A DNA stretch of 64,000 nucleotides from an uncultured Candidatus Saccharibacteria bacterium. Its GTDB lineage: Bacteria > Patescibacteriota > Saccharimonadia > Saccharimonadales > UBA10212. The translations under genes and the position numbers were made by a program. Position 1 is the first letter of the stretch. The number at the start of each line of letters is the position of its first letter. Below the pieces are notes generated by a model, which saw only the letters and a program-made list of their open reading frames with translations, ran no database searches and had not been told where the DNA came from. This document shows positions 1 to 64,000 of this stretch, piece after piece. The stretch lies in contig CAYUUT010000001.1 in assembly GCA_964448095.1 (NCBI GenBank), positions 29,067 through 93,066 of the forward strand, read 5' to 3'.

Positions 1-242
1 ACAGCTACGGCTACAGTAATGCCCATATCGAAACAATTTTGCAAAAGTGGCTTAAAAATATTGGCTACACCGACCAGCAGGTGAGCTCAATCGCTGCGGC
101 GTCACATTCACAATCAGTAAAAGATAGCCTAGCCCGTCAGAGCAATATTGTTAAAAATCAAATTAAAACCGTTAAAATCCCAACCCTACTGCTTAACACC
201 CGCCGCTATGACGGTGTGGTCAGCGCTAAAAAACTAGAGTAA
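1..242 (+). CDS. C-terminal fragment of a protein whose 5' end lies outside the window; possibly DsbA-like thiol-disulfide oxidoreductase
   Basis: Frame 3 is open from base 3 (SYGYSNAHIETI precedes the tracked TTG at 39) to the stop at 240-242. The tail VKIPTLLLNTRRYDGVVSAKKLE weakly resembles the cis-Pro loop and C-terminus of DsbA-family proteins. Confidence 0.3.
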   Translation, partial: SYGYSNAHIETILQKWLKNIGYTDQQVSSIAAASHSQSVKDSLARQSNIVKNQIKTVKIPTLLLNTRRYDGVVSAKKLE

Positions 243-271
243 ATGCATCAAAGTTAAAGCGTGGGCTTAGT

Positions 272-952
272 TTATTGCCTAAAATCTGGGTTGGCGGCTT
301 TGGCCATCAAATCAAGTCTTGCCAGGTCGGCTTTTTCGTCTTCAGCGTCGTAAGATAGAAGCTGCTGCCAATAGAACGGCAGTAGTGGATGGAAATCAGG
401 AAACGGCTGCTCCTGGCCGGTCTGGTGGCGTTTTAGTAGTGATCCAAGAGTATGTAGTTCGTGTGCGTCGCCTGCCGGGGTAACCGTCGCGACCAACATG
501 TCGGGCGAAGTTAACTCTGATTGCTCAAACATCGGCCTGCATCTGTAACAAGGGTGTAGGGTTGGGGACTCTACGCCGCTTGCATCAACCTGCAGCGGTC
601 CGCTAATAGCCATTGCCAGTACTTTATTAAATCCACGGGCCTGTATGGTTTCCAACGCCCGCTTTTCCGCACAATTCCAGGGAGCTCCCTCGTAAGGCGT
701 AAAGTTGCCGCCAAAATATATTCCTACGCGCTTGCCCGGCTCATCCACCGCATAAGCGGCGCAGCCAACCTTAAAGCCACGGTGGGATTCACCCAGTTCC
801 TCGGCCGCCTGTTGCGATAAGTCCACAATTCTACAAAGCGATTGCACGGCCAGATAACGAATATCAACATTACCGTTAAACCGGCCAATATCATGCCAAC
901 CTTCAACAAACCGCGGCCTGTCGCCAGGATATAAAGCATTTGGAGTAATCAT
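272..952 (-). CDS. cytidine deaminase-fold zinc enzyme (CDA-like) with N- and C-terminal extensions
   Basis: Zinc and catalytic motifs NCAEKRAL (C-A-E) and HPCYRCRPMF (PCxxC) are present, with FKVGCAAYAV upstream. An extended -10 (TGTTATAAT on the minus strand, about 960-968) ends 7 nt before the ATG, suggesting a leaderless mRNA. Confidence 0.7.
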   Translation of the reverse strand: MITPNALYPGDRPRFVEGWHDIGRFNGNVDIRYLAVQSLCRIVDLSQQAAEELGESHRGFKVGCAAYAVDEPGKRVGIYFGGNFTPYEGAPWNCAEKRALETIQARGFNKVLAMAISGPLQVDASGVESPTLHPCYRCRPMFEQSELTSPDMLVATVTPAGDAHELHTLGSLLKRHQTGQEQPFPDFHPLLPFYWQQLLSYDAEDEKADLARLDLMAKAANPDFRQ

Positions 953-1040
953 TTAGTATATTATACAACCTAATGGAGTATTAAGCAATATAAGTATGTC
1001 TCCGAAGAGCACAGTCTCTGCAGCTTGAGCCCAAGCCCTA

Positions 1041-1367
1041 TTATGCCCCAGTCTTAAATGGGTCGATAGGGAGCTCGCAGGCGGAGGCTCCAAGGCGCTG
1101 TAGTTTATCTTTGGGTGGCAGCGCTACGGCCATTGGGTCATCTTGAAAAGTCGATTCTTCTGGTTCTGCTACAACACTGCCAGCATTTATACTATTCCTG
1201 ACCTGCCGCAATATCGTCGAAACCCTTTGCCTGCTGTCTAAGCCGTTCAAAGCAATTCTGGCTCCTCTGCGAAGTTTATTGTGGCTCCAGAAGGCCGGGC
1301 GGCCGCCCCTTCGTTTTAACTCTTGTGATTCGTCCAGCTCGTCCAAAGGATAGGCTAGCTCTGTCAT
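1041..1367 (-). CDS. hypothetical protein
   Basis: 108-aa ORF with no motif I recognise. Confidence 0.35.
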   Translation of the reverse strand: MTELAYPLDELDESQELKRRGGRPAFWSHNKLRRGARIALNGLDSRQRVSTILRQVRNSINAGSVVAEPEESTFQDDPMAVALPPKDKLQRLGASACELPIDPFKTGA

Positions 1368-1441
1368 AGAAACAGCCTATAACCGAACATTAAATTTTTC
1401 AAGCTCAGTAGCTAGTTCGTAAGTTAAAGCACCAAGCGGAT

Positions 1442-1783
1442 TTAGTCTGAGGGCTCCCACAGCTCTATGCGGTTGCCTTCCAGGTCTTCAATCGAAGCAA
1501 AGCGGCCCATGCCCTCGTATGTTTCAATATCTTTAACAACTTTTACCTTGCTAGCCCTAAGTTTTTTGAGCATTCCGTCTAGGTCATCTACCCTAAAGTT
1601 CAGCATAAATTGCTGTGATTTCCCAAAATAATCGCTATCTTGGGACATCGGCGCAAAGGCGGTTGGGCCGGCTTTCTGCTCCCATTTATAGCCGTTGATG
1701 CCTAGGTGCTTCTCGTACCATTTGCTCAGCGCCTCTGGGTCTTTCGCCCTAAACATAACGCCGCCTATGCCCGTAACTTTCAT
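1442..1783 (-). CDS. VOC-family (glyoxalase/bleomycin-resistance fold) protein
   Basis: GGVMFRAKDPEALSKWYEKHLG ... GRFASIEDLEGNRIELWEP is typical of small VOC/glyoxalase-fold proteins. Confidence 0.75.
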   Translation of the reverse strand: MKVTGIGGVMFRAKDPEALSKWYEKHLGINGYKWEQKAGPTAFAPMSQDSDYFGKSQQFMLNFRVDDLDGMLKKLRASKVKVVKDIETYEGMGRFASIEDLEGNRIELWEPSD

Positions 1784-1784
1784 T

Positions 1785-1994
1785 CTAAGACTTACCGTTT
1801 AGGTACTTACCGGCAACACTGAGAGCTAAAGAGGTAAGGATAACAAAAACGGTGGCCATCAGTAGTCTCATAATTACCCTGTTGAAACCAGACATGTCAT
1901 TGTCATTATCAGGCATTGTTAGTACTTGTATTACGCCTAAAACACCAAAGACTATTGAAGCACTCATAAAAACTCGTGTGGCTATTTTTTGCAT
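1785..1994 (-). CDS. small membrane protein (2 predicted TM helices)
   Basis: 69-aa ORF with two hydrophobic stretches. Its stop abuts the start of the VOC gene. Confidence 0.4.
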   Translation of the reverse strand: MQKIATRVFMSASIVFGVLGVIQVLTMPDNDNDMSGFNRVIMRLLMATVFVILTSLALSVAGKYLNGKS

Positions 1995-2084
1995 ACCTAT
2001 ATTGTATCAATGCCGATAGAAGGCAGGCATATATTTCTCCCTGACAAGAGTTATTTGACAGGGAGATTATGCTACTATTAGCTC

Positions 2085-2426
2085 ATGGCGATGCAGGTTT
2101 GGCCTGAGCGAGACGACATACACCCAGCCTCTTATTTACTCTATGCAGTCGGCTGGTGGTTAACTGGAACAATCGTAACCTTTGTCTTAGTAGGCTACAC
2201 TTTATACACTAACGTAACGGCTGATGGCAGCCACGTAAAAATCTATAATTGCACTCAGCAGGAAGCTGACGCAGGACAGGCGTGTACTTATCAAACTGCT
2301 GGTAAATATTTCCAGCAAACCGTACACGGTGATCTATGGATAGATGGATTTATCGTAGGAACGATTGCGGTCTTATCTTACGGATACCGCCTAGCGACAC
2401 ACCGCCGCTATAAAGACGAAGACTAG
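2085..2426 (+). CDS. hypothetical membrane protein
   Basis: 113-aa ORF with hydrophobic segments (YLLYAVGWWLTGTIVTFVLVGY and GFIVGTIAVLSYGY). Confidence 0.4.
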   Translation: MAMQVWPERDDIHPASYLLYAVGWWLTGTIVTFVLVGYTLYTNVTADGSHVKIYNCTQQEADAGQACTYQTAGKYFQQTVHGDLWIDGFIVGTIAVLSYGYRLATHRRYKDED

Positions 2427-2511
2427 TGTAGTACTACTAGACCTAGAAAAGTTAAAGCGGCTTACGAAAAATCCAAGTCAAAGCGTCAAGCGCTTACCCG
2501 TGTATAAAAAG

Positions 2512-2979
2512 CTAGTACGGCCGCTGCAATGCAATAATAAATATAAGTAGAGTCAGGACTAGAGAGGTCCAAGAATATGCCATTTTAGTAAGTTTCCGGT
2601 CTATAAATAACAGGAAGATATGGGCCATCATATAGACCAAGAATACAGAGTAGAGAACGTGGACATAATTCAGGTGATGAAATGCGAAGTTCGTTATAAA
2701 AACAAAAATTACTGCAGCAAAAGGCGACCCGAACTCTCCTGCATATGGCCTTAACTTATCTTCTGCATGAAATAATCTGAATATGTCTGTAAAGACAGCC
2801 CCAGCAAGACCGAACACAATAAGAAAAATTAGGTATGCGAAAAGGATAGAAATAATGTAAAACTCTACGCCTCTTAACAATCCTCTTTCGTGGATTCCAG
2901 CAAACAATAATACTAGTGTGGCTGATATTCCAAGGAGTTTCAGCCCGCTCATTCCAAGCATTAATTTTTTACTATGCAT
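2512..2979 (-). CDS. hypothetical polytopic membrane protein
   Basis: 155-aa ORF that is almost entirely hydrophobic helices, in an AT-rich region. Confidence 0.5.
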   Translation of the reverse strand: MHSKKLMLGMSGLKLLGISATLVLLFAGIHERGLLRGVEFYIISILFAYLIFLIVFGLAGAVFTDIFRLFHAEDKLRPYAGEFGSPFAAVIFVFITNFAFHHLNYVHVLYSVFLVYMMAHIFLLFIDRKLTKMAYSWTSLVLTLLIFIIALQRPY

Positions 2980-3160
2980 AACTAAACTATATTCCAGCTT
3001 TCAACTTTTTCACATAATTTCTTTTATGTGATTTTCTGACTTTGCATTGGGCAGTCCTTAGTGGACATACTTCGAACTCAATTTGACTTGCCGCTAGTAG
3101 TCCGCAGAGGTTATGCACTATAATAAAATTGTAAGTGGGCAGTAGGAAGGTTATCCGATT

Positions 3161-4333
3161 ATGTTCGACAAAATTTTACAATGGCCGAACCCTATAACGC
3201 CCGAGAACTGGAGAAAGACGGATGTTTCTGAGATATATGATGCTTCCGTCCACGGTGCCGTACCTCAGCTCCAAACGTTCATAAAACTACTGACATTCAT
3301 TCAGTCAGGCATTGGAGCTTGCTCTGATCCTAAGGCCTTTGAGAACTGGAGCTTCAATAACAGCTATGATAATTTGCTGGCAACCTGGATTGATCTCCTA
3401 AATAGGTTAAGAGACACCGCGCAAGGACAGCCCGAATGGCTTCACCAAGGGTACTGGAATTTTAACGGTAGCCAGGTTGGCCCATGGAATGTGAGTCTAG
3501 ATACCTCTACCGGAAATTTTACTGTCAATAATGACCCGAATCTCCTGCCCGACGTATCTAAGCAGCAGGATTTCGGCCTATTTTACGAAGTTGGGCGCGA
3601 GCTTCAAAAACTGAATAATCTTGTCCGCGGTGGCGTAAATTCCGCTCTAACTAAAGCATCTTTGAAAAGGATTGAAGATAGGACAGAAGAAACTATTGGC
3701 GATATCAATTCTAAGCTTGAGGCGGCAACGGCCGACAAAGTTGCTCAAATCAAAACTGTTCAAGCTTCTAAAGACTGGAGCGAACACTACGAAGATCGCT
3801 GCTCTGAACTTACCAAAATAATTGATGGTGACGATAAGAGCAAGAAAAAAGGATTAAAGCAAATTCGAGATTACTGGTATAGGTGGCTAGTTGCAACATT
3901 TGTTGTGTATGCAGTAGGAGCCTTGTTATTAATTCACGGTTGGTGGATTTTTAAGATAAATTCGTCTATTGACGCAACAGCTACGGGTTTCGGAAAATAT
4001 TTTATAGGACTAACCTTGTATGGTGTTATCACTGGCGTATACATTGGCTACGCTTACTCAGTAAGACAATTAAAAGTTAATCAGAACTTGCTCGAGCAGT
4101 ATAGGCATCGTTCAATTGTAGCTAAGACAATAGAGGGTGTAGTGCTTGCGGTTATTAAGACAAAAGAAGAAACAGCCGCTCCGGGAGAAGAAAGTGTTCT
4201 TAGAGATGAAGACCTCGAGCAATTAGTAAAGGTTGCCGCGACTTCTATGTTCGAGTATCGTCCTATCGGCCATCTTTCAACAAAAGAAGGAACGAGTGTA
4301 ATTAGCGATTTGTTAAGCGGTCGCAGTAGCTAG
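3161..4333 (+). CDS. hypothetical protein: large soluble/coiled-coil N-terminal region followed by 2 TM helices and a short C-terminal domain
   Basis: 390-aa ORF. TM candidates are WLVATFVVYAVGALLLIHGWWIF and YFIGLTLYGVITGVYIGYAYSV. There is a charged helical segment at about aa 160-240. A GGAAGG lies before the ATG. The gene is AT-rich. Confidence 0.6.
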   Translation: MFDKILQWPNPITPENWRKTDVSEIYDASVHGAVPQLQTFIKLLTFIQSGIGACSDPKAFENWSFNNSYDNLLATWIDLLNRLRDTAQGQPEWLHQGYWNFNGSQVGPWNVSLDTSTGNFTVNNDPNLLPDVSKQQDFGLFYEVGRELQKLNNLVRGGVNSALTKASLKRIEDRTEETIGDINSKLEAATADKVAQIKTVQASKDWSEHYEDRCSELTKIIDGDDKSKKKGLKQIRDYWYRWLVATFVVYAVGALLLIHGWWIFKINSSIDATATGFGKYFIGLTLYGVITGVYIGYAYSVRQLKVNQNLLEQYRHRSIVAKTIEGVVLAVIKTKEETAAPGEESVLRDEDLEQLVKVAATSMFEYRPIGHLSTKEGTSVISDLLSGRSS

Positions 4334-5454
4334 GTCGGCGTATATAAATTTTTGGATAATGAGTGTTTTGTCAGAATTTTCATTCTTGAAACTCTGAAAG
4401 TTCTATCGGCGTGGTCTAGTTCGCAGAATGCATTCACATAGACCTTCTTCTTATTAACAATCCTGCCCATGTAACGATAGCCCTTATAGATGTCTTTCGG
4501 GTGAATCACTCTATAAGAATGTAGGCCATCGCGGTCGGTATAGCTTATTTGAACTCCTGTTTTATTTTTCAAGGCCGTTGAAAGTGTCTTTATCTTTATT
4601 GTAGGTTCATAGTTTTCTCCATAATCGTCCATGGCATCAAACTTGCGATCTAGAAAATTACGATAGTGCTTGTCTTCATGGCAATCCTTACAAAGCGTTT
4701 GTAGGTTGCTCATGGCGTTTGTTCCGCCTAGTCTTAGAGCAAGTTTGTGGTCAACAGTCAGATTTGTATGCGACCCACAAACTGCGCACGTGTAGTTATC
4801 TCGCTGAAAAACTCTACTCCTTAACTCGCCCCATTTACTGTCTTGGCTAAGGCCTCTTCCACCAATCGGTGCGGTCCAGACATTTGCTTGTACTGGAACC
4901 CGTACCTCCGGCTCCTCTTTTTTGGTGATTTTATCGAAAGACTCACAACCCTCATCTAAATTACAAAATTTAGGATTTGAAATCTGAAACTGGCCTCTCT
5001 TAAGTTCATAATTTCCTCTGAGTTCATAAACAACACCTCTTTTAATTAACAGAGCAACATTAACCGCAAACCAAACTACTCTTACATTCCCAGTCTCATC
5101 TGAAAATACGCCATTAGTAACTCTTAGCCCATTCCGTACAAAGCGAGACGTTAGCTGTTGGAATGTGCCATGTAGATGCACATGCCCTGGCCTTAGTGCA
5201 TTTACATAGTCCAAGCCTGGGTATACTAGCTTGGATGAACGAAACATTTCTTCTATTTCCTCAGCCTCTGTATCCGAGTCATCTAGTGTTCTATAACTAA
5301 CCTTAACGCTGGAGTTATGGGGCAACTTTCTCTTGCTAGATGCAATATTTTTTGTGCCAAAAAGAAAGCTCAATAGTTTATATAAAAATGTTTCGTTATC
5401 TGCCATTTCCCTAGACTCATTAATCTGATTAAATTTTACTCGCAAGGGGCGCAT
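4330..5454 (-). CDS. HNH endonuclease with an N-terminal OB-fold-like domain and a C-terminal WYL-like domain
   Basis: The HNH core is CAVCGSHTNLTVDHKLALRLGGTNAMSNLQTLCKDCHEDKH. The segment VHLHGTF...FSDETGNVRVVWFA...GVVYELRGNYELKRGQFQISNP looks like a RecG-wedge/tRNA_anti type OB fold. The C-terminus ISYTDRDGLHSYRVIHP...VYVNAFCELDHADRTFRVSRMKIL follows the WYL-domain pattern. Confidence 0.7.
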   Translation of the reverse strand: MRPLRVKFNQINESREMADNETFLYKLLSFLFGTKNIASSKRKLPHNSSVKVSYRTLDDSDTEAEEIEEMFRSSKLVYPGLDYVNALRPGHVHLHGTFQQLTSRFVRNGLRVTNGVFSDETGNVRVVWFAVNVALLIKRGVVYELRGNYELKRGQFQISNPKFCNLDEGCESFDKITKKEEPEVRVPVQANVWTAPIGGRGLSQDSKWGELRSRVFQRDNYTCAVCGSHTNLTVDHKLALRLGGTNAMSNLQTLCKDCHEDKHYRNFLDRKFDAMDDYGENYEPTIKIKTLSTALKNKTGVQISYTDRDGLHSYRVIHPKDIYKGYRYMGRIVNKKKVYVNAFCELDHADRTFRVSRMKILTKHSLSKNLYTPT

Positions 5455-5533
5455 TTGATAAATTATTCCAGCAGCAACAGTAAACTGATGACTACGAGTC
5501 CTAGTGCGTAATAATAATTGAGCGACATACGAG

Positions 5534-5558
5534 AAAACCGCCCACTCCGGGCGGTTTT
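5534..5558 (-). terminator. rho-independent terminator downstream of the 234-aa cassette ORF
   Basis: Stem CCGCCC/GGGCGG with a 5-nt loop, flanked by AAAA and TTTT. On the minus strand the hairpin is followed by UUUUCUC. Confidence 0.6.
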
Positions 5559-5571
5559 CTTTAGAACTCTT

Positions 5572-5599
5572 GAACTAAAACTTAGGCTAGTTCGACTGT
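5572..5599. repeat. direct repeat copy A (28 bp, identical to the rplL 3' end copy at 6384-6411)
   Basis: GAACTAAAACTTAGGCTAGTTCGACTGT occurs exactly twice. Weaker similarity continues for about 15 nt (GCCGGCTT shared). Confidence 0.9.
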
Positions 5600-5612
5600 T
5601 AAGCCGGCTTTC

Positions 5613-6317
5613 TTAACCTGGCAGAGTATCTTCGGTGTCGTGTTCTGAGCGGGCATAGGCTATATCAACCCAGTCTTGGCCTTCTGGAGTGGCATCTAGT
5701 TTCCTTAGAACGTCCCAATCTTTGGAGAATGGGGTTACAAAAAATCTTTTGCCGTCGTGATAACCCCTAATAGGCACCCACTTTACAGTAGCCGCTACTG
5801 TCATAGCCTGAACAAGGTTTTTGGGGGTTACTCCCTCTATGTGTGAAGGAGCCTGCAGAACGGGAGATTTTACAAAAGCCGCGGCAATAGACTTGCCCTG
5901 CTCAGCGGACTGACGGTAATGTTGCTCTACGCCTTCAAAGCCAGGTATTAAGGCTGCCAATGTAACTGCGCTCATGGGCTCAACTTGGCTTACCGCAATA
6001 GCGTAAGTATCGGATAGCACCTCGCCGTGAGCCCGGTCTATGGCTGCAGCTACTTCGTCTTGGGCATCTTTATCTTCTAAAAATTCGCCCCAGCGTGATG
6101 CACGGGCTATGGCGTCGTATAGCATAGTTAGGTCATCCCTATTTCTTCGCGCCCAGGCTTCGGCGTCCTTTAACTCTTCCGTTTCAAGGTAAGTCTCAAA
6201 AGCCTGGTCCATCTGGGCCTGTGTAAAAACACGACCGTCGCTTAATCTATAGCGGCCATCTGGCAACTTAGCAAAACCACCTTCGTTTCCACTAGGAATT
6301 TCACTAGACATTGACAT
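5613..6317 (-). CDS. hypothetical acidic protein (cassette ORF downstream of rplL); probably leaderless from the ATG at 6311
   Basis: 234-aa ORF with no recognised motif. A TTGAAT-N16-TATAAT promoter ends 1 nt upstream of the first ATG, so the third codon (ATG at 6309-6311) is the likelier start. Confidence 0.55.
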   Translation of the reverse strand: MSMSSEIPSGNEGGFAKLPDGRYRLSDGRVFTQAQMDQAFETYLETEELKDAEAWARRNRDDLTMLYDAIARASRWGEFLEDKDAQDEVAAAIDRAHGEVLSDTYAIAVSQVEPMSAVTLAALIPGFEGVEQHYRQSAEQGKSIAAAFVKSPVLQAPSHIEGVTPKNLVQAMTVAATVKWVPIRGYHDGKRFFVTPFSKDWDVLRKLDATPEGQDWVDIAYARSEHDTEDTLPG

Positions 6318-6318
6318 T

Positions 6319-6346
6319 ATTATAACATAACTCTGGTGATATTCAA
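6319..6346 (-). promoter_or_regulatory. sigma70-type promoter for the cassette ORF
   Basis: On the minus strand TTGAAT (6341-6346), a 16-nt spacer and TATAAT (6319-6324), immediately after the rplL terminator. Confidence 0.5.
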
Positions 6347-6369
6347 AAGAACCGCCGGTTTCCCGACGG
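6344..6369 (-). terminator. rho-independent terminator after rplL
   Basis: On the minus-strand RNA a 7-bp stem CCGUCGG/CCGGCGG (one G-U pair) and a GAAA loop are followed by UUCUUUU. The mismatch would be C-A on the plus strand, which supports minus-strand function. Confidence 0.5.
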
Positions 6370-6383
6370 CCCTTTTTGTCTGC

Positions 6384-6411
6384 GAACTAAAACTTAGGCT
6401 AGTTCGACTGT
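6384..6411. repeat. direct repeat copy B, overlapping the last 18 nt of rplL plus 10 nt downstream
   Basis: Exact 28-bp match to 5572-5599. Confidence 0.9.
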
Positions 6412-6918
6412 GGCGCCGGCTTCTTCCAAAGTCTTCTTGGCAGCTTCAGCGTCTTCTTTGCTGGCCTTTTCTAGTACAGGCTTAGGAACGGTGTCTGTGA
6501 TAGCTTTGGCTTCACCCAGGCCTAGACCGGTGATGTCTTTAACAGCTTTGATGACGGCTACTTTTTGGGCGCCGGTATCCTTAAGGATGACGTCAAATTC
6601 GCTCTTTTCGTCGGCGGCTGGAGCGGCATCGCCACCGGCCGGAGCGGCCACAGCGACGGCCAGAGCAGCAGCGCTAACGCCCCAGTGCTCTTCTAAAAGC
6701 TTAACGAACTTGCTGACTTCCAGAGCGCTCATCTTGTCGAGTTTCTCTACCAAGTCTTTGAACTCTTTAGGAACTGCAACATCAGCCTTTTTCTCTTCTT
6801 TGGCTTCTTTCTTGGGCTCTTCAGCCTTAGCTTCGGCCTTGGGGGCTTCTTTGGGCTCTTCGGCAACAGCGGCTGCAGCCTCGGTTACTTCGTCCTTCTT
6901 TACTTCTTCGTCTGCCAT
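6394..6918 (-). CDS. rplL: 50S ribosomal protein bL12 (L7/L12) with a roughly 50-aa Lys/Glu/Ala-rich N-terminal extension
   Basis: [26 protein letters not shown] ... [21 protein letters not shown] ... [10 protein letters not shown]. The gene lies downstream of rplJ. Confidence 0.95.
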
Positions 6919-6935
6919 AATATCTCCTTTACTTA

Positions 6936-7466
6936 TTAACTTATTGATTCGCTGCGGGCTTCCAGAACGTTCAGGACACTCCGCAAATTGGCATTCATGG
7001 TTCCAACCAGGCCGGATAACGGCGAGGCGATAATACCTACCAGCTGACCACGCAATTGATCCTTGGTGGGCAAGTTAGCGAGCATTTGTACGTCAGCGGC
7101 GCTCAAAACACTGCCATCGGCGCTTAGACCAGCTACAAATTGGATTTGCGGCTGCTCTTTAGCGAAAGTGGCCAAACTTTGGGCGGGAGCGACGTCGTCT
7201 TCGGCGTTGAAGGCATAAAGCAGCTGGCCCTTGAGCAAGCCCGGGTCGACGTCTTTAAAATGTTCGCTGGCGGCCAAAGCTTGTTTGAACAGGCGGTTTT
7301 TGATGACCCGTACGCGCGTGCCGTTTTCGCGGGCGTCACGGCGCAGCTTTTGCATAGCCTGAACTGAAGTACCGGGGTAGATTGCTACCACAGTTAGCTT
7401 AGCCGAATCCAGTAACTCGGTTACTTCGGCGACGACTTCCTTTTTCTTGTCTCTGCTTAGAGCCAT
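6936..7466 (-). CDS. rplJ: 50S ribosomal protein uL10
   Basis: 176-aa ORF directly upstream of rpl[43 protein letters not shown] is typical of L10. Confidence 0.9.
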
Positions 7467-7480
7467 TTTGTGCCTTTCAA

Positions 7481-7513
7481 AATAAAAAATCTTTGGCTTA
7501 CTTGCACCAAAGA
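7481..7513 (-). promoter_or_regulatory. terminator-like hairpin plus U-run inside the rplJ 5' leader (possible L10-leader attenuator)
   Basis: On the minus strand UCUUUGG-10 nt loop-CCAAAGA is followed by UUUUUUAUUUU, about 15 nt before the rplJ ATG. Confidence 0.35.
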
Positions 7514-7520
7514 CTCGACG

Positions 7521-7548
7521 AATATTGCTAAAAATTGATTTTTGGCAA
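7521..7548 (-). promoter_or_regulatory. candidate promoter for rplJ-rplL
   Basis: On the minus strand TTGCCA-N16-AATATT, upstream of the leader hairpin. Confidence 0.3.
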
Positions 7549-7634
7549 CCTCGGTAGCGGATTAAGGCTTTTGGCCGGCTACTGTCTCTGGTATCTAGCT
7601 AAGATTCTAGCAGATAAGGGGTTAGCTGACAAGT

Positions 7635-9488
7635 TTATTTTGCGCTGCGGCGTCTATTTGAACGGCGGCGGGCACTTTTGGACTGTTTTGGCTTGTCTTC
7701 TAGCTGCCGGCGCAAAGAATCGGCGATTATGGGGTGGTGTTGGCTAATATTCTGCCAAAGCTGCTCCAGCAGGCTGTCAAACAGTTTAGAGCGGACTTTA
7801 GGTATCTTCTGCAGCGCGCCCAAGTTGCAGCTGAACTGAAAGCGCACGCGGTGGCCGGTAAGTGTGGCATAGGCGGCTAGTTCCGGCTCCTTGCCGGCTT
7901 GGAGCTTGCTGAACATTTCCAGACTCAGGTCAAAGCATTCTATAAATTCATTCTCCAGGCCAGCGGCTTCTATACCAGCTGGTACGTCATAACCGTAGCG
8001 CGGGGTTGGGGCTTGCAGTTGCAAACCGCTGACCAAGCCGCTGAGCAGTAGTTCTAATATCAACCCCTGTTCGGCTATAACATCCCAGCGGTAGCGCACC
8101 TGCCCCGCCAGCGCCGGGTCAATATCGGCCAAAATTGCGCTGAGCGCCTGGAACTTTTGCTCGTAATTCCAGTTTTCTATGCCGGCCTGGACTTGCTGGC
8201 GCGGTAAATCGCTGATGTCGTACAAGCTGTCGCTAAGCAGGCTGAATTCGTTATGTGGCCAAGCTTCTAGCAGCGTTACGACCTCCGTTTCGGTTGAAAT
8301 TTTAGGCGATGTTTGGCCGTGGGCCAGTTTTTCCAGCTGTTTCTTGGCTTGGTTGTGCTTGATGTCTAGTTTAGGCTCGCGCAGTTTGGAACCGTCCTTG
8401 CTGGTGTGCAAGTAGCAATAAGTCGCCATCGGCATTAGCAAGCCCAGAATTTCTTCGCTGTCGGCGGACTTCCTTTTGGCCAGCTCCTTTTCTACCTTTT
8501 GGCGATAGGCGGCGATTTGCTTCATAAACGCCTGGTATTGCTTGAGCAGACTTGGCTCCAGGCTGGGAGTGTAGTATTCCGGCTGCTTGGCGCCCATTTC
8601 TAGCCCTTCTAAATCCAGATTGCCAGACTTGGACTCTTCAATCAGCGCTAAAAGGCTTAATTTGGCTGGGCTAGCCTGTGCGGGTTGGCTAGTTGGCGTA
8701 TTTTGAGCCTTGGGCTTAGGCTCAGACCGCTCGGCTGGCTCATCAAATCTAACTACCGCGCCGCGGGCGGGCCGGTGTGGCTTTTCCGGCAGCATAGGCT
8801 TAACTATTTCCCAAATACGGTTATTAATAGCCGGGACGCTGAGTAGCCGGTCTTCATCAGTGCATTCTATAGCCTTAAAATCCCGTGGAAATAGCTGGCA
8901 GAGGGTGTCATAAGTGGCGACTGATTTACGCAGGTGCTCGATATCGGCCTCGTGCTCATCGCGCTTTTTATCGGTGTAGCTGCGTTGATTTTTATTGGCG
9001 ATTAACTGATAAGAAACTTCGGCCGGTACCCTTAGGAATAAATTGATATTCGGCCGCGGGATGCCGAGTAGTTCGAACTCCAGGCTCTCAGACCAGATGA
9101 AAAATCCGCGCTGTTCGGCCGGGTTAGTGAATTTAGAGCCCTGATGCGCCATATTTGAGCCGACGTAGCGGTTAGATAGCACTACCTTGCCGCTATCCAG
9201 AGCTTTCCTGATATCTATGGCCGCCTCGTAACGGTCGAGGGCATAGAACAGCGAGGCGCTATAGGGACTGATTTCTGAAGCCGGGCCGTAATCGCCGTTT
9301 AGGTAGCGCTGCACAAAGTGGCTGGAAGGTTGGTCATAGCGCGGAAAATCAAAGGTTTCAACATCATAGCCCACGGCTTTTAGCCGCTCGGTGAGCAGCT
9401 TGAACTGGGTTCCTTTGCCGGAGCCGTCCGAACCTTCTAAGACTATAAAAATTCCGTTATTCATATGTGGGTAGATATGCTCCGCCAA
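7635..9488 (-). CDS. tmk: dTMP kinase fused to a long C-terminal region resembling degenerate ThyX (Thy1) repeats
   Basis: The N-terminus FIVLEGSDGSGKGTQFKLLTERL ... ALDRY ... SNRYVGSNMAHQG indicates thymidylate kinase. After a Pro/Gln/Ala linker, the segments YYTPSLEP...LGLLMPMATYCYL and TPRYGYDVP...AAYATLTGHRVRFQFSCNLGAL...HHP resemble ThyX but lack the RHR motif. An ATG at 9464 is an alternative start. Confidence 0.7.
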   Translation of the reverse strand: MAEHIYPHMNNGIFIVLEGSDGSGKGTQFKLLTERLKAVGYDVETFDFPRYDQPSSHFVQRYLNGDYGPASEISPYSASLFYALDRYEAAIDIRKALDSGKVVLSNRYVGSNMAHQGSKFTNPAEQRGFFIWSESLEFELLGIPRPNINLFLRVPAEVSYQLIANKNQRSYTDKKRDEHEADIEHLRKSVATYDTLCQLFPRDFKAIECTDEDRLLSVPAINNRIWEIVKPMLPEKPHRPARGAVVRFDEPAERSEPKPKAQNTPTSQPAQASPAKLSLLALIEESKSGNLDLEGLEMGAKQPEYYTPSLEPSLLKQYQAFMKQIAAYRQKVEKELAKRKSADSEEILGLLMPMATYCYLHTSKDGSKLREPKLDIKHNQAKKQLEKLAHGQTSPKISTETEVVTLLEAWPHNEFSLLSDSLYDISDLPRQQVQAGIENWNYEQKFQALSAILADIDPALAGQVRYRWDVIAEQGLILELLLSGLVSGLQLQAPTPRYGYDVPAGIEAAGLENEFIECFDLSLEMFSKLQAGKEPELAAYATLTGHRVRFQFSCNLGALQKIPKVRSKLFDSLLEQLWQNISQHHPIIADSLRRQLEDKPKQSKSARRRSNRRRSAK

Positions 9489-9528
9489 CTGCCCACCAGC
9501 TGACTATAATTTAACCATAAACAACCGT

Positions 9529-10041
9529 TTAAGCAAATTGCTTGCCAACAATATTCCTGTCGGACTCCTTATTAAAGAGGTTTTCGCTGTCTTCCAGCAG
9601 ATAAACTCGCGTGATGCCGTTTTTGATAAGCGTGTCCCAGCAGGCCTCGCAGCACCACCAGTGCCCCCATAGATAGGCATCGGCACCCGCGGGGTCGTGG
9701 CCCGAGCGTTTGGCGTCTTCGATAGCCCGCGGTTCGCTATGGTTCTTAGGGTGGCAGCCTTCGCACAGTTCGTAGCCCTGCCCGGTTGGAATATTCAACC
9801 TTACGCGCTCGCAAACGTGCGTTTTGTGGTAATCGCTGCCGTTGGCTCCGCGGCCGATGATTTTGCCGTCTTTGACCAGCACCGTTCCAGTTGGCATAAC
9901 GTCGTCTAAGGACGAAGTCCGGGCTTTTTCCTTAGCGACTTGCATGAACTCGTTATTAGCCGGGACATAAGCAAACCGCCCCTTGGGATGCATGTAAGGG
10001 TATTTGATTTTTGTCGCGGTTTTTGCGGCTTTTGTCGTCAT
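9529..10041 (-). CDS. dCMP/cytidylate deaminase-fold protein
   Basis: VLVKDGKIIGRGANG, HSEPRAIEDA (H-x-E) and WWCCEACWDTLIKNGI (C-x-x-C), as in ComEB/dCMP deaminases. Confidence 0.7.
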   Translation of the reverse strand: MTTKAAKTATKIKYPYMHPKGRFAYVPANNEFMQVAKEKARTSSLDDVMPTGTVLVKDGKIIGRGANGSDYHKTHVCERVRLNIPTGQGYELCEGCHPKNHSEPRAIEDAKRSGHDPAGADAYLWGHWWCCEACWDTLIKNGITRVYLLEDSENLFNKESDRNIVGKQFA

Positions 10042-10098
10042 ATCTCTCTTATAAAGTATAGCAATCTTTGGCTAACATCTCTATAATTAGCCCACACG

Positions 10099-10935
10099 AT
10101 GGCGGTATTTGACGGTATATATCAGTCCCTTCTGAAGGACATTATGACTAAGGGCTCAAAGGAGCTTAACGAACGTACTGGGCACGAAACTGCTGCCCTG
10201 CCGGGCGTTAGTTTTTCGCTTGATTTAAAAAAGAACGGCTTCCCGCTGCTAAGTTTGCGCAAAATCCCCACCAAAATCCTGATTGCCGAACAGATATGGT
10301 TTATATCCGGAGCGCGCAAGCCGGCAGTCTTCCTGCGCGACTACACCCGTATTTGGGACGATTTTACCAACCCCGGCGACGTGGTTACCGTGGCCTATGG
10401 CTACCGCTGGCGGCGGCATTTTGGCCGCGACCAGCTGGGCTTGCTTATAAAACTTCTGCAGAAAGACCCTTCATCGCGCCACGGCGTGGTTGTCACCTGG
10501 GATCCGTCCAGCGACGGTCTGGGAGGTGTCAGCAAGAGCAATATTCCCTGCCCCTACACCTTTACGGTCAATATCATCGGCGGCCGGCTTAATCTGATGA
10601 ATGTCGTCCGTTCCAATGACATGATTCTTGGTTTTCCGCACGACGTCGGCGGCTTTGCCCTGTTGCAAACCATGCTGGCCCAAAAACTGGGCGTAGAAGT
10701 CGGCGTTTACACTCACACCATAGCTAACGCCCACGTCTACGACATCCACTACAATGCCGCTAAAGAGATGATTAGGCGCCCAACTAGCTCCAAAAAGATC
10801 AGCTTCGTACTCCCAGACAACAGCTTTGGCCGGGCTGAAGCTAAAGACCCATCGCTGGTTGATGAAATTAACGCCCGCTTGACGGCCCACTACAAGCCGG
10901 GCGAGCCAATCAAAGATCTGAAAATAGTTCTATAA
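10099..10935 (+). CDS. ThyA-family pyrimidine-C5 methyl/hydroxymethyl transferase with Asp at the base-specificity position
   Basis: ERTG, GFPLLSLRK, AEQIWF, AYGYRWRR, DPSSRHGVVVTWDP, catalytic IPCPYTF and VRSNDMILGFPHDVGGFALL all align with thymidylate synthase and dCMP hydroxymethylase motifs. A TATAAT lies 11 nt before the ATG. Confidence 0.8.
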   Translation: MAVFDGIYQSLLKDIMTKGSKELNERTGHETAALPGVSFSLDLKKNGFPLLSLRKIPTKILIAEQIWFISGARKPAVFLRDYTRIWDDFTNPGDVVTVAYGYRWRRHFGRDQLGLLIKLLQKDPSSRHGVVVTWDPSSDGLGGVSKSNIPCPYTFTVNIIGGRLNLMNVVRSNDMILGFPHDVGGFALLQTMLAQKLGVEVGVYTHTIANAHVYDIHYNAAKEMIRRPTSSKKISFVLPDNSFGRAEAKDPSLVDEINARLTAHYKPGEPIKDLKIVL

Positions 10936-10944
10936 TGAAAGCCT

Positions 10945-11616
10945 ATGCCAGTATTAAATAACGACGACATCCTGGACTACGTCCGCAAGGGCAAGCTTGG
11001 TTTTGATCCCCAGCTCGACCAGTTCCAGCTACAAGCCCATTCGGTAGATTTAAGGCTGGGCTTTACCTTTTTGGTGCCAAAATCCTGGCAAGTGACCGGC
11101 GAAGGCCGCGAGCAGCTACACATGGACTACTACGCCGCCGAGCGGCCGGAGCACTTTGACGTTGTTGAGCTAGAAAAGGGCCAATTCTTTGATTTGCTGC
11201 CTGGTGAGCACATCCTGGTCTCGTCCTTGGAGTCAGTCAAGGTTCCCGATGATTTGATGGCCACGATGTACCCACGCTCATCTATCAACCGCAAGGGAAT
11301 TTCCGTAGACCAAACCGGCATTGTAGACAGCGGCTATGAGGGTCAGTTGGTCATACCTATCCGCAACAATACCCGTTCGCAAACCGTGCGGCTGTATCCC
11401 GGTGAACGTTTTTGCCAATTAGTTTTCCAGAAACTCAGCGCGCCGGTGCAAGCCCGTAAAAGCCGCTATCATCAGAAAGACATAATTGAAGGCGTCGACG
11501 TCGACAGTTTAGAGGATGAACGCCAGATAGAGATAGAAAGCATCACTGCGGGCGACATAAGAAAGCTAAAGACAGACTATCCAGCAGACAAGAAAGCCGG
11601 ACGGCCTAAAAAGTAG
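10945..11616 (+). CDS. dcd: dCTP deaminase (dUTPase-fold) with a charged C-terminal extension
   Basis: HSVDLRLG, MYPRSSINRKGI, DSGYEGQLVIPIRNN, GERFCQLVF. Confidence 0.85.
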   Translation: MPVLNNDDILDYVRKGKLGFDPQLDQFQLQAHSVDLRLGFTFLVPKSWQVTGEGREQLHMDYYAAERPEHFDVVELEKGQFFDLLPGEHILVSSLESVKVPDDLMATMYPRSSINRKGISVDQTGIVDSGYEGQLVIPIRNNTRSQTVRLYPGERFCQLVFQKLSAPVQARKSRYHQKDIIEGVDVDSLEDERQIEIESITAGDIRKLKTDYPADKKAGRPKK

Positions 11617-12025
11617 CTAGCCAATCCAGAATCAACTGAGGCGCGTCGTCGCCCAGGCTCTTATATCGGATAAAACTAAACTTCTCCTCGGCCTCCGCCG
11701 CGCCCATTATTAGACGGCTAATTTTTGCATCTTTTTGGGCCAGCGCCAGGACCGGCTTATCCAGTTCGGTGGCTACACCCAATTCAAAGCCTAAACCCAG
11801 CCCAGGGTGGTCACAGATGGCGATAAAAGCGTCGCAGTGCTTGATGCAGTGGTCAATATCCCACTCATAAACGCCCTTAGGAGTACCAGCCACAAGCCCC
11901 AAAAAGTCGAAGACTTCGTAGTCTTTACCCTTAAGAACCGATTTTAGCTCCTCGACGTCTTTCTTAAAATCTTCCGGCGCGTCTGTTAGCGCGCAGCCGA
12001 TGTACAGTTTAGTCTTAGACGCCAT
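11606..12025 (-). CDS. nucleoside 2-deoxyribosyltransferase-like (Rcl/NDT family) protein
   Basis: KLYIGCAL ... DIDHCIKHCDAFIAICDHPGLGLGFELGVATELDKPVLAL matches the NDT-family pattern, including the Glu. The gene follows rplA by 13 nt. Confidence 0.55.
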   Translation of the reverse strand: MASKTKLYIGCALTDAPEDFKKDVEELKSVLKGKDYEVFDFLGLVAGTPKGVYEWDIDHCIKHCDAFIAICDHPGLGLGFELGVATELDKPVLALAQKDAKISRLIMGAAEAEEKFSFIRYKSLGDDAPQLILDWLATF

Positions 12026-12038
12026 TGTCCGTGTCTCC

Positions 12039-12950
12039 TTACGTTTGGACTTTGATGCTCGGGCCCATGGTGGTGGTCACATGGATGGATTCGACGTAAA
12101 CACCTTTTAAGCTGGCCGGTTTGGCGGCTCGAACGGCGCCTAGAACAGCTTCGCCGTTTTGGTTGAGTTTATCGGCCGTAAAACTGGCTTTGCCGATACC
12201 CACGTGGATGATTCCGGCTTGGTCAACGCGGTATTCTACACGACCGGCTTTGGCTTCGGCTACAGCTTTAGCGGTATCCTTGGCAACAGTGCCGCTTTTG
12301 GGGTTGGGCATCAGACCGCGCGGACCCAGTAATTTGGCATACTTGCCCAGCTTCGCCATGAATTCGGGGGTGGACACCAAGACGTCAAAGTCGATAGTGC
12401 CTTTATCCAGCTTGGTGAGCAAAGCTTCGTCGGCTATGGCTACTTTGACATCCTTGCCGGTGCCGGCCGGCAGCACAACGGTGCCGCGGATGTTGTGGTC
12501 GGCCTGTTTAGGGTCAACACCCAGGTTGATGTGCAGTTCTACCGTGGCATCGAATTTAGTAGGGCTAGTCTTGGTGGCCAAATCTAAAGCCTCAGCCAAG
12601 CTGTAGGTTTTGCTCTTGTCGATTTTTTTGACTAGTTCGCGATACTTCTTGCCGGCGCGCTCAGTCCGAGTGCGGGGCGGTTTTTTGGTGGCCTTAACGG
12701 CTTCGGCAGCCTTTTCGGGAGTTTTGCTGGCCTTGCGTTCTTCTTTAGCCTCTTTTTCCTCGGCTTCTTTAATAGCTTTGGGGCTGTGCTTACCAGCCTT
12801 GGTCGTAACTTTCTCGACTTCGATTTTAGCTTCCGGCGGCGCCTCAACTGGTACGGCTTCGGCTACCAATTCGGCTTCTTTGACTTGTTTTTTCTTGGTT
12901 GCTACTTTCTTTGGCGCCTTGGCGCTGGTTGATTTCTTGGCTTCTGCCAT
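12039..12950 (-). CDS. rplA: 50S ribosomal protein uL1 with a roughly 95-aa Lys/Ala/Glu-rich N-terminal extension
   Basis: GKKYRELVKKIDKSKTYSLAEALDL ... RGLMPNPKSGTV ... is typical of L1. The start is moved from the tracked 12992 to the ATG at 12950, which is preceded by AAAGGAG. Confidence 0.9.
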   Translation of the reverse strand: MAEAKKSTSAKAPKKVATKKKQVKEAELVAEAVPVEAPPEAKIEVEKVTTKAGKHSPKAIKEAEEKEAKEERKASKTPEKAAEAVKATKKPPRTRTERAGKKYRELVKKIDKSKTYSLAEALDLATKTSPTKFDATVELHINLGVDPKQADHNIRGTVVLPAGTGKDVKVAIADEALLTKLDKGTIDFDVLVSTPEFMAKLGKYAKLLGPRGLMPNPKSGTVAKDTAKAVAEAKAGRVEYRVDQAGIIHVGIGKASFTADKLNQNGEAVLGAVRAAKPASLKGVYVESIHVTTTMGPSIKVQT

Positions 12951-13032
12951 GATTGACTCCTTTGTGGTGCTAGCGCCCCTTTGGGCTCCCACTTGCTTAA
13001 CGTTTAACTATAAATTCTCTCTTGAGTATCCT

Positions 13033-13254
13033 CTACGGTTCTTGGCGGCTATTTCTTAACTCTAGAGCCCGGTATAAAACTCCTATTTTCTCGTCTTTAG
13101 CAATCTGGTCTAAATGGGGGTCGCCTTCCATAAGAACAATCTGATCAGCTATCCTGGCTGGGTCCAGGGTTGAGAAAAGCCCGATACTTAGGTGTTGACC
13201 CTCTTCATAGCTAACTGATTCGTCGTGAATAAGTTTTATCCGCTCGCCCATCAC
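13033..13254 (-). CDS. small acidic hypothetical protein between rplK and rplA
   Basis: 73-aa ORF. Its GTG-ATG start directly abuts the rplK TAA. No recognisable motif. Confidence 0.4.
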   Translation of the reverse strand: MMGERIKLIHDESVSYEEGQHLSIGLFSTLDPARIADQIVLMEGDPHLDQIAKDEKIGVLYRALELRNSRQEP

Positions 13255-13680
13255 TTACTCTATCTCAATGCCCATACTGCGGGCGGTACCGGCGACTGTT
13301 TTTTTAATCGCTTCGATGTCATCGGTGTTCATATCTTCGGCTTTGGCCTGGGCGATTTCCGTTAGTTGGGATTGGCTGAGCTTTTTATCCAGCTTGGTCT
13401 TATTGGGCTCGCCGGAGCCTTTATCTACCTTCAGGGCGGCCAAAATTAGCTCATCCGTAGGTGTGCCTACCACTCGCCAGCTCATGCTGCGGTCGTCGTA
13501 GATAGTGATGTGCACGGTTACGCTCTGGCCCATCTTGTCTTTGGTCTGTTCGTTAAACGGCGTCACAAAGTCCATCATGTTTACGCCGTACTGACCGAGG
13601 GTTGAACCGACCGGCGGCCCGGCGCTGGCCTGCCCGCCCCTAATCTTTAGTTTCAAATTCGCTTTTACTTCTTTAGCCAT
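13255..13680 (-). CDS. rplK: 50S ribosomal protein uL11
   Basis: KLKIRGGQASAGPPVGSTLGQYGVNMMDF... Confidence 0.95.
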   Translation of the reverse strand: MAKEVKANLKLKIRGGQASAGPPVGSTLGQYGVNMMDFVTPFNEQTKDKMGQSVTVHITIYDDRSMSWRVVGTPTDELILAALKVDKGSGEPNKTKLDKKLSQSQLTEIAQAKAEDMNTDDIEAIKKTVAGTARSMGIEIE

Positions 13681-13682
13681 AA

Positions 13683-14225
13683 TTAAACTCGCTTCACCTG
13701 TAAGCCGTCCAGCTCCACCGGAGTTTCGCGGCCGAACATATTAACCAATACTTTGAGCTTGCCCTTTTGGCTGTCAATTTCGTTGATCGCGCCGTCAAAG
13801 CCCTTGAACGGTCCATCGGTGATATTAACAACTTCGCCAACGCGGTAATCAAACTTGTGTTTGGGCTCTTCGCGGCCCATGCGCTTGAGGATTTTGGCGA
13901 TTTCTTCGGGCTCAACCGGTGTGGGGTCGGTGCCGGTGCCCACAAAACCGGTAACGTTCGGTGTGTTACGCACGATGTACCAGGCGTCTTCGGATAATTT
14001 CATCTCTACCAGTACGTAGCCCTGGAAAATGCGCTTTTCGACAACCTTGCGCTTGCCATTCTTGATTTCAATCATTTTTTCCTTGGGGACCAAGACCTGG
14101 AAGATTTTGTCGCCCATATCCAAACTTTCCGCGCGCTGGCGGATGCTCTCGGCGACTTTTTCTTCGTAGCCGCTGTAGGTGTGGATTGCGTACCACTGCT
14201 TGGTTGAATCGTAACGTTTAGCCAT
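13683..14225 (-). CDS. nusG: transcription termination/antitermination factor NusG
   Basis: WYAIHTYSGYEEKV (NGN domain) and the KOW segment GEVVNITDGPFKGFDGAINEID. secE-nusG-rplK synteny. Confidence 0.95.
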   Translation of the reverse strand: MAKRYDSTKQWYAIHTYSGYEEKVAESIRQRAESLDMGDKIFQVLVPKEKMIEIKNGKRKVVEKRIFQGYVLVEMKLSEDAWYIVRNTPNVTGFVGTGTDPTPVEPEEIAKILKRMGREEPKHKFDYRVGEVVNITDGPFKGFDGAINEIDSQKGKLKVLVNMFGRETPVELDGLQVKRV

Positions 14226-14232
14226 ATACTTC

Positions 14233-14643
14233 CTACCTTAAAATAAACTTCTTAAATACTTCGTCCAGAACCCGGTCAACACCGTAGACCGCGGCGCCAA
14301 AGATAAGAGCGAAAATGAATACGGCGCCGGTAAGCCGCCAGGTTTCCTTGCGGCCCGGCCAAGTCACTTGACGGACTTCGCGCCAGGAGTTGATGAAATA
14401 ACGCGGTACCAGCCATCCCAGCACTCGCTTTACTATCCGGAAAAAGCGATTGTCCGGCAAATGCACGCGGCCTCTGGGATTGAGCTTCTTAAGCGGTCTG
14501 AGCGCTTTTGACGCTGCCAGGCGGACACGCTTAGGTTTAACTGGTTTCTCGGCCTCGGCTTGAGCCTTAGCCGCTCGCTCGCGCACTGTAGGCGCGGACC
14601 TACGGATGCGCGGTCGCCTTTTAGCTGTATCTGGTTCTGCCAC
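14233..14643 (-). CDS. secE: preprotein translocase subunit SecE with a basic N-terminal extension (GTG start)
   Basis: The C-terminus FINSWREVRQVTWPGRKETWRLTGAVFIFALIFGAAVYGVD is typical of SecE. The gene lies upstream of nusG. Confidence 0.85.
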   Translation of the reverse strand: MAEPDTAKRRPRIRRSAPTVRERAAKAQAEAEKPVKPKRVRLAASKALRPLKKLNPRGRVHLPDNRFFRIVKRVLGWLVPRYFINSWREVRQVTWPGRKETWRLTGAVFIFALIFGAAVYGVDRVLDEVFKKFILR

Positions 14644-14660
14644 TTTCCCCTCTTATCAAC

Positions 14661-14690
14661 TCAAAAGGCCTACTATTAGAGTAGTAGGCC
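14661..14690 (-). terminator. rho-independent terminator after the histidine kinase gene
   Basis: 9-bp stem GGCCTACTA/TAGTAGGCC with a 6-nt loop, followed on the minus strand by UUUUGA. Confidence 0.6.
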
Positions 14691-14736
14691 ACTGCTGTCA
14701 ATCATAGCTTATTCGTTAGACTTTTGCAAGAGGCGG

Positions 14737-15849
14737 CTATACCGTGGGATCTTTCACCATGTTTGGCACGTGTAAGTGGAAGGTACTGCCCTTATTTAAC
14801 TCGCTTTCCATCTCGATGTTAGCGCCGAGTAGCTTGGCCAGCTTGGCGCTGACATATAGGCCTAGACCGGTTCCGGTAATCTGACGAACGCGCCAGTCTT
14901 CGCTGCGGAAAAACTTAGTGAACAACTTGGTGTGTTCGTTTTGGCCGATGCCAATACCGGTATCGGTAACACTGAACACAACACCGTTGGTTTCCGGACT
15001 GGCGCTTATGGTGATGCCGCCTTTCTCGGTGTATTTGAGGGCGTTAGTGATGAAGTTTTGCAGTATCTCATGGACATACAAACGATTGGTAGTAATCAGC
15101 TGCAGGCCGTCGCCAAGGTTTTGCTGCAAGGTCAATTTTTTCTGCGTCGCCTGGGGCGTGTAGTCATGCACTAGCGAGCCGACCAGCTCGCCCGGGGCGA
15201 AGGTCTCAACGCTCTGGGCGGCTTTTTCGCTATCAGCGCGTGATAGCATCGCCAAATCATTGATTAATGAACTGAGGAACAGAACTTGTTCGTGGGCCAC
15301 GGAAAGACTATGTTTTACCGGGTCTGAGGCCTTGTCGCGCTCGGCTATTAAGCGCGCGTTGCTAATACTGCCTTCGGCAATCGCCACCGGCGTACGCAGT
15401 TCATGACCAGCGACACTCACGAACTCATCGCGTTCTTCTTCCAGGCGTTTCTCGACTGTAATATCACGCATAAGTATCACATAGCCACCTTTATCCTCCT
15501 GGCCGAAGCCCAAACGCACCGGCGAAACGTTGAGTTGGATATTAATGGAGGTGTTGTCTTTGTAGCGCAGCTGCCAGTCGCGGTTAGTAAAGCCCGATGT
15601 GCTGGTGAGAATAAGTTTTTGAATATCGATTGGGTAGCCGTTTTTGTCGATGATATCAACAACCGATAGCAGTTGTTTGCCGTTTAAAACGTTGGTGTTC
15701 AAGAGCGCCAGGGCGCCGCTGTTGCTGAGAGTTATCTTGCCCAGGGCATCGACGGCCATAAAACCGTCGGCCATGTTATTGACCAATGCCAACAGCTGTT
15801 GATGCTCACTGCTGGGTTGAGTTGTGGTTCCACCGTCTAATATAGCCAT
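14737..15849 (-). CDS. cytoplasmic PAS-domain sensor histidine kinase (no adjacent response regulator)
   Basis: H-box VAGHELRTPVAIAEG, N-box FITNALKYT, and G-boxes VTDTGIGI and GTGLGLYV. A PAS-like N-terminus and no TM segment. Confidence 0.85.
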   Translation of the reverse strand: MAILDGGTTTQPSSEHQQLLALVNNMADGFMAVDALGKITLSNSGALALLNTNVLNGKQLLSVVDIIDKNGYPIDIQKLILTSTSGFTNRDWQLRYKDNTSINIQLNVSPVRLGFGQEDKGGYVILMRDITVEKRLEEERDEFVSVAGHELRTPVAIAEGSISNARLIAERDKASDPVKHSLSVAHEQVLFLSSLINDLAMLSRADSEKAAQSVETFAPGELVGSLVHDYTPQATQKKLTLQQNLGDGLQLITTNRLYVHEILQNFITNALKYTEKGGITISASPETNGVVFSVTDTGIGIGQNEHTKLFTKFFRSEDWRVRQITGTGLGLYVSAKLAKLLGANIEMESELNKGSTFHLHVPNMVKDPTV

Positions 15850-15888
15850 AAGCTGCTTATAGCTTATTATGCCACAGCCCGTGCGATT

Positions 15889-16590
15889 TTAGTGTGTTTC
15901 TAGGCGCGGTTTGTGTTTGCGGATTTCTTTGCGCAGGCCTTTGGCATTTGGCAAGCTATGTTCAAATTCCCGCCAAAAAGCCTGGCCATGATTAAGCTGG
16001 CGGGTGTGCGCCAGCTCGTGTAGCAGGACATAATCAATTAAGGGCCACGGCAGTTGGATTAGAAAATAACTGAGGCTAATAACCTTATCCTGCGAGCAGC
16101 TGCCCCAGCGCGAAGTCAGCTTGCGGACCCGCACGGCCTTATAGCTGTAGCCGTATTGGCGGGCCAGCGCGTCCAGGCGCTGGGGCAGCAGGTGCGTAGC
16201 TTCAGCCCGCAGGGCGCGCTCAGCGGCCTGGGCGGCCTTAACCTGGACTTCCGGGCTGTCAAAAGCCAGGCCGCTCGAAACTTCGACTGACGCGGCCGAA
16301 ACGCGGGTCTTGATTGAAGTATCGTTGGTTTTTATAAAACGCAGCCGATGAGCCTTGCCGACTAACGTTCCATCTATCAACAGGATTGGTTGGTGCCCCT
16401 GCAAGTGCTTATTAATCCAGTCCGCCCGGCTTTTGGCAAAACTAATGCCGGCGGCATAGGGCGTCCAAGCCGGCATGCTGACGCGCACTTCGCCTTTGGC
16501 AGTCACGCTCAAGCGCAAGTTTCGAGCGCCGCGTTTTTTAGCCAATGTAACCTGGCCGATTTCCGGGATTACCACCCGCCTCTGGGGCAT
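15889..16590 (-). CDS. DUF45/YgjP-like zinc metallohydrolase
   Basis: SRWGSCS and the HExxH motif in YVLLHELAHTRQLNHGQAFW are typical of the YgjP/M48-like family. Confidence 0.7.
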   Translation of the reverse strand: MPQRRVVIPEIGQVTLAKKRGARNLRLSVTAKGEVRVSMPAWTPYAAGISFAKSRADWINKHLQGHQPILLIDGTLVGKAHRLRFIKTNDTSIKTRVSAASVEVSSGLAFDSPEVQVKAAQAAERALRAEATHLLPQRLDALARQYGYSYKAVRVRKLTSRWGSCSQDKVISLSYFLIQLPWPLIDYVLLHELAHTRQLNHGQAFWREFEHSLPNAKGLRKEIRKHKPRLETH

Positions 16591-16594
16591 CAGC

Positions 16595-17254
16595 TTAACC
16601 GACGTTAATGTTGCGGCGACTTAGATCTACTCGACCAGCCTGTGGATTTGGCACCAGGTTGATTAGCCCGGGTGCGGCAATCTGACTTTGGACAGTCAAG
16701 CTGTCAATCAGACCGAGCTGGTAGAAACGGTTGAGTATGGCGCCCTTTTGGGTAATAAAATTGTGTTTGCCGCTAATGACTATGTACTCCTCGCGCTGGG
16801 GGTTTTGCATGAAAGACAGTTGTTTATCGAAGCTGAGTTGGCTTTGCGGCTCGGCAAATTTATCATCGGTTGTTCGGCGGTCGCGGTTTTGGGTGCGCGC
16901 AAAGGCCGTTTCGGCATCGACTTGCAGCCAGATCATCAAGCTATGCGCCCGGTGTTGAGCCGCCAGCTCACGCAGCGCCCGGCGCTGGGTCAAACGCATG
17001 GCATTGGCGTCGTAGATCACGCCCACCCCGGTGTTTAAGAACTCTTGGGTCATGTAGTTCATCAGATGGGCTACAATGGCGTCTTCTTGTTGATCAAAGC
17101 GCGGGTGCTCAAACAGCTCGCTACGCACTCTATCGGCGCTGACATGGGCTATCTGGACGGCTTCCGCCAGTTGACGTGACACATAGCTTTTACCGGAGCC
17201 CGGAAAGCCATAGAGCATAACTAAAACCGGTTTATTGAGGACGATTTTACTCAT
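16595..17254 (-). CDS. P-loop kinase-like ATPase (AAA_33 / zeta-toxin-like fold)
   Basis: Walker A motif LYGFPGSGKSY. Size and layout match small nucleotide/polynucleotide kinase-like proteins. Confidence 0.55.
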   Translation of the reverse strand: MSKIVLNKPVLVMLYGFPGSGKSYVSRQLAEAVQIAHVSADRVRSELFEHPRFDQQEDAIVAHLMNYMTQEFLNTGVGVIYDANAMRLTQRRALRELAAQHRAHSLMIWLQVDAETAFARTQNRDRRTTDDKFAEPQSQLSFDKQLSFMQNPQREEYIVISGKHNFITQKGAILNRFYQLGLIDSLTVQSQIAAPGLINLVPNPQAGRVDLSRRNINVG

Positions 17255-17362
17255 CTATTTAATCCTATCAGCTCTGTATGTCTAGATAAAGCGCTAGTGT
17301 TTCATTATTTTTAGGGGTCCCCGCAAAATTTATTTTGTGTGGGAAGGAGGAGTAACGCGAGG

Positions 17363-17407
17363 CCCCGCATCAACTTCGGCTACTTGATTGCCGAAGTTGA
17401 TGCGGGG
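17363..17407. repeat. perfect 18-bp inverted repeat (9-nt loop) downstream of tRNA-Trp
   Basis: CCCCGCATCAACTTCGGC-TACTTGATT-GCCGAAGTTGATGCGGGG. No U-run follows on either strand. Confidence 0.85.
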
Positions 17408-17425
17408 CTGGAGTTAATGACGACG

Positions 17426-17500
17426 TGGCAGGGGCACGTGGAATCGAACCACGATCTAAGGTTTTGGAGACCTTTATACTAACCGTTGTACTATGCCCCT
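17426..17500 (-). tRNA. trnW: tRNA-Trp (anticodon CCA), 3' CCA encoded
   Basis: The cloverleaf can be read by hand: acceptor AGGGGCA/TGCCCCT, anticodon arm AAGGT-CTCCAAA-ACCTT, and T arm CGTGG-TTCGATT-CCACG. Confidence 0.9.
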
Positions 17501-17606
17501 ATCAAACTAGCCGGACTTAGGCACTCCGGCTAGACAATTGTACCAAAAAACACCTTAGCCACGATAGTGGCGCTTCATCTGAAAAAAGTTACAAAAAACG
17601 CTTGTG

Positions 17607-17635
17607 TTTACACCGTGTAACCCTTATACTTATAA
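17607..17635 (+). promoter_or_regulatory. candidate promoter for the GT/GH57/GH15 operon
   Basis: TTTACA-N17-TTATAA, about 40 nt upstream of the ATG at 17678. Confidence 0.4.
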
Positions 17636-17677
17636 CGAAAAGGAAATAAAAACCGGAAACGGAGCTCGAAAAGTACA

Positions 17678-18913
17678 ATGAAAGTTCTGATGATAGGTCT
17701 AGAACTGCCACCCGATAACAGCGGCGGTTTAGGTGTAGCATGTTATCAACTCTGTAAGTCGCTGTCCAAAAACGGCGCGGACATTGACTTTATACTGCCC
17801 TACGAACCCAAACATAAATATGACTTCATGAACGTTGTTTCCAGCAGCAAAATCACTAATAAATTTCTGGACGGCAAGATCAACACAATAGCCGGCTCGG
17901 CGACTTTGAGCACTTACGACAGTCATCTATTTAATTCAGCGCCATACCGCCGCGGTTGGCTAAACATCTCGGCTGAACCCCAGGACAATTACGAGGCAGC
18001 TGTCGATGTCATGACAGCGAAAAACGTTTATGATGTAATTCACGCTCACGACTGGATGACTTTTAGGGCGGCTTTGCGCGCCAAGCAGAAGGCTAACTGT
18101 CCGCTGATTGTGCACGTGCATTCCATCGAACGCGACCGTTCGGCCGGCTTGGAAGGCAACCCAATGGTGCGGGAGATAGAAGCTCTGACCTTTATGCTGG
18201 CCGATAAAATTATCGCCGTTAGCCAGCGTACTAAAGATATGATTAGCGAAGATTACTTTATTCCAGCCAGCAAAATTGACGTCTTACATAACTCCTTAGA
18301 TCTTGATGATGCTATTCCTCTGAGCGGCGAAAATGCTTATTTCTTCCTTTCCGAGATGAAAAAGCTCGGCTGGAAGGTTGTAACTAGTGCCGGGCGTACA
18401 ACCGGACAGAAGGGCCTGCCCAACTTTATGCACGCCGCTCAGGCAGTGGTCCACAAGCTGCCTAAAACTATCTTTTTGTTCGTCGGCTCCGGCGAACAGC
18501 TGCACGAGCTGATGGAACTTTCGGCAGATTTGGGTATCGCCAAAAATGTCATTTTCACCGGTTTCCAAAGGGGTAAAAATTGGCGTGACGCCTTTGCCAT
18601 CGCCGATCTGTTTGTCATGCCCTCGATATCCGAGCCTTTTGGCTTGACGCCATTTGAGGCCGTTGGCTACGGCACGCCGGCAATGATTAGCAAACAGTCG
18701 GGCATTAGCGAAGTCTTTGCTAACTGCTTGAAAATCGACTTCTGGGACATTAATGAGATGGCCAATCAGATAGCCTCGGTCTTAAGCTATGACAGCCTGC
18801 GCGATGAACTGCACGCTAATTCCTGGCAAGAATACGCCAAGCTCAGCTGGGATTCGGCGGCGATTAAGCTCCTGGGCACTTACGAGCGGCAAATGGCGGT
18901 AAACCATGGCTGA
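17678..18913 (+). CDS. GT-B glycosyltransferase, glycogen-synthase-like
   Basis: KVLMIGLELPP..SGGLGV at the N-terminus and PSISEPFGLTPFEAVGYGTP (E-x7-E). The gene is followed by GH57 and GH15 genes. Confidence 0.75.
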   Translation: MKVLMIGLELPPDNSGGLGVACYQLCKSLSKNGADIDFILPYEPKHKYDFMNVVSSSKITNKFLDGKINTIAGSATLSTYDSHLFNSAPYRRGWLNISAEPQDNYEAAVDVMTAKNVYDVIHAHDWMTFRAALRAKQKANCPLIVHVHSIERDRSAGLEGNPMVREIEALTFMLADKIIAVSQRTKDMISEDYFIPASKIDVLHNSLDLDDAIPLSGENAYFFLSEMKKLGWKVVTSAGRTTGQKGLPNFMHAAQAVVHKLPKTIFLFVGSGEQLHELMELSADLGIAKNVIFTGFQRGKNWRDAFAIADLFVMPSISEPFGLTPFEAVGYGTPAMISKQSGISEVFANCLKIDFWDINEMANQIASVLSYDSLRDELHANSWQEYAKLSWDSAAIKLLGTYERQMAVNHG

Positions 18914-20117
18914 ACGCTCAATAGTCTTTTATCTGCACGTCCACCAGCCGCACCGGCTCAAGCACTACACCATTTTTGATGTCGGCAAAGACCATAATTA
19001 TTTCGATACGCCCGAGGACGATAAAAACTCCAACCAGGCGGTTATGCATAAGGTGGCCCAGAAATCATACATACCGACTAACGCCAAACTTTTGGAGCTG
19101 TTAGAGCAACATCCCGAATTTAAGCTCAGCCTGTCTATAACCGGTACCGTGCTGGAACAGCTGGAAGAGCTGGCCCCGGATGCCCTGGATTCTTTCAAAA
19201 AACTGGTGGATACCGGCCGCGTAGAAATTGTTGGCGAGACTTTCCACCACAGCCTGGCCTTTTTCTACAATCGGGAAGAATTTGAAACCCAGGTCAATAT
19301 GCATAAGGAAAAGATTGAAGAATTGTTTGGCGTTACGCCCACGGCCTTCCGCAACACCGAACTGGCCTATAACAACGAATTGGGCAAATGGGCTGACGAG
19401 AACGGTTACAAAGCTGTCCTGGCCGAAGGCTGGGATAAAGTCCTGGGCTGGCGCAGTCCGAATTTTGTCTACAAGCCGCCGGGCGCCCAAAACGTTAAGC
19501 TGCTGCTAAAAAACTATAAACTCAGCGACGATATCGCCTTCCGTTTTGGCCGCCGGGACTGGGAAGAATGGCCGCTAACCGCCGATAAATTCGCCCACTG
19601 GCTCAATAACAGCGGTGACGCCACCAATTTTGACCTCTTTATGGATTACGAAACCTTTGGTGAGCACCAGTGGGAAGATACCGGTATTTTCAACTTCCTG
19701 CATCATCTGCCTGAGGAGTGGCTCAAAACCGAAGGCAACAACTTCGCAACCATCAGCGAAATAGCCGATAAATATCCGGCCAGTGACGAAGTCGACGTGC
19801 CGCACACCATCACTTGGGCCGATACCGAGCGCGACCTGTCGGCGTGGCTGGGCAACGGCATGCAACAGCAAGCCATCGACAACCTCTATGAACTTAGCAA
19901 AGCTATGAACGAAAGCAGTGACTGGGACTTGATAGAGGACTGGCGCCGCCTGCAAACCAGCGACCATTTCTACTACATGTGCACTAAGTGGTTCAGCGAT
20001 GGCGACGTCCACGCCTATTTCAGCCCCTACCAGTCGCCCTACGAGGCTTTTATTAACTTTATGAACTGCTACCAGGATTTGCAGCTGCGGCTGCTCCAGA
20101 AAGACGAAGGGACTTAG
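18906..20117 (+). CDS. glycoside hydrolase family 57 (alpha-amylase/branching-enzyme type)
   Basis: IVFYLHVHQPHR and FMDYETFGEHQW are GH57-type motifs. The gene overlaps the upstream GT gene by 8 nt. Confidence 0.75.
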   Translation: MAERSIVFYLHVHQPHRLKHYTIFDVGKDHNYFDTPEDDKNSNQAVMHKVAQKSYIPTNAKLLELLEQHPEFKLSLSITGTVLEQLEELAPDALDSFKKLVDTGRVEIVGETFHHSLAFFYNREEFETQVNMHKEKIEELFGVTPTAFRNTELAYNNELGKWADENGYKAVLAEGWDKVLGWRSPNFVYKPPGAQNVKLLLKNYKLSDDIAFRFGRRDWEEWPLTADKFAHWLNNSGDATNFDLFMDYETFGEHQWEDTGIFNFLHHLPEEWLKTEGNNFATISEIADKYPASDEVDVPHTITWADTERDLSAWLGNGMQQQAIDNLYELSKAMNESSDWDLIEDWRRLQTSDHFYYMCTKWFSDGDVHAYFSPYQSPYEAFINFMNCYQDLQLRLLQKDEGT

Positions 20118-20121
20118 GGCT

Positions 20122-22059
20122 ATGGGCCGGGTGGTGATGCTGGGCAATGGCGAGCTACTGGTCGGCCTTAATGAATTCGGCCTGGTCCACGACTTTTACT
20201 TCCCTTATGTCGGCGAAGACAACCTGACGAACGCCCGAAGTCTGCAGCATTTAATCGGCGTCTGGGTAGATAATCGCTTTTCCTGGCTGGATGATAACAC
20301 CTGGAAGATAAACGTCGATTTTGAAAGCGAAGCCTTGATAAGTAAAATCAGCGCCGAAAATGCTGATTTAGGCGTCCGGCTAGAGTTTGCCGATTTTGTC
20401 GATTCGGAATTTACGGCTTTTTGCCGCCGCATCAAGGTCAAGAATCTTAAAGACGACCGGCGCGAAATCCGGATATTCATGCACCAGGTTTTCCAGATTT
20501 CACAGCGCGGCCGAGCCGACACCGTCCTATATGTCCCTGAGGGCAATTACCTATACGACTACAAAGGTACCTGCTCCTTGCTGATTAGCGCCCGCACCAG
20601 CGCCGGCCAGCCTTTTGACCAATTCTCGCTGGGTAATTTCGGCATAGAAGGCAAAGAAGGCACTTATAAGGACGCCGAGGACGGCAACCTGGACGGCAAC
20701 CTGGTCGAACACGGCAGCGTGGACTCGGTTGTCCGGTCTTCGCTTTTATTAGACGGCGGCGCCGAAGATTACGTTGATTACTGGGTGATAGCCGCCTTTT
20801 CGCAAATAGAGGCCGAGGATATTCACAATGAGCTAGCCCAGCAGGGCCTGCACGGACGCCTCGACCACACCAGAGCCTACTGGCACGATTGGCTGGAACC
20901 AGCTAAAGCCAAAACCGAATCGATTGCCGAAAGCCGGCGTGATATTTACAAAAAGTCGCTATTGGTAGTCAAAGCCCACATAGACAAACGCGGCGCCATA
21001 ATCGCCAGCGGTGATTCCTCTATCTATAACTACGGCCGGGATTATTACAGTTACGTTTGGCCGCGGGACGGCGCGCTGACCATGCTAACCATGATGCGGG
21101 CCGGCTTTTTTGAGGAGCCCAAGCGCTTTTTGCAGTTCTGCGCCGATACTATGCACCCCAAAGGCTATATGATGCATAAATACCAGCCTGACCGTTCGAT
21201 TGGCAGTACCTGGCACCCATTAATGCACCGCCACCATCCGGAACTGGCTATCCAGGAAGACGAAACCGCTTTAGTGATTATTGCCTTGGCCGAATATTAT
21301 CGTCAAACAGAGGACAAGGAGTTTCTAAACTCGGTTTACCCCGGTTTAGTGTTGCGGGCCGGTAATTTTATGGCCCGTTTTATTGATGAGCAAACCAATC
21401 TGCCCCATGCCAGCTATGACCTCTGGGAGGAGCGCTTTGGAACCCACACCTTTACGGCAGTAGTGTCCAAGCGGGCTCTGGAGGACGCCGCTTATCTGGC
21501 AGACAGTCTCAAGCACGCCGAGAGCGCCCAGGAGTGGCGCCAGGCCGCTGAACGCATTGGTAAAGCTCTGGATCAATTGTATAGCCCAGATACTAAGTGT
21601 TACCGCAAGGGCCAGTACTTAAATAGCGATGGGCAGATAGAAAATAACGACACGGTTGATGTTTCCAGCCTGCTGGCATTTTTGGAATTCTATCCCGACA
21701 AGCTAGCCGATGACAAGATCAAACAAAGCGCCGAAACCATCGAGAAGCGGCTATTTAACAGTAGTCCGGCCGGCGGAGTTGTCCGTTACGAACACGACAA
21801 TTACTTCTTAGCTCATCCGGAGTACATCGGTAATCCCTGGATAATCTGCAGCTTTTGGCTGGCCCAGTACTATCTCAAAAATGACCAGCGCGATAAGGCC
21901 GAAGAGTTGATAGAATGGTGCCTCTCAACCGCCACTCCCAGCGGTATATTATCCGAGCAAGTCGACCCCTTGAACCGCCAACAAGTCGGTGTCTCGCCTC
22001 TGGTTTGGAGCCATGCGGAAGTTATAAATTCGTTATTAGCTTTTTATCAAACAAGTTAA
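20122..22059 (+). CDS. glycoside hydrolase family 15 (glucoamylase/glucodextranase-like), full length with N-terminal domain
   Basis: [12 protein letters not shown] and [15 protein letters not shown]. Size is 645 aa. Confidence 0.8.
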
Positions 22060-22259
22060 CGTCTTGGTTTGACTTCGTTGCGGCCTAAGTTCTTCTTGGT
22101 TTCGACTTGCTTAGCCTGGATGCGTTTTACCGGGCAATATTTCATAAGTTCCACTTTGTCAGGAGTGTTCAAGGTATTTTTGGTGGTGTAATAATGGCGC
22201 TGCTTGCAAGCCTCGCAGATTAGACCAATCAATTTTCGCTTATCGCCTTTTTTAGCCAT
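22056..22259 (-). CDS. rpmG: 50S ribosomal protein bL33
   Basis: [46 protein letters not shown]. The first CxxC is retained and the second is reduced to a single Cys. Confidence 0.85.
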
Positions 22260-22369
22260 ATCAACCTGTAACTTTAACAGATTAGATTCCGATTTTCAAT
22301 AACAAACTGCAGCCAGCCAATTCGGCAAAATCCTGAATTTTTGTCGAATTGAGAGGAGCAACAATGGAG

Positions 22370-22415
22370 GCCCTGCCCAATTTGTGCCACTTGATCGCGC
22401 AAATTGAGGCAGGGC
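22370..22415. repeat. long imperfect inverted repeat between tRNA-Thr(GGT) and rpmG
   Basis: GCCCTGCCCAATTTG ... CAAATTGAGGCAGGGC gives about 15 bp with one bulge and a roughly 15-nt loop. No U-run follows. Confidence 0.7.
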
Positions 22416-22433
22416 TGGAATTAGTTGCGACGA

Positions 22434-22508
22434 TGGAGCCGTGACCGGGACTTGAACCCGGGACCCCCTCCTTACCATGGAGGTGCTCTACCACTGAGCT
22501 ATCACGGC
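22434..22508 (-). tRNA. trnT: tRNA-Thr (anticodon GGT), 3' CCA encoded
   Basis: Acceptor GCCGTGA/TCACGGC, D arm GCTC-AGTGGTA-GAGC, anticodon arm CCTCC-ATGGTAA-GGAGG, and T arm CCGGG-TTCAAGT-CCCGG. Confidence 0.9.
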
Positions 22509-22553
22509 ATTAACACCTTATTATTCTACAAGATACGCACTAATGATTAAAGC

Positions 22554-23576
22554 CTAAGCGGCCTGAGCAATAACTTCTTGGATTTTGCCTAGTGCTTCTT
22601 GAATGGTCTTGGCTTCTACCTTGCCGCCGGCGGATGATTTATGACCGCCGCCACTTAGCGCTCTTGCCAGTTTAGAAACGTCTTGCGAGCCCCTAGCCGC
22701 CCTAAATGATATTGAGTATATATTCTCGCCCTCTAAGGAGTTGAGATACGCTATAAAGCCCTTGTCCCTGCCGTCTATATTGCGGATGTAGTTGTCTATA
22801 AAGATCTTGTTAGCCCGCTGTAAGGACGCCTGGGGTTTGCCGGATTTTTGCCAGTTATCTACAAATTCGTCGCCGAGATAACTGTAAGTAAAGTCCTTAA
22901 AGTGCGATAGGTTTTTTGCCAGCTCGCTGACAACTTGCATCTGGTCTTCGCTAAACTGGTTAAGCTGGTATTTTAGGGCCTCTACGGTCGCCCCCTCGCG
23001 CACCAGCTTAGCCGCCAGCTCCAGAGCGTCAGCGTTAGAGACATCGACATAGGTAAACCCACCGGTATCACCGTACAGGCCGGTCATCGCAACCTGTGCT
23101 GAGTCGTCGGGCTTTTTAAAATTTAGCTGCGAAAAGATAAGCCCGTATATCTCTTGGACCGAGGCTGATTTTATGGAGTTTATGTACAAATCGGACTCAT
23201 CCCTGCCTTCGGGTTCATGGTGGTCAATAATAACCACTTTGACCTGGTTCAGTTTGATATATTCACGGAGTTTTTCACCACCCTTCCGGCTTGCCCGGCT
23301 AAAATTGGCAACGTCGACCAAAATAAAAAGATCAGGCTTTAGCTCAACAATAGCTTCATCTAGAGGTGCGAACTTAATCTGGTTGTAGCCGCTTATAAAA
23401 CTGAGGGCGTCGGGCTCCTCCTCTAAAATCATCTCGATACTCTTGCCAGGAAAGTTTAATTTAAGAGCTCCGCTGAGCAAAAGCGTGGATGCCACGGCGT
23501 CCGGGTCCGGCGAGATATGCGAAGTCACCAGAATCTTGTTTGACTGCTGCAGTAAATCTTTAAATTTATCAATCAC
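22554..23576 (-). CDS. nrnA: DHH-family phosphoesterase (NrnA-like oligoribonuclease/pAp phosphatase)
   Basis: VTSHISPDPDAVAS, VVIIDHHEP and the DHHA1 motif GGGHKSSAGG. Confidence 0.8.
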   Translation of the reverse strand: MIDKFKDLLQQSNKILVTSHISPDPDAVASTLLLSGALKLNFPGKSIEMILEEEPDALSFISGYNQIKFAPLDEAIVELKPDLFILVDVANFSRASRKGGEKLREYIKLNQVKVVIIDHHEPEGRDESDLYINSIKSASVQEIYGLIFSQLNFKKPDDSAQVAMTGLYGDTGGFTYVDVSNADALELAAKLVREGATVEALKYQLNQFSEDQMQVVSELAKNLSHFKDFTYSYLGDEFVDNWQKSGKPQASLQRANKIFIDNYIRNIDGRDKGFIAYLNSLEGENIYSISFRAARGSQDVSKLARALSGGGHKSSAGGKVEAKTIQEALGKIQEVIAQAA

Positions 23577-23837
23577 TAAAACTGATACTACACAGTTAGA
23601 AGACCTTGGGCAAGATTCATCGAACCTCTAGCTTCCCGGATTTGGATCACATGGTTTTATCAATAAGACTAGGCTTGGGATCAAAGATGTTGTGATGCTT
23701 ATCACATACGATGGAGAAGCAGCGTAATATACTTATCCTTAGCTAGTCGAGATGACTAGGTGCGCTATTTAAGGAGAGCCTTGCTCAGACGGTATAACTA
23801 AGTACGGCATTAGAAATTACAAACTAAACTTAAGCAA

Positions 23838-23866
23838 TTGACGGGAATTTAGCAAAACCCTACAAT
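23838..23866 (+). promoter_or_regulatory. sigma70-type promoter for the DUF3494-sortase pair
   Basis: TTGACG-N17-TACAAT, about 33 nt upstream of the ATG at 23900. Confidence 0.55.
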
Positions 23867-23899
23867 GACCTTGACAACTTAAGACGAGAATGATGATAT

Positions 23900-24793
23900 A
23901 TGAATAAGCTTAATCTACGTTCAATAATAACAATTGTGGTTTCCGCTGCCTTTGTGTTTGGTCTACTTGCACCGGTCGACGCGTTCGCTGCAACTTCACC
24001 CATACTGGCTGGGTCAGCAGGCTACTCTGTTCTGGGCGGCGCGGGAGTGACTTGTACTGGGCCGACCACCACCACTGGAGCCGTCGGTGTCAGTCCGGGC
24101 AGCTCTATTACCGGTTTTCCCAGTCCATGTACTGCCGGGGGCGGCACACATTCCAATGATGCCAGCGCTATAGCGGCCCAAGCTGATACCCTCACCACTT
24201 TCGGCGCTCTCGACCAAACCTGCGATCACAGCTACGGCGCACAGGATTTAACTTTACTCTCTCCTCTTGGGCCGGGTGTCTATTGCTCCACTAGCGGCTT
24301 CACACTGAGCGGAAACCTAACCCTCACCGGGTCAGGCGTCTGGATTTTCAAGACTGTGTCGACGCTCATTACCTCGCCTGGCTCATCCGTTACCGGTGGC
24401 GATCCTTGTAACATATGGTGGAGGATTGGCAGCTCCGCGACTCTTGCTACGACCACTTCGTTCATAGGTAATATTTTTCCACTTAATGGTGTCACCGCCC
24501 TGCAAACCGGCGCAACCTTAAACGGTCGGGTCTTGGCGCAGTCTGCTGGTACGGTAACCTTGGCCTCCAACACTATCAGTGGCCCCACCTGTGCCACAAC
24601 CGGTTCTTCTGGCGGCAGTGGTAGCGGCAGTGGTAGTGGTAGCACTCCCTCCTCGACCACCACTCCAGGTGCACCCGATACGGGTTTGGGGGTATATTCG
24701 ACAAATCCTTGGCATGGCCTTGCGACCTACGGTCTTGGAGCAATGGGTCTTTTGGCTTTAGCCTTCGTAGCAAGACGAACTGCCAAGAAATAA
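23900..24793 (+). CDS. secreted DUF3494 (ice-binding-like beta-helix) protein with a C-terminal cell-wall sorting-type signal
   Basis: Signal peptide, then LAGSAGYSVLGGAGVTCTGPTTTTGAVGVSPGSSITGFP, which is typical of DUF3494. A GS linker is followed by GAPDTG, a hydrophobic helix and RRTAKK. Confidence 0.75.
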   Translation: MNKLNLRSIITIVVSAAFVFGLLAPVDAFAATSPILAGSAGYSVLGGAGVTCTGPTTTTGAVGVSPGSSITGFPSPCTAGGGTHSNDASAIAAQADTLTTFGALDQTCDHSYGAQDLTLLSPLGPGVYCSTSGFTLSGNLTLTGSGVWIFKTVSTLITSPGSSVTGGDPCNIWWRIGSSATLATTTSFIGNIFPLNGVTALQTGATLNGRVLAQSAGTVTLASNTISGPTCATTGSSGGSGSGSGSGSTPSSTTTPGAPDTGLGVYSTNPWHGLATYGLGAMGLLALAFVARRTAKK

Positions 24794-24811
24794 CAATAGA
24801 GTAGAGATTTT

Positions 24812-25531
24812 ATGGGTATTCTGGAGCAGCAGGATAGAGTATCTCGTGAGTGGCGAATTCTAAAGAAAAAAGTCAAAAAAGCTTTACTTTCTAATATCTT
24901 AGTAGTGGCTGCAGTTGGCCTGTTGACGGTAGGAGTAGGCATAAGTTTATCTCATCAGCATGCTAATGAAGTAGCCAACCAGCATGCCGCAACGCTTGTT
25001 TATGAAGTCAATTATGGCGGCAACAACACCGCGCCCAGCGCTATAAAGCCCGCCGCACGCCTAGTAGCTAATTATGTCGTTGCCCCAGCGTTGCCCCGCT
25101 ATTTAATAATCCCAAAACTTAACGTTAACGCGCGGATTTTGTCAGCTGGCGTGAACGCCCAGGGCGCGCTGGAAACACCCGACAATGTCTATGACACGGC
25201 ATGGTACGACCAATCAGCTCAGCCGGGCCAGCTGGGAGCCATGCTAATCAACGGTCATATTTCCAGCTGGACAGCGCATGGTGTATTTTACGGGCTGGGA
25301 TCATTACAACCGGGAGATTCTGTAGATGTTCGGAGTGGAAATGGGGCGATATTCACCTATAAAGTCGTAAAAACCCAAATATACGACGCTGATAATGTCG
25401 ATATGACTACCGCTATGGCATCGGTCAACACCAGTAAACCCGGGCTTAATCTCATCAGCTGCACTGGCGATGTTATCCCAGGCACCAGTGAGTTTAATGA
25501 GCGCATCATCGTCTTCGCCACCCAGGGCTAA
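24812..25531 (+). CDS. sortase-family transpeptidase (membrane anchored)
   Basis: N-terminal TM segment, His in MLINGHISSW, catalytic Cys in LNLISCTGD, and a downstream Arg in NERIIVFA. Confidence 0.8.
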   Translation: MGILEQQDRVSREWRILKKKVKKALLSNILVVAAVGLLTVGVGISLSHQHANEVANQHAATLVYEVNYGGNNTAPSAIKPAARLVANYVVAPALPRYLIIPKLNVNARILSAGVNAQGALETPDNVYDTAWYDQSAQPGQLGAMLINGHISSWTAHGVFYGLGSLQPGDSVDVRSGNGAIFTYKVVKTQIYDADNVDMTTAMASVNTSKPGLNLISCTGDVIPGTSEFNERIIVFATQG

Positions 25532-25611
25532 GGCTTCCTTCGAGTATTCGAATCCCCTCTAAACAAAAATGGTCCGCCAACCTCACCGAAAATGGTGAGC
25601 TTGTCGAACCA

Positions 25612-25697
25612 TGGTGCTGGGTGTAGGATTCGAACCTACGAAGGCAAAAGCCGACAGATTTACAGTCTGTTGTGTTTGACCGCTTCACTAACCCAGC
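25612..25697 (-). tRNA. trnY: tRNA-Tyr (anticodon GTA) with long variable arm, 3' CCA encoded
   Basis: Anticodon arm ACAGA-CTGTAAA-TCTGT, a long variable arm, T arm TAGG-TTCGAAT-CCTA, and acceptor GCTGGGT/ACCCAGC. Confidence 0.9.
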
Positions 25698-25719
25698 GTT
25701 ATCCCAATTGTATCAGTTC

Positions 25720-25796
25720 TGGAGCCGCCTGTCGGACTCGAACCGACGACCTGCTGTTTACAAAACAGCTGCTCTAGCCAGCTGAGCTAAGGCGGC
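25720..25796 (-). tRNA. trnT: tRNA-Thr (anticodon TGT), 3' CCA encoded
   Basis: Acceptor GCCGCCT/AGGCGGC, D arm GCTC-AGCTGGCTA-GAGC, anticodon arm GCTGT-TTTGTAA-ACAGC, and T arm GTCGG-TTCGAGT-CCGAC. Confidence 0.9.
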
Positions 25797-25836
25797 TCAT
25801 CGCAACTTACGCGCTTGCTTCAAATGAACCATAAAA

Positions 25837-25865
25837 AGTTTACCAAAACAGGGGTGAAATAGCAA
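25837..25865 (-). promoter_or_regulatory. candidate promoter for the tRNA-Thr/tRNA-Tyr pair
   Basis: On the minus strand TTGCTA-N17-TAAACT with a TG extension (TGGTAAACT). Confidence 0.35.
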
Positions 25866-25876
25866 TTGCAAGCAGT

Positions 25877-26161
25877 TTAAAGCTTGATGCGGTGACTACT
25901 CAGAAATTCGTGCTGCTTGGGGTATTTTTTTGCATGCCGCTTTTGCAGGCCGGTATGGTACTCAAGAGTAGTGTGCTTGGCACAAGTCCGGTAAGTAGTG
26001 CCTTCTACCCTGTGACGCCCAATTCGCCAACATCGTGACTGATTGCAATTAAACCGTTTATAAAGGCCGATAATCGCCCCTAAAACGGTTATAGAGGTCA
26101 GGTTGGATAGGTTGGATACCCAGAGTGGCTGATTAAAGAATAGCCAGTGCCAAATACCCAT
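25877..26161 (-). CDS. small hypothetical protein: N-terminal TM helix plus a basic Cys/His-rich tail
   Basis: 94-aa ORF containing CNQSRCWRIGRHRVEGTTYRTCAKH. Confidence 0.4.
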   Translation of the reverse strand: MGIWHWLFFNQPLWVSNLSNLTSITVLGAIIGLYKRFNCNQSRCWRIGRHRVEGTTYRTCAKHTTLEYHTGLQKRHAKKYPKQHEFLSSHRIKL

Positions 26162-26170
26162 TTTTTGTTC

Positions 26171-26824
26171 CTAAATCACTACCCGGCGGGGGCGCAGAAT
26201 GCGCTTAGGTTGTCCAACTGGCAGCACCAGCTTGTCTAGGCGACGTTTAATAGCCGTGGCTTCCTGGGTCATGCCGCGGGATTCGTAGGCTTTTTCCAGT
26301 AACAAGAAGGTTTCGGGGTTGGGCTCCAGTTCACTGGCTTTTTCCAGCTCCTGTAACACCAGCTTATCGTTACCCATTTTTTCTTGGACTTTGGCGTAGG
26401 CAATGTGCCGAGCGGCTAAACTGTCCTCAAGCTTTAAGGCCTGCTCAAAAGCGGTACCGGCTTTTTCGTAGTTTTCGGTTTCGTAATAAATCATCCCTAA
26501 GTTGTGCAAGCTGGAGGCGCTGGGCTCAATACTACTGGCAATTTCAAAACAATCTATGGCGTCTTTATATTCACGCTGTTTGGCGTACAAGATACCCAGA
26601 CGATTATAAGCCGCGGCGTTCTTTTCATCGATTTTCAAGATAGTTAGCAGAGCTTTTTCGGCGCGTAACAAGCGGTTTTCGCGCATCCCTAAGTGAGCGA
26701 TTTCCCAGAGTTTATTCAGCCGGTCACCCAGGCGGCGCGGCACAACGGCGATTTCGCGGGCCGAAAAACGCTCGTTGCGATAAACAATCAACGCTAAAAT
26801 AATCAACAGTATGATGGCGTACAT
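26171..26824 (-). CDS. membrane-anchored TPR-repeat protein
   Basis: N-terminal TM helix, then repeated A..Y..LG..Y.....Y..A...F..AL units. Confidence 0.7.
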   Translation of the reverse strand: MYAIILLIILALIVYRNERFSAREIAVVPRRLGDRLNKLWEIAHLGMRENRLLRAEKALLTILKIDEKNAAAYNRLGILYAKQREYKDAIDCFEIASSIEPSASSLHNLGMIYYETENYEKAGTAFEQALKLEDSLAARHIAYAKVQEKMGNDKLVLQELEKASELEPNPETFLLLEKAYESRGMTQEATAIKRRLDKLVLPVGQPKRILRPRRVVI

Positions 26825-26845
26825 ACAGCAACTAGTATAGCAAAC

Positions 26846-27718
26846 CTAGATTTCCAGCTTAAGCGCCAACTCCAGAGCGATTAAGCGCGGCGCCGTATTG
26901 GCGGCCAGCGCTGCTTGCAGTTGGGTGACCAGACGCCTGGATCGCAGCAGCCCGGCCTGGCGGCCGCCTTTGCCGACGGTGGCATTCTGGAGCGCCGCTA
27001 AAACTTTCCCCAGCGCGTCTAGGAACAGATTGAATTGCTCCTTATCCTTGCTCAGCTTGTCCAGCTCGAGCAGGCGCTGGTATTTATCGTGGCGCAGGAA
27101 CTGCTTGGCGCTGTCTACAGACTGTTTTAGGGGGTGTTCTGTTGCGTTTCCTAGCAAAGCATTAAGAAGTCCCCCTCTGCCTTGACTGAGCTGCCAGGCG
27201 TTCTTTATAGCGCTCTGCGGATATTTACCCGCGTAATGCTCCTGGGCTTGGGTCAGAGTTACTGGGTGTAGAGTCAGGCTTTGCGCCCTTGAGGCAATAG
27301 TTGGCAAAACCGAGCGGATTGACGGGACACTTAGGATATAGGCGGTATCGGCAGCCGGCTCTTCCAAGGCCTTTAACAAGGCGCTTTGGGCTTCGCCGCT
27401 AAGGTTATGGGCGTCTTCGATAAAAACTATCCGGCGCACAGCGCCTTTGCCCGGTGTTTTTAGGCGTAATTTATGCAAAACCTGGCGCACATCATCAATT
27501 GGAATGTCACGTTTGTCTTTTGGCCGCGTTAGAGTCAAGAAATAGGGGTGGCTAGTAACATCTTTGCTACCCAGAACCTCTGCAGCCAGATAATGCGCCA
27601 GGGCGGTCTTGCCGCTGCCAGGCAGGCCAACAATCATTAGCGCGTGGGGCGGCTGCTTGATGTATATCCCTGCAGCGACTCTGGTTCGAGCGTTCAGCAG
27701 CAACTGGTTGTCCATCAT
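26846..27718 (-). CDS. holB: DNA polymerase III subunit delta-prime
   Basis: PHALMIVGLPGSGKTALAHYLAAEVLG, VFIEDAHNLSGEAQSALLKALEEP and PTIASR. Confidence 0.8.
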   Translation of the reverse strand: MMDNQLLLNARTRVAAGIYIKQPPHALMIVGLPGSGKTALAHYLAAEVLGSKDVTSHPYFLTLTRPKDKRDIPIDDVRQVLHKLRLKTPGKGAVRRIVFIEDAHNLSGEAQSALLKALEEPAADTAYILSVPSIRSVLPTIASRAQSLTLHPVTLTQAQEHYAGKYPQSAIKNAWQLSQGRGGLLNALLGNATEHPLKQSVDSAKQFLRHDKYQRLLELDKLSKDKEQFNLFLDALGKVLAALQNATVGKGGRQAGLLRSRRLVTQLQAALAANTAPRLIALELALKLEI

Positions 27719-28590
27719 TTAGCCCAAAATTCTTTGAAGCGGGCGGGCAGCGGCGCCTCAAAGACTTTGCGCTGCCCGCCCGGCAAGGTTATTTCCAAAC
27801 TCTTGGCGTGCAATAACATTGGGCCGTCATCGTGACCGTAGACATGATCGCCGACAATCGGGTGGCCAAGGTATGTCAAGTGTATGCGTAACTGATGGGT
27901 ACGGCCGGTAACCGGCTTTAATTCCAGCTCAGTATAGGAACGGTTCTTCTTATCAATCGATTTAATCACTTTGTAACGGGTTTGGGCCGGCTTACCTTCT
28001 TTATCAACTCTAAAAGTCTGCGGTCTTTTAGGATTGCGGCCAATCGGCGCGTCGATAATTGCTTCCGGCTGCTTTGGCGTGCCTTCTACCACGGCGATAT
28101 AGGTCTTAGCAGTTTTGCGGTTGGCAAACTGTTTTTGCAGATATTTGAGGGCGTCCTCGGTCTTGGCGCCAATAATCACACCACTGGTTGGCCGGTCCAG
28201 CCGGTGCACAATTCCGGCCCTATTGCCGGTCAATTTATCATCTGTTATTTTGCCATGCAGAAAACTGGCGACTGTGGCTTCGGAATTGAGCGCACCTTTA
28301 CTATGAGTCAGAGCGCCAGTTGGTTTATCGATAACCACCACACTGTCGTCTTCATATATTATCGGCAATTCAATCGCCTCTGGAGCCTGCCTGAGTAAAG
28401 TTTCATCGACTCGTATCTGATCGTTGAGTTTAAGTTTGTGGCTAGCTTTGATAACTTTCCCGTCCATTGTGACCATATTCTTATCAAAGAGGTTTTCTAG
28501 AGATGAACGGCTGAACTCAGGGTGTTTAGCGGCCACGAATACGTCCGCTCTCTGCCCCAGTTCAGCAGAACCGACTCTAAATATCGCCAT
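27715..28590 (-). CDS. rluD: RluA-family 23S rRNA pseudouridine synthase (RluD-like, with S4 domain)
   Basis: N-terminal S4-like domain, the catalytic HRLDRPTSGVII motif, and GRTHQLRIHL. Confidence 0.8.
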   Translation of the reverse strand: MAIFRVGSAELGQRADVFVAAKHPEFSRSSLENLFDKNMVTMDGKVIKASHKLKLNDQIRVDETLLRQAPEAIELPIIYEDDSVVVIDKPTGALTHSKGALNSEATVASFLHGKITDDKLTGNRAGIVHRLDRPTSGVIIGAKTEDALKYLQKQFANRKTAKTYIAVVEGTPKQPEAIIDAPIGRNPKRPQTFRVDKEGKPAQTRYKVIKSIDKKNRSYTELELKPVTGRTHQLRIHLTYLGHPIVGDHVYGHDDGPMLLHAKSLEITLPGGQRKVFEAPLPARFKEFWAK

Positions 28591-28593
28591 GGT

Positions 28594-29622
28594 TTAAGCG
28601 GGTCTCAGGCCGACGGCTTTTTGGACTTTTAGAAGCGTAGCGTTGGCGACTTCGTTCATCTTGGATTCGTCAGCTTCCAGTTTGGACATTAACTTATCCG
28701 AATCGACTTGCGATAATTTACCCTGGAAATCGGTCAAGAAGTTCTTTACGTCAGTAGCAACTTGTTGTTTTAAGAAAGCGTAACCTTGAGTATCACCCTC
28801 CGGCAAATTCATGTTACCGGTGAGTAGCGCTTTTATTAGCATCAGATTGGTTACGCCTGGCTGTTCTTCTCGCTCCTCTGCGTTGCCCGGTAGGCGATTG
28901 TAGCTGTCGGTTGTGGCAGACATAATTTTCTTGGCGGCATCATCCGGGCTATCACTGAGCATAATTGTGCCAGCTGGGTCCTCTACGGATTTACTCATTT
29001 TCTTTTCCGGGTTGCGCAGGCTGCGGATGCGGATTGGTTCGCTGCGGCCAGCAAATTCAGTCTGCTTGGCATTATCTTCTGGTAGTACAAACAGCTCGCT
29101 GAACTTATTGTTCATCCTGATAGCCAAATCGCGGGTAAACTCCACGTGCTGACGCTGGTCTTCGCCCACCGGCACCCATTTAGCGCCATAAAGTAAGATA
29201 TCCGCAGCCATCAAAACAGGGTAGTTGAACAGTCCGACACTGACGTTGGAGTCATCGCGACTGCTCTTGTCTTTAAATTCCGTCATTCGTGATAGCTCGC
29301 CGGAGTAGGCGAAACAGTCCAGAATCCAGGTTAGCTCGGAGTGAGCTGGGACGTAGCTTTGGCGATATATATAGGTGTCGGGGTTGTCGATGTCCAAACC
29401 GGCGGCCACAAAGACCTTAAGATTGGCCAAGGACTGCTCATACAAATTTCCGTGGTCTATCGGCGTGGTAAAGCTGTGCAAATCCGGCACGAACATGTTC
29501 ATTTGGTACTCGCCGGCGTGCTTTTTTTGCAGTTCCACCATCGGTAAAATCGCACCCAGATAATTGCCCAAGTGAAACTCGGCATTAGACCGCAGCCCAG
29601 TTAAAATAACCTCTTTATTCAT
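28594..29622 (-). CDS. trpS: tryptophan--tRNA ligase
   Basis: GLRSNAEFHLGNYLGA (HIGH-type), KMSKS, and a size of 342 aa. Confidence 0.9.
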   Translation of the reverse strand: MNKEVILTGLRSNAEFHLGNYLGAILPMVELQKKHAGEYQMNMFVPDLHSFTTPIDHGNLYEQSLANLKVFVAAGLDIDNPDTYIYRQSYVPAHSELTWILDCFAYSGELSRMTEFKDKSSRDDSNVSVGLFNYPVLMAADILLYGAKWVPVGEDQRQHVEFTRDLAIRMNNKFSELFVLPEDNAKQTEFAGRSEPIRIRSLRNPEKKMSKSVEDPAGTIMLSDSPDDAAKKIMSATTDSYNRLPGNAEEREEQPGVTNLMLIKALLTGNMNLPEGDTQGYAFLKQQVATDVKNFLTDFQGKLSQVDSDKLMSKLEADESKMNEVANATLLKVQKAVGLRPA

Positions 29623-29635
29623 TACCTAAAGTATA

Positions 29636-29950
29636 TCAAGCTTGCTGACTTTTTACGCTCAGATACTTCCGGCGAACCTCTTGACCGAAGGCTGTGGGCA
29701 GCACATCTTGGCCAAGCTGACGCATCCTTTCCACATCCTCTAGGTCGTAAGTTCCGGTCATCTCTATGCCCATTGATACTGATTGCTCTTCGACGCCAAT
29801 GAGTTGATGCCCGTCAAAGTGCAAAGCATGCAAAACTTCGGACGGTGAGCGGTGATCGTCCAGATCCAGTTCTATCTGATTGACCGCTAGAAGCCTCAAG
29901 GCATCCGCATCCGTTATTTCTGGTTTTCGAACCTCTTCTAAGCTGCTCAT
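29636..29950 (-). CDS. small acidic hypothetical protein
   Basis: The start is moved to the ATG at 29950 (AAAGGGA SD upstream), because the tracked N-terminus runs through the rpsI terminator hairpin. Confidence 0.4.
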   Translation of the reverse strand: MSSLEEVRKPEITDADALRLLAVNQIELDLDDHRSPSEVLHALHFDGHQLIGVEEQSVSMGIEMTGTYDLEDVERMRQLGQDVLPTAFGQEVRRKYLSVKSQQA

Positions 29951-29971
29951 TTTTCCCTTTCGCGTTAATTT

Positions 29972-29995
29972 AAAAAACCGCCCTGGTGGCGGTTT
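29972..29995 (-). terminator. rho-independent terminator downstream of rpsI
   Basis: On the minus strand AACCGCC-ACCAG-GGCGGTT is followed by UUUUUU. Confidence 0.6.
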
Positions 29996-30110
29996 CTTCA
30001 GTATTCTCGATTTCTTATTTATAAGCGCACAGAACAAACCGCCACAGAAGTGTCGCTAAACCAATAAAAGGCGGTTTGTAACTTAGTCATAGAAGATATT
30101 CTAGCAAAGG

Positions 30111-30512
30111 CTAGCGTTTTGTAAACTGCCGTTTCTTGCGGGCGGAGCGTAAGCCGAATTTCTTGCGTTCTTTTTCGCGGGGATCGCGGCCGAGAAGTTC
30201 GGCTTTGCGTAAAGTCCCGCGGTAATCTTCATTCATTTCTACTAAAGCCTTAGCAACACCTAGGCGAATGGCATCTACCTGGCTGGCGTGGCCGCCGCCG
30301 GCGACTTTGGCGGTTATTACGTATTTTTCGGGGTCAAGCTCTAGCGCGGTGAAGGGCTTAAGCAGTTCGCTTTGGTACTGTTTGCTGTCGTCAAAATAGC
30401 CGGTAGCATCTTGGTCGTTAATCTTGAAGCTGCCTTTGCCGCTCTGGACGCGCACCCGGGCAGTGGCGCTTTTGCGGCGGCCCAGGGCGTAAAAATAGGT
30501 ATCTTTGGCCAT
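30111..30512 (-). CDS. rpsI: 30S ribosomal protein uS9
   Basis: YYALGRRKSATARVRV ... GGGHASQVDAIRLGVAKAL ... KKRQFTKR. Confidence 0.95.
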   Translation of the reverse strand: MAKDTYFYALGRRKSATARVRVQSGKGSFKINDQDATGYFDDSKQYQSELLKPFTALELDPEKYVITAKVAGGGHASQVDAIRLGVAKALVEMNEDYRGTLRKAELLGRDPREKERKKFGLRSARKKRQFTKR

Positions 30513-30514
30513 AG

Positions 30515-30955
30515 TTATTTTTTACCTTTCATTGGGAATTCTAGCGGTTTTTGGGCGCCGTGATTATGTTGGTCGCCAGCGTAAATCTTAAGCCGTTTTA
30601 GGCGGCCATCCCGCAGCTTATTAACTGGCAGCATACCGCGGATGGCATGCTGTAATACGGCTGTGGGGTTCAACTTCATCGATTCGGCAGCGGTACGGGC
30701 TTTGATGCCGCCCGGGAAACCGCTGTGGCGATAATAAACCTTACCCTCCATCTTGTTACGGGTTAGTACGGTGTTCTCGGCATTGATAATAATCACAAAG
30801 TCGCCGCCGTCCACGTGAGCCGTAACACTGGGTTTGCCTTTGCCGATTAGCAGACCGGCGGCCACAGTGGCTACCCGGCCGGCCGGCGCTTGGCTGGCGT
30901 CAATTACGTACCATTTGCGCTCTACAGCGGCCGGTTTTTGGCTAAAAGTCTTCAC
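30515..30955 (-). CDS. rplM: 50S ribosomal protein uL13
   Basis: RKWYVIDASQAPAGRVATVAA..LIGKGKP ... YYRHSGFPGG. Confidence 0.95.
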   Translation of the reverse strand: MKTFSQKPAAVERKWYVIDASQAPAGRVATVAAGLLIGKGKPSVTAHVDGGDFVIIINAENTVLTRNKMEGKVYYRHSGFPGGIKARTAAESMKLNPTAVLQHAIRGMLPVNKLRDGRLKRLKIYAGDQHNHGAQKPLEFPMKGKK

Positions 30956-31422
30956 TATTTCTTCTCCGTCTTTTTGGCGGCGGCCTTTTTGGCCGGGGCT
31001 TTCTTGGTTTTAGCCGGCTCGGCCTTTGCAGCTGGTTTAGCAACGACCTTAGCTTTAGCCTTCAAATCGTCAACAAAGCTAACAGTGGCCATTTGGGTAC
31101 CGTCACCACGGCGCAGAGCTGTCCGCTTAACGCGCAGATAGCCGCTGTTGCGGCCAGCAAGCTTGGGCGCTAGCTCGTCAATCAGCTTATTGGCGGCTTC
31201 TTTAGTGGCCATTTTGGAAATTACCTGCCGGCGGTTGTGCAAATCGCCAATTTTAGCCTTAGTAATCAGCTTTTCGGTGTAGGGCACGATTTCTTTGGCT
31301 TTGGTAAAGGTTGTTTCGATGGATTCCTGCAGCACCAAAGCATCGGCTAGACCCTTCATCAGGGCCCGGCGCTGGTCGCGCTCGCGTCCGAATTTAGCTC
31401 CTTTGTATCCGTGCCGATGCAT
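30955..31422 (-). CDS. rplQ: 50S ribosomal protein bL17 with a Lys/Ala-rich C-terminal tail
   Basis: MHRHGYKGAKFGRERDQRRALMKGLA ... GYLRVKRTALRRGDG. The tail is KAKAKVVAKPAAKAEPAKTKKAPAKKAAAKKTEKK. Confidence 0.95.
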   Translation of the reverse strand: MHRHGYKGAKFGRERDQRRALMKGLADALVLQESIETTFTKAKEIVPYTEKLITKAKIGDLHNRRQVISKMATKEAANKLIDELAPKLAGRNSGYLRVKRTALRRGDGTQMATVSFVDDLKAKAKVVAKPAAKAEPAKTKKAPAKKAAAKKTEKK

Positions 31423-31433
31423 GATTTATCCTC

Positions 31434-32384
31434 TTAAAGCTCCAGCTCGGCCATTTTTTCTTTGACTTCGTCCAAAGCTTTGTTGCCAAAGCCCTTCAAA
31501 TCGCGCAGTTCGGCCTCGGACAGGCTCAACAGGTCTTTGATAGTATGAATATCGTTATTGACCAGCGCGTTGGTGGTGCGGGCGCTAAGGTTCAAGTCTT
31601 CGATGGAGGTCATTAGCTCGGCCGGCTCATCGCCGTCCTCGCCCAGGCCGCCGTCTTCAATGCTACCGGCGGTCAGCGGCGCGGCAACTTCCACGCGGGT
31701 TTGACCGGCCAAAGCGGTGTATTGGTTTATCAAAATAGCGGCGGCTTCTTCAAAAGCGTCGCGCGGAGTGATAGAACCATCGGTGTCAACCGTCAGAAGC
31801 AGCTTGTCCAGGTTAGTGACTTGGCCAACGCGGGTGTTTTCGACCTTGTAGCGGACACGTACAACCGGGCTAAACAGAGCGTCCAGCATAATCATATCGC
31901 TGAGCTTTTTGGCGCTGGCTTGTTCGTCCAAAGGACGGTAGCCGCGGCCAGTCTCAACAACCAGTTCCATAGTTAGGCTGGATTTGTCGTCGTCGATAGT
32001 GGCAATCACGTGGTCAGGGTTAACAATCTCTACGTCTGCATTGGTCTCGATGTCTTTGGCCTTAACCAAGCCTTTGCCTTTTTTGCTTAGACGTAAGGTC
32101 TGCGGCTCATCGCTGAAAACGCGGAAGCGCACCCCTTTTAGGTTTAGCATGATGGCAACTACGTCTTCTCTAACACCTTTAACGGTGGTGAATTCGTGGC
32201 TAACGCCGTCAATGCGGAATGCTGTTACGGCCGCACCGCTGATGCTGGATAGCAGCACCCGGCGCAAGCTGTTGCCCAGGGTCATTCCATAGCCGGTGTG
32301 CAGTGGTTCGATAGTAAAAGTAGCGCTGGTCGGACCGTGGTCGACGATCTGGCCGAGTGCCGGGGTGTGAATTAGTTTGCTCAT
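31434..32384 (-). CDS. rpoA: DNA-directed RNA polymerase subunit alpha
   Basis: GNSLRRVLLSSISGAAVTAFRIDGVSHEF, with the C-terminal domain NLSARTTNALVNNDIHTIKDL. The start is moved to the ATG at 32384, preceded by GAAGGAGA. Confidence 0.95.
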   Translation of the reverse strand: MSKLIHTPALGQIVDHGPTSATFTIEPLHTGYGMTLGNSLRRVLLSSISGAAVTAFRIDGVSHEFTTVKGVREDVVAIMLNLKGVRFRVFSDEPQTLRLSKKGKGLVKAKDIETNADVEIVNPDHVIATIDDDKSSLTMELVVETGRGYRPLDEQASAKKLSDMIMLDALFSPVVRVRYKVENTRVGQVTNLDKLLLTVDTDGSITPRDAFEEAAAILINQYTALAGQTRVEVAAPLTAGSIEDGGLGEDGDEPAELMTSIEDLNLSARTTNALVNNDIHTIKDLLSLSEAELRDLKGFGNKALDEVKEKMAELEL

Positions 32385-32406
32385 AAATAAGTCTCCTTCT
32401 TTAGCC

Positions 32407-33024
32407 TTAGCGTGAGTAATACTCAATGATTAGTTGTTCTTTAAGATCCGGTTCAGCATCGTCGCGGGTTGGCAAGCCTGTTACTTCCACGCTGAATTTC
32501 TTACGGTTAACTTTAAGCCAAGCCGGAACCTCGGCTGGCGCCGGGCTGGTATCTTCCAGGCGTTTGAAATAGTCAGAACTGTGGCTTTTGCTGCGGGCCA
32601 CGATAACATCGCCAGCTTTTACCCGGATTGATGGGATATCCACGCGACGGTCATTGAACATAAAGTGGCCGTGGGTGACCAGTTGGCGCGCAGCCCGGCG
32701 CGATGGCGCCAAGCCGGCACGGTAAATAACGTTGTCCAGGCGGCGCTCCAAAAACTGCAGCAAGGCCGCGCCGGATTCACCTGGTGTACGGTTTGCTTCA
32801 TCCATTAGTTTGGCGAATTGCCGCTCCAGCAGACCGTAAAGCCGCTTGACCTTCTGTTTTTCGCGCAGCTGCAAGCTATACTGGCTGGCTTTGCCGCGCG
32901 AGCGGTAGTTAGGCGCCTGGCCGGGCATAGAAGTACGCTTAACCAGGGCTTTGTGGGCCTTGGGGTGCAAGGCATAGCCTTCGCGGCGACTCATTTTTAC
33001 GATAGATTGGGTGTCTCTGGCCAT
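32407..33024 (-). CDS. rpsD: 30S ribosomal protein uS4
   Basis: SQYSLQLREKQKVKRLYGLLERQF ... the S4 domain RLDNVIYRAGLAPSRRAARQLVTHGH. Confidence 0.95.
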   Translation of the reverse strand: MARDTQSIVKMSRREGYALHPKAHKALVKRTSMPGQAPNYRSRGKASQYSLQLREKQKVKRLYGLLERQFAKLMDEANRTPGESGAALLQFLERRLDNVIYRAGLAPSRRAARQLVTHGHFMFNDRRVDIPSIRVKAGDVIVARSKSHSSDYFKRLEDTSPAPAEVPAWLKVNRKKFSVEVTGLPTRDDAEPDLKEQLIIEYYSR

Positions 33025-33026
33025 GT

Positions 33027-33521
33027 CTAGTTCCTCTTAGCCTTTCGTGGGCGGACGCCGCCGTGGGCGGTGCCGGTAATATCTTTAACGCTGTCCACCT
33101 GGATTTTCTGGTTGATTAGGCTGCGGATGGCGGCCTCACGGCCCAAACCAATGCCTTTAACCTGAATGTCTACTCTGGATAAACCGAAGTTATTACGGGC
33201 TTCGGTAATAGCTTTCTCGGCAGCGACCTGGGCGGCGTAAGCTGTGCCCTTTTTGGAGCCACGGAAGCCAGAAGCGCCGGCGCTGGCATTAGTCAAAACA
33301 TTGCCTTTGGTATCAGTAATAGTGATGATGGTGTTATTAAAAGTCGCCAGCACGTGGATTTGGCCCTCTGGTACGGCACGCTTTTTGGACTTCTTACGCT
33401 TAACAACCGGCGCATCAGCGGCCAGAACTTCGCCTTCGGTAGTAGCCGCGGCGTCAGTAGCATCGGCCGGGATATTCTCGGTTGCGACTTCAGCTTTTTT
33501 TACTTCTTCTTCTTTAGCCAT
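33027..33521 (-). CDS. rpsK: 30S ribosomal protein uS11 with an acidic/Ala-rich N-terminal extension
   Basis: IHVLATFNNTIITITDTKGN ... GFRGSKKGTAYAAQ. Confidence 0.95.
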   Translation of the reverse strand: MAKEEEVKKAEVATENIPADATDAAATTEGEVLAADAPVVKRKKSKKRAVPEGQIHVLATFNNTIITITDTKGNVLTNASAGASGFRGSKKGTAYAAQVAAEKAITEARNNFGLSRVDIQVKGIGLGREAAIRSLINQKIQVDSVKDITGTAHGGVRPRKAKRN

Positions 33522-33529
33522 AATTATCC

Positions 33530-33916
33530 TTAAGTCTTGCTTGGCGCTTTCCTGGCGGTGCCGCCAACTGTCATCTTCTTGCCCCGGCGGGTGCGGGCAT
33601 TAGTGCGAGTACGCTGGCCACGGCTGGGCAGGTTGGCTTTGTGGCGCAGACCTCGGTAAGCATTAATGTCGGTGAGGCGCTTGATATTACCGGTAACTAC
33701 GCGCTGCAGCTCGCCTTCAACGGTGTAATCAGCGTTAATAACGTCTTGCATGCGGCTGATTTCGGCGTCGGTCAGGTCTTTAACCCGTACGGTTGGTTCA
33801 ACTTTGGCGTTCTTTAGAATTTCCTCGCTGAACTTAGGACCAATCCCATAGATGTAAGTCAGCGCAATCTGCACTTGCTTGTTATCGGGGATAGTGACAC
33901 CGGAAAGTCGAGCCAT
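33530..33916 (-). CDS. rpsM: 30S ribosomal protein uS13
   Basis: MARLSGVTIPDNKQVQIALTYIYGIG. Confidence 0.95.
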   Translation of the reverse strand: MARLSGVTIPDNKQVQIALTYIYGIGPKFSEEILKNAKVEPTVRVKDLTDAEISRMQDVINADYTVEGELQRVVTGNIKRLTDINAYRGLRHKANLPSRGQRTRTNARTRRGKKMTVGGTARKAPSKT

Positions 33917-33919
33917 AGG

Positions 33920-34036
33920 TTAACCTTGCCTCTGCTTGTGCTTGGGCTTTAATTTATTAATGACGTAAACGCGGCCCTTGCGGCGCACGATTTTATCATC
34001 GGGACTAATTTTCTTAACACTGGCACGTACTTTCAT
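33920..34036 (-). CDS. rpmJ: 50S ribosomal protein bL36 (Cys-less form); absent from the ORF track because it is under 60 aa
   Basis: Hand translation gives [44 protein letters not shown] lies 9 nt upstream, and the gene sits in the conserved infA-rpmJ-rpsM slot. Confidence 0.9.
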
Positions 34037-34079
34037 ACGGATCATCCTCCTATTGTTTGATGACACACTGCTCTTAAAA

Positions 34080-34301
34080 CTAATTCTCGCGGTAGGTAAT
34101 CCGACCCTTCGTAAGATCGTAAGGTGTCAATTCTACCTTAACGCGGTCGCCAGCAACAAGGCGGATGTAATGTCTGCGCATCTTGCCGGAAACATGAGCT
34201 ATGATTTGATGACCGTTTTCGAGCTCTACTTTGAACTGGGTACCGGGCAGTGCTTCTACTACTGTTCCGGCCAGTTCAATTACCTCTTTATCCTTGGCCA
34301 T
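34080..34301 (-). CDS. infA: translation initiation factor IF-1
   Basis: [64 protein letters not shown]. Confidence 0.95.
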
Positions 34302-34316
34302 AAATACAACCTAGAT

Positions 34317-34346
34317 ATTGTAGCAAAATTATCATCTGTTTGTAAA
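34317..34346 (-). promoter_or_regulatory. sigma70-type promoter for infA
   Basis: On the minus strand TTTACA-N18-TACAAT. The -35 lies inside a 15-nt block identical to the one at the tuf promoter. Confidence 0.5.
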
Positions 34347-34360
34347 GGGTTGATTTCGTC

Positions 34361-35887
34361 TTATTTCTTACGTCTGGGGAGATTGACGCGCGGAATGAAG
34401 CGCAGGCGTTTGGCGCCCAGCGCTGCCGTGCCACCGGGACCGGGCTCATAGAAGTAATCCGGCTGTTCGTATTGGTCGTAAGTGACCATTAGGGCACGTG
34501 ATTCTATCTGGCGCATGGTTTCCAGTGATACCGACACCAGGATCAGGATGCTGGTACCGCCGATAGCGATGTTTTGAGTGACATAAACCTGGGCCACAAT
34601 CGGCAGAACTGCCAGCAAACCCAGCGCTGAAGCGCCAAACAGCGTCAAGCGGTTAACAATCCGGCTTAGGTACTTCTCGGTCTGCTTGCCGGAACGCACG
34701 CCGGCGATAAAACCCCCCTGTTTTTGCAGGTTCTCGGCAATCTCCTTAGAGTTGAAAGTTACGCTGGTGTAGAAATAGGTGAAGATAAACACCAGCAAGA
34801 AGTAAGTTACCGGATAAATCCAAGCCTTCAGGCCTTCGGTAGCAAAGGTGGTGGCTGACGGTTGCTGGAAAAGCTGCGACATACTGAATCCAACGTGCTC
34901 CCAATGAGTTGTAGGCGTAAAGTTGACGCCTTGGCCATGGGTAAGTATTTGGCCGATAAAGTTGGGCACACTAAGGAAGGCCACGGCGAAGATAATCGGA
35001 ATAACGCCGGCGGTAATCAGTTTGACCGGCAGCGTAGTGGTTACCCCACCGTAAGTGCGGTTACCCTGCACACGTTTAGCATAATTTATCGTCAGCCGCC
35101 TGGCGGCCTCATTGAGCTTGACCACCGCCCACGTTATAAAGACAACCGCCGCGGCCACAATTCCAAATACCATCAACCCATGCCGGCTATAGGTGTGACC
35201 AAAAACAGTCACCTTGGCGACTTTGGAGCCGGCGGTGTAAGCCGTAATCCGCCAGATTTCACTAATTAGAGTGGGCAGGCGGCTGACTATGCCTACGGTG
35301 ATAAGCAGTGAAATACCGTTACCAATCGAGCGCTCGGTGATTTGCTCGCCCAGCCACATCAGAATCATCGAACCGCCGGTGAGAGCGGCAATCATCAAGA
35401 CCCACTGCAGCATTGAGGTGTTGGCCGTAATATCACCAAGGCCGCCGATAGACTGGGCTTCCTCGCGGATAAGATAAATAGTGCCGATAGACTGGACAAT
35501 AGCCAGCGGGAAGGTCAGCATGCGGGTGTATTGGTTGATTCTCTTGCGGCCGTACTCACCTTCTTTGTTTAAGGCTTCCAGTTTGGGGATAGCCTTGGTG
35601 AGCAGCTGCATGATGATGCTGGCGTTGATGTAAGGGCCCAGACCCACCAGCATGATAGAAAAGTTGGCCAGCGCGCCGCCGGATAGGACGTTCAGGAAGC
35701 CCAGCAGCTGGTTGGAATTGGTTTGAGTAAATAGGTTATTAAGGACCTGTTTAAGGGTGTGGGGATCGGCCAATGGCACCGGAACATGGGCCAGAATGCG
35801 GAAAACCAGTAACATGCCCAGCACCGCGCCAATGCGTTTTTGCATCTCGCGGTTCTTCAGTGATTTTAGGATTATGCCCCAATTCAA
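34361..35887 (-). CDS. secY: preprotein translocase subunit SecY with a C-terminal extension (TTG start)
   Basis: A 10-TM profile, with LGMLLVFRILAHVPVP, GALANFSIMLVGLGPYINASIIMQLL and GGFIAGVRSGKQTEKYL. Confidence 0.95.
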   Translation of the reverse strand: MNWGIILKSLKNREMQKRIGAVLGMLLVFRILAHVPVPLADPHTLKQVLNNLFTQTNSNQLLGFLNVLSGGALANFSIMLVGLGPYINASIIMQLLTKAIPKLEALNKEGEYGRKRINQYTRMLTFPLAIVQSIGTIYLIREEAQSIGGLGDITANTSMLQWVLMIAALTGGSMILMWLGEQITERSIGNGISLLITVGIVSRLPTLISEIWRITAYTAGSKVAKVTVFGHTYSRHGLMVFGIVAAAVVFITWAVVKLNEAARRLTINYAKRVQGNRTYGGVTTTLPVKLITAGVIPIIFAVAFLSVPNFIGQILTHGQGVNFTPTTHWEHVGFSMSQLFQQPSATTFATEGLKAWIYPVTYFLLVFIFTYFYTSVTFNSKEIAENLQKQGGFIAGVRSGKQTEKYLSRIVNRLTLFGASALGLLAVLPIVAQVYVTQNIAIGGTSILILVSVSLETMRQIESRALMVTYDQYEQPDYFYEPGPGGTAALGAKRLRFIPRVNLPRRKK

Positions 35888-35966
35888 ACTTTTAACACCT
35901 CTTTTTGATTGCTATCCCAGTATAAAACAGGCTTGGTTCGATTACCACGCCAGCCGCAGCAAAAAA

Positions 35967-36440
35967 CTATTTTTCGGTGGGTTTTTGCTTGGGTTGGCGA
36001 GCTAAACGAGCGGTAACTGTAACACTGCCGCCCGCCTTTTGTACGGCCTCGGTAGCAGCGGCGCTGGCAGCTTGTAGCTTAACATCTTTTTTGCCGGTGA
36101 CTTCACCTTTAAGTATTAGTTTGACGTTGGCATGCGGGCTGCTGATTAGTCCGGCTTCAAACAGGCTGGCGGTATCAACAGTAGCTTTTTTGACGGAATC
36201 CAATTGGCCGGTATAAACGGTTTCTGCCGGCGTGCGGTGGCTATTGAAACCGCGGTGTTTGGGCAAGCGCATATAAAGCGGGATTTGGCCGCCTTCAAAG
36301 CCGGGGCGCACACCGCCGGATTTACGGGCTCCCTGGCCTTTGGTGCCACGGCCGGCAGTCATACCGCGGCCAGCGGCAATGCCACGGCCGGAACGCTTGC
36401 GGTCTTTGTTGCGGGTTAGGCTGAGCTCGTTATATTTCAT
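35967..36440 (-). CDS. rplO: 50S ribosomal protein uL15
   Basis: RSGRGIAAGRGMTAGRGTKGQGARKSG..PGFEGGQIPLYMRLPK. Confidence 0.95.
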   Translation of the reverse strand: MKYNELSLTRNKDRKRSGRGIAAGRGMTAGRGTKGQGARKSGGVRPGFEGGQIPLYMRLPKHRGFNSHRTPAETVYTGQLDSVKKATVDTASLFEAGLISSPHANVKLILKGEVTGKKDVKLQAASAAATEAVQKAGGSVTVTARLARQPKQKPTEK

Positions 36441-37006
36441 TATTTGGCCTCTGCTTTAGCGACAGCTTTTGGTTTAGCGTCGACCTTGGCCTTATTAGTA
36501 TTAGTGACCCATTTGGCGGCTGGCTGCATGGTTTGCAAGGCTTGCAAGGTAGCATACGCCGTGTTGATGCGGTTGGAAGAACCAACTGACTTGGACATAG
36601 CGTTTTCGATCCCGGCGACTTCCAGCACGGTGCGGACGACGCCGCCGGCAATCAAGCCGGTACCCGGCGCGGCTGGCAAGATTAGGATTTTAGAACCACC
36701 GACGCGGCCTTCTACATCATGAGTCAGAGTATCGCGGTACAGATTAAGTTTTACCATATTCTTTTTGGCGACATCAGTCGCTTTATTGACGGCGGCTGAA
36801 ACGTCAGCGCCCTTGGCCACGCCAACGCCGACGCGGCCTTTGTGGTCACCGGCGACAACTAAAGCCTGGAAGCGAAAACGGCGGCCACCTTTAACTACGC
36901 GGGCTACACGGTTAACGTAAACTACACGCTCGTCAAACTGTTTTTCTTCGATTTCACCCATATTATTGCGGCGCGGGCGGTCTTGATAAGGTTTATTGTC
37001 GGGCAT
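36440..37006 (-). CDS. rpsE: 30S ribosomal protein uS5
   Basis: VNRVARVVKGGRRFRFQALVVAGDHKGRVGVGVAKGADV. The gene is followed directly by rplO with no rpmD. Confidence 0.95.
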   Translation of the reverse strand: MPDNKPYQDRPRRNNMGEIEEKQFDERVVYVNRVARVVKGGRRFRFQALVVAGDHKGRVGVGVAKGADVSAAVNKATDVAKKNMVKLNLYRDTLTHDVEGRVGGSKILILPAAPGTGLIAGGVVRTVLEVAGIENAMSKSVGSSNRINTAYATLQALQTMQPAAKWVTNTNKAKVDAKPKAVAKAEAK

Positions 37007-37008
37007 AA

Positions 37009-37368
37009 TTAAAACTCCAACCCGCCTTTGCGAGCGGCATCTGCGAGAGCCTTGATGCGGCCATGATACTTGCGGCTGCCACGGTCAAAAGACACTTTCT
37101 TTACTTTAGCTTTCTGGGCTTTTTTGGCTATTTCAGTACCAACCCACTCGGCCTTGGTGCTAAGGTCACCTTCAATCTTCTGGCCAACGCTGGTAGCGTA
37201 AACCACCGTGGCGCTCTTGCTGTCGTCAATAATCTGGGCTGTGACGTGCAAATGGCTAACGTTCACGCTCAGGCGCGGCCGGTTGCTATTGCCCAGCACG
37301 GTACGCACCCGGTTGGCCCGGCGTCCGGCGGAGGCTTGCTTGTGTTTTAATCTGTCCATAATTATCAT
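37009..37368 (-). CDS. rplR: 50S ribosomal protein uL18
   Basis: RPRLSVNVSHLHVTAQIIDD ... FDRGSRKYHGRIKALADAARKGGLEF. Confidence 0.95.
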   Translation of the reverse strand: MIIMDRLKHKQASAGRRANRVRTVLGNSNRPRLSVNVSHLHVTAQIIDDSKSATVVYATSVGQKIEGDLSTKAEWVGTEIAKKAQKAKVKKVSFDRGSRKYHGRIKALADAARKGGLEF

Positions 37369-37370
37369 TC

Positions 37371-37907
37371 CTATTCTTTACCGCTCTTACCGGACTTACG
37401 GATAATGCGTTCATCGGCGTACTTAATGCCTTTGCCCTTATAGGGCTCCGGCTTCTTGAGCGCCCGGATTTCGGCGGCCACCTGCCCAACTTGCTGCTTG
37501 GAAGTACCGCTAACAGTTATATTATTCTGCTCCACCGCAACCTGTACGCCAGCCGGTATTTTATACACTACTTCGTGCGAAAAACCAAGGTTAAGCTTGA
37601 GGTCCTGGCCCTGGACTTGTATCCGGTAACCCACGCCGTTAAGTTCCAGTTTGCGTTCAAAGCCACCACTCACGCCGGTAACCATGTTGGCTACCAATGC
37701 CCGCATTAAACCGTGGCGGGAGCGCGAAATGGCTTCATCGTTCTTGCGGTTAACCAATACTTGATTGTCTTTAACAACCACGTCTACCTCTGGCAGAGTG
37801 AACTGCTGCAGATTACCTTTGGGGCCGTTGACCGTGATAAAGTCCTTATCAACCGTAACGGTTACGCCGCCGGGCAAATCTATGGGTTGTTTTCCTATAC
37901 GACTCAT
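37371..37907 (-). CDS. rplF: 50S ribosomal protein uL6
   Basis: MSRIGKQPIDLPGGVTVTVD ... EPYKGKGIKY. Confidence 0.95.
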   Translation of the reverse strand: MSRIGKQPIDLPGGVTVTVDKDFITVNGPKGNLQQFTLPEVDVVVKDNQVLVNRKNDEAISRSRHGLMRALVANMVTGVSGGFERKLELNGVGYRIQVQGQDLKLNLGFSHEVVYKIPAGVQVAVEQNNITVSGTSKQQVGQVAAEIRALKKPEPYKGKGIKYADERIIRKSGKSGKE

Positions 37908-37917
37908 CTTGTTATTC

Positions 37918-38319
37918 CTAATACACCTGACAGATTAATTCTCCGCCCAAACGCTGGGCCTTGGCTTGCTGGCCGGTCATAACACCTTTGGAGGTGGAGA
38001 TTACTATGATGCCACGGCCACGTTTGACAGTGGGGATCTCATCAGCCTTAGCGTAAACCCGGCGGCCAGGTTTGCTCAGCCGGTCAATTTCGGTAATCAC
38101 CGCGTTTGTACCTTCGGCATGGATGGTAATTACCAGGTTACGATTAACGCCTTCGCCTTCGCTGCTAACCTTGGCTAAAAAGCCGCTGTCTACCAATACC
38201 TGGGCAACAGTGGCTTTAACTTTAGAGTAAGGCATACTTACCTCGTTCTTGTTGGCGCCAATGGCGTTCCTGATACGGGTTAGCATGTCGGCTATGGGGT
38301 CTGTGGCAATCATTGTCAT
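37918..38319 (-). CDS. rpsH: 30S ribosomal protein uS8
   Basis: DPIADMLTRIRNA ... GGELICQVY. Confidence 0.95.
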   Translation of the reverse strand: MTMIATDPIADMLTRIRNAIGANKNEVSMPYSKVKATVAQVLVDSGFLAKVSSEGEGVNRNLVITIHAEGTNAVITEIDRLSKPGRRVYAKADEIPTVKRGRGIIVISTSKGVMTGQQAKAQRLGGELICQVY

Positions 38320-38330
38320 ATTTTAATCTC

Positions 38331-38600
38331 CTACCAACTAGCCTTAGTTACACCTGGTATTTCGCCCTTGCTGGCGTGTTCGCGGAAGGCAATGCGGCTC
38401 AGGCCGAATTGACGCATGTAGGCGCGGCCACGGCCGGTTTCGGCGCAGCGGTTCTTGCGGCGGGTGGGGCTGGAATTGCGCGGCAGTAAAGCCAACCCTT
38501 CCAGGTCACCGGCGGCTTTAAGTTCAGCACGCTTGGCGGCGTATTTCTCAATCATTTTTACTCTTTTGGCGTCGCGGGCCAAAACTGATTTCTTAGCCAT
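38331..38600 (-). CDS. rpsN: 30S ribosomal protein uS14 (long, non-zinc form)
   Basis: [13 protein letters not shown] ... [24 protein letters not shown]...KASW. Size is 89 aa and there is no CxxC pair. Confidence 0.95.
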
Positions 38601-38603
38601 AGT

Positions 38604-39200
38604 TTAGGCCTCCTCATTCTTGGGGTTATTAGCTTTCTCGAACGGCATACCGAATTTCTCTAGCAGAGCTTTGGATTGCTCGGCATTCTTGGCTTTAATC
38701 ACAAAAACTACTTGCAGGCCGTGGGTGGGGCTGGTTTCTTCGAAAGTCAGTTCCGGAAAGACCGATTGGTCAGTAAAGCCGATATTGTAGTTGCCCTGCT
38801 TATCGAACGAACGCAGGCTAACACCATGGAAGTCGCGCAGACGCGGCATGACGATGTTAATCAGTCGGTCGGCGAATTCGTACATCCGTTGGTCGCGCAA
38901 AGTGACTTTGAGGCCGATTTTGCTACCTTCGCGCAGTTTGAAACTGGCGATAGACATCCGGGCGGTGGTGCTAATAGGTTTTTGGCCGGTAATCTTGGTT
39001 AGGGTGTTAGCGGCCACTTCTAACAGGCGTTTATCGTCTTGGGCGCGGCCCAGGCCAACGCTAACTACAACCTTCTCCAGGCGCGGTACTTCGTGGTCAT
39101 TGTGCAGGCTTAGCTCTTTCTTTAGCTCGGCCAAATATTTATCGTTGTAGAGCTGTTTGAGCCGGGCTTGGTAGACCGTTTTTTTAACTGCGGTTGCCAT
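38604..39200 (-). CDS. rplE: 50S ribosomal protein uL5
   Basis: RLKQLYNDKY ... GLGRAQDDKR ... MYEFADRLINIVMPRLRDFHG. Confidence 0.95.
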   Translation of the reverse strand: MATAVKKTVYQARLKQLYNDKYLAELKKELSLHNDHEVPRLEKVVVSVGLGRAQDDKRLLEVAANTLTKITGQKPISTTARMSIASFKLREGSKIGLKVTLRDQRMYEFADRLINIVMPRLRDFHGVSLRSFDKQGNYNIGFTDQSVFPELTFEETSPTHGLQVVFVIKAKNAEQSKALLEKFGMPFEKANNPKNEEA

Positions 39201-39529
39201 TATTTAATCTCCTTGCCCGAGGTCTTAACCACCCGGCTTTTGGCGCCGTCTTTGGTGAGTTTATAGCCCACACGGGACGGTTTTTTGGCGGTATTGTCCA
39301 GCAGACCAACTTTGGAAACCCAAATAGGCTTGGTCATTTCGATGATGCCGCCTTGCGGGCGCTGCTGGGTTGGCTTGCGGTGGCGTTTAACTATATTGAT
39401 GCCTTCAACGGTGACTTTATTGAGGTCTTTGTGGACAGCCAGGACTTTGCCGGTCTTACCCTTGTACTTACCGGCGCGGACCATTACCATATCGTCCTTT
39501 TTTAAGCGGATTTTATAGCTGGGTTTCAT
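39200..39529 (-). CDS. rplX: 50S ribosomal protein uL24
   Basis: The KOW motif LKKDDMVMVRAGKYKGKTGKVLAVH. Confidence 0.95.
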   Translation of the reverse strand: MKPSYKIRLKKDDMVMVRAGKYKGKTGKVLAVHKDLNKVTVEGINIVKRHRKPTQQRPQGGIIEMTKPIWVSKVGLLDNTAKKPSRVGYKLTKDGAKSRVVKTSGKEIK

Positions 39530-39530
39530 C

Positions 39531-39902
39531 TTATAGTACCTCCGGAGCTAGGCTGATAATGCGGGTGTAACCCTGCTCGCGCAGTTCGCGCGGGACCGGG
39601 CCAAAAATACGGGTACCGCGGGGTGTTTTTAGGTCATCACCTAAAATCACGGCGGCGTTGTCATCAAAGCGGATAGTTGAACCGTCCGAGCGGCGAATAG
39701 GGGTTCGGGTGCGGACCACTACGGCTTTGACTACGCTCTTGCGGGCCACTTGGCCGGCAGGGTTGGCCGTTTTGACGCTAACCACGATGATATCACCCAC
39801 GCGGGCATAACGCCGGCGGCTGCCACCGAGCACGCGGATACACAGCAGCGAGCGGGCGCCGCTGTTGTCGGCTGCGATAAGTTTTGATTCCTGCTGAATC
39901 AT
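39531..39902 (-). CDS. rplN: 50S ribosomal protein uL14
   Basis: [27 protein letters not shown]. Confidence 0.95.
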
Positions 39903-40280
39903 CTAGGCTTTCTCCTCGGTTTTCTTGGCTTTAGGCTTGGCTGGTTCGGCCTTGGGTTCGGCCTTGGGCTTGGGCTCGGGCTTAGCCGGTTTTTCCTCTA
40001 CTGGTACGTCAGAAATGGCATCGGCCTCTTCAAAATGGACACCGCCGCGTTCAACAATCTGGCTCAGGCGGAAGCGTTTGCGGGCACTAATCGGCCGGGT
40101 TTCGATAATAACTACCCGGTCGCCAACTTTGGCTTCGTTCTTCTCGTCGTGAGCCATAAATCGGCTGTTGACAGTGTATTGCTTCTTATAGATTGGGTGG
40201 GTTTTGCGGGTAGCCACGGTAATGACGATGGTTTTATCGCCTTTATCGCTGGATACAACGCCAGTCAGTGTGCGGGCCAT
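39903..40280 (-). CDS. rpsQ: 30S ribosomal protein uS17 with a Pro/Lys/Ala/Glu-rich C-terminal tail
   Basis: LTGVVSSDKGDKTIVITVATRKTHPIYKKQY. The tail is EEKPAKPEPKPKAEPKAEPAKPKAKKTEEKA. Confidence 0.95.
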   Translation of the reverse strand: MARTLTGVVSSDKGDKTIVITVATRKTHPIYKKQYTVNSRFMAHDEKNEAKVGDRVVIIETRPISARKRFRLSQIVERGGVHFEEADAISDVPVEEKPAKPEPKPKAEPKAEPAKPKAKKTEEKA

Positions 40281-40282
40281 GG

Positions 40283-40483
40283 TTACATCTCCTCCTTAGA
40301 TAATTGCTCGCCCAAAACCGTCAAAACGCGGGCCAAATCCTTGCGCTTGGCGCGCAGGGCTCGAACGTTGGTGGCCTCGCCGGTGTAAAGTCGGCGGCGC
40401 AGCTCGGCGATTTCATCGCGCAAGCTGGTGCTTTGTTGGGTTAGCTCGGTCGTAGTGAGCTTACGGATTTCGGCGATTTTCAT
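40283..40483 (-). CDS. rpmC: 50S ribosomal protein uL29
   Basis: The slot between rplP and rpsQ, with EIRKLTTTELTQQSTSLRDEIAELR. Confidence 0.9.
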   Translation of the reverse strand: MKIAEIRKLTTTELTQQSTSLRDEIAELRRRLYTGEATNVRALRAKRKDLARVLTVLGEQLSKEEM

Positions 40484-40484
40484 C

Positions 40485-40901
40485 CTACAGCTCCTCCTTG
40501 ATAACGAAATTGGTCTTAACTGGCAGTTTGTGGCCGGCCAGGCGCATGGCTTCGCGGGCGATTTCTTCGGTTACGCCGTCCATCTCAAACATCACGGTGC
40601 CGGGCTTGACTTTAGCCACGAAAAATTCGGGATTGCCCTTACCGCTGCCCATCTTAACGTCCTGGGGCTTGCGGGTTACGGGAGTGTGCGGGAAGATTCG
40701 AATCCAGATGCTACCGCCGCGCTTGATGTAGCGGGTCATAGCCTGGCGGGCGGCCTCTATCTGACGGCTGGTGATGCGCTCACTCTCCAAGCTGATAAGG
40801 CCAAAGTGACCGTAGACTAGCTCGTCCAAAGCGGTAGCTGTACCGCCATGAATGCGGCCCTTCCTTACCTTGCGGTATTTAGTGCGTGAGGGCATTAACA
40901 T
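40485..40901 (-). CDS. rplP: 50S ribosomal protein uL16
   Basis: [19 protein letters not shown] ... [18 protein letters not shown]. Confidence 0.95.
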
Positions 40902-41533
40902 TAGTTGGCCTCTCCGCGGTAAATCCAGACCTTAATGCCAATAATACCAGCGCCGGGGTACTGCGCCCGGGCAGCGGCGTAATCAATATCAGCTCGCAAA
41001 GTATGCAATGGCACGCTGCCTTGGCTTTCTTTTTCGCGGCGGCTCATTTCCATACCGCCCAAACGGCCGGACAGCTCAATACGTACGCCTTTAGCGCCAG
41101 CCCGCATGGTTGCGCCGGCAGATGACTTCATAGCCCGGCGGAAAGCTATGCGGCGTTCCAGCTGGTGGGCGATGTTCTCGGCGACCAGTTTAGCCTGTAG
41201 CTCTGGACGTTTGATTTCTTCGATATTAACTCTTACCGGCACGCCATAGAGCTTTTCGATAGCTTCTTTTAGCTCGGCGGCGCCGATACCACCACGGCCA
41301 ATTACTACACCGGCTTTGGCGGTCTGGATAGTTACGGTTACCAGGTTGGGTGAGCGCTCGATATCAACTTTATTGACGGCGGCGCGACTGCCTAGCTTCT
41401 TACTGATTAGGCTGCGGGCGGCCAGATCTTGTTTTAGAAAAGCAGCGTAGTCTTTCTTGCCGGCGAACCAGCGGCTGCGCCAATCTTTATTGACCTGTAA
41501 GCGCATGCTAATTGGATTAACTTTTTGACCCAT
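40901..41533 (-). CDS. rpsC: 30S ribosomal protein uS3
   Basis: [24 protein letters not shown], with a KH domain VVIGRGG. Confidence 0.95.
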
Positions 41534-41916
41534 TACTTGGCCTCCCCATCTGTAGTTTTAGCGGCTGGTTTCTTGATGGTGCGCTTCTGCCCATCGACTG
41601 TAACTTTTATGTGGCTGGTCTTGCGCTCAAAGCGCAGAGCGCGGCCACGGGCAGCCGGGCGATAGCGGCGGTGACGCGGACCAGCGGTTACGGTAATCTC
41701 ACTGATAAACAGCGTGCCCGGCTTGAAACTATGGTTGTGTTCGGCATTTGCGGCGGCGCTTTTAACAGCTTGTTTGACATCGTTAGCCGAGCGGCGCGGC
41801 GTGTGCTCTAAAATCACCAGAGCGTCTTCCACTGTGCGGCCGCGCACTAAAGCCGCCACCACGCTGACCTTGCGGGGGCTGATACGGACTTTGTTGCTAT
41901 TGGCGGTTACTGGCAT
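41533..41916 (-). CDS. rplV: 50S ribosomal protein uL22
   Basis: The slot between rpsS and rpsC, with RISPRKVSVVAALVRGRTVEDAL. Confidence 0.95.
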   Translation of the reverse strand: MPVTANSNKVRISPRKVSVVAALVRGRTVEDALVILEHTPRRSANDVKQAVKSAAANAEHNHSFKPGTLFISEITVTAGPRHRRYRPAARGRALRFERKTSHIKVTVDGQKRTIKKPAAKTTDGEAK

Positions 41917-41918
41917 GT

Positions 41919-42203
41919 CTATTCCTTAGTCTCCTGGGATTTGGCCAGTTTGCCGCCGTGTCCGCGGAATTTACGGGTGGGCGAAAATTCACCCAGCTTG
42001 TGCCCGACCATATTCTCGGTAATAAACACCGGCACGTGGACCTTGCCGTTGTGTACGGCAATGGTGCGGCCAACAAAATCAGGCGAAATAGTCGAAGCCC
42101 GCGCCCAGGTCTTAATCACAGTGCGGTCGTCGTTGCCCAGAGCGGCTACTTTTTTAGCCAACTTGGGATCGATATACGGTCCTTTTTTAAGCGAGCGACT
42201 CAT
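41919..42203 (-). CDS. rpsS: 30S ribosomal protein uS19
   Basis: [15 protein letters not shown] ... [27 protein letters not shown]. Confidence 0.95.
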
Positions 42204-43039
42204 TATTTTCTCCTCTTAGCTTGATGACGGGTTCTGACGATAAACTTACTGGTGGTCTTGCGCTTGCGGGTCTTTAGGCCGATAGCCACTTGGCCCCAAG
42301 GCGTGCGCGGAATGCGGCCCGGGCCGGTTTTGCCTTCACCGCCGCCCATTGGGTGATCGGCCGGGTTCATGGCCTTACCGTGAACAGTTGGGCGAATCCC
42401 GCGGTGGCGGGTGCGGCCGGCTTTGCCCCACTGAATGTTCTGGTGTTGCTCGTTGCCGATAGCGCCAATAGAAGCCATGCAATCAACGTGCACCAGGCGG
42501 ACTTCGCCGCTTGGCAGGCGTAGTTGCGCCCAGTCGCCTTCTTTGGCTACCAGCTGGACGCCGGTGCCGGCACTGCGGGCCAATTGAGCCCCCTTGCCGG
42601 GCTGCAGCTCAACAGCATGCAAGACGGTGCCATTAGGGATATTCTTTAACTGTAAACGATTGCCAACGGTGATGGCGCCTTCCTCGGCGGCTACAATCTT
42701 GCGGCCGGGCTTCATTCCCTTGGCTGCCAAAATATAGTGGTAATTACCTTGCTCGTCAACAATACGGGCGATACGGGCGCTGCGGTTCGGGTCATATTCG
42801 ATATGCTCAACCTTGGCGGAAGTGCCAGCCGGCAAGCTAAAATTAACCATGCGGTAATACTTGCGGGCGCCGGCGCTACGGTGGCGGGTAGTTATGCGAC
42901 CTTGGTTGTTGCGGCCTACCGAACCCTTTTTAATGACCGTCAGGCTCTTAAGCGGCTTTTTGGTGGTAATGCCATCAAAGTCCTGCGTGGTCATACCGCG
43001 CTGGGCGTTGGTATTAGGCTTATAAGCCTTGATAGCCAT
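42203..43039 (-). CDS. rplB: 50S ribosomal protein uL2
   Basis: [14 protein letters not shown] ... [15 protein letters not shown]. Confidence 0.95.
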
Positions 43040-43386
43040 TACTTCTTCTCCTTTTTCTTCTCGGGTTTGGCGTCGGCGCCGTCTTCAACCGAGGCGAAAA
43101 CCGGAAGTTTATCGCCTTCTCTGAGGGTCACAAAAGCCTTGCGGATATCCGAACGTTGGCCGCGGTGGGTCACCCGGCCGCCGCGCTTGTAAGTGCGCTG
43201 TGATTTACCCGGGCTGGCAGAAATACGGACGGCTGTGACGCCGACTTCGTACTGCTCGGCGACAGCGTTGGCGATCAGTTGCTTGCTGACACCTTTGGGA
43301 ACGACAAACACATAGGTATTGCGCTCTTCGCTAAGGGCATAGGTCTTTTCGCTAACGCGGGGCTTGAGAGCCAATGACTTACTCAT
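43039..43386 (-). CDS. rplW: 50S ribosomal protein uL23 with a short charged C-terminal tail
   Basis: LKPRVSEKTYALSEERNTYVFVVPKGVSKQLIANAVAEQYEV. The start is moved to the ATG at 43386, overlapping the rplD end. The tracked N-terminus would lie inside rplD. Confidence 0.9.
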   Translation of the reverse strand: MSKSLALKPRVSEKTYALSEERNTYVFVVPKGVSKQLIANAVAEQYEVGVTAVRISASPGKSQRTYKRGGRVTHRGQRSDIRKAFVTLREGDKLPVFASVEDGADAKPEKKKEKK

Positions 43387-44023
43387 TCTTGTCTCCCAGC
43401 CACTCCGAAACGTGCACCAAAGCCGGCTTAGTAAAGACAACCTTATCGGCGTTTAGAACGTCAAAAACGTTCAAATAACGGGCCTGAGCTAGCTTAACAC
43501 CGCCAACATTGTTGGTTGCGCGTACCAGTTCTGGAGTTTTACTGTCGACTACTAACAAAACGCTCCCGGTAGCATTGATTTTACCTAGGAGCGTCACTGC
43601 GTCTTTGGTCTTAGCGGAGCTAATGGCCATATCATCAATGACGGCAATCTTTTCGCTGGTGGCTGCGAGACTTAAGGCTTGACGCAAAGCTTGGCGTTTA
43701 GCCTGGGTGCTGATTTTAGAGACATAATTCTGGTCGCCGGTCGGGCCAAAAGCAATACCGCCACCGCGCCAGATAGGGTTACGGCTGGAACCGAAGCGAG
43801 CGTTACCGGTGCCTTTTTGGCGCCAGGGCTTCTTGCCGCCGCCACTAACTTCGCCGCGCTTCAGAGTTTTAGCGGCGGCGCTGCGGCCATTGCCCAGGTA
43901 AGCCAGATAAGCTTCTTTTAGAAGCTGGTGATTATCAACCTTCAGGCCAAAGACTTTCTTGTCCAGTTTAGCGGGCGTAGCGGCCTTAGCGCCGGCCTTG
44001 GTATAAGTAGCCACCGCCATCAT
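43379..44023 (-). CDS. rplD: 50S ribosomal protein uL4
   Basis: KPWRQKGTGNARFGSSRNPIWRGGGIAFGP. Confidence 0.95.
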   Translation of the reverse strand: MMAVATYTKAGAKAATPAKLDKKVFGLKVDNHQLLKEAYLAYLGNGRSAAAKTLKRGEVSGGGKKPWRQKGTGNARFGSSRNPIWRGGGIAFGPTGDQNYVSKISTQAKRQALRQALSLAATSEKIAVIDDMAISSAKTKDAVTLLGKINATGSVLLVVDSKTPELVRATNNVGGVKLAQARYLNVFDVLNADKVVFTKPALVHVSEWLGDKNE

Positions 44024-44631
44024 TTGGTCTCCTTAAGCAGCACGATGCCTTTACGCGGACCAGGTACAGCGCCGGTAACACCAATGACATTCAATTCCAT
44101 ATCTACCAAGGCCACTTTTAGGTTCTTGGTAGTGCGCTGATCATGCCCCATGTGCCCGGCCATTTTCTTGCCCGGGAAAATGCGCTGCGGGTACATAGAG
44201 CCGATAGAACCAGGACGGCGATAGCTCTGACCACCATGAGTCTTACGGCCGCGGTGGAAGTTATGGCGCTTAATTGTGCCAGCCCAGCCTTTGCCTTTAC
44301 TAATGCCGGTGACGGCTACTTTATCGCCGACACTAAAAAGATCGGCGCTGAGTTGCTCGCCGATCTTTAGGTCTTCTGTGATTTCATCAATGCGAAATTC
44401 GCGAATGATCTTAGACATAATCTTGGCATCCTTGAGATGACCAGCCTGTGGTTTTGAAGGTTTCTTAGTCTGTTCAAACCCGACCTGAACGGCTGTATAG
44501 CCATCGGTTTCGTCGGACTTAACTTGGGTGATTACGTTAGGAGTAGCTGAAAGCAGAGTTACAGCAACAGCCGCACCATCGTCGTTGATGATGCTGGCCA
44601 TACCGATTTTTCGGGTAATTAATGCTTTCAA
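44020..44631 (-). CDS. rplC: 50S ribosomal protein uL3 (TTG start)
   Basis: ITRKIGMASIINDDG ... GKGWAGTIKRHNFHRGRKTHG. Confidence 0.95.
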   Translation of the reverse strand: MKALITRKIGMASIINDDGAAVAVTLLSATPNVITQVKSDETDGYTAVQVGFEQTKKPSKPQAGHLKDAKIMSKIIREFRIDEITEDLKIGEQLSADLFSVGDKVAVTGISKGKGWAGTIKRHNFHRGRKTHGGQSYRRPGSIGSMYPQRIFPGKKMAGHMGHDQRTTKNLKVALVDMELNVIGVTGAVPGPRKGIVLLKETK

Positions 44632-44784
44632 AACTTGTCCCTATTATTTGCATTCTTTTAATCCGTAAAGCGACCCCCTGATTTTAGATACTCAATCTAA
44701 AATGCTTGGTGGCGGCAGTTTCTACCTCTGTAATTGGTAGACTTGCGCTACTCACCAAGTTTCCGAAAACGCTTTTACTCTAAC

Positions 44785-44814
44785 AGATTAGCATAAGTGG
44801 TGGACACCTGTCAA
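44785..44814 (-). promoter_or_regulatory. candidate promoter for the rplC-led ribosomal operon
   Basis: On the minus strand TTGACA-N18-TAATCT with a TG extension, about 150 nt upstream of rplC. The leader contains a 9-bp hairpin ATTTTAGAT/ATCTAAAAT. Confidence 0.4.
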
Positions 44815-44842
44815 TCTGCTGTAAATATTACAAGACTATTTT

Positions 44843-45109
44843 TTATGACCAGGTTAGCTGCAGGCCCAGTGGCACCCAGAAGCCGATGAACATCGCGACC
44901 AGTAAAACTGCGTATTCAATCTTGCGGTCAATCGCGAAGTGGTCGTGCATCGCAAATAGCAAACCAATCAGTGCACCGACTGGTATAGGAACTTGCACTC
45001 CGCTGTGAGTGACGATTTTGAGCCACTGCGAGCCGATTATCAGATACATGACCAGCTTTAGGACATAGACACTGTCTAGTTCCGGGCTAGGATTTTTTCT
45101 TTTCGCCAT
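44843..45109 (-). CDS. small hypothetical membrane protein (3 hydrophobic segments)
   Basis: 88-aa ORF, hydrophobic throughout. Confidence 0.45.
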   Translation of the reverse strand: MAKRKNPSPELDSVYVLKLVMYLIIGSQWLKIVTHSGVQVPIPVGALIGLLFAMHDHFAIDRKIEYAVLLVAMFIGFWVPLGLQLTWS

Positions 45110-45135
45110 ATTGTCTTAATTAAAGCACAAACAGT

Positions 45136-46353
45136 TTAAATCGTGAACTGGCCCTTTTTATAGATAACCTTTTGACTGCCGTTTTTTAGGGTCGCAGTTA
45201 CTGTGCGGTCAGTAGTAGAGATCATATCTACATGGATAGCGGACTCGTTGTAACCGAGTTTTTTGGATAGCGCTGGGGTCATCTTGCTGGTGTCGCCAGC
45301 AAAAGTGTCGTGGTAAGACTTGCCGACCGCCAGGTGGGTGTTGCCAAACGGGCCCCCCATGTTTTCGTCAAAAAGTGTCTCGGCCATAAACTTAGTTATG
45401 TGGCTGGCCCGCTTATCGGTCAATGAAAATTCGCCGATTTGCGAAGCGCCGGCATCTGTTGCCAACATCTCGCGCAACAGCTTCTGATTTTTGCTGGCAG
45501 TTGCCTTAACTACCCGGCCATTTTTAAAGGTTAGCATGATATCTTGGACCTTTGGTCCGTAATAATACAGTGGTTGGTTGAACTTGATCCAGCCTTCGGT
45601 GCCACGCCAATCGGGAGAGGTAAACACCTCAAAACTGGGTATATTACGTCCGCCACCGCCCAGCCATTTACGTTTGGCGCCTAGTGTGTAGTGCATATCA
45701 ACGTCTTTACCCACGATATGGAATTTATCTATTTGTAAATCGCTAAGTTTTTTAGCTACGCGTTGAACTTCTTTAGTTGTCTTTTTCCACTGGGCAATTG
45801 GGTCGGGCTTGTCCAGAAAACAGGCTTTAATTATTTGATCCCAATAAACTTTTTCCGACAGACCGGCTTCTTTAGCCATGCTTGGCGTACCGTACAGCGC
45901 CAGCGTCCAGGTGTATTTGCCTTTATTCTCTTTATCGTTAAACCAGTCCGACACCGGCTTGCGGCTTTTCTGCGCCAGCATCATTTTTTTAGGGTCTACG
46001 CTGTCCATTTCGTGGACGTCGTGGTCGGCAATAATCGCAATCCTGTGGTCCGTCTGCTCCACTAGCCCCTTGTAGTACTTACCCAGGAAGGTGGTCAGCT
46101 GTTTTTGGCTGGCGTGGTCGTAATAGAATTTGCCCATGCCGTGCATGTCGTCGCCCAGGCCGCCGATAATCATCGCACCGGATTTAATCAGTTGCTTGGA
46201 TAGAGCGTTATAAAACGGCAACGCCGATGTTGGTCCTTGCAGATAAACCACATCCCCTGGCTTAATGCCCGCGCCACCGCCCAACGCGAAATTCACCAGT
46301 ACTTTGGCGTACTTCTCCAGAATCTTATCACTAGGCACGTAACTCATTAGCAA
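45136..46353 (-). CDS. M29-family (AmpS/PepS-like) aminopeptidase
   Basis: The N-terminus EKYAKVLVNFALGGGAGIKPGDVVYL and an overall size of about 400 aa match the aminopeptidase M29 pattern. Recognition is moderate. Confidence 0.6.
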   Translation of the reverse strand: MLMSYVPSDKILEKYAKVLVNFALGGGAGIKPGDVVYLQGPTSALPFYNALSKQLIKSGAMIIGGLGDDMHGMGKFYYDHASQKQLTTFLGKYYKGLVEQTDHRIAIIADHDVHEMDSVDPKKMMLAQKSRKPVSDWFNDKENKGKYTWTLALYGTPSMAKEAGLSEKVYWDQIIKACFLDKPDPIAQWKKTTKEVQRVAKKLSDLQIDKFHIVGKDVDMHYTLGAKRKWLGGGGRNIPSFEVFTSPDWRGTEGWIKFNQPLYYYGPKVQDIMLTFKNGRVVKATASKNQKLLREMLATDAGASQIGEFSLTDKRASHITKFMAETLFDENMGGPFGNTHLAVGKSYHDTFAGDTSKMTPALSKKLGYNESAIHVDMISTTDRTVTATLKNGSQKVIYKKGQFTI

Positions 46354-46400
46354 TAATTATAGATGAGACCTGTAGTTTTAGCTGTTGTTTTTTTGGGTAA

Positions 46401-46868
46401 TTACTTAATAACGCCAGCGGCTTTTGCCGCGTTAAGGGCTTTAGATAACTGTGAGTGCAGCGGTGATGGCAAGTTGGAATTAGTGAACCAACCGATTTCG
46501 GCAATCTTTTGCGGTTCGCCTATTTTAACTTTGGCCGAATCGACTTGGGCGGCGTGGTTGATTGAAATCCAGTGGGTTTTGACGCCTTCATGCTCACGGT
46601 GCGCCTCATAAGCCGTTAGAAACTCAACCTTTGTCGGTCTGACGCAAAGTTCCTCCACGATTTCCCGCTCTAAGGCTTCATCGAGCGATTCTCCAAATTC
46701 AATCGCTCCGCCGCAAATATCCCATCGCCCCTGCTCATCCCGGGCTTTTGGGCCGCGTTTCATTAAGAGGATGTTGCCTTTGCCATCGTGAACCACAGCA
46801 CTGACGGACACGCCGATGTGGTCAACCCCGCGGCGATGATCAACTTCTTCTGAAGCAACTTTTACCAT
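46401..46868 (-). CDS. NUDIX hydrolase
   Basis: The Nudix box GGAIEFGESLDEALEREIVEELCV. Confidence 0.85.
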   Translation of the reverse strand: MVKVASEEVDHRRGVDHIGVSVSAVVHDGKGNILLMKRGPKARDEQGRWDICGGAIEFGESLDEALEREIVEELCVRPTKVEFLTAYEAHREHEGVKTHWISINHAAQVDSAKVKIGEPQKIAEIGWFTNSNLPSPLHSQLSKALNAAKAAGVIK

Positions 46869-46884
46869 GATTCTATCTTATACG

Positions 46885-46909
46885 AAAAACGGCCCTCCGG
46901 GGCCGTTTT
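46885..46909 (-). terminator. rho-independent terminator immediately after rpsJ
   Basis: CGGCCC-TCCG-GGGCCG, flanked by an A-run and a T-run. On the minus strand the hairpin is followed by UUUUUCG. Confidence 0.65.
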
Positions 46910-47238
46910 CACATTTTGATTTCGGCGTCGCAGCCGGCTGGCAGCGACAGATTCATCAGTGAATCAATCGTCTTGGGCGTGGGGTCAGAAATATCAATCA
47001 GGCGTTTGTGGACGCGCATTTCGAACTGTTCGCGGCCTTTTTTGTAGACGTGCGGGCTCTTGACTACAGTGAAAGTACTGCGGCGGGTTGGTAGCGGAAT
47101 GGGACCGGAAATCTTGGCGCCGGTACGCAAGGCAGTATCAACAATCTGCTTGGCCGACTGGTCAATAACTTTATGGTCATAGGCCTTCAGGCGAATGCGA
47201 ATTCGCTGCTTGATTTCTGGTTCTTTAGCTTCAGCCAT
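46909..47238 (-). CDS. rpsJ: 30S ribosomal protein uS10
   Basis: [26 protein letters not shown] ... HKRLIDI. Confidence 0.95.
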
Positions 47239-47531
47239 TAAATTTGTTCCTCTTGGATAGGTTCTAGTGGGGTTAGTACAGTCATATTATGCATGTTAGC
47301 TTGGTGTATACGAAATGCTTTATACCTAGCTAAACCGTCACCTCTGGGAATGACATTTGGGATAACCACGTCTTCTCCCTCTGGTGTTTGCCAGCCCATC
47401 TGAAATTTGAGCACTGGCAGCATCCCCAACTCCATTGCCCGAATCTTGCCCAGCTCGCTGGCCAAAAAAAGTTGTGATCTGTTTATCTCAACGGGCGAAG
47501 GGACAAAAGAGTCGTGCTCAACTTGAGACAT
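47238..47531 (-). CDS. hypothetical protein translationally coupled between tuf and rpsJ
   Basis: 97-aa ORF. Its ATG overlaps the tuf TAA (TAATG) and its TAA overlaps the rpsJ ATG (TAATG). No recognisable motif. Confidence 0.6.
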
Positions 47532-48712
47532 TATTTTGTGACTTTAGTAACAACACCGGCGCCGACAGTACGGCCGCCTTCGCGGATAGCGAAGCGCAGA
47601 CCTTGCTCCATAGCGATTGGCTGGAGTAGTTTAACTTTGAAAGTAACGGTATCGCCGGGCATGATCATTTCCTTGCCCTCTGGCAGCTCAACTTCACCGG
47701 TCACGTCTGTGGTTCGGAAGTAAAACTGCGGCTTGTAACCCTTAAAGAAAGGTGTGTGACGGCCGCCTTCTTCTTTGGTTAGGATGTAAACTTCGGCGTC
47801 AAATTCGGTGTGCGGAGTGATGGTACCGGGTTTAGCCAAAACTTGGCCGCGCTCGATATCATCGCGCTCAACACCGCGCAGCAAGATGCCGACGTTGTCG
47901 CCAGCCTGTCCCTGGTCGAGGTTCTTTTTAAACATCTCAACACCGGTAACCACGCTCTTAGTGGTCGGCTTTAGACCAACGATTTCAACTTCTTCGTTAA
48001 CTTTTATGACGCCAGTTTCGATACGGCCGGTGGCAACGGTGCCGCGGCCCTTGATAGAGAATACATCTTCGATAGCCATCATGAACGGCTTGTCCAGCTC
48101 GCGCTTAGGCTCAGGAATGTAATCGTCCATAGCCTTAACCAGTTCCATAATTGCGTCCTCGGAAGCGGCATCGCCTTCCAAGGCCTTAGTAGCGGAACCT
48201 TTGATGATGGGGGCGTTCTCGTCAAAATCATTCTTTTTAAGTAGTTCGCGGACGTCGGCTTCGACTAGCTCAACCAGCTCGGGATCGGCCAAGTCCATCT
48301 TGTTCAGGAAAACTAAAATAGAAGGCACACCGACCTGCTTGGCCAGCAAAACGTGCTCGCGGGTTTGGGGCATCGGGCCGTCAGCCGCGGAAACGACCAA
48401 GATAGCACCGTCGATCTGGGCGGCACCGGTAATCATGTTCTTGATGTAATCGGCGTGGCCGGGCATGTCTACGTGGGCGTAGTGGCGCTTTTCTGATTCG
48501 TACTCTTGATGGGAAGTAGCGATGGTTATACCACGAGCCTTTTCCTCGGGAGCGTTATCGATCTGGTCATAGGCAATAGGCTTGTTAATATCGCTTGGCA
48601 GCTTCTTTGCCAAGACGGTTGTAATAGCCGCGGTTAGGGTAGTTTTACCGTGGTCAACGTGACCCATGGTACCAACGTTTACGTGCGGCTTGCTGCGATC
48701 AAAATTTGCCAT
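47531..48712 (-). CDS. tuf: elongation factor Tu
   Basis: [27 protein letters not shown]. Size is 393 aa. Confidence 0.97.
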
Positions 48713-48792
48713 TTATGTTCTCCTTAGAATCTGATTAATTGATTATTCTTTTGCATAAGTAAGCAATAGCCCACTCACGCGAATATGCCTTA

Positions 48793-48821
48793 ATTATAGA
48801 TAAACTTAGGCTGTTTGTAAA
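48793..48821 (-). promoter_or_regulatory. sigma70-type promoter for tuf
   Basis: On the minus strand TTTACA-N17-TATAAT, about 80 nt upstream of the tuf ATG. A GGAGAA SD lies before the start. Confidence 0.6.
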
Positions 48822-48829
48822 GGGTAAAT

Positions 48830-49849
48830 TTAGGCGGCTTGCTCTTGCCAGTCCAAGCCATATTTAAGGGCATCTTGGTAACTGACCACTCGGACTCTGT
48901 CAGACTTAAGGTACCTGTTGATGCCAGTTAATACCGTCCCGTAGCCGACCTCCACAATGATAACGCGCTCGTCTTCGCCTGGTTGGCGTAGATTGCCTTC
49001 ATAATCGCGAAGCCCCACCGCGACTTCCATATCCTCTTGCCACCTTACGGGATTAGTCAGTTGGTCGGGAGCGAGTTCGGCTATCTGACCTCCGCTTAGG
49101 GCGACTTTGCCATTGATGTTCAAGAGAACCTCGGCCCCGTAAGGTTCAAAAAACATACCGGGCTCGATAAATTGCCTCAAGCGCCTGGCGGCCGGCCCCA
49201 TCCAACGCGAATGCACGGCGACATCGACATTCTTGATCGGGATGAAGCGGATTCTGGAATTGGCCGGCTCCTCTTTGAGTTTCTCGATATCCTCGCCCAC
49301 CGCACGAAGTTGGGCTAACGTACCTGTAACTGTCGTCTGTTCAGGATTATTGTAGTTGCCAATCTGCACGGCGTTTTTACGTGCCAATTGCTCGACCGTC
49401 TCCAGATCAAGTCGGCTAATCACCGCCAGTCCGCCCGGTTCTCTGGCGTTAACTCCGGCCTGCGCCATTGCGCTGGCGCGTTCGGCTACCAGAGGCAGCG
49501 CATAGCTGTAATTCAGGACAGCTGCCCCTGTATAGGCGTTGTATTCACCTACGCTATGACCGGCCACATGGTCCGGTTTCACACCTAGTTCATCCTTGAG
49601 CTGAAGTTCCGCAGCGTAATTGTTGGCGAATATCGCCAGCTGGTTATGCAGCTGGCCGACTATAGGCTCGTCTTGCTCGACGCATAATCTAAGCAGATTA
49701 ATATCATAGCCGTGAGCCGCCAGAATTTCTGAACCTTCTTCAAAGGTCTCATACGCCTGCGAACTTGGACTGATAATACTGCCCATGCGCGGCTCGCTCG
49801 AGCCTTGACCCGGATAAGTGAAAACAATTTTCGGTGCTCTCTCTGCCAT
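48830..49849 (-). CDS. FabD-like acyltransferase (malonyl-CoA:ACP transacylase fold), motifs intact
   Basis: FTYPGQGS, the nucleophile elbow AGHSVGEY, Arg in LVAERASAM, and His in VAVHSRWM. Confidence 0.7.
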   Translation of the reverse strand: MAERAPKIVFTYPGQGSSEPRMGSIISPSSQAYETFEEGSEILAAHGYDINLLRLCVEQDEPIVGQLHNQLAIFANNYAAELQLKDELGVKPDHVAGHSVGEYNAYTGAAVLNYSYALPLVAERASAMAQAGVNAREPGGLAVISRLDLETVEQLARKNAVQIGNYNNPEQTTVTGTLAQLRAVGEDIEKLKEEPANSRIRFIPIKNVDVAVHSRWMGPAARRLRQFIEPGMFFEPYGAEVLLNINGKVALSGGQIAELAPDQLTNPVRWQEDMEVAVGLRDYEGNLRQPGEDERVIIVEVGYGTVLTGINRYLKSDRVRVVSYQDALKYGLDWQEQAA

Positions 49850-49890
49850 TGCCGTTGATATTACTACTTCTTTCCTTGTAGCAAAATTGC

Positions 49891-50874
49891 TTATGCTGTC
49901 TTTTCTTTTTCAAGCTGGCGCGCCAGTACTTTTACTGGATTGATTCTTACGTCTTCGCCCAGCGGAAAATTTCGCATTAAGTCAGCCATTGTATCCCCTG
50001 GCCCAAGGTCGTAGTAGTCATTTATGCCGAGTCTTATGGATTTCATCATCGCATCTTCAAACTTGATAGGATTATCCGTCTGCCATATAAAGTTGTGCAT
50101 TATAGTTTGGCCCTTAGTATTTAGTCTAGCCGTTCTGGTCGCGAGTTGGGGCACAAGACCATCCTTAAATTTAATCTTGCGAGCTGCCAGAAACTCAGCC
50201 AGGCCTTCGCGAACCTTTTCCATATCAGGGCCATGAAGACCGAAGTTGAGGTTGGGAATATCAATTATTCTTCGCACACCTTCGACATTCGAAAGGCTGG
50301 ACTCAAGCTCTTCTCTGCTGCCGTGGCGATAGCCAAAGGTCGACATCATAGGGGTTATTTTGCCGGCAAAATGCACACCCTCGATGCCGCGGATAGCGTT
50401 CTTGACTTTCCTAAGATGAAGCGGACGCTTGTAGATGACCGCTACCCCACCGCCAGTCCCGCCAGCTATTTGACTTTGCAGAACGCCACGCCGCCGGGCG
50501 ATTGCCGCACCTTCTTCCAGTGTGACGGAGCGATTTATAGCGGACATCAGGATTTCGCAAGCGCTAAAGCATATAAGCAAATCCGGCGTTACGCCGCGAC
50601 TCTTTAGTGCCTCCGAATGAGCGTAGCCGATAGCATATGTAGCCGGCTGAATCTCTCCGGGATCGGTAACCGGCTCGTCTCTACCGCAAACTTCAACCAC
50701 ATTCACTCCGGTGGCTTCCATGACTTTGGCGTATATGGCCTCCGTGCCCGGTTCTTCCAGTAACTCAATGCCGTCCTTCCAGGAATCGTCTTTAATGTTT
50801 TGGCCAGGAGCCATATACGCAACAATTCGATTTTCGGTATCGACTGGCTGGGCTTCAGAGTTGACTAGTGACAT
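49891..50874 (-). CDS. divergent FabD-like acyltransferase paralog
   Basis: YMAPGQN replaces FPGQGS, and ICFSACEI replaces GHSxGE with the Ser retained. ARRRGVL and NFGLHGPDM are retained. Confidence 0.55.
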   Translation of the reverse strand: MSLVNSEAQPVDTENRIVAYMAPGQNIKDDSWKDGIELLEEPGTEAIYAKVMEATGVNVVEVCGRDEPVTDPGEIQPATYAIGYAHSEALKSRGVTPDLLICFSACEILMSAINRSVTLEEGAAIARRRGVLQSQIAGGTGGGVAVIYKRPLHLRKVKNAIRGIEGVHFAGKITPMMSTFGYRHGSREELESSLSNVEGVRRIIDIPNLNFGLHGPDMEKVREGLAEFLAARKIKFKDGLVPQLATRTARLNTKGQTIMHNFIWQTDNPIKFEDAMMKSIRLGINDYYDLGPGDTMADLMRNFPLGEDVRINPVKVLARQLEKEKTA

Positions 50875-51005
50875 TTGTAATAATATGCCACTTATTCACG
50901 TAATTGTAAATTACTTAGCGGATTTGGCGATGATGCCCGCGAAATTAGTCCTACCTCTACCATCTCTTTATAAATATCCAAAAAAATGGTAATAAGTAGC
51001 TAGAG

Positions 51006-52133
51006 ATGAGTTTTGAGAGTCAAGTTGAGCAGCTGACGGAAAGCACAAAAACCGTTCTGCAGGATTGTGCCTTAGAAAACGGAGCAATCGTGGCTGGCAA
51101 TTCCGATTTGCCCTACTACCCAGAGACTGCCGTTAATTACCGATACGTTTGGCCTAGGGACGCCGCCTTTACTATCTACGCCGCGGACGTACTCGGCTTT
51201 TCTCCGGACACTAAAGTCAATTTTGTGCAGTGGCTACTTGAGCGAGCTGAGGGCTTCAGTGAGTCTGGCACAATTATAAAGAGATACGGCACCAACGGGC
51301 GGCACGACTTAGGATACGGCCAAGCTTATCAGCCCGACCAAGCCGGCGCCATGCTTTGGGCGCTGCACGACACTAGCCAAGAGCCAGATGCTGCCATAGA
51401 TAAAGCCATCGCTTTGCTGGCCAACGGGTTAAGCGGACAGTGGGAACAGACGCACTTTGTGCATCCAACTGATATCAATATACCCGTCCAGGACTTATGG
51501 GAAGACCGGTCACTACTGCCCGAGGACGCCAGCGTCTTTACTTACAGTCTGGCTAGTGCAATTTGCGGTTTGGAGCGGGCACTTGTCCGCCTGGGCGACA
51601 GTGCTGGAGCAATCAGCGATAATTGGTCTTTCGCGGCAGATTCAATGCGAAAGGTGCTGCAAAAAGTTGGCGAACAGCAAACTTATCCTTGGAAGTTGCC
51701 GGTTCAACCTGACCAGAGACAAGTTGACGCCAGCTTAAGTGGGCTCATCTGGCCGTTCGAAGTCAATCCCGAAACCAACGACGTACTAGGCCCGCCCACT
51801 CTTCAGAAGATTGAAGAAGTATTACATAAACCGGGATGGGGCATTAAGAGATACGTCGGTGATTGTTACGATGGTCTAAATTATGCCAGCGACAAGCCAG
51901 AAAACTCCGGAACTTGGCCGCTGCTCAGTTTTTGGTATGTCATAGCCCTAAAAAGGAGTGGCTTGGACACCGCCGCCGACGCTATATATCGTGAAACTCT
52001 CGAGAATTTGCCTAATGATTATATCCCCGAACAGCTCCTACCTTCAAACCGAACTGAGCGACCACCAGCGCCGCTCGCTTGGGCGCACTCGATGTTTATT
52101 ATCGCTAGCCAAGAACTTGGCTACTTGAGCTAG
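51006..52133 (+). CDS. GH15-like glycoside hydrolase, catalytic (alpha/alpha)6 domain only
   Basis: YRYVWPRDAAFT and QDLWEDRS. Confidence 0.7.
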   Translation: MSFESQVEQLTESTKTVLQDCALENGAIVAGNSDLPYYPETAVNYRYVWPRDAAFTIYAADVLGFSPDTKVNFVQWLLERAEGFSESGTIIKRYGTNGRHDLGYGQAYQPDQAGAMLWALHDTSQEPDAAIDKAIALLANGLSGQWEQTHFVHPTDINIPVQDLWEDRSLLPEDASVFTYSLASAICGLERALVRLGDSAGAISDNWSFAADSMRKVLQKVGEQQTYPWKLPVQPDQRQVDASLSGLIWPFEVNPETNDVLGPPTLQKIEEVLHKPGWGIKRYVGDCYDGLNYASDKPENSGTWPLLSFWYVIALKRSGLDTAADAIYRETLENLPNDYIPEQLLPSNRTERPPAPLAWAHSMFIIASQELGYLS

Positions 52134-52235
52134 TTGGCCGCTTGTAGCAATTTAGTTAAACTATAGTCAAAGATTTTACATAAGCGAGAACCTTTTGCGG
52201 CCAGTAAACTAAGAAGAAACTAAACGGGGATAAAT

Positions 52236-53855
52236 TTGTCTGACAGTTCAAAGCAGAAAAAAGATTGGTGGCACGGAGCCGTCGTTTACCAGGTGTACCC
52301 TCGGAGCTTTTTGGATAGCGACGGCGACGGCATTGGCGACCTAAGGGGCATTATCAATAAACTCGATTACCTCGCCGGGGGCGCGGGCTCCTTAGGGGTT
52401 GATGCTATCTGGATATCGCCGTTTTACAGTTCACCAATGGCCGACTTTGGTTATGACATAGCTGATTACTACACAGTGGACGCTGTGTTTGGGACTAACG
52501 AGGACTTTGACGAGCTGCTCAAGCAAGCTCACGAGCGTGACATACGGGTGGTTGTAGACTTTGTGCCCAACCACACCTCATCGCAGCATCCTTGGTTCTT
52601 GGAATCAAGGAGCTCGAAGGATAACCCTAAGCGAGATTGGTACACCTGGCGAGACGGAAGGCCGGAAGGCGGCGCGCCTAACAATTGGGAAAGCCCGTTC
52701 GGGGAATCAGTTTGGGAGCTAGACGCACTAACCGGACAATATTATTTACATACTTTCTTGAAGCAGCAACCGGATTTAAACTGGGATAATCCGGAGGTGC
52801 GCCGGGCTATGCACGAAGTTGCAAAATTCTGGCTGGACAAGGGCGCTGACGGTCTACGGGTTGACGCTGTGAGCTGGTTGTCTAAAGATCCTGAATTTAA
52901 GGACGATCTACCTAACCCTCACTATGTTGCCGGTAAAGACGACCCTTATAGTGCCCTGTTACATAACTTCAGCGTTCGAGGACCTCGTCTATTTGACTAT
53001 CTAAACGAACTCGCCGAACTATGCGCTAGCTACGGAAATCGATTTATGTTTACCGAAGCTTATCCCGAAGTTAAGGGCGACATTAGCCTTTACCTGAAAT
53101 ATTACGAGAACCTTCGCTACGATATTTGTGCCCCGATGAATTTTGAGTTCATCTCGCTCCCCTGGGAAGCCCAAGCCTACAAGAAGTTTATCGACTCATT
53201 CCAAGAAGCTCTCCTGCCCGATCAAACACCCATATATAACATGGGAAATCACGATCAACCGCGGCTGGCTTCACGAATTGGGCCTGAAGCTGCCCGGACT
53301 GCCGCCATGCTACTTCTAATGTTGCCGGGCATGGCCTTTATTTATTACGGGGACGAGCTGGGAATGACTAACTCCGCCCTCCCCGCGGATAAACTTCAGG
53401 ACCCGTTTGTTGGCGTAGATGGTTCAAGCCGAGATATTGCTCGGACGCCAATGCAATGGAGTAGCGAGAATAATACCGGTTTTAGCGCCAGTGAGCCCTG
53501 GTTACCCGTCACGCCTAACTACGTGGACCTTAACGTGGGGTCTGAGCGGGGCGACCACAAGTCTTTGCTCAACTTATACAAAGCTTTATTAAAAATCCAC
53601 AATGATTCAGATGCCGCAAAACACGGAAGTTATAGGTCGCTTGACGTTGGGCCAGACGTCTATGCCTTCGTAAGAGAAAATGAAGACCAGAGGATTACCA
53701 CTGTCTTAAACTTCTCAGATAAAAATGTTGACGTTCCGTCCACGGCGCTAAAGGGGTCTTTACTGCTGTCCACCTACCTGGATAATGGCTCGGCTGAAGT
53801 TCACGATGACGTCAAACTACGCCCCTACGAAGGGATTATAATCCTATCTGACTGA
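52236..53855 (+). CDS. GH13 alpha-glucosidase / oligo-1,6-glucosidase-type enzyme
   Basis: WWHGAVVYQVYPRSFLDSDGDGIGDLRGI, VVDFVPNHTS, GLRVDAV and GNHDQPR. Confidence 0.85.
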   Translation: MSDSSKQKKDWWHGAVVYQVYPRSFLDSDGDGIGDLRGIINKLDYLAGGAGSLGVDAIWISPFYSSPMADFGYDIADYYTVDAVFGTNEDFDELLKQAHERDIRVVVDFVPNHTSSQHPWFLESRSSKDNPKRDWYTWRDGRPEGGAPNNWESPFGESVWELDALTGQYYLHTFLKQQPDLNWDNPEVRRAMHEVAKFWLDKGADGLRVDAVSWLSKDPEFKDDLPNPHYVAGKDDPYSALLHNFSVRGPRLFDYLNELAELCASYGNRFMFTEAYPEVKGDISLYLKYYENLRYDICAPMNFEFISLPWEAQAYKKFIDSFQEALLPDQTPIYNMGNHDQPRLASRIGPEAARTAAMLLLMLPGMAFIYYGDELGMTNSALPADKLQDPFVGVDGSSRDIARTPMQWSSENNTGFSASEPWLPVTPNYVDLNVGSERGDHKSLLNLYKALLKIHNDSDAAKHGSYRSLDVGPDVYAFVRENEDQRITTVLNFSDKNVDVPSTALKGSLLLSTYLDNGSAEVHDDVKLRPYEGIIILSD

Positions 53856-53928
53856 GCGCGTCTGGCCTTACTCTAGAATATATGCTATAATTATTATGTA
53901 ATATATTCCTATTTTAAGGGAGGGCAAG

Positions 53929-54960
53929 TTGATTTCGTTCGTTTGGTCGGATCCGTTGCCTCTGTATTCTGGTCGTGGCGGTACAGAGACTTTTACAGTT
54001 GGACATATTCGCGAGCTTCTGCGCAGAGGCATACCAGCACAAATACTTACTTACGGACTAGGTAAAGCCGATGGCCGGGAATTTTTTCCGGATATAACCT
54101 TTAGAAGCTTGAAGTCTCTCAAGGAATTAAGCACGCTAGATGATACCATCATTTACTTAAACAAGCCTCACGCTATTTCAACCAAGAGGCAATCCTACGT
54201 TATATTCCATTATCCACCGCTCGAACAGTTCGGCCGAAAAGCTGATTACATAAGGGGCGTTTCTAAAAGCGTAGTTATAGCTAATAGTCGATTTTTGAGG
54301 CATTTTTTTGCGGATTATTTGAACCTTGAGGAGAGCGGTATCCGCATAGTTTATCCTTTTGCTGACCCCGTTTTTGCAGATGTAGCGCGCAGCAAAACTC
54401 CGCCGGGTGCTACAAGGGTGCTTTTCGCCGGCAGACTAAGCCCCGAAAAGGGTATTTATACTCTTCTCGAAGCGCTTCATCATCCTATTGCAGCCTACTC
54501 ACCGCTAATCGACCAGGGTTTTGTATTTAATATAACCACCGCAGGCAGCCAAACCATTCATGGGCAAGTACTTAAAAAGATTTTGAAGAGTCACCCTTGG
54601 GTTAATTTAATCGAAGCTAAGCACAGTCCTAAAGAAATGGCGCGGTTGTTCGCCGAGAGCGATGTGGTGGTGGTACCTTCTAACCATAAATATTGGCACG
54701 AAGCCTTCGGTATGGTGTCAATCGAAGCCCAACACGCCGGCTGCCGCGTGCTGGGGACAAACGACGGCGGGCTGCCGGAAACAAACTGTGGTGAGTTAGT
54801 CTTATTTGAGCCGGGCAATTCTTTTGCTCTTTATAAAGCCATTTTGAAGGCCGGCAAAGAAGGCCCGCTTACCAAAACCGAGCGGAAAGAGGCCAATAAG
54901 CACTTCACCCTGAAAGAGTCGGTGGATGCTTTGCTGACGATTTTAAAAACTTATAAATAA
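53929..54960 (+). CDS. GT4-family glycosyltransferase (TTG start)
   Basis: FAGRLSPEKG and HEAFGMVSIEAQHAGCRVLGTNDGGLPE. Upstream are TGCTATAAT and an AAGGGAGGG SD. Confidence 0.75.
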   Translation: MISFVWSDPLPLYSGRGGTETFTVGHIRELLRRGIPAQILTYGLGKADGREFFPDITFRSLKSLKELSTLDDTIIYLNKPHAISTKRQSYVIFHYPPLEQFGRKADYIRGVSKSVVIANSRFLRHFFADYLNLEESGIRIVYPFADPVFADVARSKTPPGATRVLFAGRLSPEKGIYTLLEALHHPIAAYSPLIDQGFVFNITTAGSQTIHGQVLKKILKSHPWVNLIEAKHSPKEMARLFAESDVVVVPSNHKYWHEAFGMVSIEAQHAGCRVLGTNDGGLPETNCGELVLFEPGNSFALYKAILKAGKEGPLTKTERKEANKHFTLKESVDALLTILKTYK

Positions 54961-54981
54961 TCAGCTTTTTGAGAGTTTCGT

Positions 54982-57069
54982 CTATTTGCTGGCTTTGGCG
55001 ATGATTTCCTGGGCGACGTTGCCTGGGACATCGGCGTAGTGGTCGAGTTCCATGGAACTGGAAGCACGACCTTGGGTCATGCTGCGCAGATTGGTGGTGT
55101 AGCCAAACATTGTACCCAATGGTACGTAGGCGGTGATTTCTTTGATGCCGGCCTGCAGATCTTCCATTGTTTCTACACGGCCGCGCTTGGAGTTGAGGTC
55201 GCCAATGACATCACCCATCGAAGCTTCCGGCGTAATTACAACGACCTTCATGATGGGCTCCAGGAGTACCGGCGAGGCGTTCTTAACGCCTTCCTGAATG
55301 GCCATACTCCCGGCGATTTTGAAAGCCAATTCCGAAGAGTCCACATCGTGGTAAGTGCCATCATATAACTCGGCCTTAACGTCTACTACCGGATAGCCGG
55401 CAATGACACCGTTAGCCAGCGCCTCTTCGATGCCGGCCTTAACAGCTGGAATATATTCGCTGGGAACAGCGCCGCCTTTGATGCTATTGATAAACTCAAA
55501 GCCCTTGCCAGCTTCATTCTGAGAAACGCGCAGCCAAACGTGGCCGTATTGTCCGCGGCCGCCGGACTGGCGAATAAATTTGCCTTCGGCTTCCACCCCG
55601 TCTTTGCGGATGGTCTCGCGGTAAGCCACCTGAGGTTCGCCAATATTGGCCTCGACGTCAAACTCGCGCTTCATGCGGTCGACGATAATTTCCAGGTGGA
55701 GTTCACCCATTCCGGAGATGATGGTTTGACCGGTTTCGTGGTCAACTTTGATGCGAAAGGTTGGGTCTTCTTCGGCCAGACGCTGCAGGGCGATGCCCAT
55801 TTTTTCTTGGTCGGCTTTGGTCTTTGGCTCAATGGCAATGCTAACCGGCGGTTCAGGGAAAGTAATACTTTCTAAGATAATCGGGTTGGCCGGGTCGCAT
55901 AAAGTATTGCCGGTGGTGGTACCTTTTAGCCCAACAATAGCCGCTATGTCGCCAGCCTCTACTTCCGTTACGTCTTCGCGCTTATCGGCTTGCAGGCGGA
56001 CAATCCGGCCGACGCGTTCTTTTTCGCCGGTGGAGCTGTTTAAGATATAGCTGCCGGCGATAACTTTGCCAGAATAAACCCGGAAAAAGGCCAGCTTACC
56101 CACGAATGGATCGGTGGAAATTTTGAAGGCTAAAGCAGCAAACGGCTCGGCCGGGTCGGGCTTGCGCTCGATTTCTTCGCCGTTTTTGGGATTGGTGCCC
56201 CAGCTGCTGCCGCGGTCCAACGGACTGGGCAGGAAGTCGTTGACGGCGTCCAACAGTTTTTCAACGATGACCCCGCGGCCATCGCCACCGGATACGGCAT
56301 AGAACTTGCCGCCCAGAACTGCGGCGCGGATAGCGCTGCGGATATCGTCTTCACTTAAGCCCGCCTCGCCGACTTCAAAATACTTCTCGAGCATTTTTTC
56401 ATCTTCGGCGACGGCATTTTCAACCAGCAAACTGCGATATTTTTTGACCTGGTCGGCCATATCGGCCGGGATTTCGCCCTCGACTAGCTCGTGGTCGGTA
56501 AACTCTTTGTAGGAATAGGCTTTCATATTTATCAGGTCGACGATGCCGTTAACCGACTGCTCAAAACCAATGGGCAGGTGGATCGGGAAAGCTCGCTTGG
56601 AGAGACGGTTATGGATGGATTCCAAAGATTTATAGAAATCGCCACCGGTTTGGTTAATCTTGTTGATAAAACAGATGCGCGGCGTGCCATATTTGTCCGC
56701 CTGGCGCCAAACGGTTTCGGACTGTGATTCCACGCCCATCTTGCCGTCAAAGACAACGACGGCACCGTCCAGTACGCGCAAAGAGCGCTCAACCTCAACG
56801 GTGAAGTCAATGTGGCCCGGGGTGTCGATAATGTTAATGCCGTGGCCCTTCCAGGTGCATGACACAGCGGCGGCGGTGATGGTAATGCCCCGCTCTTTTT
56901 CCTGGGCCATCCAGTCGGTGGTGGTTTCGCCCTCGTGCACGGCGCCAATCTTATGCTTTAAGCCGGTACGATAAAGAATGCCCTCCGTGGCGGTGGTTTT
57001 GCCGGCGTCAATATGGGCGATGATGCCGATATTGCGCAATTTCTCTAGATCAACTTTTTTTTCTGCCAT
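54982..57069 (-). CDS. fusA: elongation factor G
   Basis: [22 protein letters not shown] and a size of 695 aa. The gene lies downstream of rpsG. Confidence 0.97.
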
Positions 57070-57082
57070 AGTTTCCTTTTGA

Positions 57083-57313
57083 TTAATTCTGAGTTTCTAG
57101 ATATTCAATTTGGACGGCCGGAAGCGCGGCGTCTGGGCCAACTTGACGATGGCGGGCCAGTCTTGCAGCAAGCTCCAGGGTCTCAGTTTCCATCTTGTCT
57201 AAGTGCTCCGCTGGCACTCCAAATCTTTCGGCAGCTTTGTATGCCTCTATGTCATGCAGGATGTAAGGATTGTCACCGGTCCGTCGGGCGGCCTCGTACA
57301 TTGCGTTACTCAT
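57083..57313 (-). CDS. small hypothetical protein between rpsG and fusA
   Basis: The start is moved to the ATG at 57313, 4 nt after the rpsG TAA, because the tracked N-terminus overlaps rpsG. It encodes 76 aa, and its stop is 13 nt before fusA. Confidence 0.45.
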
Positions 57314-57317
57314 GGCC

Positions 57318-57797
57318 TTAAGTCCTGGCAAAGTGGGCGAAGGCCCGGTTGGCCTCGGCCATGCGGTGCGTATCTTCGCGTTTTTTAACGGCTTCGCCGG
57401 TGCTGTTGTAAGCATCCACTAGCTCTAGTGCGATGCGGTCTTCCATGCTCATGCCGCTGCGGGCGCGGCAAGCGGCCACGAACCACATGATGGTCAGGTG
57501 TTGCTGGCGCTGGCCTTTAACTTCAAATGGTATCTGGTAGTTGGCGCCCCCAACTCGGCGGGAGCGGGTTTCCATGTGCGGCTGCACATTTTTCATAGCT
57601 TGTTCAAAAACTTCCAGAGGGTTCTGGACCTTGAGCTTGTCGGCCGCCTTTTGCATGCCGCCGTAGACCAGGCGCTCAGCCAGCTGCTTCTTACCGTCCG
57701 ACATCACCCGGTTGATGAACTTGGTGACCATGGTGTTGTTATAGATGCGGTCAGGCTGGACTTCGCGAACGAGCGATTTGGTGACTTTACGCGGCAT
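57318..57797 (-). CDS. rpsG: 30S ribosomal protein uS7
   Basis: MPRKVTKSLVREVQPD ... VKGQRQQHLTIMW ... an AGAGGGG SD upstream. Confidence 0.95.
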   Translation of the reverse strand: MPRKVTKSLVREVQPDRIYNNTMVTKFINRVMSDGKKQLAERLVYGGMQKAADKLKVQNPLEVFEQAMKNVQPHMETRSRRVGGANYQIPFEVKGQRQQHLTIMWFVAACRARSGMSMEDRIALELVDAYNSTGEAVKKREDTHRMAEANRAFAHFART

Positions 57798-57972
57798 CTT
57801 CTACCCCTCTTAGCTCATCTTCGCTCACAAAGCCAAGCTCAATAGCCTCATCCAAAGCATCAACATCTGCCGACTCCATTCCAGATAAACCAACAGTTTT
57901 AACTTTCTCTACCAAGCTGTCTATATAGGCCTGGTAGTTAGAGGGCTCAGGAGCCGAAAATTCACCAGCCAT
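57787..57972 (-). CDS. small highly acidic hypothetical protein between rpsL and rpsG
   Basis: The start is moved to the ATG at 57972, 1 nt after the rpsL TAA. It encodes 61 aa (MAGEFSAPEPSNYQ...GVEDAA). Its stop lies 11 nt inside rpsG. Confidence 0.45.
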   Translation of the reverse strand: MAGEFSAPEPSNYQAYIDSLVEKVKTVGLSGMESADVDALDEAIELGFVSEDELRGVEDAA

Positions 57973-57973
57973 A

Positions 57974-58384
57974 TTATTTGGGCCTCTTGGCGCCGTATTT
58001 ACTGCGACCTTGTTTACGGTCGGCAACACCTTGTAGGTCGAGGTTGCCGCGGACGATGTGATAGCGGACGCCCGGAAGATCTTTAACCCGGCCGCCACGC
58101 ACCAAAACAACGGCATGTTCCTGCAAGTTGTGGCCTTCGCCGCCGATGTAAGCCCAGACTTCGTGGCCGTTAGTCAGGCGCACGCGGGCGACTTTGCGCA
58201 GCGCGGAGTTTGGTTTCTTGGGTGTTTTGGTGGTCACGCGGATACAAACTCCGCGCTTAAAAGGCGAGGCCTTTTCGTAAGTGCGGGTCTTCAAGTTATT
58301 GGTAACACGCTGAAGAGCCGGCGACTTAGTCTTGCCGGCGGCACTCTTGCGAGGTTTGTGAACTAATTGGTTAATGGTTGGCAT
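57974..58384 (-). CDS. rpsL: 30S ribosomal protein uS12
   Basis: [13 protein letters not shown] ... [17 protein letters not shown]. Confidence 0.97.
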
Positions 58385-58413
58385 GGCTGTTCAAAGGTGT
58401 TATTTTAGCAGAT

Positions 58414-61400
58414 TTACTCTGTTGCTGCAACTGCTTCTACCTCAGCCTCCTTTTCCAGTTTTTGTAGCGAGCGAGCGCCGGTACCCACCGGAATGCGGCG
58501 GCCCAAGATTACGTTTTCTTTCAAGCCGTACAGATGGTCGACTTTACCGCTAGTGGCGGCCGCAATCAGCACGCGGGTAGTGTCCTGGAAGGACGCGGCG
58601 GAGAGGAACGAATCAGTGGACAAACTGGCCTTGGTAATGCCAAGCAACAACTGGTTATAGTGCACCGGTTTCTTGTTCTTGGCGGAAAGTTTTTCGTTGG
58701 CTTCGACTACGGCTAATTTACTAACTACGTCACCGGTGATGAACTCACTGTCGCCGGAGTCTTCAATTTGCACCCGGCTGAACATCTGGCGGACGATAAC
58801 CTCAAGGTGTTTGTCGGCGACGGTCTGGCCCTGGCTGGCAAAGATGTAAAGGATTTCGTTCATGATGTAGCGCTGGCTGGCCTCGACGCCTTGCAAGCGC
58901 ATCAGCTCGTGCAGATTTATTGAACCGTTGGTTAGGCGTTGGCCAGCTACAACTTCGTCGCCATCTTTAACCATCAGCTGCTTGAAGCCGGGTATTTCGT
59001 AGCGCACCACACTTTTAGCGGTAGGTGTGATGGTAGCGGTAGTCTCGGTGAATTTAACTTTGCCGGCCATAGCGGCGGTTAGCGGTTCGCTGCCATCTTC
59101 CTGGGCGGCAACTACGTCACCGATGGCGACTTCGTCGCCATCCTTAACAGAAGGCGCCCGGCCGGATAGCGGCAGGCGCAGCGGCTTTTGCTCTTCGGCA
59201 GTAACTTGAACGATATACTGGTCGCCCTCTTCCCAGGCTTGAACTTTGCCCGAAAGGTCGGTCAAGTAGGCTTGACCCTTAGGGGTACGAACTTCCAAAA
59301 GCTCTTCCACGCGGGTCAGACCCTGGGTCACATCGTCACCGGCGGTTACGGCGCCGGCACGGTGCTTGGAGTCCAAACTAAGCTGAGTGCCGGGCTCACC
59401 GATAGATTGGGCGGCGATTACACCAATTGGGTAGTCGCTGGCGACCAATTGGCCAGTAGCCAGGTCGATACCGTAGCTTTCGCGGCTGACACCGCGAACT
59501 GAGGTGCAAGACAGCACACTCATGATGCGCACCGACTCAACTGATTCGTCTTCGGCCATAGCCTTGGCGATATCTTCGGTAATCAGCTCTTTGGCTTTGA
59601 CGTGCTTTTTGATGTTTTCGGCGGCAAAACGGCCGGTTATACGGTGCGCAAAGTCAACGCTAATGGCTTCGGAATCACTCTTGAAGATTGCCAGTCCGGG
59701 ATCAGCAACATCTTGGTCAACGGTAAAGACATCTTGGGCGACATCTACCAAACGGCGGGTCAGATAGCCGGAGTCGGCAGTACGCAGGGCGATGTCGACT
59801 AGCGATTTGCGTGTACCGCGGGTGGCGGTAAAGTATTCCAGCGGGCTGAGGCCATATTTATAGTTGGAGCGCACCGGCAACTCCATAGCGCGACCGGTGG
59901 CATCAGCACGGATGCCAATCATGCCCACAGAGTCTTTCATCTGGCTGAGGTTGCCGCGAGCACCGGAAGCAACGGCTATAGACATGGTGTTGTCTTCGGT
60001 GGCGAATTGCTCAGCCAAAGCTTTTTCGACTTCACCATCAACACCAGTCCAGGCTTCAACCGTCAAACGGTAACGCTCTTCATCGGTAATGAAACCGGCG
60101 GCATATTGCTTGGAGATTTCGGCAGACCGAGCTTCGCCTTTGACGACTATGCCTTTCAGAGCTTTCAGGTCGGAGAAATCTTCCATGCCGATGGACAGGC
60201 CGGACCGGGTAGCGTAACGGAACCCTATGTCTTTGAGTTTGTCGGCAATTTCTGAAGTAACGTCTTCGCCATAGCGCCGGTAGGTCATGGACATTACGCG
60301 GTTCAACTTCTTGTTGGTCATAGCTTCGTTCTGGAATGGGAAATCTTCGGGGAAAATTTCGTTGAAGAGTAAACGGCCAACGGTAGTGTCACGGATTTCG
60401 CCCCGGAGAGGCACCTTGACGCGAGTCTGCAGAGCGACCTTTTTGGCGTCCAGGGCCATGAGAGTTTCCTCTAAGCTGCTAAAGCTGCGGGGCTGTTTCT
60501 CTTCAACACCGTGGCGTTGGTAGGTTAGGTAGTAGCAACCCAGCACGATGTCTTGTTCAACGTGCAGGATTGGCGAGCCGTCGGCCGGCTTGAGCAAGTT
60601 GTGGTTAGATGCCATGATATCGCGGGCCTCGGCCTGAGCGACATCAGATAGCGGCAAGTGCACGGCCATCTGGTCACCATCAAAGTCAGCGTTAAAGCCT
60701 TTACAGACCAACGGGTGAAGTTGTATGGCTTTACCTTCGATCAAAACTGGTTGGAAGGCCTGAATCGATAGACGGTGAAGCGATGGAGCGCGATTAAGAA
60801 GGACATACTTGCCCTTAATAACTTCGTCCAAAGCATCCCAGACAGCAGCTTCACCCATCTCAATCATGCGCGTGGCGCTGCGGATGTTGTGGGCCAGTTC
60901 CTGTGAAATCAGGCGGCCAATGACAAAGGGCTTGAATAGCTCCAGGGCCATCGTCTTGGGCAAGCCGCACTGGTACATCTTTAGCTCCGGGCCGGAGACG
61001 ATTACTGAACGACCGGAGTAGTCCACGCGCTTACCCAGAAGGTTCTGGCGGAAACGGCCTTGTTTACCTTTTAGCATGTCAGACAGTGACTTCAGGCGAC
61101 GGCGTTGACCGGTAGCGGCAACCGCGCGGCCAGAGCGGGCACTATTATTGTCGATTAGGGCATCAACCGCTTCTTGCAGCATACGCTGCTCGTTGCGGCG
61201 GATAACTTCGGGCGCATTCAGCTCAACCAGCTTCTTCAGGCGGTTGTTACGGTTAATTACCCGGCGATACAGGTCGTTAAGGTCAGAGGTGGCAAAACGG
61301 CCACCGGTCAGCTGGACCATTGGCCGCAGATCCGGTGGAATCACCGGCAGAACGCTGACGCACAGGCTCGAAGGCTTGATGCCGGCGCGCTGCATGCTTT

Positions 61401-62241
61401 CCAGCAAGCGTAAGCGCTTCATGATTTTCTTTTTACGCTGGCCTTTGGCTTCATCGCCCTCTTTGGTTAGTTCTTTTATCAGTTTACTGAGGTCGACTTC
61501 TTCCAGCAGCTGCTTCAGCGCCGCGCCGCCCATACCCACAGAAATAACGGCTTGGACTTCATCGGGCAGATTGCGGTAATCGGTTTCGGACAAGAGATTG
61601 AAGGGAGCTAAAACGGCAACTTGAGCATTAAATTCTTCGTGGGCTTTAACCAGCTCTTCCAACTCTTTGTTATAGGATTCAGAAAGCTCTTTGGCGTTAA
61701 CACCTTCTTTAGCGACTTCCTCCTCGTAGCGTTCTTTAATAGCCGCTTCGGCCACAGCGAACTCGGAATCCTTATCGGCGATGATTTTCTCCAGCTTAGG
61801 CTCATCAACGCTTTTGATGACGTAGCTGGCGAAATAAGCCACTCGCTCGAGGTTTTTGACGGTCATACCCAGTAGCAGGCCGATGGCCGAAGGCGTGCCG
61901 CGCAGGAACCAAATGTGGGCTACCGGAGTAGCCAGGGTGATGTGGCCCATGCGTTCACGGCGAACAATGCTGCGCGTAACCAGCTCGCCATTTTTGTCGA
62001 TGGCGGCTTCGCGGCTGCGAACGCCCTTGTATTTAGCGTCGTGCGGATTGATATCTTTTACCGGACCAAAGATGCGCTCGCAAAACAGGCCGTCGCGTTC
62101 CGGTTTTTGGGTGCGGTAGTTAATGGTTTCGGGTTTAGTGACTTCGCCATGACTCCATTCCAGAATGTCTTCCGGGCTAGCAATGGCCAAGCGGACCGCG
62201 TCAAAATCGGCAATATTGGTTCCGGGGTTGTAGTTTCTCAT
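58414..62241 (-). CDS. rpoC: DNA-directed RNA polymerase subunit beta-prime
   Basis: The catalytic NADFDGDQMAVH motif and a size of 1275 aa. The gene follows rpoB with a 1-nt overlap. Confidence 0.97.
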   Translation of the reverse strand: MRNYNPGTNIADFDAVRLAIASPEDILEWSHGEVTKPETINYRTQKPERDGLFCERIFGPVKDINPHDAKYKGVRSREAAIDKNGELVTRSIVRRERMGHITLATPVAHIWFLRGTPSAIGLLLGMTVKNLERVAYFASYVIKSVDEPKLEKIIADKDSEFAVAEAAIKERYEEEVAKEGVNAKELSESYNKELEELVKAHEEFNAQVAVLAPFNLLSETDYRNLPDEVQAVISVGMGGAALKQLLEEVDLSKLIKELTKEGDEAKGQRKKKIMKRLRLLESMQRAGIKPSSLCVSVLPVIPPDLRPMVQLTGGRFATSDLNDLYRRVINRNNRLKKLVELNAPEVIRRNEQRMLQEAVDALIDNNSARSGRAVAATGQRRRLKSLSDMLKGKQGRFRQNLLGKRVDYSGRSVIVSGPELKMYQCGLPKTMALELFKPFVIGRLISQELAHNIRSATRMIEMGEAAVWDALDEVIKGKYVLLNRAPSLHRLSIQAFQPVLIEGKAIQLHPLVCKGFNADFDGDQMAVHLPLSDVAQAEARDIMASNHNLLKPADGSPILHVEQDIVLGCYYLTYQRHGVEEKQPRSFSSLEETLMALDAKKVALQTRVKVPLRGEIRDTTVGRLLFNEIFPEDFPFQNEAMTNKKLNRVMSMTYRRYGEDVTSEIADKLKDIGFRYATRSGLSIGMEDFSDLKALKGIVVKGEARSAEISKQYAAGFITDEERYRLTVEAWTGVDGEVEKALAEQFATEDNTMSIAVASGARGNLSQMKDSVGMIGIRADATGRAMELPVRSNYKYGLSPLEYFTATRGTRKSLVDIALRTADSGYLTRRLVDVAQDVFTVDQDVADPGLAIFKSDSEAISVDFAHRITGRFAAENIKKHVKAKELITEDIAKAMAEDESVESVRIMSVLSCTSVRGVSRESYGIDLATGQLVASDYPIGVIAAQSIGEPGTQLSLDSKHRAGAVTAGDDVTQGLTRVEELLEVRTPKGQAYLTDLSGKVQAWEEGDQYIVQVTAEEQKPLRLPLSGRAPSVKDGDEVAIGDVVAAQEDGSEPLTAAMAGKVKFTETTATITPTAKSVVRYEIPGFKQLMVKDGDEVVAGQRLTNGSINLHELMRLQGVEASQRYIMNEILYIFASQGQTVADKHLEVIVRQMFSRVQIEDSGDSEFITGDVVSKLAVVEANEKLSAKNKKPVHYNQLLLGITKASLSTDSFLSAASFQDTTRVLIAAATSGKVDHLYGLKENVILGRRIPVGTGARSLQKLEKEAEVEAVAATE

Positions 62242-64000
62242 TACGCGGCCTCCTCTTCAGTTGGTTTATCTTCGCTTACCAGCAGTCCGTCTTCGCTGAT
62301 ATTCAGCGGTTCCGCGGCATCTAGCTCGACCGAGGAGAACTCCTCAGCAACGGCTTCTTCGGTGATATCCACGCCGTCTACGGGAGCCGCCGGGACTTCA
62401 GTCGTTGGGGTATGCTTGGCCTCATCCTTAACGTTTTGGGCCAGGACTGTCTCGGCATCCACGACTTTGTTGTCGGCCATCAAGTCAACTTTCAGGCCCA
62501 GACCTTGGAGCTCCTTGACCAGCACGTTAAAGCTTTCCGGCACTTTAGGCCCTTGGATTTCGGTGCCCTTGATGATGCTTTCGTAAGCTTTGGCGCGACC
62601 GTAAACATCGTCGGACTTAATAGTCAGCATTTCTTGAAGAATATTGCTGGCGCCGTAAGCTTCCAGCGCCCAGACCTCCATTTCGCCGAAGCGTTGGCCG
62701 CCGTTTTGGGCTTTACCGCCGAGCGGCTGCTGGGTGACCATGGTGTAAGGACCGGTGGAGCGGGCATGAATTTTATCGGATACCATGTGATCCAGCTTGA
62801 TGATATACATACTACCTACGGTTGTGCGCTCACTAAAGGCCTCGCCATTACGGCCATCATAGAGCTGCTGCTTACCGTCTTTGGGCAAGCCGGCTTCGCC
62901 TAACAGTTCTTGAATTTTCTCGATTGGCACACCGTTAAAGGCTGGCGTGGCAACTTTAAGCCCAAGGGCTTGAGCGGCCATACCAAGGTGAGTTTCAAAC
63001 AGCTGTCCGATGTTCATACGGCTAGGTACGCCCAGCGGGTTCAGAACGATATCTACAGGCGTGCCGTCCTCAGTGAAAGGCATGTCCTCGATTGGCAAAA
63101 TCTTGGCGATAACACCCTTGTTACCGTGGCGGCCACCAAGTTTATCCCCAACATCAATCTTGCGCATCTGGGCCACAAAGACCTGGATTTGCATGATTAC
63201 TCCGGCTTTTAGCTCGTGACCGTTGGCGCGGCTAAAGACCTTAACGCCAACCACTTTACCGTGGCGCCCGGTGCTCATGCGCTGAGAGGTATCGCGGACT
63301 TCTTTGGCTTTTTCGCCGAAGATAGCGCGCAGTAGTCGTTCCTCAGAGCTGAGTTCTTGTTCACCTTTAGGAGTAATCTTACCTACTAATATGTCACCAG
63401 GGTGGACTTCGGCGCCGATGCGCACGATGCCGTCTTCGTCCAGGTGACGTAGGGATTCTTCGGAGACGTTAGGAATGTCGCGGGTAACAATCTCTGGACC
63501 CAGTTTGGTCTCGCGGACTTCGGTCATGTAGTCAACAATGTGGATGGAAGTCAGGGTGTCGTCTTGGACCAATCGGCGCGAAAGCACCACAGCGTCCTCG
63601 AAGTTGTAGCCGCCCCAGGGCATAAAAGCTACCAGTAAATCTTTCCCGAGTGCCAGTTCGCCGCCCTGAATGCTCATACCTTCTACTAATATATCGCCGG
63701 CTTTGACCTTATCGCCGTTGTTGACAACCACAGTTTGGTTGATGCAGCTACCGTCGTTGCTGCGGGCAAAGTGGACCGGGCTGTAGGTAGCTGACTTGCC
63801 GTCTTTGTATTTAACGACGACTTCGTCGGCGGTGGCCTTGGTAACCGTGCCGTCTTTTTCGGCTACGGCCAGCTGTCCGGAGTTTTCAGCAACTACGGTT
63901 TCAAAACCGGTACCGACAATTGGGCTCTCCGGCTTGATTAGCGGAACTGCTTGGCGCTCCTGGTTGGAACCCATTAGCGAGCGCAACACGTAGTTTTTCT
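62241..64000 (-). CDS. rpoB: DNA-directed RNA polymerase subunit beta, C-terminal part (5' end outside window), with an acidic C-terminal tail
   Basis: [27 protein letters not shown] and [13 protein letters not shown]. The frame stays open to the window edge. Confidence 0.95.

Follow-up and report, generated by a model that had tools for sequence, protein, structure and literature searches.

The window, a 64,000-nt stretch of DNA from an uncultured Candidatus Saccharibacteria bacterium, encodes a protein in which an OB fold, an HNH domain and a WYL domain follow one another, a domain anatomy of which we are nearly certain. Its sequence predicts an HNH nuclease with DNA-cleaving activity, and it belongs to a rare, so far uncharacterised family defined by the HNH-WYL pair. 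We propose that it is a stand-alone, horizontally acquired nuclease, probably associated with the membrane, that detects ssDNA or branched DNA and acts in defence or in conflict between mobile elements, a proposal whose chances we regard as evenly balanced. Gating and a defence phenotype are predicted properties of this nuclease, the defence role being drawn from genomic context.

Gene structure and domain anatomy

The open reading frame at 4330..5454 on the minus strand consists of 374 uninterrupted codons, and its translation in the ORF list holds every motif quoted in the earlier note. The probable coding sequence occupies 4330..5406 on the same strand (stop included) and specifies 358 aa from Met17, whereas the maximal frame to 5454 would specify 374 aa. 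Met17, with its ATG at 5406-5404, is probably the true start of the nuclease; the N-termini of the homologues line up at this residue in the alignment, and an AGGGAA sequence precedes the ATG. A consensus scan identified a promoter-like pair at 5433..5461 (minus strand; -35 TTATCA, 17 nt, -10 TAAAAT) that overlaps the Met1 ATG and lies upstream of Met17. Since the count of promoter-like matches in the region was not above shuffle expectation, this pair is consistent with a Met17 start but is not proof of it. One public annotation (P0001, 305 aa) begins at Met70, which would cost the protein the conserved N-terminal helix described below. Further upstream, sequence inspection and RNA folding revealed a hairpin followed by a U-run at 5532..5560 (minus strand), which had a folding energy of -21.1 kcal/mol (z = -5.4) and was equalled in stability by 0 of 200 shuffles. 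Because this strong terminator ends the upstream unit of rplL and a 234-aa ORF, the nuclease gene forms a separate transcription unit. A second assembly (L045) carries the identical nuclease protein and locus.

The AlphaFold2 model of the nuclease had a mean pLDDT of 85.7 and a pTM of 0.54, so the relative arrangement of the domains is undefined in the model. The three-domain order that had been read from the letters proved correct by Pfam, AlphaFold2 and Foldseek, and both segments flanking the HNH core fit the folds predicted for them. The HNH nuclease domain, together with a conserved N-terminal extension, was placed at 4660..4887 (minus strand, ORF residues 190-265) by Pfam, alignment A1 and the model. 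HNH (PF01844) matched residues 223-265 with E=1.8e-10 and 41.2 bits against a cut-off of 21.4, and HNH_5 gave 34.7 bits against a cut-off of 27.5. In alignment A1 the zinc cysteines C223, C226, C255 and C258 are invariant among relatives, as are the catalytic residues D235-H236, N250 and H259, while H263 is nearly invariant; the beta-beta-alpha elements were visible in the HNH model. With Pfam scores above cut-off and the catalytic and zinc residues kept, the core is canonical, as had been claimed for it. Between the HNH and WYL domains lies an acidic linker, FLDRKFDAMDDYGENYEPT, at 4600..4659 (minus strand), which is highly conserved in alignments A1 and A2, contains an invariant Y278-G279, and was modelled with pLDDT >90 though it is not regular secondary structure.

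The segment upstream of the HNH domain contains a RecG-wedge-like OB fold with an invariant W128-F129 pair (4927..5223, minus strand, ORF residues ~78-176), assigned from Pfam, the model, Foldseek and identity to RecG. The Pfam tRNA_anti-codon OB model matched residues 102-162 below its cut-off (E=2.3e-4, 21.5 bits against 27), but the OB fold that the earlier note had proposed here was upheld by a confident model and by identity to the RecG wedge. AlphaFold2 produced a five-strand barrel with pLDDT 89-97, and Foldseek matched this part to RPA, SSB, the PolC OB domain and RecG 1gm5, each with a probability of 1.00. When aligned with the wedge of P0138, a genuine RecG, the region shows 40% identity across 87 residues (pairwise E=5e-21), and the same match was recovered from a library of 1.8 billion proteins with E=7e-11. 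A word-index search with the OB domain by itself yielded no match. When an OB-only profile was used, the best PDB match was residues 157-245 of RecG 1gm5 (TmRecG; E=0.004), with W128-F129 aligned to TmRecG W203-F204. In branched DNA bound by RecG, the parental duplex is capped by F204 (PMC7889586). The equivalent of TmRecG Tyr208 is a valine in the window protein. RecG_wedge (PF17191) did not match the window protein, which hit the generic OB model only, below cut-off; it did match P0055, a truncated fragment from the family (E=3.7e-7; 30.3 bits, cut-off 23), scored 16.7 bits, below cut-off, on family member P0077, and also matched the real RecG P0138. The earlier note had not recognised that this OB domain derives specifically from a RecG wedge.

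The window protein thus has the Trp-Phe pair and the 40% wedge identity in common with RecG, but it lacks the SF2 helicase and TRG motifs, and an HNH and a WYL domain come after the wedge; a Pfam search for the SF2 helicase core returned no DEAD, Helicase_C or ResIII match. It appears that a RecG wedge was recruited into a nuclease.

The WYL domain was located at 4369..4599 (minus strand, ORF residues 286-362) using Pfam, the family profile and arginine mapping. The earlier note had suspected such a C-terminal segment, and its presence was confirmed by WYL (PF13280), which matched residues 289-359 above cut-off (E=1.4e-6, 28.6 bits against 21.8), and by Foldseek, which matched the Sm/SH3-like beta-barrel of this part to BrxR 7qfz and CapW 7tb6 with a probability of 1.00. 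WYL was also matched in 76 of 81 relatives, with a best E of 6.8e-18, and a family profile searched against the PDB found PafBC 6sj9 (E=1.4e-11) and the Pif1-WYL structures 8bnv (E=1.9e-9) and 8bns (5e-9), as well as BrxR and CapW. The invariant arginines R315, R351, R354 and R357 align with DdPif1 R464, R495, R498 and R501, four of the five DdPif1 WYL arginines that are predicted to bind ssDNA; the fifth, R491, is replaced by Asp in the window protein. Among other WYL proteins ssRNA is a known ligand, c-di-GMP has been described as the ligand of another member, and the window WYL domain could bind a ligand other than ssDNA. For the WYL domains of PafBC (PMC11804915) and CapW (PMC11662680) an ssDNA ligand has been shown experimentally, and ssDNA has likewise been reported as a ligand for DriD and TePif1. 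Judging from the aligned residues, ssDNA is the predicted ligand of the window WYL domain.

The HNH-WYL family and its genomic contexts

Among 1.84 billion cluster representatives, 143 proteins were found at E<=1e-10, and the HNH-WYL family comprised ~90 clusters at 50% identity (1.8 billion proteins). An HNH motif followed by a WYL motif was present in 91 representatives, 47 of which have a TM-like N-terminus; the remaining N-termini are OB, TPR, FtsZ-like, a second HNH or others, and in the members lacking a TM segment the N-terminal domain is usually preceded by an amphipathic helix. The family has a constant HNH-WYL core with swappable N-termini, and its members are compact, single polypeptides of about 200-360 aa. 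In the window protein, a hydrophobic/amphipathic helix, TFLYKLLSFLFG, lies at 5356..5391 (minus strand, ORF residues 22-33; helix H7-15 in the model) and is kept in homologues; in the 47 representatives just mentioned a TM helix takes its place. Hydropathy and amphipathicity calculations suggest that TFLYKLLSFLFG is a possible membrane-association motif. The earlier note had missed the exchangeable N-termini of the wider family and the membrane anchors that prevail among them.

Members of the family are sparsely distributed. A scan of 185,579 species genomes with alignment A1 found HNH+WYL relatives in 3, including a Saccharibacteria MAG, and a metagenome search added 6 loci with such relatives; in 5.8 billion proteins there were only 10 clusters at 90% identity. 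It is mainly in small-genome (CPR/Saccharibacteria-like), largely uncultured bacteria and their conjugative elements that the family occurs.

Within the window, composition profiles and per-gene GC and GC3 values outlined a low-GC islet at ~1800..5550, with a GC content of 0.37-0.46 compared with 0.50-0.55 in its flanks. The nuclease gene itself has a GC of 0.406 and a GC3 of 0.376 (window mean 0.509, sd 0.034), which is in the lowest 0.6% among equal-sized stretches of the window. The AT-rich island described earlier is therefore real, and its foreign base composition gives the gene the look of a horizontal acquisition, as had been suggested. Besides the nuclease gene, the islet holds a 390-aa orphan and three small membrane-protein ORFs, none of which had a Pfam, PHROG or PADLOC match. 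A similarity between the 390-aa protein and a 202-aa protein of L001 (30% identity, 22% gaps, pairwise E=6e-4) was judged to be due to chance. The neighbours of the nuclease gene are orphan membrane proteins and housekeeping genes, and the ORF list, Pfam, PADLOC and PHROG showed no recognisable defence or mobility gene adjoining it. A repeat search found no convincing att-like repeats around the islet. The one clear repeat, of 39 nt, lies on either side of the neighbouring 234-aa ORF and not around the islet. No island-free allele was found, as the identical L7/L12 protein led only to the same locus in L045.

Elsewhere, one relative lies inside a type I R-M operon (L008), and others adjoin R-M, SocA/Panacea and DUF2726 genes (L004), an AAA_15/21 ATPase (L005), or a Zeta toxin and recombinases (L128). 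In L001 the neighbours of an OB-form relative are PLD and NERD-helicase genes, and the element that carries them also encodes a serine recombinase and a T4SS coupling protein; the same element backbone bears a TM-form nuclease in L130. Defence or mobility neighbours recur in about 10 relatives' loci, a qualitative count over about a dozen loci, and in this qualitative sense the location of relatives among defence and mobile-element genes (L001, L004, L005, L008, L128 and L130) was borne out. The conjugative-element backbone that carries several relatives had escaped the earlier note. All-against-all BLASTP of neighbours across 15 loci found no conserved adjacent partner gene, in agreement with a single-protein system. 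Taken together, the description of the gene as a candidate defence or sensor nuclease held in part: the contexts of relatives and the WYL residues speak for it, while the window locus is without defence neighbours and the role is drawn from context.

Proposed function and alternative explanations

According to our proposal, the short N-terminal amphipathic helix would hold the protein at or near the membrane, a function that a TM anchor would take over in about half of the family. The RecG-wedge-like OB fold would recognise DNA that is branched or single-stranded; candidate substrates are forks, flaps, intermediates of replication or recombination, and incoming ssDNA. The WYL arginines would bind ssDNA, either tethering the substrate or activating the adjacent HNH site, and the HNH domain would then cleave DNA. 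The most likely role would be to restrict invading DNA, whether of phage, plasmid or conjugative origin, or to take part in competition among mobile elements, with the gene moving as cargo of defence islands and integrative/conjugative elements in CPR/Saccharibacteria-like bacteria. Recruitment of the RecG wedge suggests that branched DNA is read as a signal in immunity or conflict, and membrane tethering, if true, points to surveillance of DNA at the point of entry.

A bolder version of this proposal, which we consider unlikely as a whole, extends it to the entire HNH-WYL family, whose members would make up a previously unrecognised class of nucleases, tethered to the membrane, gated by ssDNA and standing guard where DNA enters. 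A TM helix, or an amphipathic helix of the 'MGLFxKF' type, would fix the proteins to the inner face of the membrane, where ssDNA or branched DNA appearing during conjugation, natural transformation, phage injection or early replication would activate them to cleave it. The RecG-wedge variant of the window would be specialised for forked intermediates, and CPR conjugative elements would spread the family as an entry-exclusion or immunity module. If true, this would be the first WYL domain that directly gates a nuclease.

Since several relatives ride a conjugative-element backbone, the nuclease may function for the element instead of in host defence, as a membrane nuclease that either destroys ssDNA arriving from competing or identical elements, as in entry exclusion or incompatibility, or processes the DNA being transferred; we regard this as rather improbable. 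The elements of L001 and L130 have in common a serine recombinase (67% identity), a Replic_Relax-like protein, DUF7249 and a T4SS coupling protein (50% identity), and in both the HNH-WYL gene sits between backbone modules despite differing N-termini (OB in L001, TM in L130). The coupling protein also occurs in L010 and DUF7249 in L011, and conjugative DNA arrives as ssDNA, which would fit a membrane-located WYL/OB sensor. However, no conjugation genes were found at the window locus or at L004, L005, L008 and L131, and the type I R-M operon of L008 is a host-defence setting. The cargo between the backbone genes also varies (PLD and NERD-helicase in L001, a 715-aa protein in L130), and the nuclease may be merely a favoured cargo.

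A housekeeping or nutritional role, as a structure-specific endonuclease acting on stalled forks or recombination intermediates in the manner of the RecG wedge or ZRANB3, or as a cytoplasmic nuclease that breaks down imported DNA to salvage nucleotides in a bacterium of reduced genome, is harder to reconcile with the data and seems to us decidedly improbable. The wedge-type OB fold with its fork-capping Phe would suit such a role, the HNH domain of ZRANB3 is also among the matches of the HNH profile (5mkw, E=1.8e-7), and a few kb from the nuclease gene there is a group of genes for nucleotide metabolism (tmk fusion, dCMP deaminase, thyA and dcd). A core repair or salvage enzyme would nevertheless be expected to show conservation and synteny, whereas this gene is sporadic in the genome and protein collections given above, has a foreign base composition, and belongs to a family with swappable N-terminal modules and variable, non-syntenic contexts.

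The HNH domain is closest to phage HNH families (phrog_589, E=8e-20; phrog_144, E=2e-17), and the gene lies in a small low-GC islet of orphans, as might a homing endonuclease of the selfish HNH type or an HNH protein of phage origin (e.g. packaging-associated) left by a degraded prophage. We consider an origin of this kind very unlikely, however. No HNH+WYL relative was present among the matches listed from 2.9 million viral contigs, where 80 listed matches covered the HNH region only, and a BFVD structure search gave single-domain matches and no HNH+WYL protein. The gene has no intron, intein or terminase context, the other islet ORFs are without PHROG matches, and WYL domains, wedges and membrane anchors are foreign to homing endonucleases.

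The suggestion in the earlier note that the nuclease might be nucleic-acid-guided was not sustained, and we attach almost no probability to an RNA- or DNA-guided enzyme related to IscB/Cas9: in NCBIfam and among PDB sequences the HNH region was matched best by IscB (NF040563, E=1.4e-13; 9k2z, E=7.2e-5), but the match spans ~60 HNH residues only and scores 50.6 bits, below the cut-off of 175, RuvC, bridge-helix and PLMP domains are absent by Pfam and in the model, Rfam found only the L10 leader within 12 kb, and no arrays or repeats flank the gene.

Comparison with known systems

As the earlier note had supposed, the OB-HNH-WYL order does not correspond to a named system: PADLOC gave partial, single-domain matches only for the nuclease and matched no model to its neighbours, and the names 'HNH-WYL' and 'WYL-HNH' were not found in the literature searched. 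Little is known of the defence and element biology of small-genome, largely uncultured bacteria, and the nuclease gene is not picked up by standard defence finders.

The HNH catalytic domain is common to the window protein and to Zorya II ZorE, Septu PtuB and McrA, and its HNH region matched ZorE (E=5e-5) and PtuB (E=0.14) in PADLOC and McrA in 6ghc. The similarity is confined to the HNH region, and the partners ZorABCD and PtuA and the N-terminal 5mC-reader of McrA are absent. One homologue carries the label 'McrA' from JGI.

The core of Shedu is DUF4263/PD-(D/E)xK. Shedu, as described (10.1101/2023.08.10.552793), and the HNH-WYL family are both single-gene systems in which one enzymatic core is combined with diverse N-terminal sensor or targeting domains. 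The nuclease folds are nevertheless unrelated (HNH beta-beta-alpha-Me in the window protein) and have no sequence relation, and only the HNH-WYL family has a C-terminal WYL domain.

The bare HNH+WYL architecture is not new, as it was listed among WYL fusions in a prokaryotic defence context in 2014 (Makarova et al. 2014, PMC4012209). The listed fusion and the window protein both combine HNH and a WYL sensor in one polypeptide, but the passage that lists it names the combination without a family definition, wedge or TM modules, contexts or experiment.

In the Pif1-WYL helicases (TePif1, DdPif1 8BNV and SsPif1 8BNS) and Cas3-WYL, as in the window protein, a WYL domain is found at the C-terminus of an enzyme acting on nucleic acid. 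In 8bnv and 8bns the family profile aligns with the C-terminal WYL part, and of the five arginines predicted to bind ssDNA four are kept. The WYL domain of TePif1 serves as an accessory module for binding ssDNA. The window enzyme differs in being an HNH nuclease with an additional RecG-wedge OB fold and an N-terminal membrane-type helix, and the HNH-WYL family differs in being rare and linked to mobile elements.

Finally, the WYL fold is found alike in the HNH-WYL family and in the wHTH-WYL-WCX regulators CapW, BrxR, PafBC and DriD, which associate with defence islands and for which ssDNA is the activating ligand. A reading of the window protein as a transcription factor was considered and ruled out, because it has no HTH or WCX domain; Pfam returned no HTH match in the protein, whose N-terminal region is the OB fold. 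WYL domains are now seen mainly as ssDNA sensors for transcription factors of defence and DNA damage, or as ssDNA accessories of helicases. The output of the window protein would be direct DNA cleavage, not gene regulation, and a WYL domain fused to a nuclease would show a sensor driving an effector without a transcriptional step, a form of gating for whose study these compact, single-polypeptide proteins are well suited.

Nuclease gene and its domains

The nuclease gene lies in an uninterrupted ORF of 374 codons (window 4330..5454, minus strand), and all of the motifs quoted in the earlier note were found in its translation; residues are numbered here from the first methionine of this ORF (Met1). 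The start of the gene is probably Met17 (ATG, 5406-5404), giving a protein of 358 aa, since homologue N-termini coincide with this residue and leave codons 1-16 without a homologue alignment, a promoter-like -35/-10 pair at 5461..5433 (a consensus match only) overlaps Met1, and AGGGAA lies immediately 5' of the Met17 ATG. One public annotation of the gene (P0001, 305 aa) places the start at Met70, which was judged too short because a conserved N-terminal helix would be lost. Upstream, the unit formed by rplL and a 234-aa ORF is closed by a strong terminator with a hairpin and U-run (5532-5560; -21.1 kcal/mol, z = -5.4), so that the nuclease gene forms a transcription unit of its own. Downstream is a convergent orphan gene of 390 aa (3161..4333, plus strand); the stop codons of the two genes overlap in the palindrome CTAG (window 4330-4333), and no terminator was found between them. 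The 390-aa protein has predicted TM helices in its C-terminal half and no match in Pfam, PHROG or PADLOC.

Pfam analysis placed an HNH domain at residues 223-265 (E=1.8e-10, 41.2 bits, cut-off 21.4) and a WYL domain at residues 289-359 (E=1.4e-6, 28.6 bits, cut-off 21.8). An OB fold (tRNA_anti-codon) at residues 102-162 (E=2.3e-4, 21.5 bits) fell below the cut-off of 27, and independent support was therefore sought from a structure model and Foldseek. The AlphaFold2 model, for which an 81-sequence alignment was the input, had a mean pLDDT of 85.7, with three globular parts at 89-97 and disorder only in residues 19-43 and a short linker; its pTM of 0.54 leaves the arrangement of the domains relative to one another undefined. 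Foldseek comparison with the PDB gave matches at a probability of 1.00 for both barrels: RPA, SSB, RecG and the PolC OB domain for the N-terminal one, and the BrxR and CapW WYL domains for the C-terminal one. Of the catalytic machinery, the zinc cysteines C223, C226, C255 and C258, together with D235-H236, N250 and H259, are all present and are invariant in relatives. The three domains proposed in the earlier note were thus borne out, HNH and WYL by Pfam and the OB fold by AlphaFold2 and Foldseek, and the order OB-HNH-WYL can be regarded as nearly certain.

Judged by its sequence, the N-terminal domain is a derivative of the RecG wedge, the branched-DNA-binding module of that helicase, and not a generic OB fold. 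When 1.84 billion cluster representatives were searched exhaustively, the OB region had a single match beyond the family, P0138 (E=7e-11), which is a genuine RecG by Pfam (RecG_wedge, E=6.4e-28, then a DEAD helicase domain) and is 40% identical to the OB region over 87 residues in pairwise alignment (E=5e-21). The best PDB match of an OB-only family profile was residues 157-245 of T. maritima RecG (TmRecG; E=0.004), and the family-invariant W128-F129 aligned onto TmRecG W203-F204. In TmRecG, F204 caps the parental duplex of branched DNA and W203 stabilises the wedge, and in E. coli RecG the Phe alone is thought to touch a base directly (PMC7889586). At the position of the second TmRecG aromatic, Y208, the window protein has Val. 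We infer that this domain may bind branched or single-stranded DNA.

The C-terminal domain is a bona fide WYL domain. The Pfam WYL model was matched by 76 of the 81 relatives (best E 6.8e-18), and a family profile run against the PDB matched PafBC (E=1.4e-11), the Pif1 helicases 8bnv and 8bns (E ~1e-9), which bear WYL domains (PMC9964779), and also BrxR and CapW. In alignment with DdPif1, the positions of four of its five predicted ssDNA-holding arginines are taken by the invariant residues R315, R351, R354 and R357, and the fifth by Asp. Since the WYL domains of PafBC (PMC11804915) and CapW (PMC11662680) have been shown to have ssDNA as their ligand, and the same has been reported for DriD and TePif1, ssDNA would by analogy be the most likely ligand here, other WYL ligands being known.

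The HNH-WYL family and its loci

Close relatives of the window protein are very rare: a search of 5.8 billion proteins gave 10 clusters at 90% identity, and its repetition with a profile gave 14. The wider HNH-WYL family comprised 143 representatives at E<=1e-10 in the same search of 1.84 billion cluster representatives, and 91 representatives show, by motif, an HNH ahead of the WYL end motif. The HNH-linker-WYL core of ~170 residues is constant and includes the acidic linker FLDxxFDAxDDYGENY. A transmembrane-like helix is found at the N-terminus of 47 of the 91, several others being borderline hydrophobic, and because basic residues mostly follow this helix, the catalytic part is implied to be cytoplasmic. 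The N-terminal modules of longer forms are the wedge OB (~11-16 clusters), TPR repeats, an FtsZ-like GTPase or a second HNH, and most of these forms have a short amphipathic N-terminal helix (for example MGLFEKFKEWLF and MGIFDWLF; TFLYKLLSFLFG in the window protein). From hydropathy only, membrane association is suggested across the family. Family members of unusual architecture (P0014, 439 aa; P0043, 413 aa; P0076 and P0111) include a fusion of an FtsZ/tubulin GTPase to HNH-WYL, a double-HNH form and TM+TPR forms; of these, the FtsZ fusion may be genuine or an artefact of assembly or gene calling. Among 185,579 species-representative genomes, the HNH+WYL combination was present in only three, all of them MAGs: one of Candidatus Saccharibacteria, one of the 'PVC group' and one unclassified. 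Six loci came from the JGI metagenome collection. In BFVD structures no multi-domain match was obtained, only single-domain matches.

No consistently adjacent gene was found across 15 HNH-WYL loci, which supports a single-gene unit. At one locus (L008, 1877-8553) a type I R-M operon holds the gene and two unknown ORFs between its HsdS and HsdR genes. Elsewhere the gene adjoins R-M-like genes, a SocA/Panacea gene and DUF2726 (L004), an HTH gene and an AAA_15/21 ATPase (L005), a Zeta toxin and several serine recombinases (L128), or PLD and NERD-helicase genes (L001). Loci L001 (1-18701) and L130 (1-10989) have a common backbone of a serine recombinase (67% identity), a Replic_Relax-like protein, DUF7249 and a T4SS coupling protein (50% identity), to which L130 adds a TraG/VirB4-like ATPase and DUF3768. 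In both, the HNH-WYL gene, an OB form in L001 and a TM form in L130, lies between backbone modules where the cargo is variable, and parts of this backbone are found in L010 and L011. The backbone is ICE-like and apparently from small-genome bacteria.

The low-GC islet and its surroundings

The window locus is unlike those of the relatives, being an islet of orphan genes among housekeeping genes. The AT-rich island described in the earlier note is real: the nuclease gene has a GC content of 0.406 (GC3 0.376) compared with a window mean of 0.509 (sd 0.034), below 99.4% of equal-sized windows, and lies in a 3.7-kb stretch of depressed GC from ~1800 to 5550. This islet, located near rplJ-rplL, contains orphan ORFs, mostly for membrane proteins, and searches of Pfam, PHROG and PADLOC with these ORFs gave no match. 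No empty site was found; a second assembly has the identical arrangement. Lower GC (0.44-0.48 compared with ~0.52) was also observed at window 22000-24000 and 44000-46000, which may be further acquired segments.

Several other features of the surroundings were observed. The orphan 234-aa ORF (5613..6317, minus strand) is flanked precisely by the two copies of a 39-nt direct repeat (window 5572-5610 and 6384-6422; 92% identity, spaced 812 nt apart). One copy consists of the last 7 codons of rplL, the stop and 10 nt, while the other lies just before the rplL-type terminator hairpin, a pattern that looks like insertion of a 0.8-kb segment, with target duplication, between rplL and its terminator. 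The L7/L12 call itself (6394-6918, minus strand; 174 aa) has an Ala/Lys/Glu-rich extension of ~50 residues before the usual N-terminal domain, which is repeated in the second assembly and may be genuine or due to a start codon called too early. A ribosomal protein L10 leader (RF00557; 7474-7609, minus strand; 65.5 bits, E=6.9e-9) lies upstream of rplJ. Between rplA and rplJ is inserted a nucleotide-metabolism block (7635-12025) of dCMP deaminase, thyA, dcd, a nucleoside deoxyribosyltransferase-like gene and a 617-aa thymidylate-kinase fusion with a long C-terminal half lacking an assigned domain; rpoB and rpoC are distant, at ~58-64 kb of the window.

Proposed function and known systems

There is about an even chance that the protein is a stand-alone nuclease that senses DNA, probably at the membrane, in defence or in conflict between mobile elements. 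The wedge would recognise branched or single-stranded DNA, the WYL domain would bind ssDNA, and together they would position or switch on the HNH site. If ssDNA were shown to gate the nuclease directly, or the protein to act at a membrane entry point, its significance would rise substantially. What goes beyond the earlier note is the apparent origin of the OB domain from the RecG wedge, the wider family with a modular N-terminus, mostly a membrane anchor, and the tie of several relatives to a conjugative-element backbone of small-genome bacteria. A function for the conjugative element itself, in entry exclusion or processing of transferred ssDNA, is conceivable, if unlikely. A housekeeping structure-specific nuclease or salvage nuclease is improbable, given the sporadic distribution and foreign base composition. 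We consider a homing or phage-derived HNH very improbable, as no viral relative with WYL was found among the matches listed from 2.9 million viral contigs (80/80 HNH-only). An IscB-like guided nuclease can practically be dismissed, since the IscB match is limited to the HNH domain (50.6 bits; cut-off 175), and both a RuvC domain and a nearby RNA are absent. The observation in the earlier note is confirmed, and its interpretation as a candidate defence or sensor nuclease is partly supported; its further suggestion of nucleic acid guidance found no support.

The HNH+WYL combination was already among the WYL fusions listed in 2014 (PMC4012209); in the literature searched, neither the terms 'HNH-WYL' and 'WYL-HNH' nor a functional study was found, and no PADLOC v2 model covers the window protein over its full length. 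Membership in RecG was rejected because the protein has no helicase core, and membership in IscB, in Zorya/Septu/McrA and in the wHTH-WYL regulators was rejected after the defining feature of each was looked for and found to be absent. The protein was rated a modular defence-type nuclease fusion. It resembles Pif1-WYL and Cas3-WYL in being a WYL-coupled enzyme, and would resemble Shedu in being a single-protein defence nuclease with variable sensor N-termini.

Follow-up and report, generated by a model that had tools for sequence, protein, structure and literature searches.

Does the run of pyrimidine deoxynucleotide genes at 7635-12025 in this Saccharibacteria DNA make thymidylate by way of dUMP, or by another route? 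The genes lie in the window, the whole 64,000-nucleotide stretch that was analysed. The initial annotation offered a choice between a noncanonical thymidylate or modified-base pathway and ordinary salvage clustering. We propose that the conserved CPR cluster makes dTMP without dUMP, in the order dCTP to dCMP to 5-methyl-dCMP to dTMP to dTDP, and we put the probability of this reading at about 0.6. The observations are which genes are present, how they are arranged and fused, which residues they carry and how they relate to the validated Xp12 methylase. All of the catalytic activities and the phosphorylation level of the deamination are inferred, as is any exclusivity of the cluster as a dTMP route. 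If true, this would be a cellular, dUMP-independent counterpart of the Xp12 phage route, which is otherwise known from only a few phages. A thymidylate route based on 5-methyl-dC was reported in 1982 for Xp12-infected cells (Kuo 1982; Wang & Ehrlich 1982; PMC12088426).

The ORF check and profile searches confirmed all six ORFs with the coordinates and families that the initial annotation had assigned, five of them adjacent (Table 1). Databases label the cluster genes as plain thyA and dcd. The dcd and NDT-like genes have convergent 3' ends and overlap by 11 bp. The end of rplA lies 13 bp from the start of the NDT-like gene. The space between the deaminase and ThyA-like genes had been called a divergent promoter region. 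The divergence is conserved in relatives, but the promoter is doubtful. The region contains one weak sigma-70-like -35/-10 match (10083-10055, minus strand), and no promoter-like or terminator-like match around the cluster rose above shuffle expectation.

Table 1. Features of the cluster and the additional deaminase-fold gene in the window
Feature	Coordinates	Strand	Size and profile match
Tmk-ThyX-like fusion	7635-9488	-	617 aa; Pfam Thymidylate_kin residues 17-206 (1e-19)
CDA-fold mononucleotide deaminase (predicted)	9529-10041	-	170 aa; PF00383, 3.5e-12
Asp-type ThyA homologue	10099-10935	+	278 aa; PF00303, 1.3e-49
Dcd-family gene, Glu-less	10945-11616	+	TIGR02274, 118 bits vs cutoff 92.8
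NDT-like (DNPH1/Rcl-like) gene	11606-12025	-	PF05014, 28.2 bits vs gathering score 28.8
CDA-fold gene	272-952	-	PF00383, 25.4 bits; CAE + PCxxC motifs in translation
Divergent intergenic region, deaminase/ThyA-like	10042-10098		57 bp, from ORF coordinates

The synteny census covered loci from 80 CPR species genomes. The deaminase gene divergently adjoins the ThyA-like gene in 78 of the 80 loci, and the Dcd-like gene lies directly downstream of the ThyA-like gene in 76. Clustering of this core trio is far beyond chance. The initial annotation had suggested such a comparison as a check on co-conservation, and the core genes pass it. A DHFR-family gene is present in the operon at 69 to 72 loci, an SHMT gene is near the module at 53, and about 48 to 52 loci have a Tmk gene no more than 8 kb away. 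The module is set among genes for DHFR, SHMT, FolD and Tmk, and it adjoins ribosomal protein genes. At least 307 Patescibacteria species in GTDB carry it. The genome of the window carries a trimmed version of the CPR thymidylate cluster, and no DHFR or SHMT gene lies within the 64 kb. Since DHFR, SHMT and Tmk are usually near, the cluster amounts to a thymidylate cycle, which is a de novo route and not a salvage set, and this makes ordinary salvage clustering unlikely. The DHFR and SHMT linkage also implies that DHF is produced, which points to a reductive methylation serving the thymidylate cycle.

The ThyA homologue contains Asp182 at the specificity position, where E. coli has Asn177. Its Cys151 and Pro152 occupy the positions of E. 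coli Cys146 and His147. D182, C151 and N148 are invariant (81/81 aligned relatives). Four changes from canonical ThyA (Asn177 to Asp, His147 to Pro, Leu143 to Asn and Trp83 to Phe) are all invariant in the CPR enzyme. The Asp covaries with N-x-x-C-P and Phe89, whereas canonical ThyA has L-x-x-C-H and Trp. The protein retains the catalytic Cys, Arg21, Glu58, Arg166, Asp169, His207, Tyr209 and the C-terminal tail. Its closest characterised relative is the dCMP methylase of phage Xp12 (39.6% identity, 168 bits), and it falls within the Asp-type clade that contains that enzyme. Matches to the Xp12/PaMx74-type methylase clade run at 38-40% identity and 168-201 bits, versus 109 bits for E. coli ThyA. 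The best 90 of 150 representatives from an exhaustive search were Asp-type without exception. It is established that an Asn-to-Asp change turns thymidylate synthase into a dCMP methylase (Liu & Santi 1992; Hardy & Nalivaika 1992; PMC8670742). Synthesis of 5mdC nucleotides has been demonstrated for the Xp12 enzyme and for five metagenomic relatives (bioRxiv 10.1101/2024.12.05.627091). The ThyA homologue is probably a dCMP C5-methyltransferase, predicted to convert dCMP and CH2-THF to 5-methyl-dCMP and DHF. With dCMP as its predicted substrate, the immediate product would be 5-methyl-dCMP, not dTMP. It is the most conserved protein of these loci (median identity 67%, versus 55% for NusG and 43% for L11), which fits an essential role.

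In the proposed pathway, the Glu-less Dcd-derived protein would act first, as a pyrophosphatase converting dCTP to dCMP. The Asp-type ThyA homologue would then use methylene-tetrahydrofolate to methylate C5 of dCMP, giving 5-methyl-dCMP and dihydrofolate. The divergent CDA-fold deaminase would strip the 4-amino group from 5-methyl-dCMP to give dTMP, and Tmk would phosphorylate dTMP to dTDP. In most relatives, methylene-THF would be regenerated by the DHFR and SHMT of the same cluster. The initial annotation had sketched the methyl form of this route from dCMP onward. It now has strong comparative support from the clade, the Asp, the deaminase pairing, the DHFR and SHMT linkage and a fusion. 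That natural fusion joins a deaminase domain to an Asp-type ThyA in an unrelated lineage (P0258), and its locus (L091) has a Pro-type Dcd-like gene alongside. A second natural fusion joins PRA-PH/MazG to ThyA(Asp) (P0281). In viromes, co-localisation of deaminase and thymidylate synthase marks cytosine-modifying systems (70% vs 6%; bioRxiv 10.1101/2024.12.05.627091).

The closest known system is the Xp12/PaMx74/RcSimone cassette. It encodes an NTP pyrophosphohydrolase, a dCMP methylase (ThyA homologue), a dCMP-family deaminase and DHFR, and phage cassettes have the gene order PPase-ThyA(Asp)-deaminase-DHFR. The CPR and Xp12-type ThyA proteins (38-40% identical) share the N-x-x-C-P, P-[YH]-D-V and AYGYRWR.HFGRDQL motifs. 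Both systems have a CDA-fold deaminase, a nucleotide pyrophosphatase and DHFR as partners, and both are proposed to make thymidylate via a deaminated 5-methyl-dC nucleotide. Unlike the phage cassettes, the CPR module is chromosomal and cellular and has SHMT, Tmk and ribosomal protein genes as neighbours. Its pyrophosphatase candidate is a Glu-less Dcd derivative, whereas the phages use a MazG/HAD enzyme. Its presumed purpose is dTMP supply, whereas that of the phage cassettes is to put 5mC in place of C in the DNA.

The deaminase carries H101-S102-E103 and C131..C134. The Zn ligands H101, E103, C131 and C134 are invariant, as is a second Cys/His cluster. HSE had been taken as a departure from HAE, but the middle residue varies among 78 family members (S 42, A 26, G 9, C 1). 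Among PDB folds, the AF2 model (pLDDT 87) most closely resembles the dCMP deaminases S-TIM5, T4 Cd, PBCV-1 and human DCTD. DCTD-type deaminases take 5-methyl-dCMP (PMC12088426). No feature pointing to a 5-methyl substrate preference was found in the deaminase sequence. It is probably a 5-methyl-dC nucleotide deaminase, predicted to convert 5-methyl-dCMP to dTMP.

The phage deaminase mSCD-B5 is active on 5mdCTP and inactive on 5mdCMP (bioRxiv 10.1101/2024.12.05.627091), so the order of steps in CPR could differ. The best-placed alternative, although an unlikely one, is the same chemistry carried out on triphosphates, like the route suggested for Xp12. In such a route 5-methyl-dCMP would be phosphorylated to 5-methyl-dCTP, perhaps by a Tmk-family kinase, and deaminated to dTTP. 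The Dcd-like protein would be a sanitiser of dUTP or excess 5-methyl-dCTP, not a supplier of dCMP. mSCD-B5 requires triphosphates and is the only characterised deaminase that partners an Asp-type ThyA, and a 5-methyl-dCTP deaminase was described in Xp12 infection (Wang & Ehrlich 1982; PMC12088426). One relative (L086) has two adjacent Tmk-family genes, of which one could act on dTMP and the other on 5mdCMP. At 18 of the 80 loci the module also includes a small MazG-like NTP pyrophosphohydrolase. However, the CPR deaminase is related to the phage deaminases at the superfamily level only, with no significant BLAST match to those of the Xp12 type, and its best fold matches are monophosphate deaminases. 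The Tmk linkage is most simply accounted for by dTMP as the product. A standing pool of 5-methyl-dCTP would also risk random entry of 5mC into DNA.

The Dcd-like protein had been annotated as a dCTP deaminase. This identity was rejected, since every one of the 74 family members has Pro where dCTP deaminases have their catalytic Glu (E. coli Glu138, Mtb Glu129), which rules out deamination by the known mechanism. The homologue at L091 also has the Pro. The best PDB match is Mtb Dcd:dut (6e-15). Like the Dcd and Dcd:dut enzymes of M. tuberculosis and M. jannaschii, the protein has the fold and family, the motif II Ser/Arg and the motif III Asp. It differs from them in the Pro, in a dUTPase-like motif III with Asp and Tyr ('IDSGY') and in a CPR-specific C-terminal extension. 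It is probably a (d)NTP pyrophosphatase, predicted to convert dCTP and/or dUTP to dNMP and PPi. In M. jannaschii DCD-DUT, E145 mutants, which are Glu-less variants of the bifunctional enzyme, reportedly retain dUTPase activity and lose dCTPase activity. Of the pathway's steps, dCTP-to-dCMP conversion by the Dcd-like protein is the least secure, and clearance of dUTP may be an additional or alternative role. T4 gp56 dCTPase and gp42 hydroxymethylase share with the CPR module the specificity Asp and the logic of a pyrophosphatase that makes dCMP for an Asp-type TS homologue to modify at C5. T4 gp56 belongs to the all-alpha MazG-type enzymes, not to the Dcd type.

Every family in the cluster has a textbook role in the dUMP route. 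We therefore considered a canonical operon, in which the ThyA homologue would methylate dUMP despite its Asp, and dUMP would come from the deaminase, as an ordinary dCMP deaminase, and from the Dcd-like protein, as the dUTPase of the cell. The matches to TIGR03284 (thymidylate synthase) and TIGR02274 (dCTP deaminase) each exceed the profile cutoff, and the Dcd-like motif III resembles that of dUTPase. The module shares the TS fold, the catalytic residues and the DHFR, SHMT and Tmk linkage with the canonical ThyA-DHFR-SHMT cycle, and this linkage is typical of a normal thyA operon. An ordinary thyA is assumed in CPR papers. We nevertheless regard this reading as rather improbable. In mutants, and in every natural enzyme that has been assayed, Asp at position 177 is established as what confers dCMP specificity (PMC8670742; bioRxiv 10.1101/2024.12.05.627091). 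The CPR enzyme lies inside the clade of the Xp12 methylase, and its four active-site positions switch together. The obligatory deaminase neighbour (78/80) and the deaminase-ThyA(Asp) fusions are foreign to canonical thyA.

It is very unlikely that the module serves DNA modification, with 5-methyl-dCMP incorporated, CPR DNA fully or partly 5mC as anti-restriction or self-marking, and the deaminase diverting a part. Homologous cassettes do come from phages that replace all C by 5mC (bioRxiv 10.1101/2024.12.05.627091), 5mC and C look alike in short-read assemblies, and the Tmk-family duplication at L086 would fit. However, the setting of the module by ribosomal protein genes with DHFR, SHMT, FolD and Tmk, and its conservation, the highest of any protein-coding unit there, fit housekeeping dTMP supply. 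Neither a dedicated 5mdCMP kinase nor machinery for excluding dCTP was seen, IMG/VR viral contigs gave no CPR-type ThyA-like copies, and literature searches gave no report of globally methylated CPR DNA.

The NDT-like protein has Rcl/DNPH1 as its closest solved relatives (E=2e-6 to 7e-5), a weak similarity that falls below the Pfam gathering threshold. It retains their catalytic Glu ('GFELG'). Rcl/DNPH1 is a 5-hydroxymethyl-dUMP N-hydrolase, and the NDT-like gene product is probably a DNPH1/Rcl-like dNMP N-glycosidase. The initial annotation had counted this gene with the cluster and had mentioned the deaminase-fold gene at 272-952 alongside it. Homologues of the latter are present at 0 of the 80 loci, and it is unlinked to the module. 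NDT-like homologues are present at eight, and for neither gene is the clustering beyond chance. Seven of the NDT-like homologues lie within or directly beside the module, and a weak eighth lies about 2.8 kb upstream. The NDT-like gene is an occasional accessory. A hydroxymethyl or modified-base branch had also been suggested. In the form weighed here, the ThyA homologue would be a dCMP hydroxymethylase, the deaminase would give 5-hydroxymethyl-dUMP and the DNPH1-like protein would hydrolyse it in a modified-base or catabolic pathway. T4 dCMP hydroxymethylase is likewise Asp-type, and the nearness of the NDT-like protein to DNPH1 would fit, but this branch is highly improbable: the T4 signature (Asp145, Ser94, C-terminal tail absent; PMC6400193) was not found in the ThyA-like alignment (no Asp at Cys-3, no Ser by Tyr), the TS-type tail is conserved, the T4 enzyme matches at 21% identity and 43 bits versus 168-201 bits for the methylase clade, the operon DHFR implies that DHF is formed, whereas hydroxymethylases form none (PMC6400193), and the DNPH1-like gene is at just 8 of 80 loci.

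The Tmk fusion contains a dTMP kinase domain (about aa 1-210) and a decayed ThyX-like domain (about aa 380-600). The initial annotation had described both parts; the Tmk domain was confirmed, and the ThyX part is degraded in the window copy. The full-length protein has a weak Thy1/ThyX match at residues 500-567 (Pfam, E=0.008), and its isolated C terminus has no Pfam match. In 10 syntenic relatives, the C-terminal domain is recognised by Pfam Thy1 (best 2.8e-20) and still has the RHR, (S/T)PRY and NAR motifs of ThyX. The window copy has SGL and NLG in place of ThyX motifs and a 5-aa deletion. An apparently intact ThyX domain is fused to Tmk in nine Saccharimonadales relatives, so a dUMP route may coexist there. 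The ThyX-Tmk fusion was found only in Saccharimonadales.

All ORFs of the initial annotation were present in the window, and all belonged to the families it had stated, as judged from ORF coordinates and HMM matches. The Saccharimonadales (Saccharibacteria, CPR) origin of the window agrees with the source names on close homologues. The deaminase and ThyA homologue genes diverge across a gap of 57 bp, and the convergent ends of the Dcd-like and nucleoside-2-deoxyribosyltransferase-like (NDT-like) genes overlap by 11 bp. Beyond this geometry, nothing can be said for the divergent promoter that had been proposed, because promoter-like matches in positions 7400-13100 were no commoner than in shuffled sequence; the terminator scan of the same region also gave nothing above shuffle expectation.

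Features of the window, in order of position
Feature	Position	Strand	Description
CDA-fold protein, marginal	272-952	-	226 aa; PF00383 25.4 bits; CAE and PCxxC motifs
ORF with HNH-type motif	4330-5454	-	374 aa; CAVCGS...DHKLALRLGG...CKDCHEDKH
secE-nusG-rplK-rplA-rplJ-rplL cluster	6394-14643		normally contiguous
L7/L12	6394-6918	-	174 aa
rplJ	6936-7466		
Tmk fusion	7635-9488	-	617 aa; N-terminal dTMP kinase domain, weak ThyX match near C terminus
CDA-fold deaminase	9529-10041	-	PF00383 3.5e-12
ThyA homologue	10099-10935	+	PF00303 1.3e-49
Dcd-family protein	10945-11616	+	TIGR02274 118 bits (cutoff 92.8); PF22769 2.3e-33
Nucleoside-2-deoxyribosyltransferase-like protein	11606-12025	-	13 bp downstream of rplA
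L1 (rplA)	12039-12992	-	303-317 aa
Ice-binding-like domain protein, then directly sortase	23900-25531	+	PF11999 2.7e-34; PF04203

The best-supported reading of the module is a dUMP-independent thymidylate pathway that runs from dCTP to dCMP, 5-methyl-dCMP, dTMP and dTDP. We infer all functions from sequence and gene context. The Dcd-like protein would act as a pyrophosphatase that converts dCTP to dCMP, which is the weakest step. The ThyA homologue would convert dCMP to 5-methyl-dCMP and dihydrofolate (DHF), a step with a strong case. The deaminase would convert 5-methyl-dCMP to dTMP, and Tmk would convert dTMP to dTDP. In most relatives, DHFR and SHMT would recycle the folate. In cells, the module would correspond to the "new thymidylate biosynthesis" of Xp12-infected Xanthomonas (1982) and to the model in a 2024 NEB preprint.

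The ThyA homologue was aligned to solved thymidylate synthases and E. coli ThyA. It keeps the equivalents of the catalytic Cys, Arg21, Glu58, Arg166, Asp169, His207 and Tyr209. Asp182 aligns with Asn177 and Pro152 with His147. Asn177 of ThyA hydrogen-bonds O4/N3-H of dUMP. It is the accepted dUMP/dCMP determinant, and changing it to Asp makes thymidylate synthase a dCMP methylase (Liu & Santi, Hardy & Nalivaika, Graves et al. 1992, quoted in PMC8670742). The Asn177-His147 pair of a dUMP-using ThyA is replaced in the family, by Asp182 in 81/81 sequences and Pro152 in 78/81. Cys151 (catalytic, E. coli Cys146) and Asn148 (at the Leu143 position) are also invariant in all 81, where Phe89 takes the place of Trp83.

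The best matches among 50,697 phage genomes were the ThyA homologues of Xp12, PaMx74, AXL1 and RcSimone-Hastad (38-41% identity, E≈1e-45 to 1e-57). Td enzymes were at ~28-31% identity (E≈1e-23) and were not among the best phage matches. Pairwise scores were 168-201 bits to the Xp12, PaMx74 and RcSimone proteins, 109 to E. coli ThyA and 43 to the T4 dCMP hydroxymethylase (dCH). The window protein and the Xp12 group have in common the motifs AYGYRWR.HFGRDQL, N-[IV]-P-C-P and P-[YH]-D-V, and Xp12, PaMx74 and RcSimone share its active-site states (NCP, YD, AY and F). In vivo production of 5-methyl-dC nucleotides has been demonstrated for the Xp12 enzyme and for five metagenomic relatives (bioRxiv 10.1101/2024.12.05.627091). 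We also ran an exhaustive HMMER search of 1.84 billion representatives. The best 90 hits covering the position all had Asp with N-x-x-C-P and Phe, bar one fragment, and the first canonical sequence (L-x-x-C-H, Asn and Trp) was at rank 91. Because the type changes between these two ranks, the four active-site positions switch as a block, with the window protein well inside the Asp-type block. Residues and relatives argue strongly for a dCMP C5-methyltransferase of the Xp12 type, which would give 5-methyl-dCMP and DHF.

Two representative proteins from this search are fusions. P0258 (433 aa; locus L091:8001-9302) is one polypeptide in which a dCMP-deaminase domain precedes an Asp-type ThyA. Its neighbor (L091:9335-9973) is a Dcd-family protein with Pro at the catalytic Glu position and 39% identity to the window Dcd-like protein, and a ribonucleotide reductase lies 6 kb away. 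This locus of a distant lineage thus repeats the combination of an Asp-type ThyA with a deaminase and a Glu-less Dcd, which lends the reading independent support. The second protein, P0281 (424 aa), has a PRA-PH/MazG domain fused to an Asp-type ThyA. The P0258 contig (58-210 kb) contains many unannotated ORFs, a ribonucleotide reductase and a VanY-like gene, and is possibly a large phage.

Among solved proteins, the Dcd-like protein matched the bifunctional enzyme of M. tuberculosis best. At the position of the catalytic Glu (E. coli Glu138, M. tuberculosis Glu129, M. jannaschii Glu145), Pro stands in 74/74 of the CPR sequences, and the alignment register (Asp+10) has no gap. Because of this Pro, the protein cannot deaminate by the known mechanism. 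It keeps the motif II Ser and Arg. Motif III reads IVDSGY (IDSGY; compare IDSDY of dUTPase), with the Asp in 73/74 and the Tyr in 74/74 sequences. In dUTPase motif III, the Asp is the general base and the Tyr gates the sugar. These features point to a nucleotide pyrophosphatase. Action as a dUTPase only is possible. The score against the trimeric dUTPase model TIGR00576 was 48 bits, below the cutoff of 102.6, and no motif V was seen by eye in the alignment. The Dcd-like "dUTPases" of the archaeal viruses SRV, HGTV-1 and PhiF1 keep the Glu (3/3) and are no guide to Glu-less forms. For the predicted pyrophosphatase, dCTP is the preferred substrate, because in the homologous phage cassettes the gene directly ahead of the Asp-type ThyA encodes a MazG/HAD pyrophosphohydrolase, and because of the PRA-PH/MazG fusion in the P0281 family. 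Residues ~180-223 form a C-terminal extension that is absent from E. coli Dcd; it contains a conserved ITxGDIxKLKxxYP motif, common to locus L013 and partly to L091.

The zinc ligands of the deaminase, H101 and E103 (H-x-E) and C131 and C134 (C-x-x-C), are invariant, as is a second Cys/His cluster. The middle residue of H-x-E is S in 42 sequences, A in 26 and G in 9, so the HSE once singled out as a deviation carries no particular meaning. The family appears confined to CPR. The window deaminase scored 28.6 bits against TIGR02571 (ComEB), below the cutoff of 219, and a phmmer search of the PDB gave weak TadA matches only. With the AlphaFold model (pLDDT 87), the top Foldseek matches were the dCMP deaminases 4p9e, 1vq2, 7fh4 and 2w4l, from the set S-TIM5, T4 Cd, PBCV-1 and human DCTD; TM-scores reached just 0.44-0.48, with TadA and RibD close behind. 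BLAST against the deaminases of Xp12, PaMx74 and RcSimone was not significant, and a common origin with these phage partners was rejected on this basis. If the function is the same, the lack of a detectable relation implies that the CPR deaminase was recruited independently. DCTD-type enzymes accept 5-methyl-dCMP (PMC12088426). The pairing with the ThyA homologue, the P0258 fusion and the phage precedent suggest that the CPR enzyme converts 5-methyl-dCMP to dTMP. A possible variant is that the deaminase acts on the triphosphate, as mSCD-B5 does.

Relatives of the ThyA homologue were found in 307 GTDB species, all Patescibacteria. The synteny scan took one genome per GTDB species, and the 80 best loci were analyzed. 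Their labels come from at least 10 CPR lineages, including Saccharibacteria, Paceibacteria/Parcubacteria, and Kaiser-, Taylor-, Doudna-, Colwell-, Adler- and Vogelbacteria. Co-conservation across CPR genomes, proposed as a check on the cluster, was borne out for the core genes. The deaminase is divergently adjacent to the ThyA homologue in 78/80 loci and the Dcd-like gene directly downstream in 76/80; the loci missing either are mostly contig ends. Unbiased clustering of every neighboring ORF within 5 kb recovered a DHFR-family gene on the + strand, between or right after the ThyA homologue and the Dcd-like gene (69-72/80), and an SHMT gene on the deaminase side (53/80). It also recovered nearby genes for a small MazG-like pyrophosphohydrolase (18 loci), a HAD hydrolase (13) and FolD (12). 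Tmk lies within 8 kb in ~48-52 of the 80. The usual layout is tmk <- glyA <- deaminase, diverging from thyA(Asp) -> folA -> dcd-like, which amounts to a full thymidylate cycle.

In the non-Saccharimonadales loci, the ThyA homologue is the most conserved gene, with a median identity of 67% to the window protein. The medians are 57% for the Dcd-like protein, 55% for NusG, 51% for the deaminase and 43% for L11. This ranking argues for an essential housekeeping role. A scan of IMG/VR viral contigs with the family alignment found no CPR-type ThyA homologue. The rplK and nusG genes also lie within 8 kb of the module in ~45-49 of the 80 loci. In the window, the module sits inside the ribosomal protein cluster, between rplJ and rplA. 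The position beside rplK and nusG suggests that the module is old and vertically kept.

Three other readings of the module fare less well. Residues and clade both speak against a fully canonical pathway with dUMP still the substrate of the Asp-type enzyme. Among the curated equivalogs, the ThyA homologue passes TIGR03284 (119.5, cutoff 108.35) and fails all those of PRK01827 (e.g., 138 vs 327). A DNA-modification system conflicts with the housekeeping context. The hydroxymethyl branch offered in the initial annotation is contradicted by the signature residues and by DHFR linkage, and we rejected it. The hydroxymethylase signature is Asp/Glu at Cys-3, Ser/Thr beside the catalytic Tyr and absence of the C-terminal tail (PMC6400193, T4 dCH ternary complex). 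The CPR proteins have Asn148 at Cys-3 and Val98 and Ala99 before Tyr100, and the hydrophobic tail (...I-V-L) is kept across the 81 sequences; Xp12 is alike. DHFR is required only where dihydrofolate forms, i.e., in reductive methylation. The DHFR-family gene in the operon of most relatives therefore favors reductive methylation over hydroxymethylation.

The Tmk domain of the window fusion matches PF02223 (1e-19) and contains GSDGSGKGT (P-loop) and LDRY (DRY). It did not reach the equivalog cutoffs (127 vs 193). A word-index search with the C-terminal region gave two homologues only, and profiles from syntenic loci were used instead. The Tmk-ThyX fusion was limited to Saccharimonadales and present in 9 of the 80 loci. 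We compared the ThyX domain in ten relatives, which are these nine and a copy at locus L086. The C-terminal domain matches Pfam Thy1 in the ten relatives (best 2.8e-20), and RHR, (S/T)PRY and NAR are kept in most. In the window copy (residues ~380-600), RHR is SGL and NAR is NLG, five residues are deleted, and the isolated domain has no Pfam match. The L086 copy (L086:6623-8629) is also altered (RRH, NAE), and an extra stand-alone Tmk lies beside it. Some Saccharimonadales relatives may additionally have a flavin-dependent dUMP route, which the window genome seems to have lost. Searches of the 64-kb window with tblastn, or of its six-frame ORFs with HMMs or phmmer, found no DHFR, SHMT, MazG-like or ThyX gene. 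Ten mid-size ORFs without an assignment were scanned with Pfam, and neither a ribonucleotide reductase nor a dut was among them. L004 is a relative likewise without DHFR in the arrangement.

We put the probability that dCMP to 5-methyl-dCMP to dTMP is the sole de novo thymidylate source in module-bearing CPR bacteria at roughly one in three. The window genome is the best candidate for such an exclusive route, because its ThyX domain is decayed and its "Dcd" cannot make dUTP or dUMP by deamination. Cells are regarded as having two thymidylate solutions, ThyA and ThyX, both from dUMP. A sole dCMP route would be a third, dUMP-independent solution in cellular life. Such bacteria would run their deoxynucleotide metabolism largely without uracil intermediates, and some 5-methyl-dCTP might leak into DNA.

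If the operon works as proposed, a large part of CPR makes dTMP from dCMP via 5-methyl-dCMP. To our knowledge, this chemistry is known only from Xp12-like phages. We found no description of a cellular version in the literature searched. In CPR genomics papers, the gene passes for an ordinary thyA, and folA, glyA and folD are listed among the genes typical of CPR. Phages already provide examples of the chemistry and of the ThyA subfamily. New here are the chromosomal context of a thymidylate cycle across the phylum, the nonhomologous deaminase and the predicted pyrophosphatase derived from Dcd. If the proposal holds, hundreds of genes now annotated as "thyA" or "dcd" would need new labels, and the CPR metabolic reconstructions that rely on them would need correcting too. 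The module would also provide an enzyme class that derives from Dcd but has a new activity. It would add a new family to the candidate deaminases of 5-methylcytosine nucleotides, which currently attract interest for methylation sequencing. A further question would then be how these episymbionts deal with uracil and 5mC in their DNA.

Two genes that had been noted with the cluster do not belong to its core. Homologues of the NDT-like gene occur in 8/80 loci only, 7 within or immediately beside the module and a weak eighth ~2.8 kb upstream. The protein scored 28.2 bits against PF05014 (gathering score 28.8). Its best PDB matches were DNPH1/Rcl, a 5-hydroxymethyl-dUMP N-hydrolase, and the catalytic Glu is kept. 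It is probably an accessory dNMP N-glycosidase. The marginal CDA-fold gene near the window start is linked to the module in 0/80 loci. It stands in a stretch of lower GC, with unrelated genes between it and the module, and its product scored 24.9 against the cytidine deaminase equivalog (cutoff 74). GC falls to 0.42-0.48 in positions 1-6000, compared with ~0.51-0.55 elsewhere. Several ORFs adjacent to the one with the HNH-type motif look unannotated, and this part of the window could be a variable or mobile region. L1 and L7/L12 are well above the usual bacterial sizes; both have long N-terminal extensions rich in Lys, Ala and Glu. The ice-binding-like protein and the sortase probably form a sortase-anchored surface protein pair.
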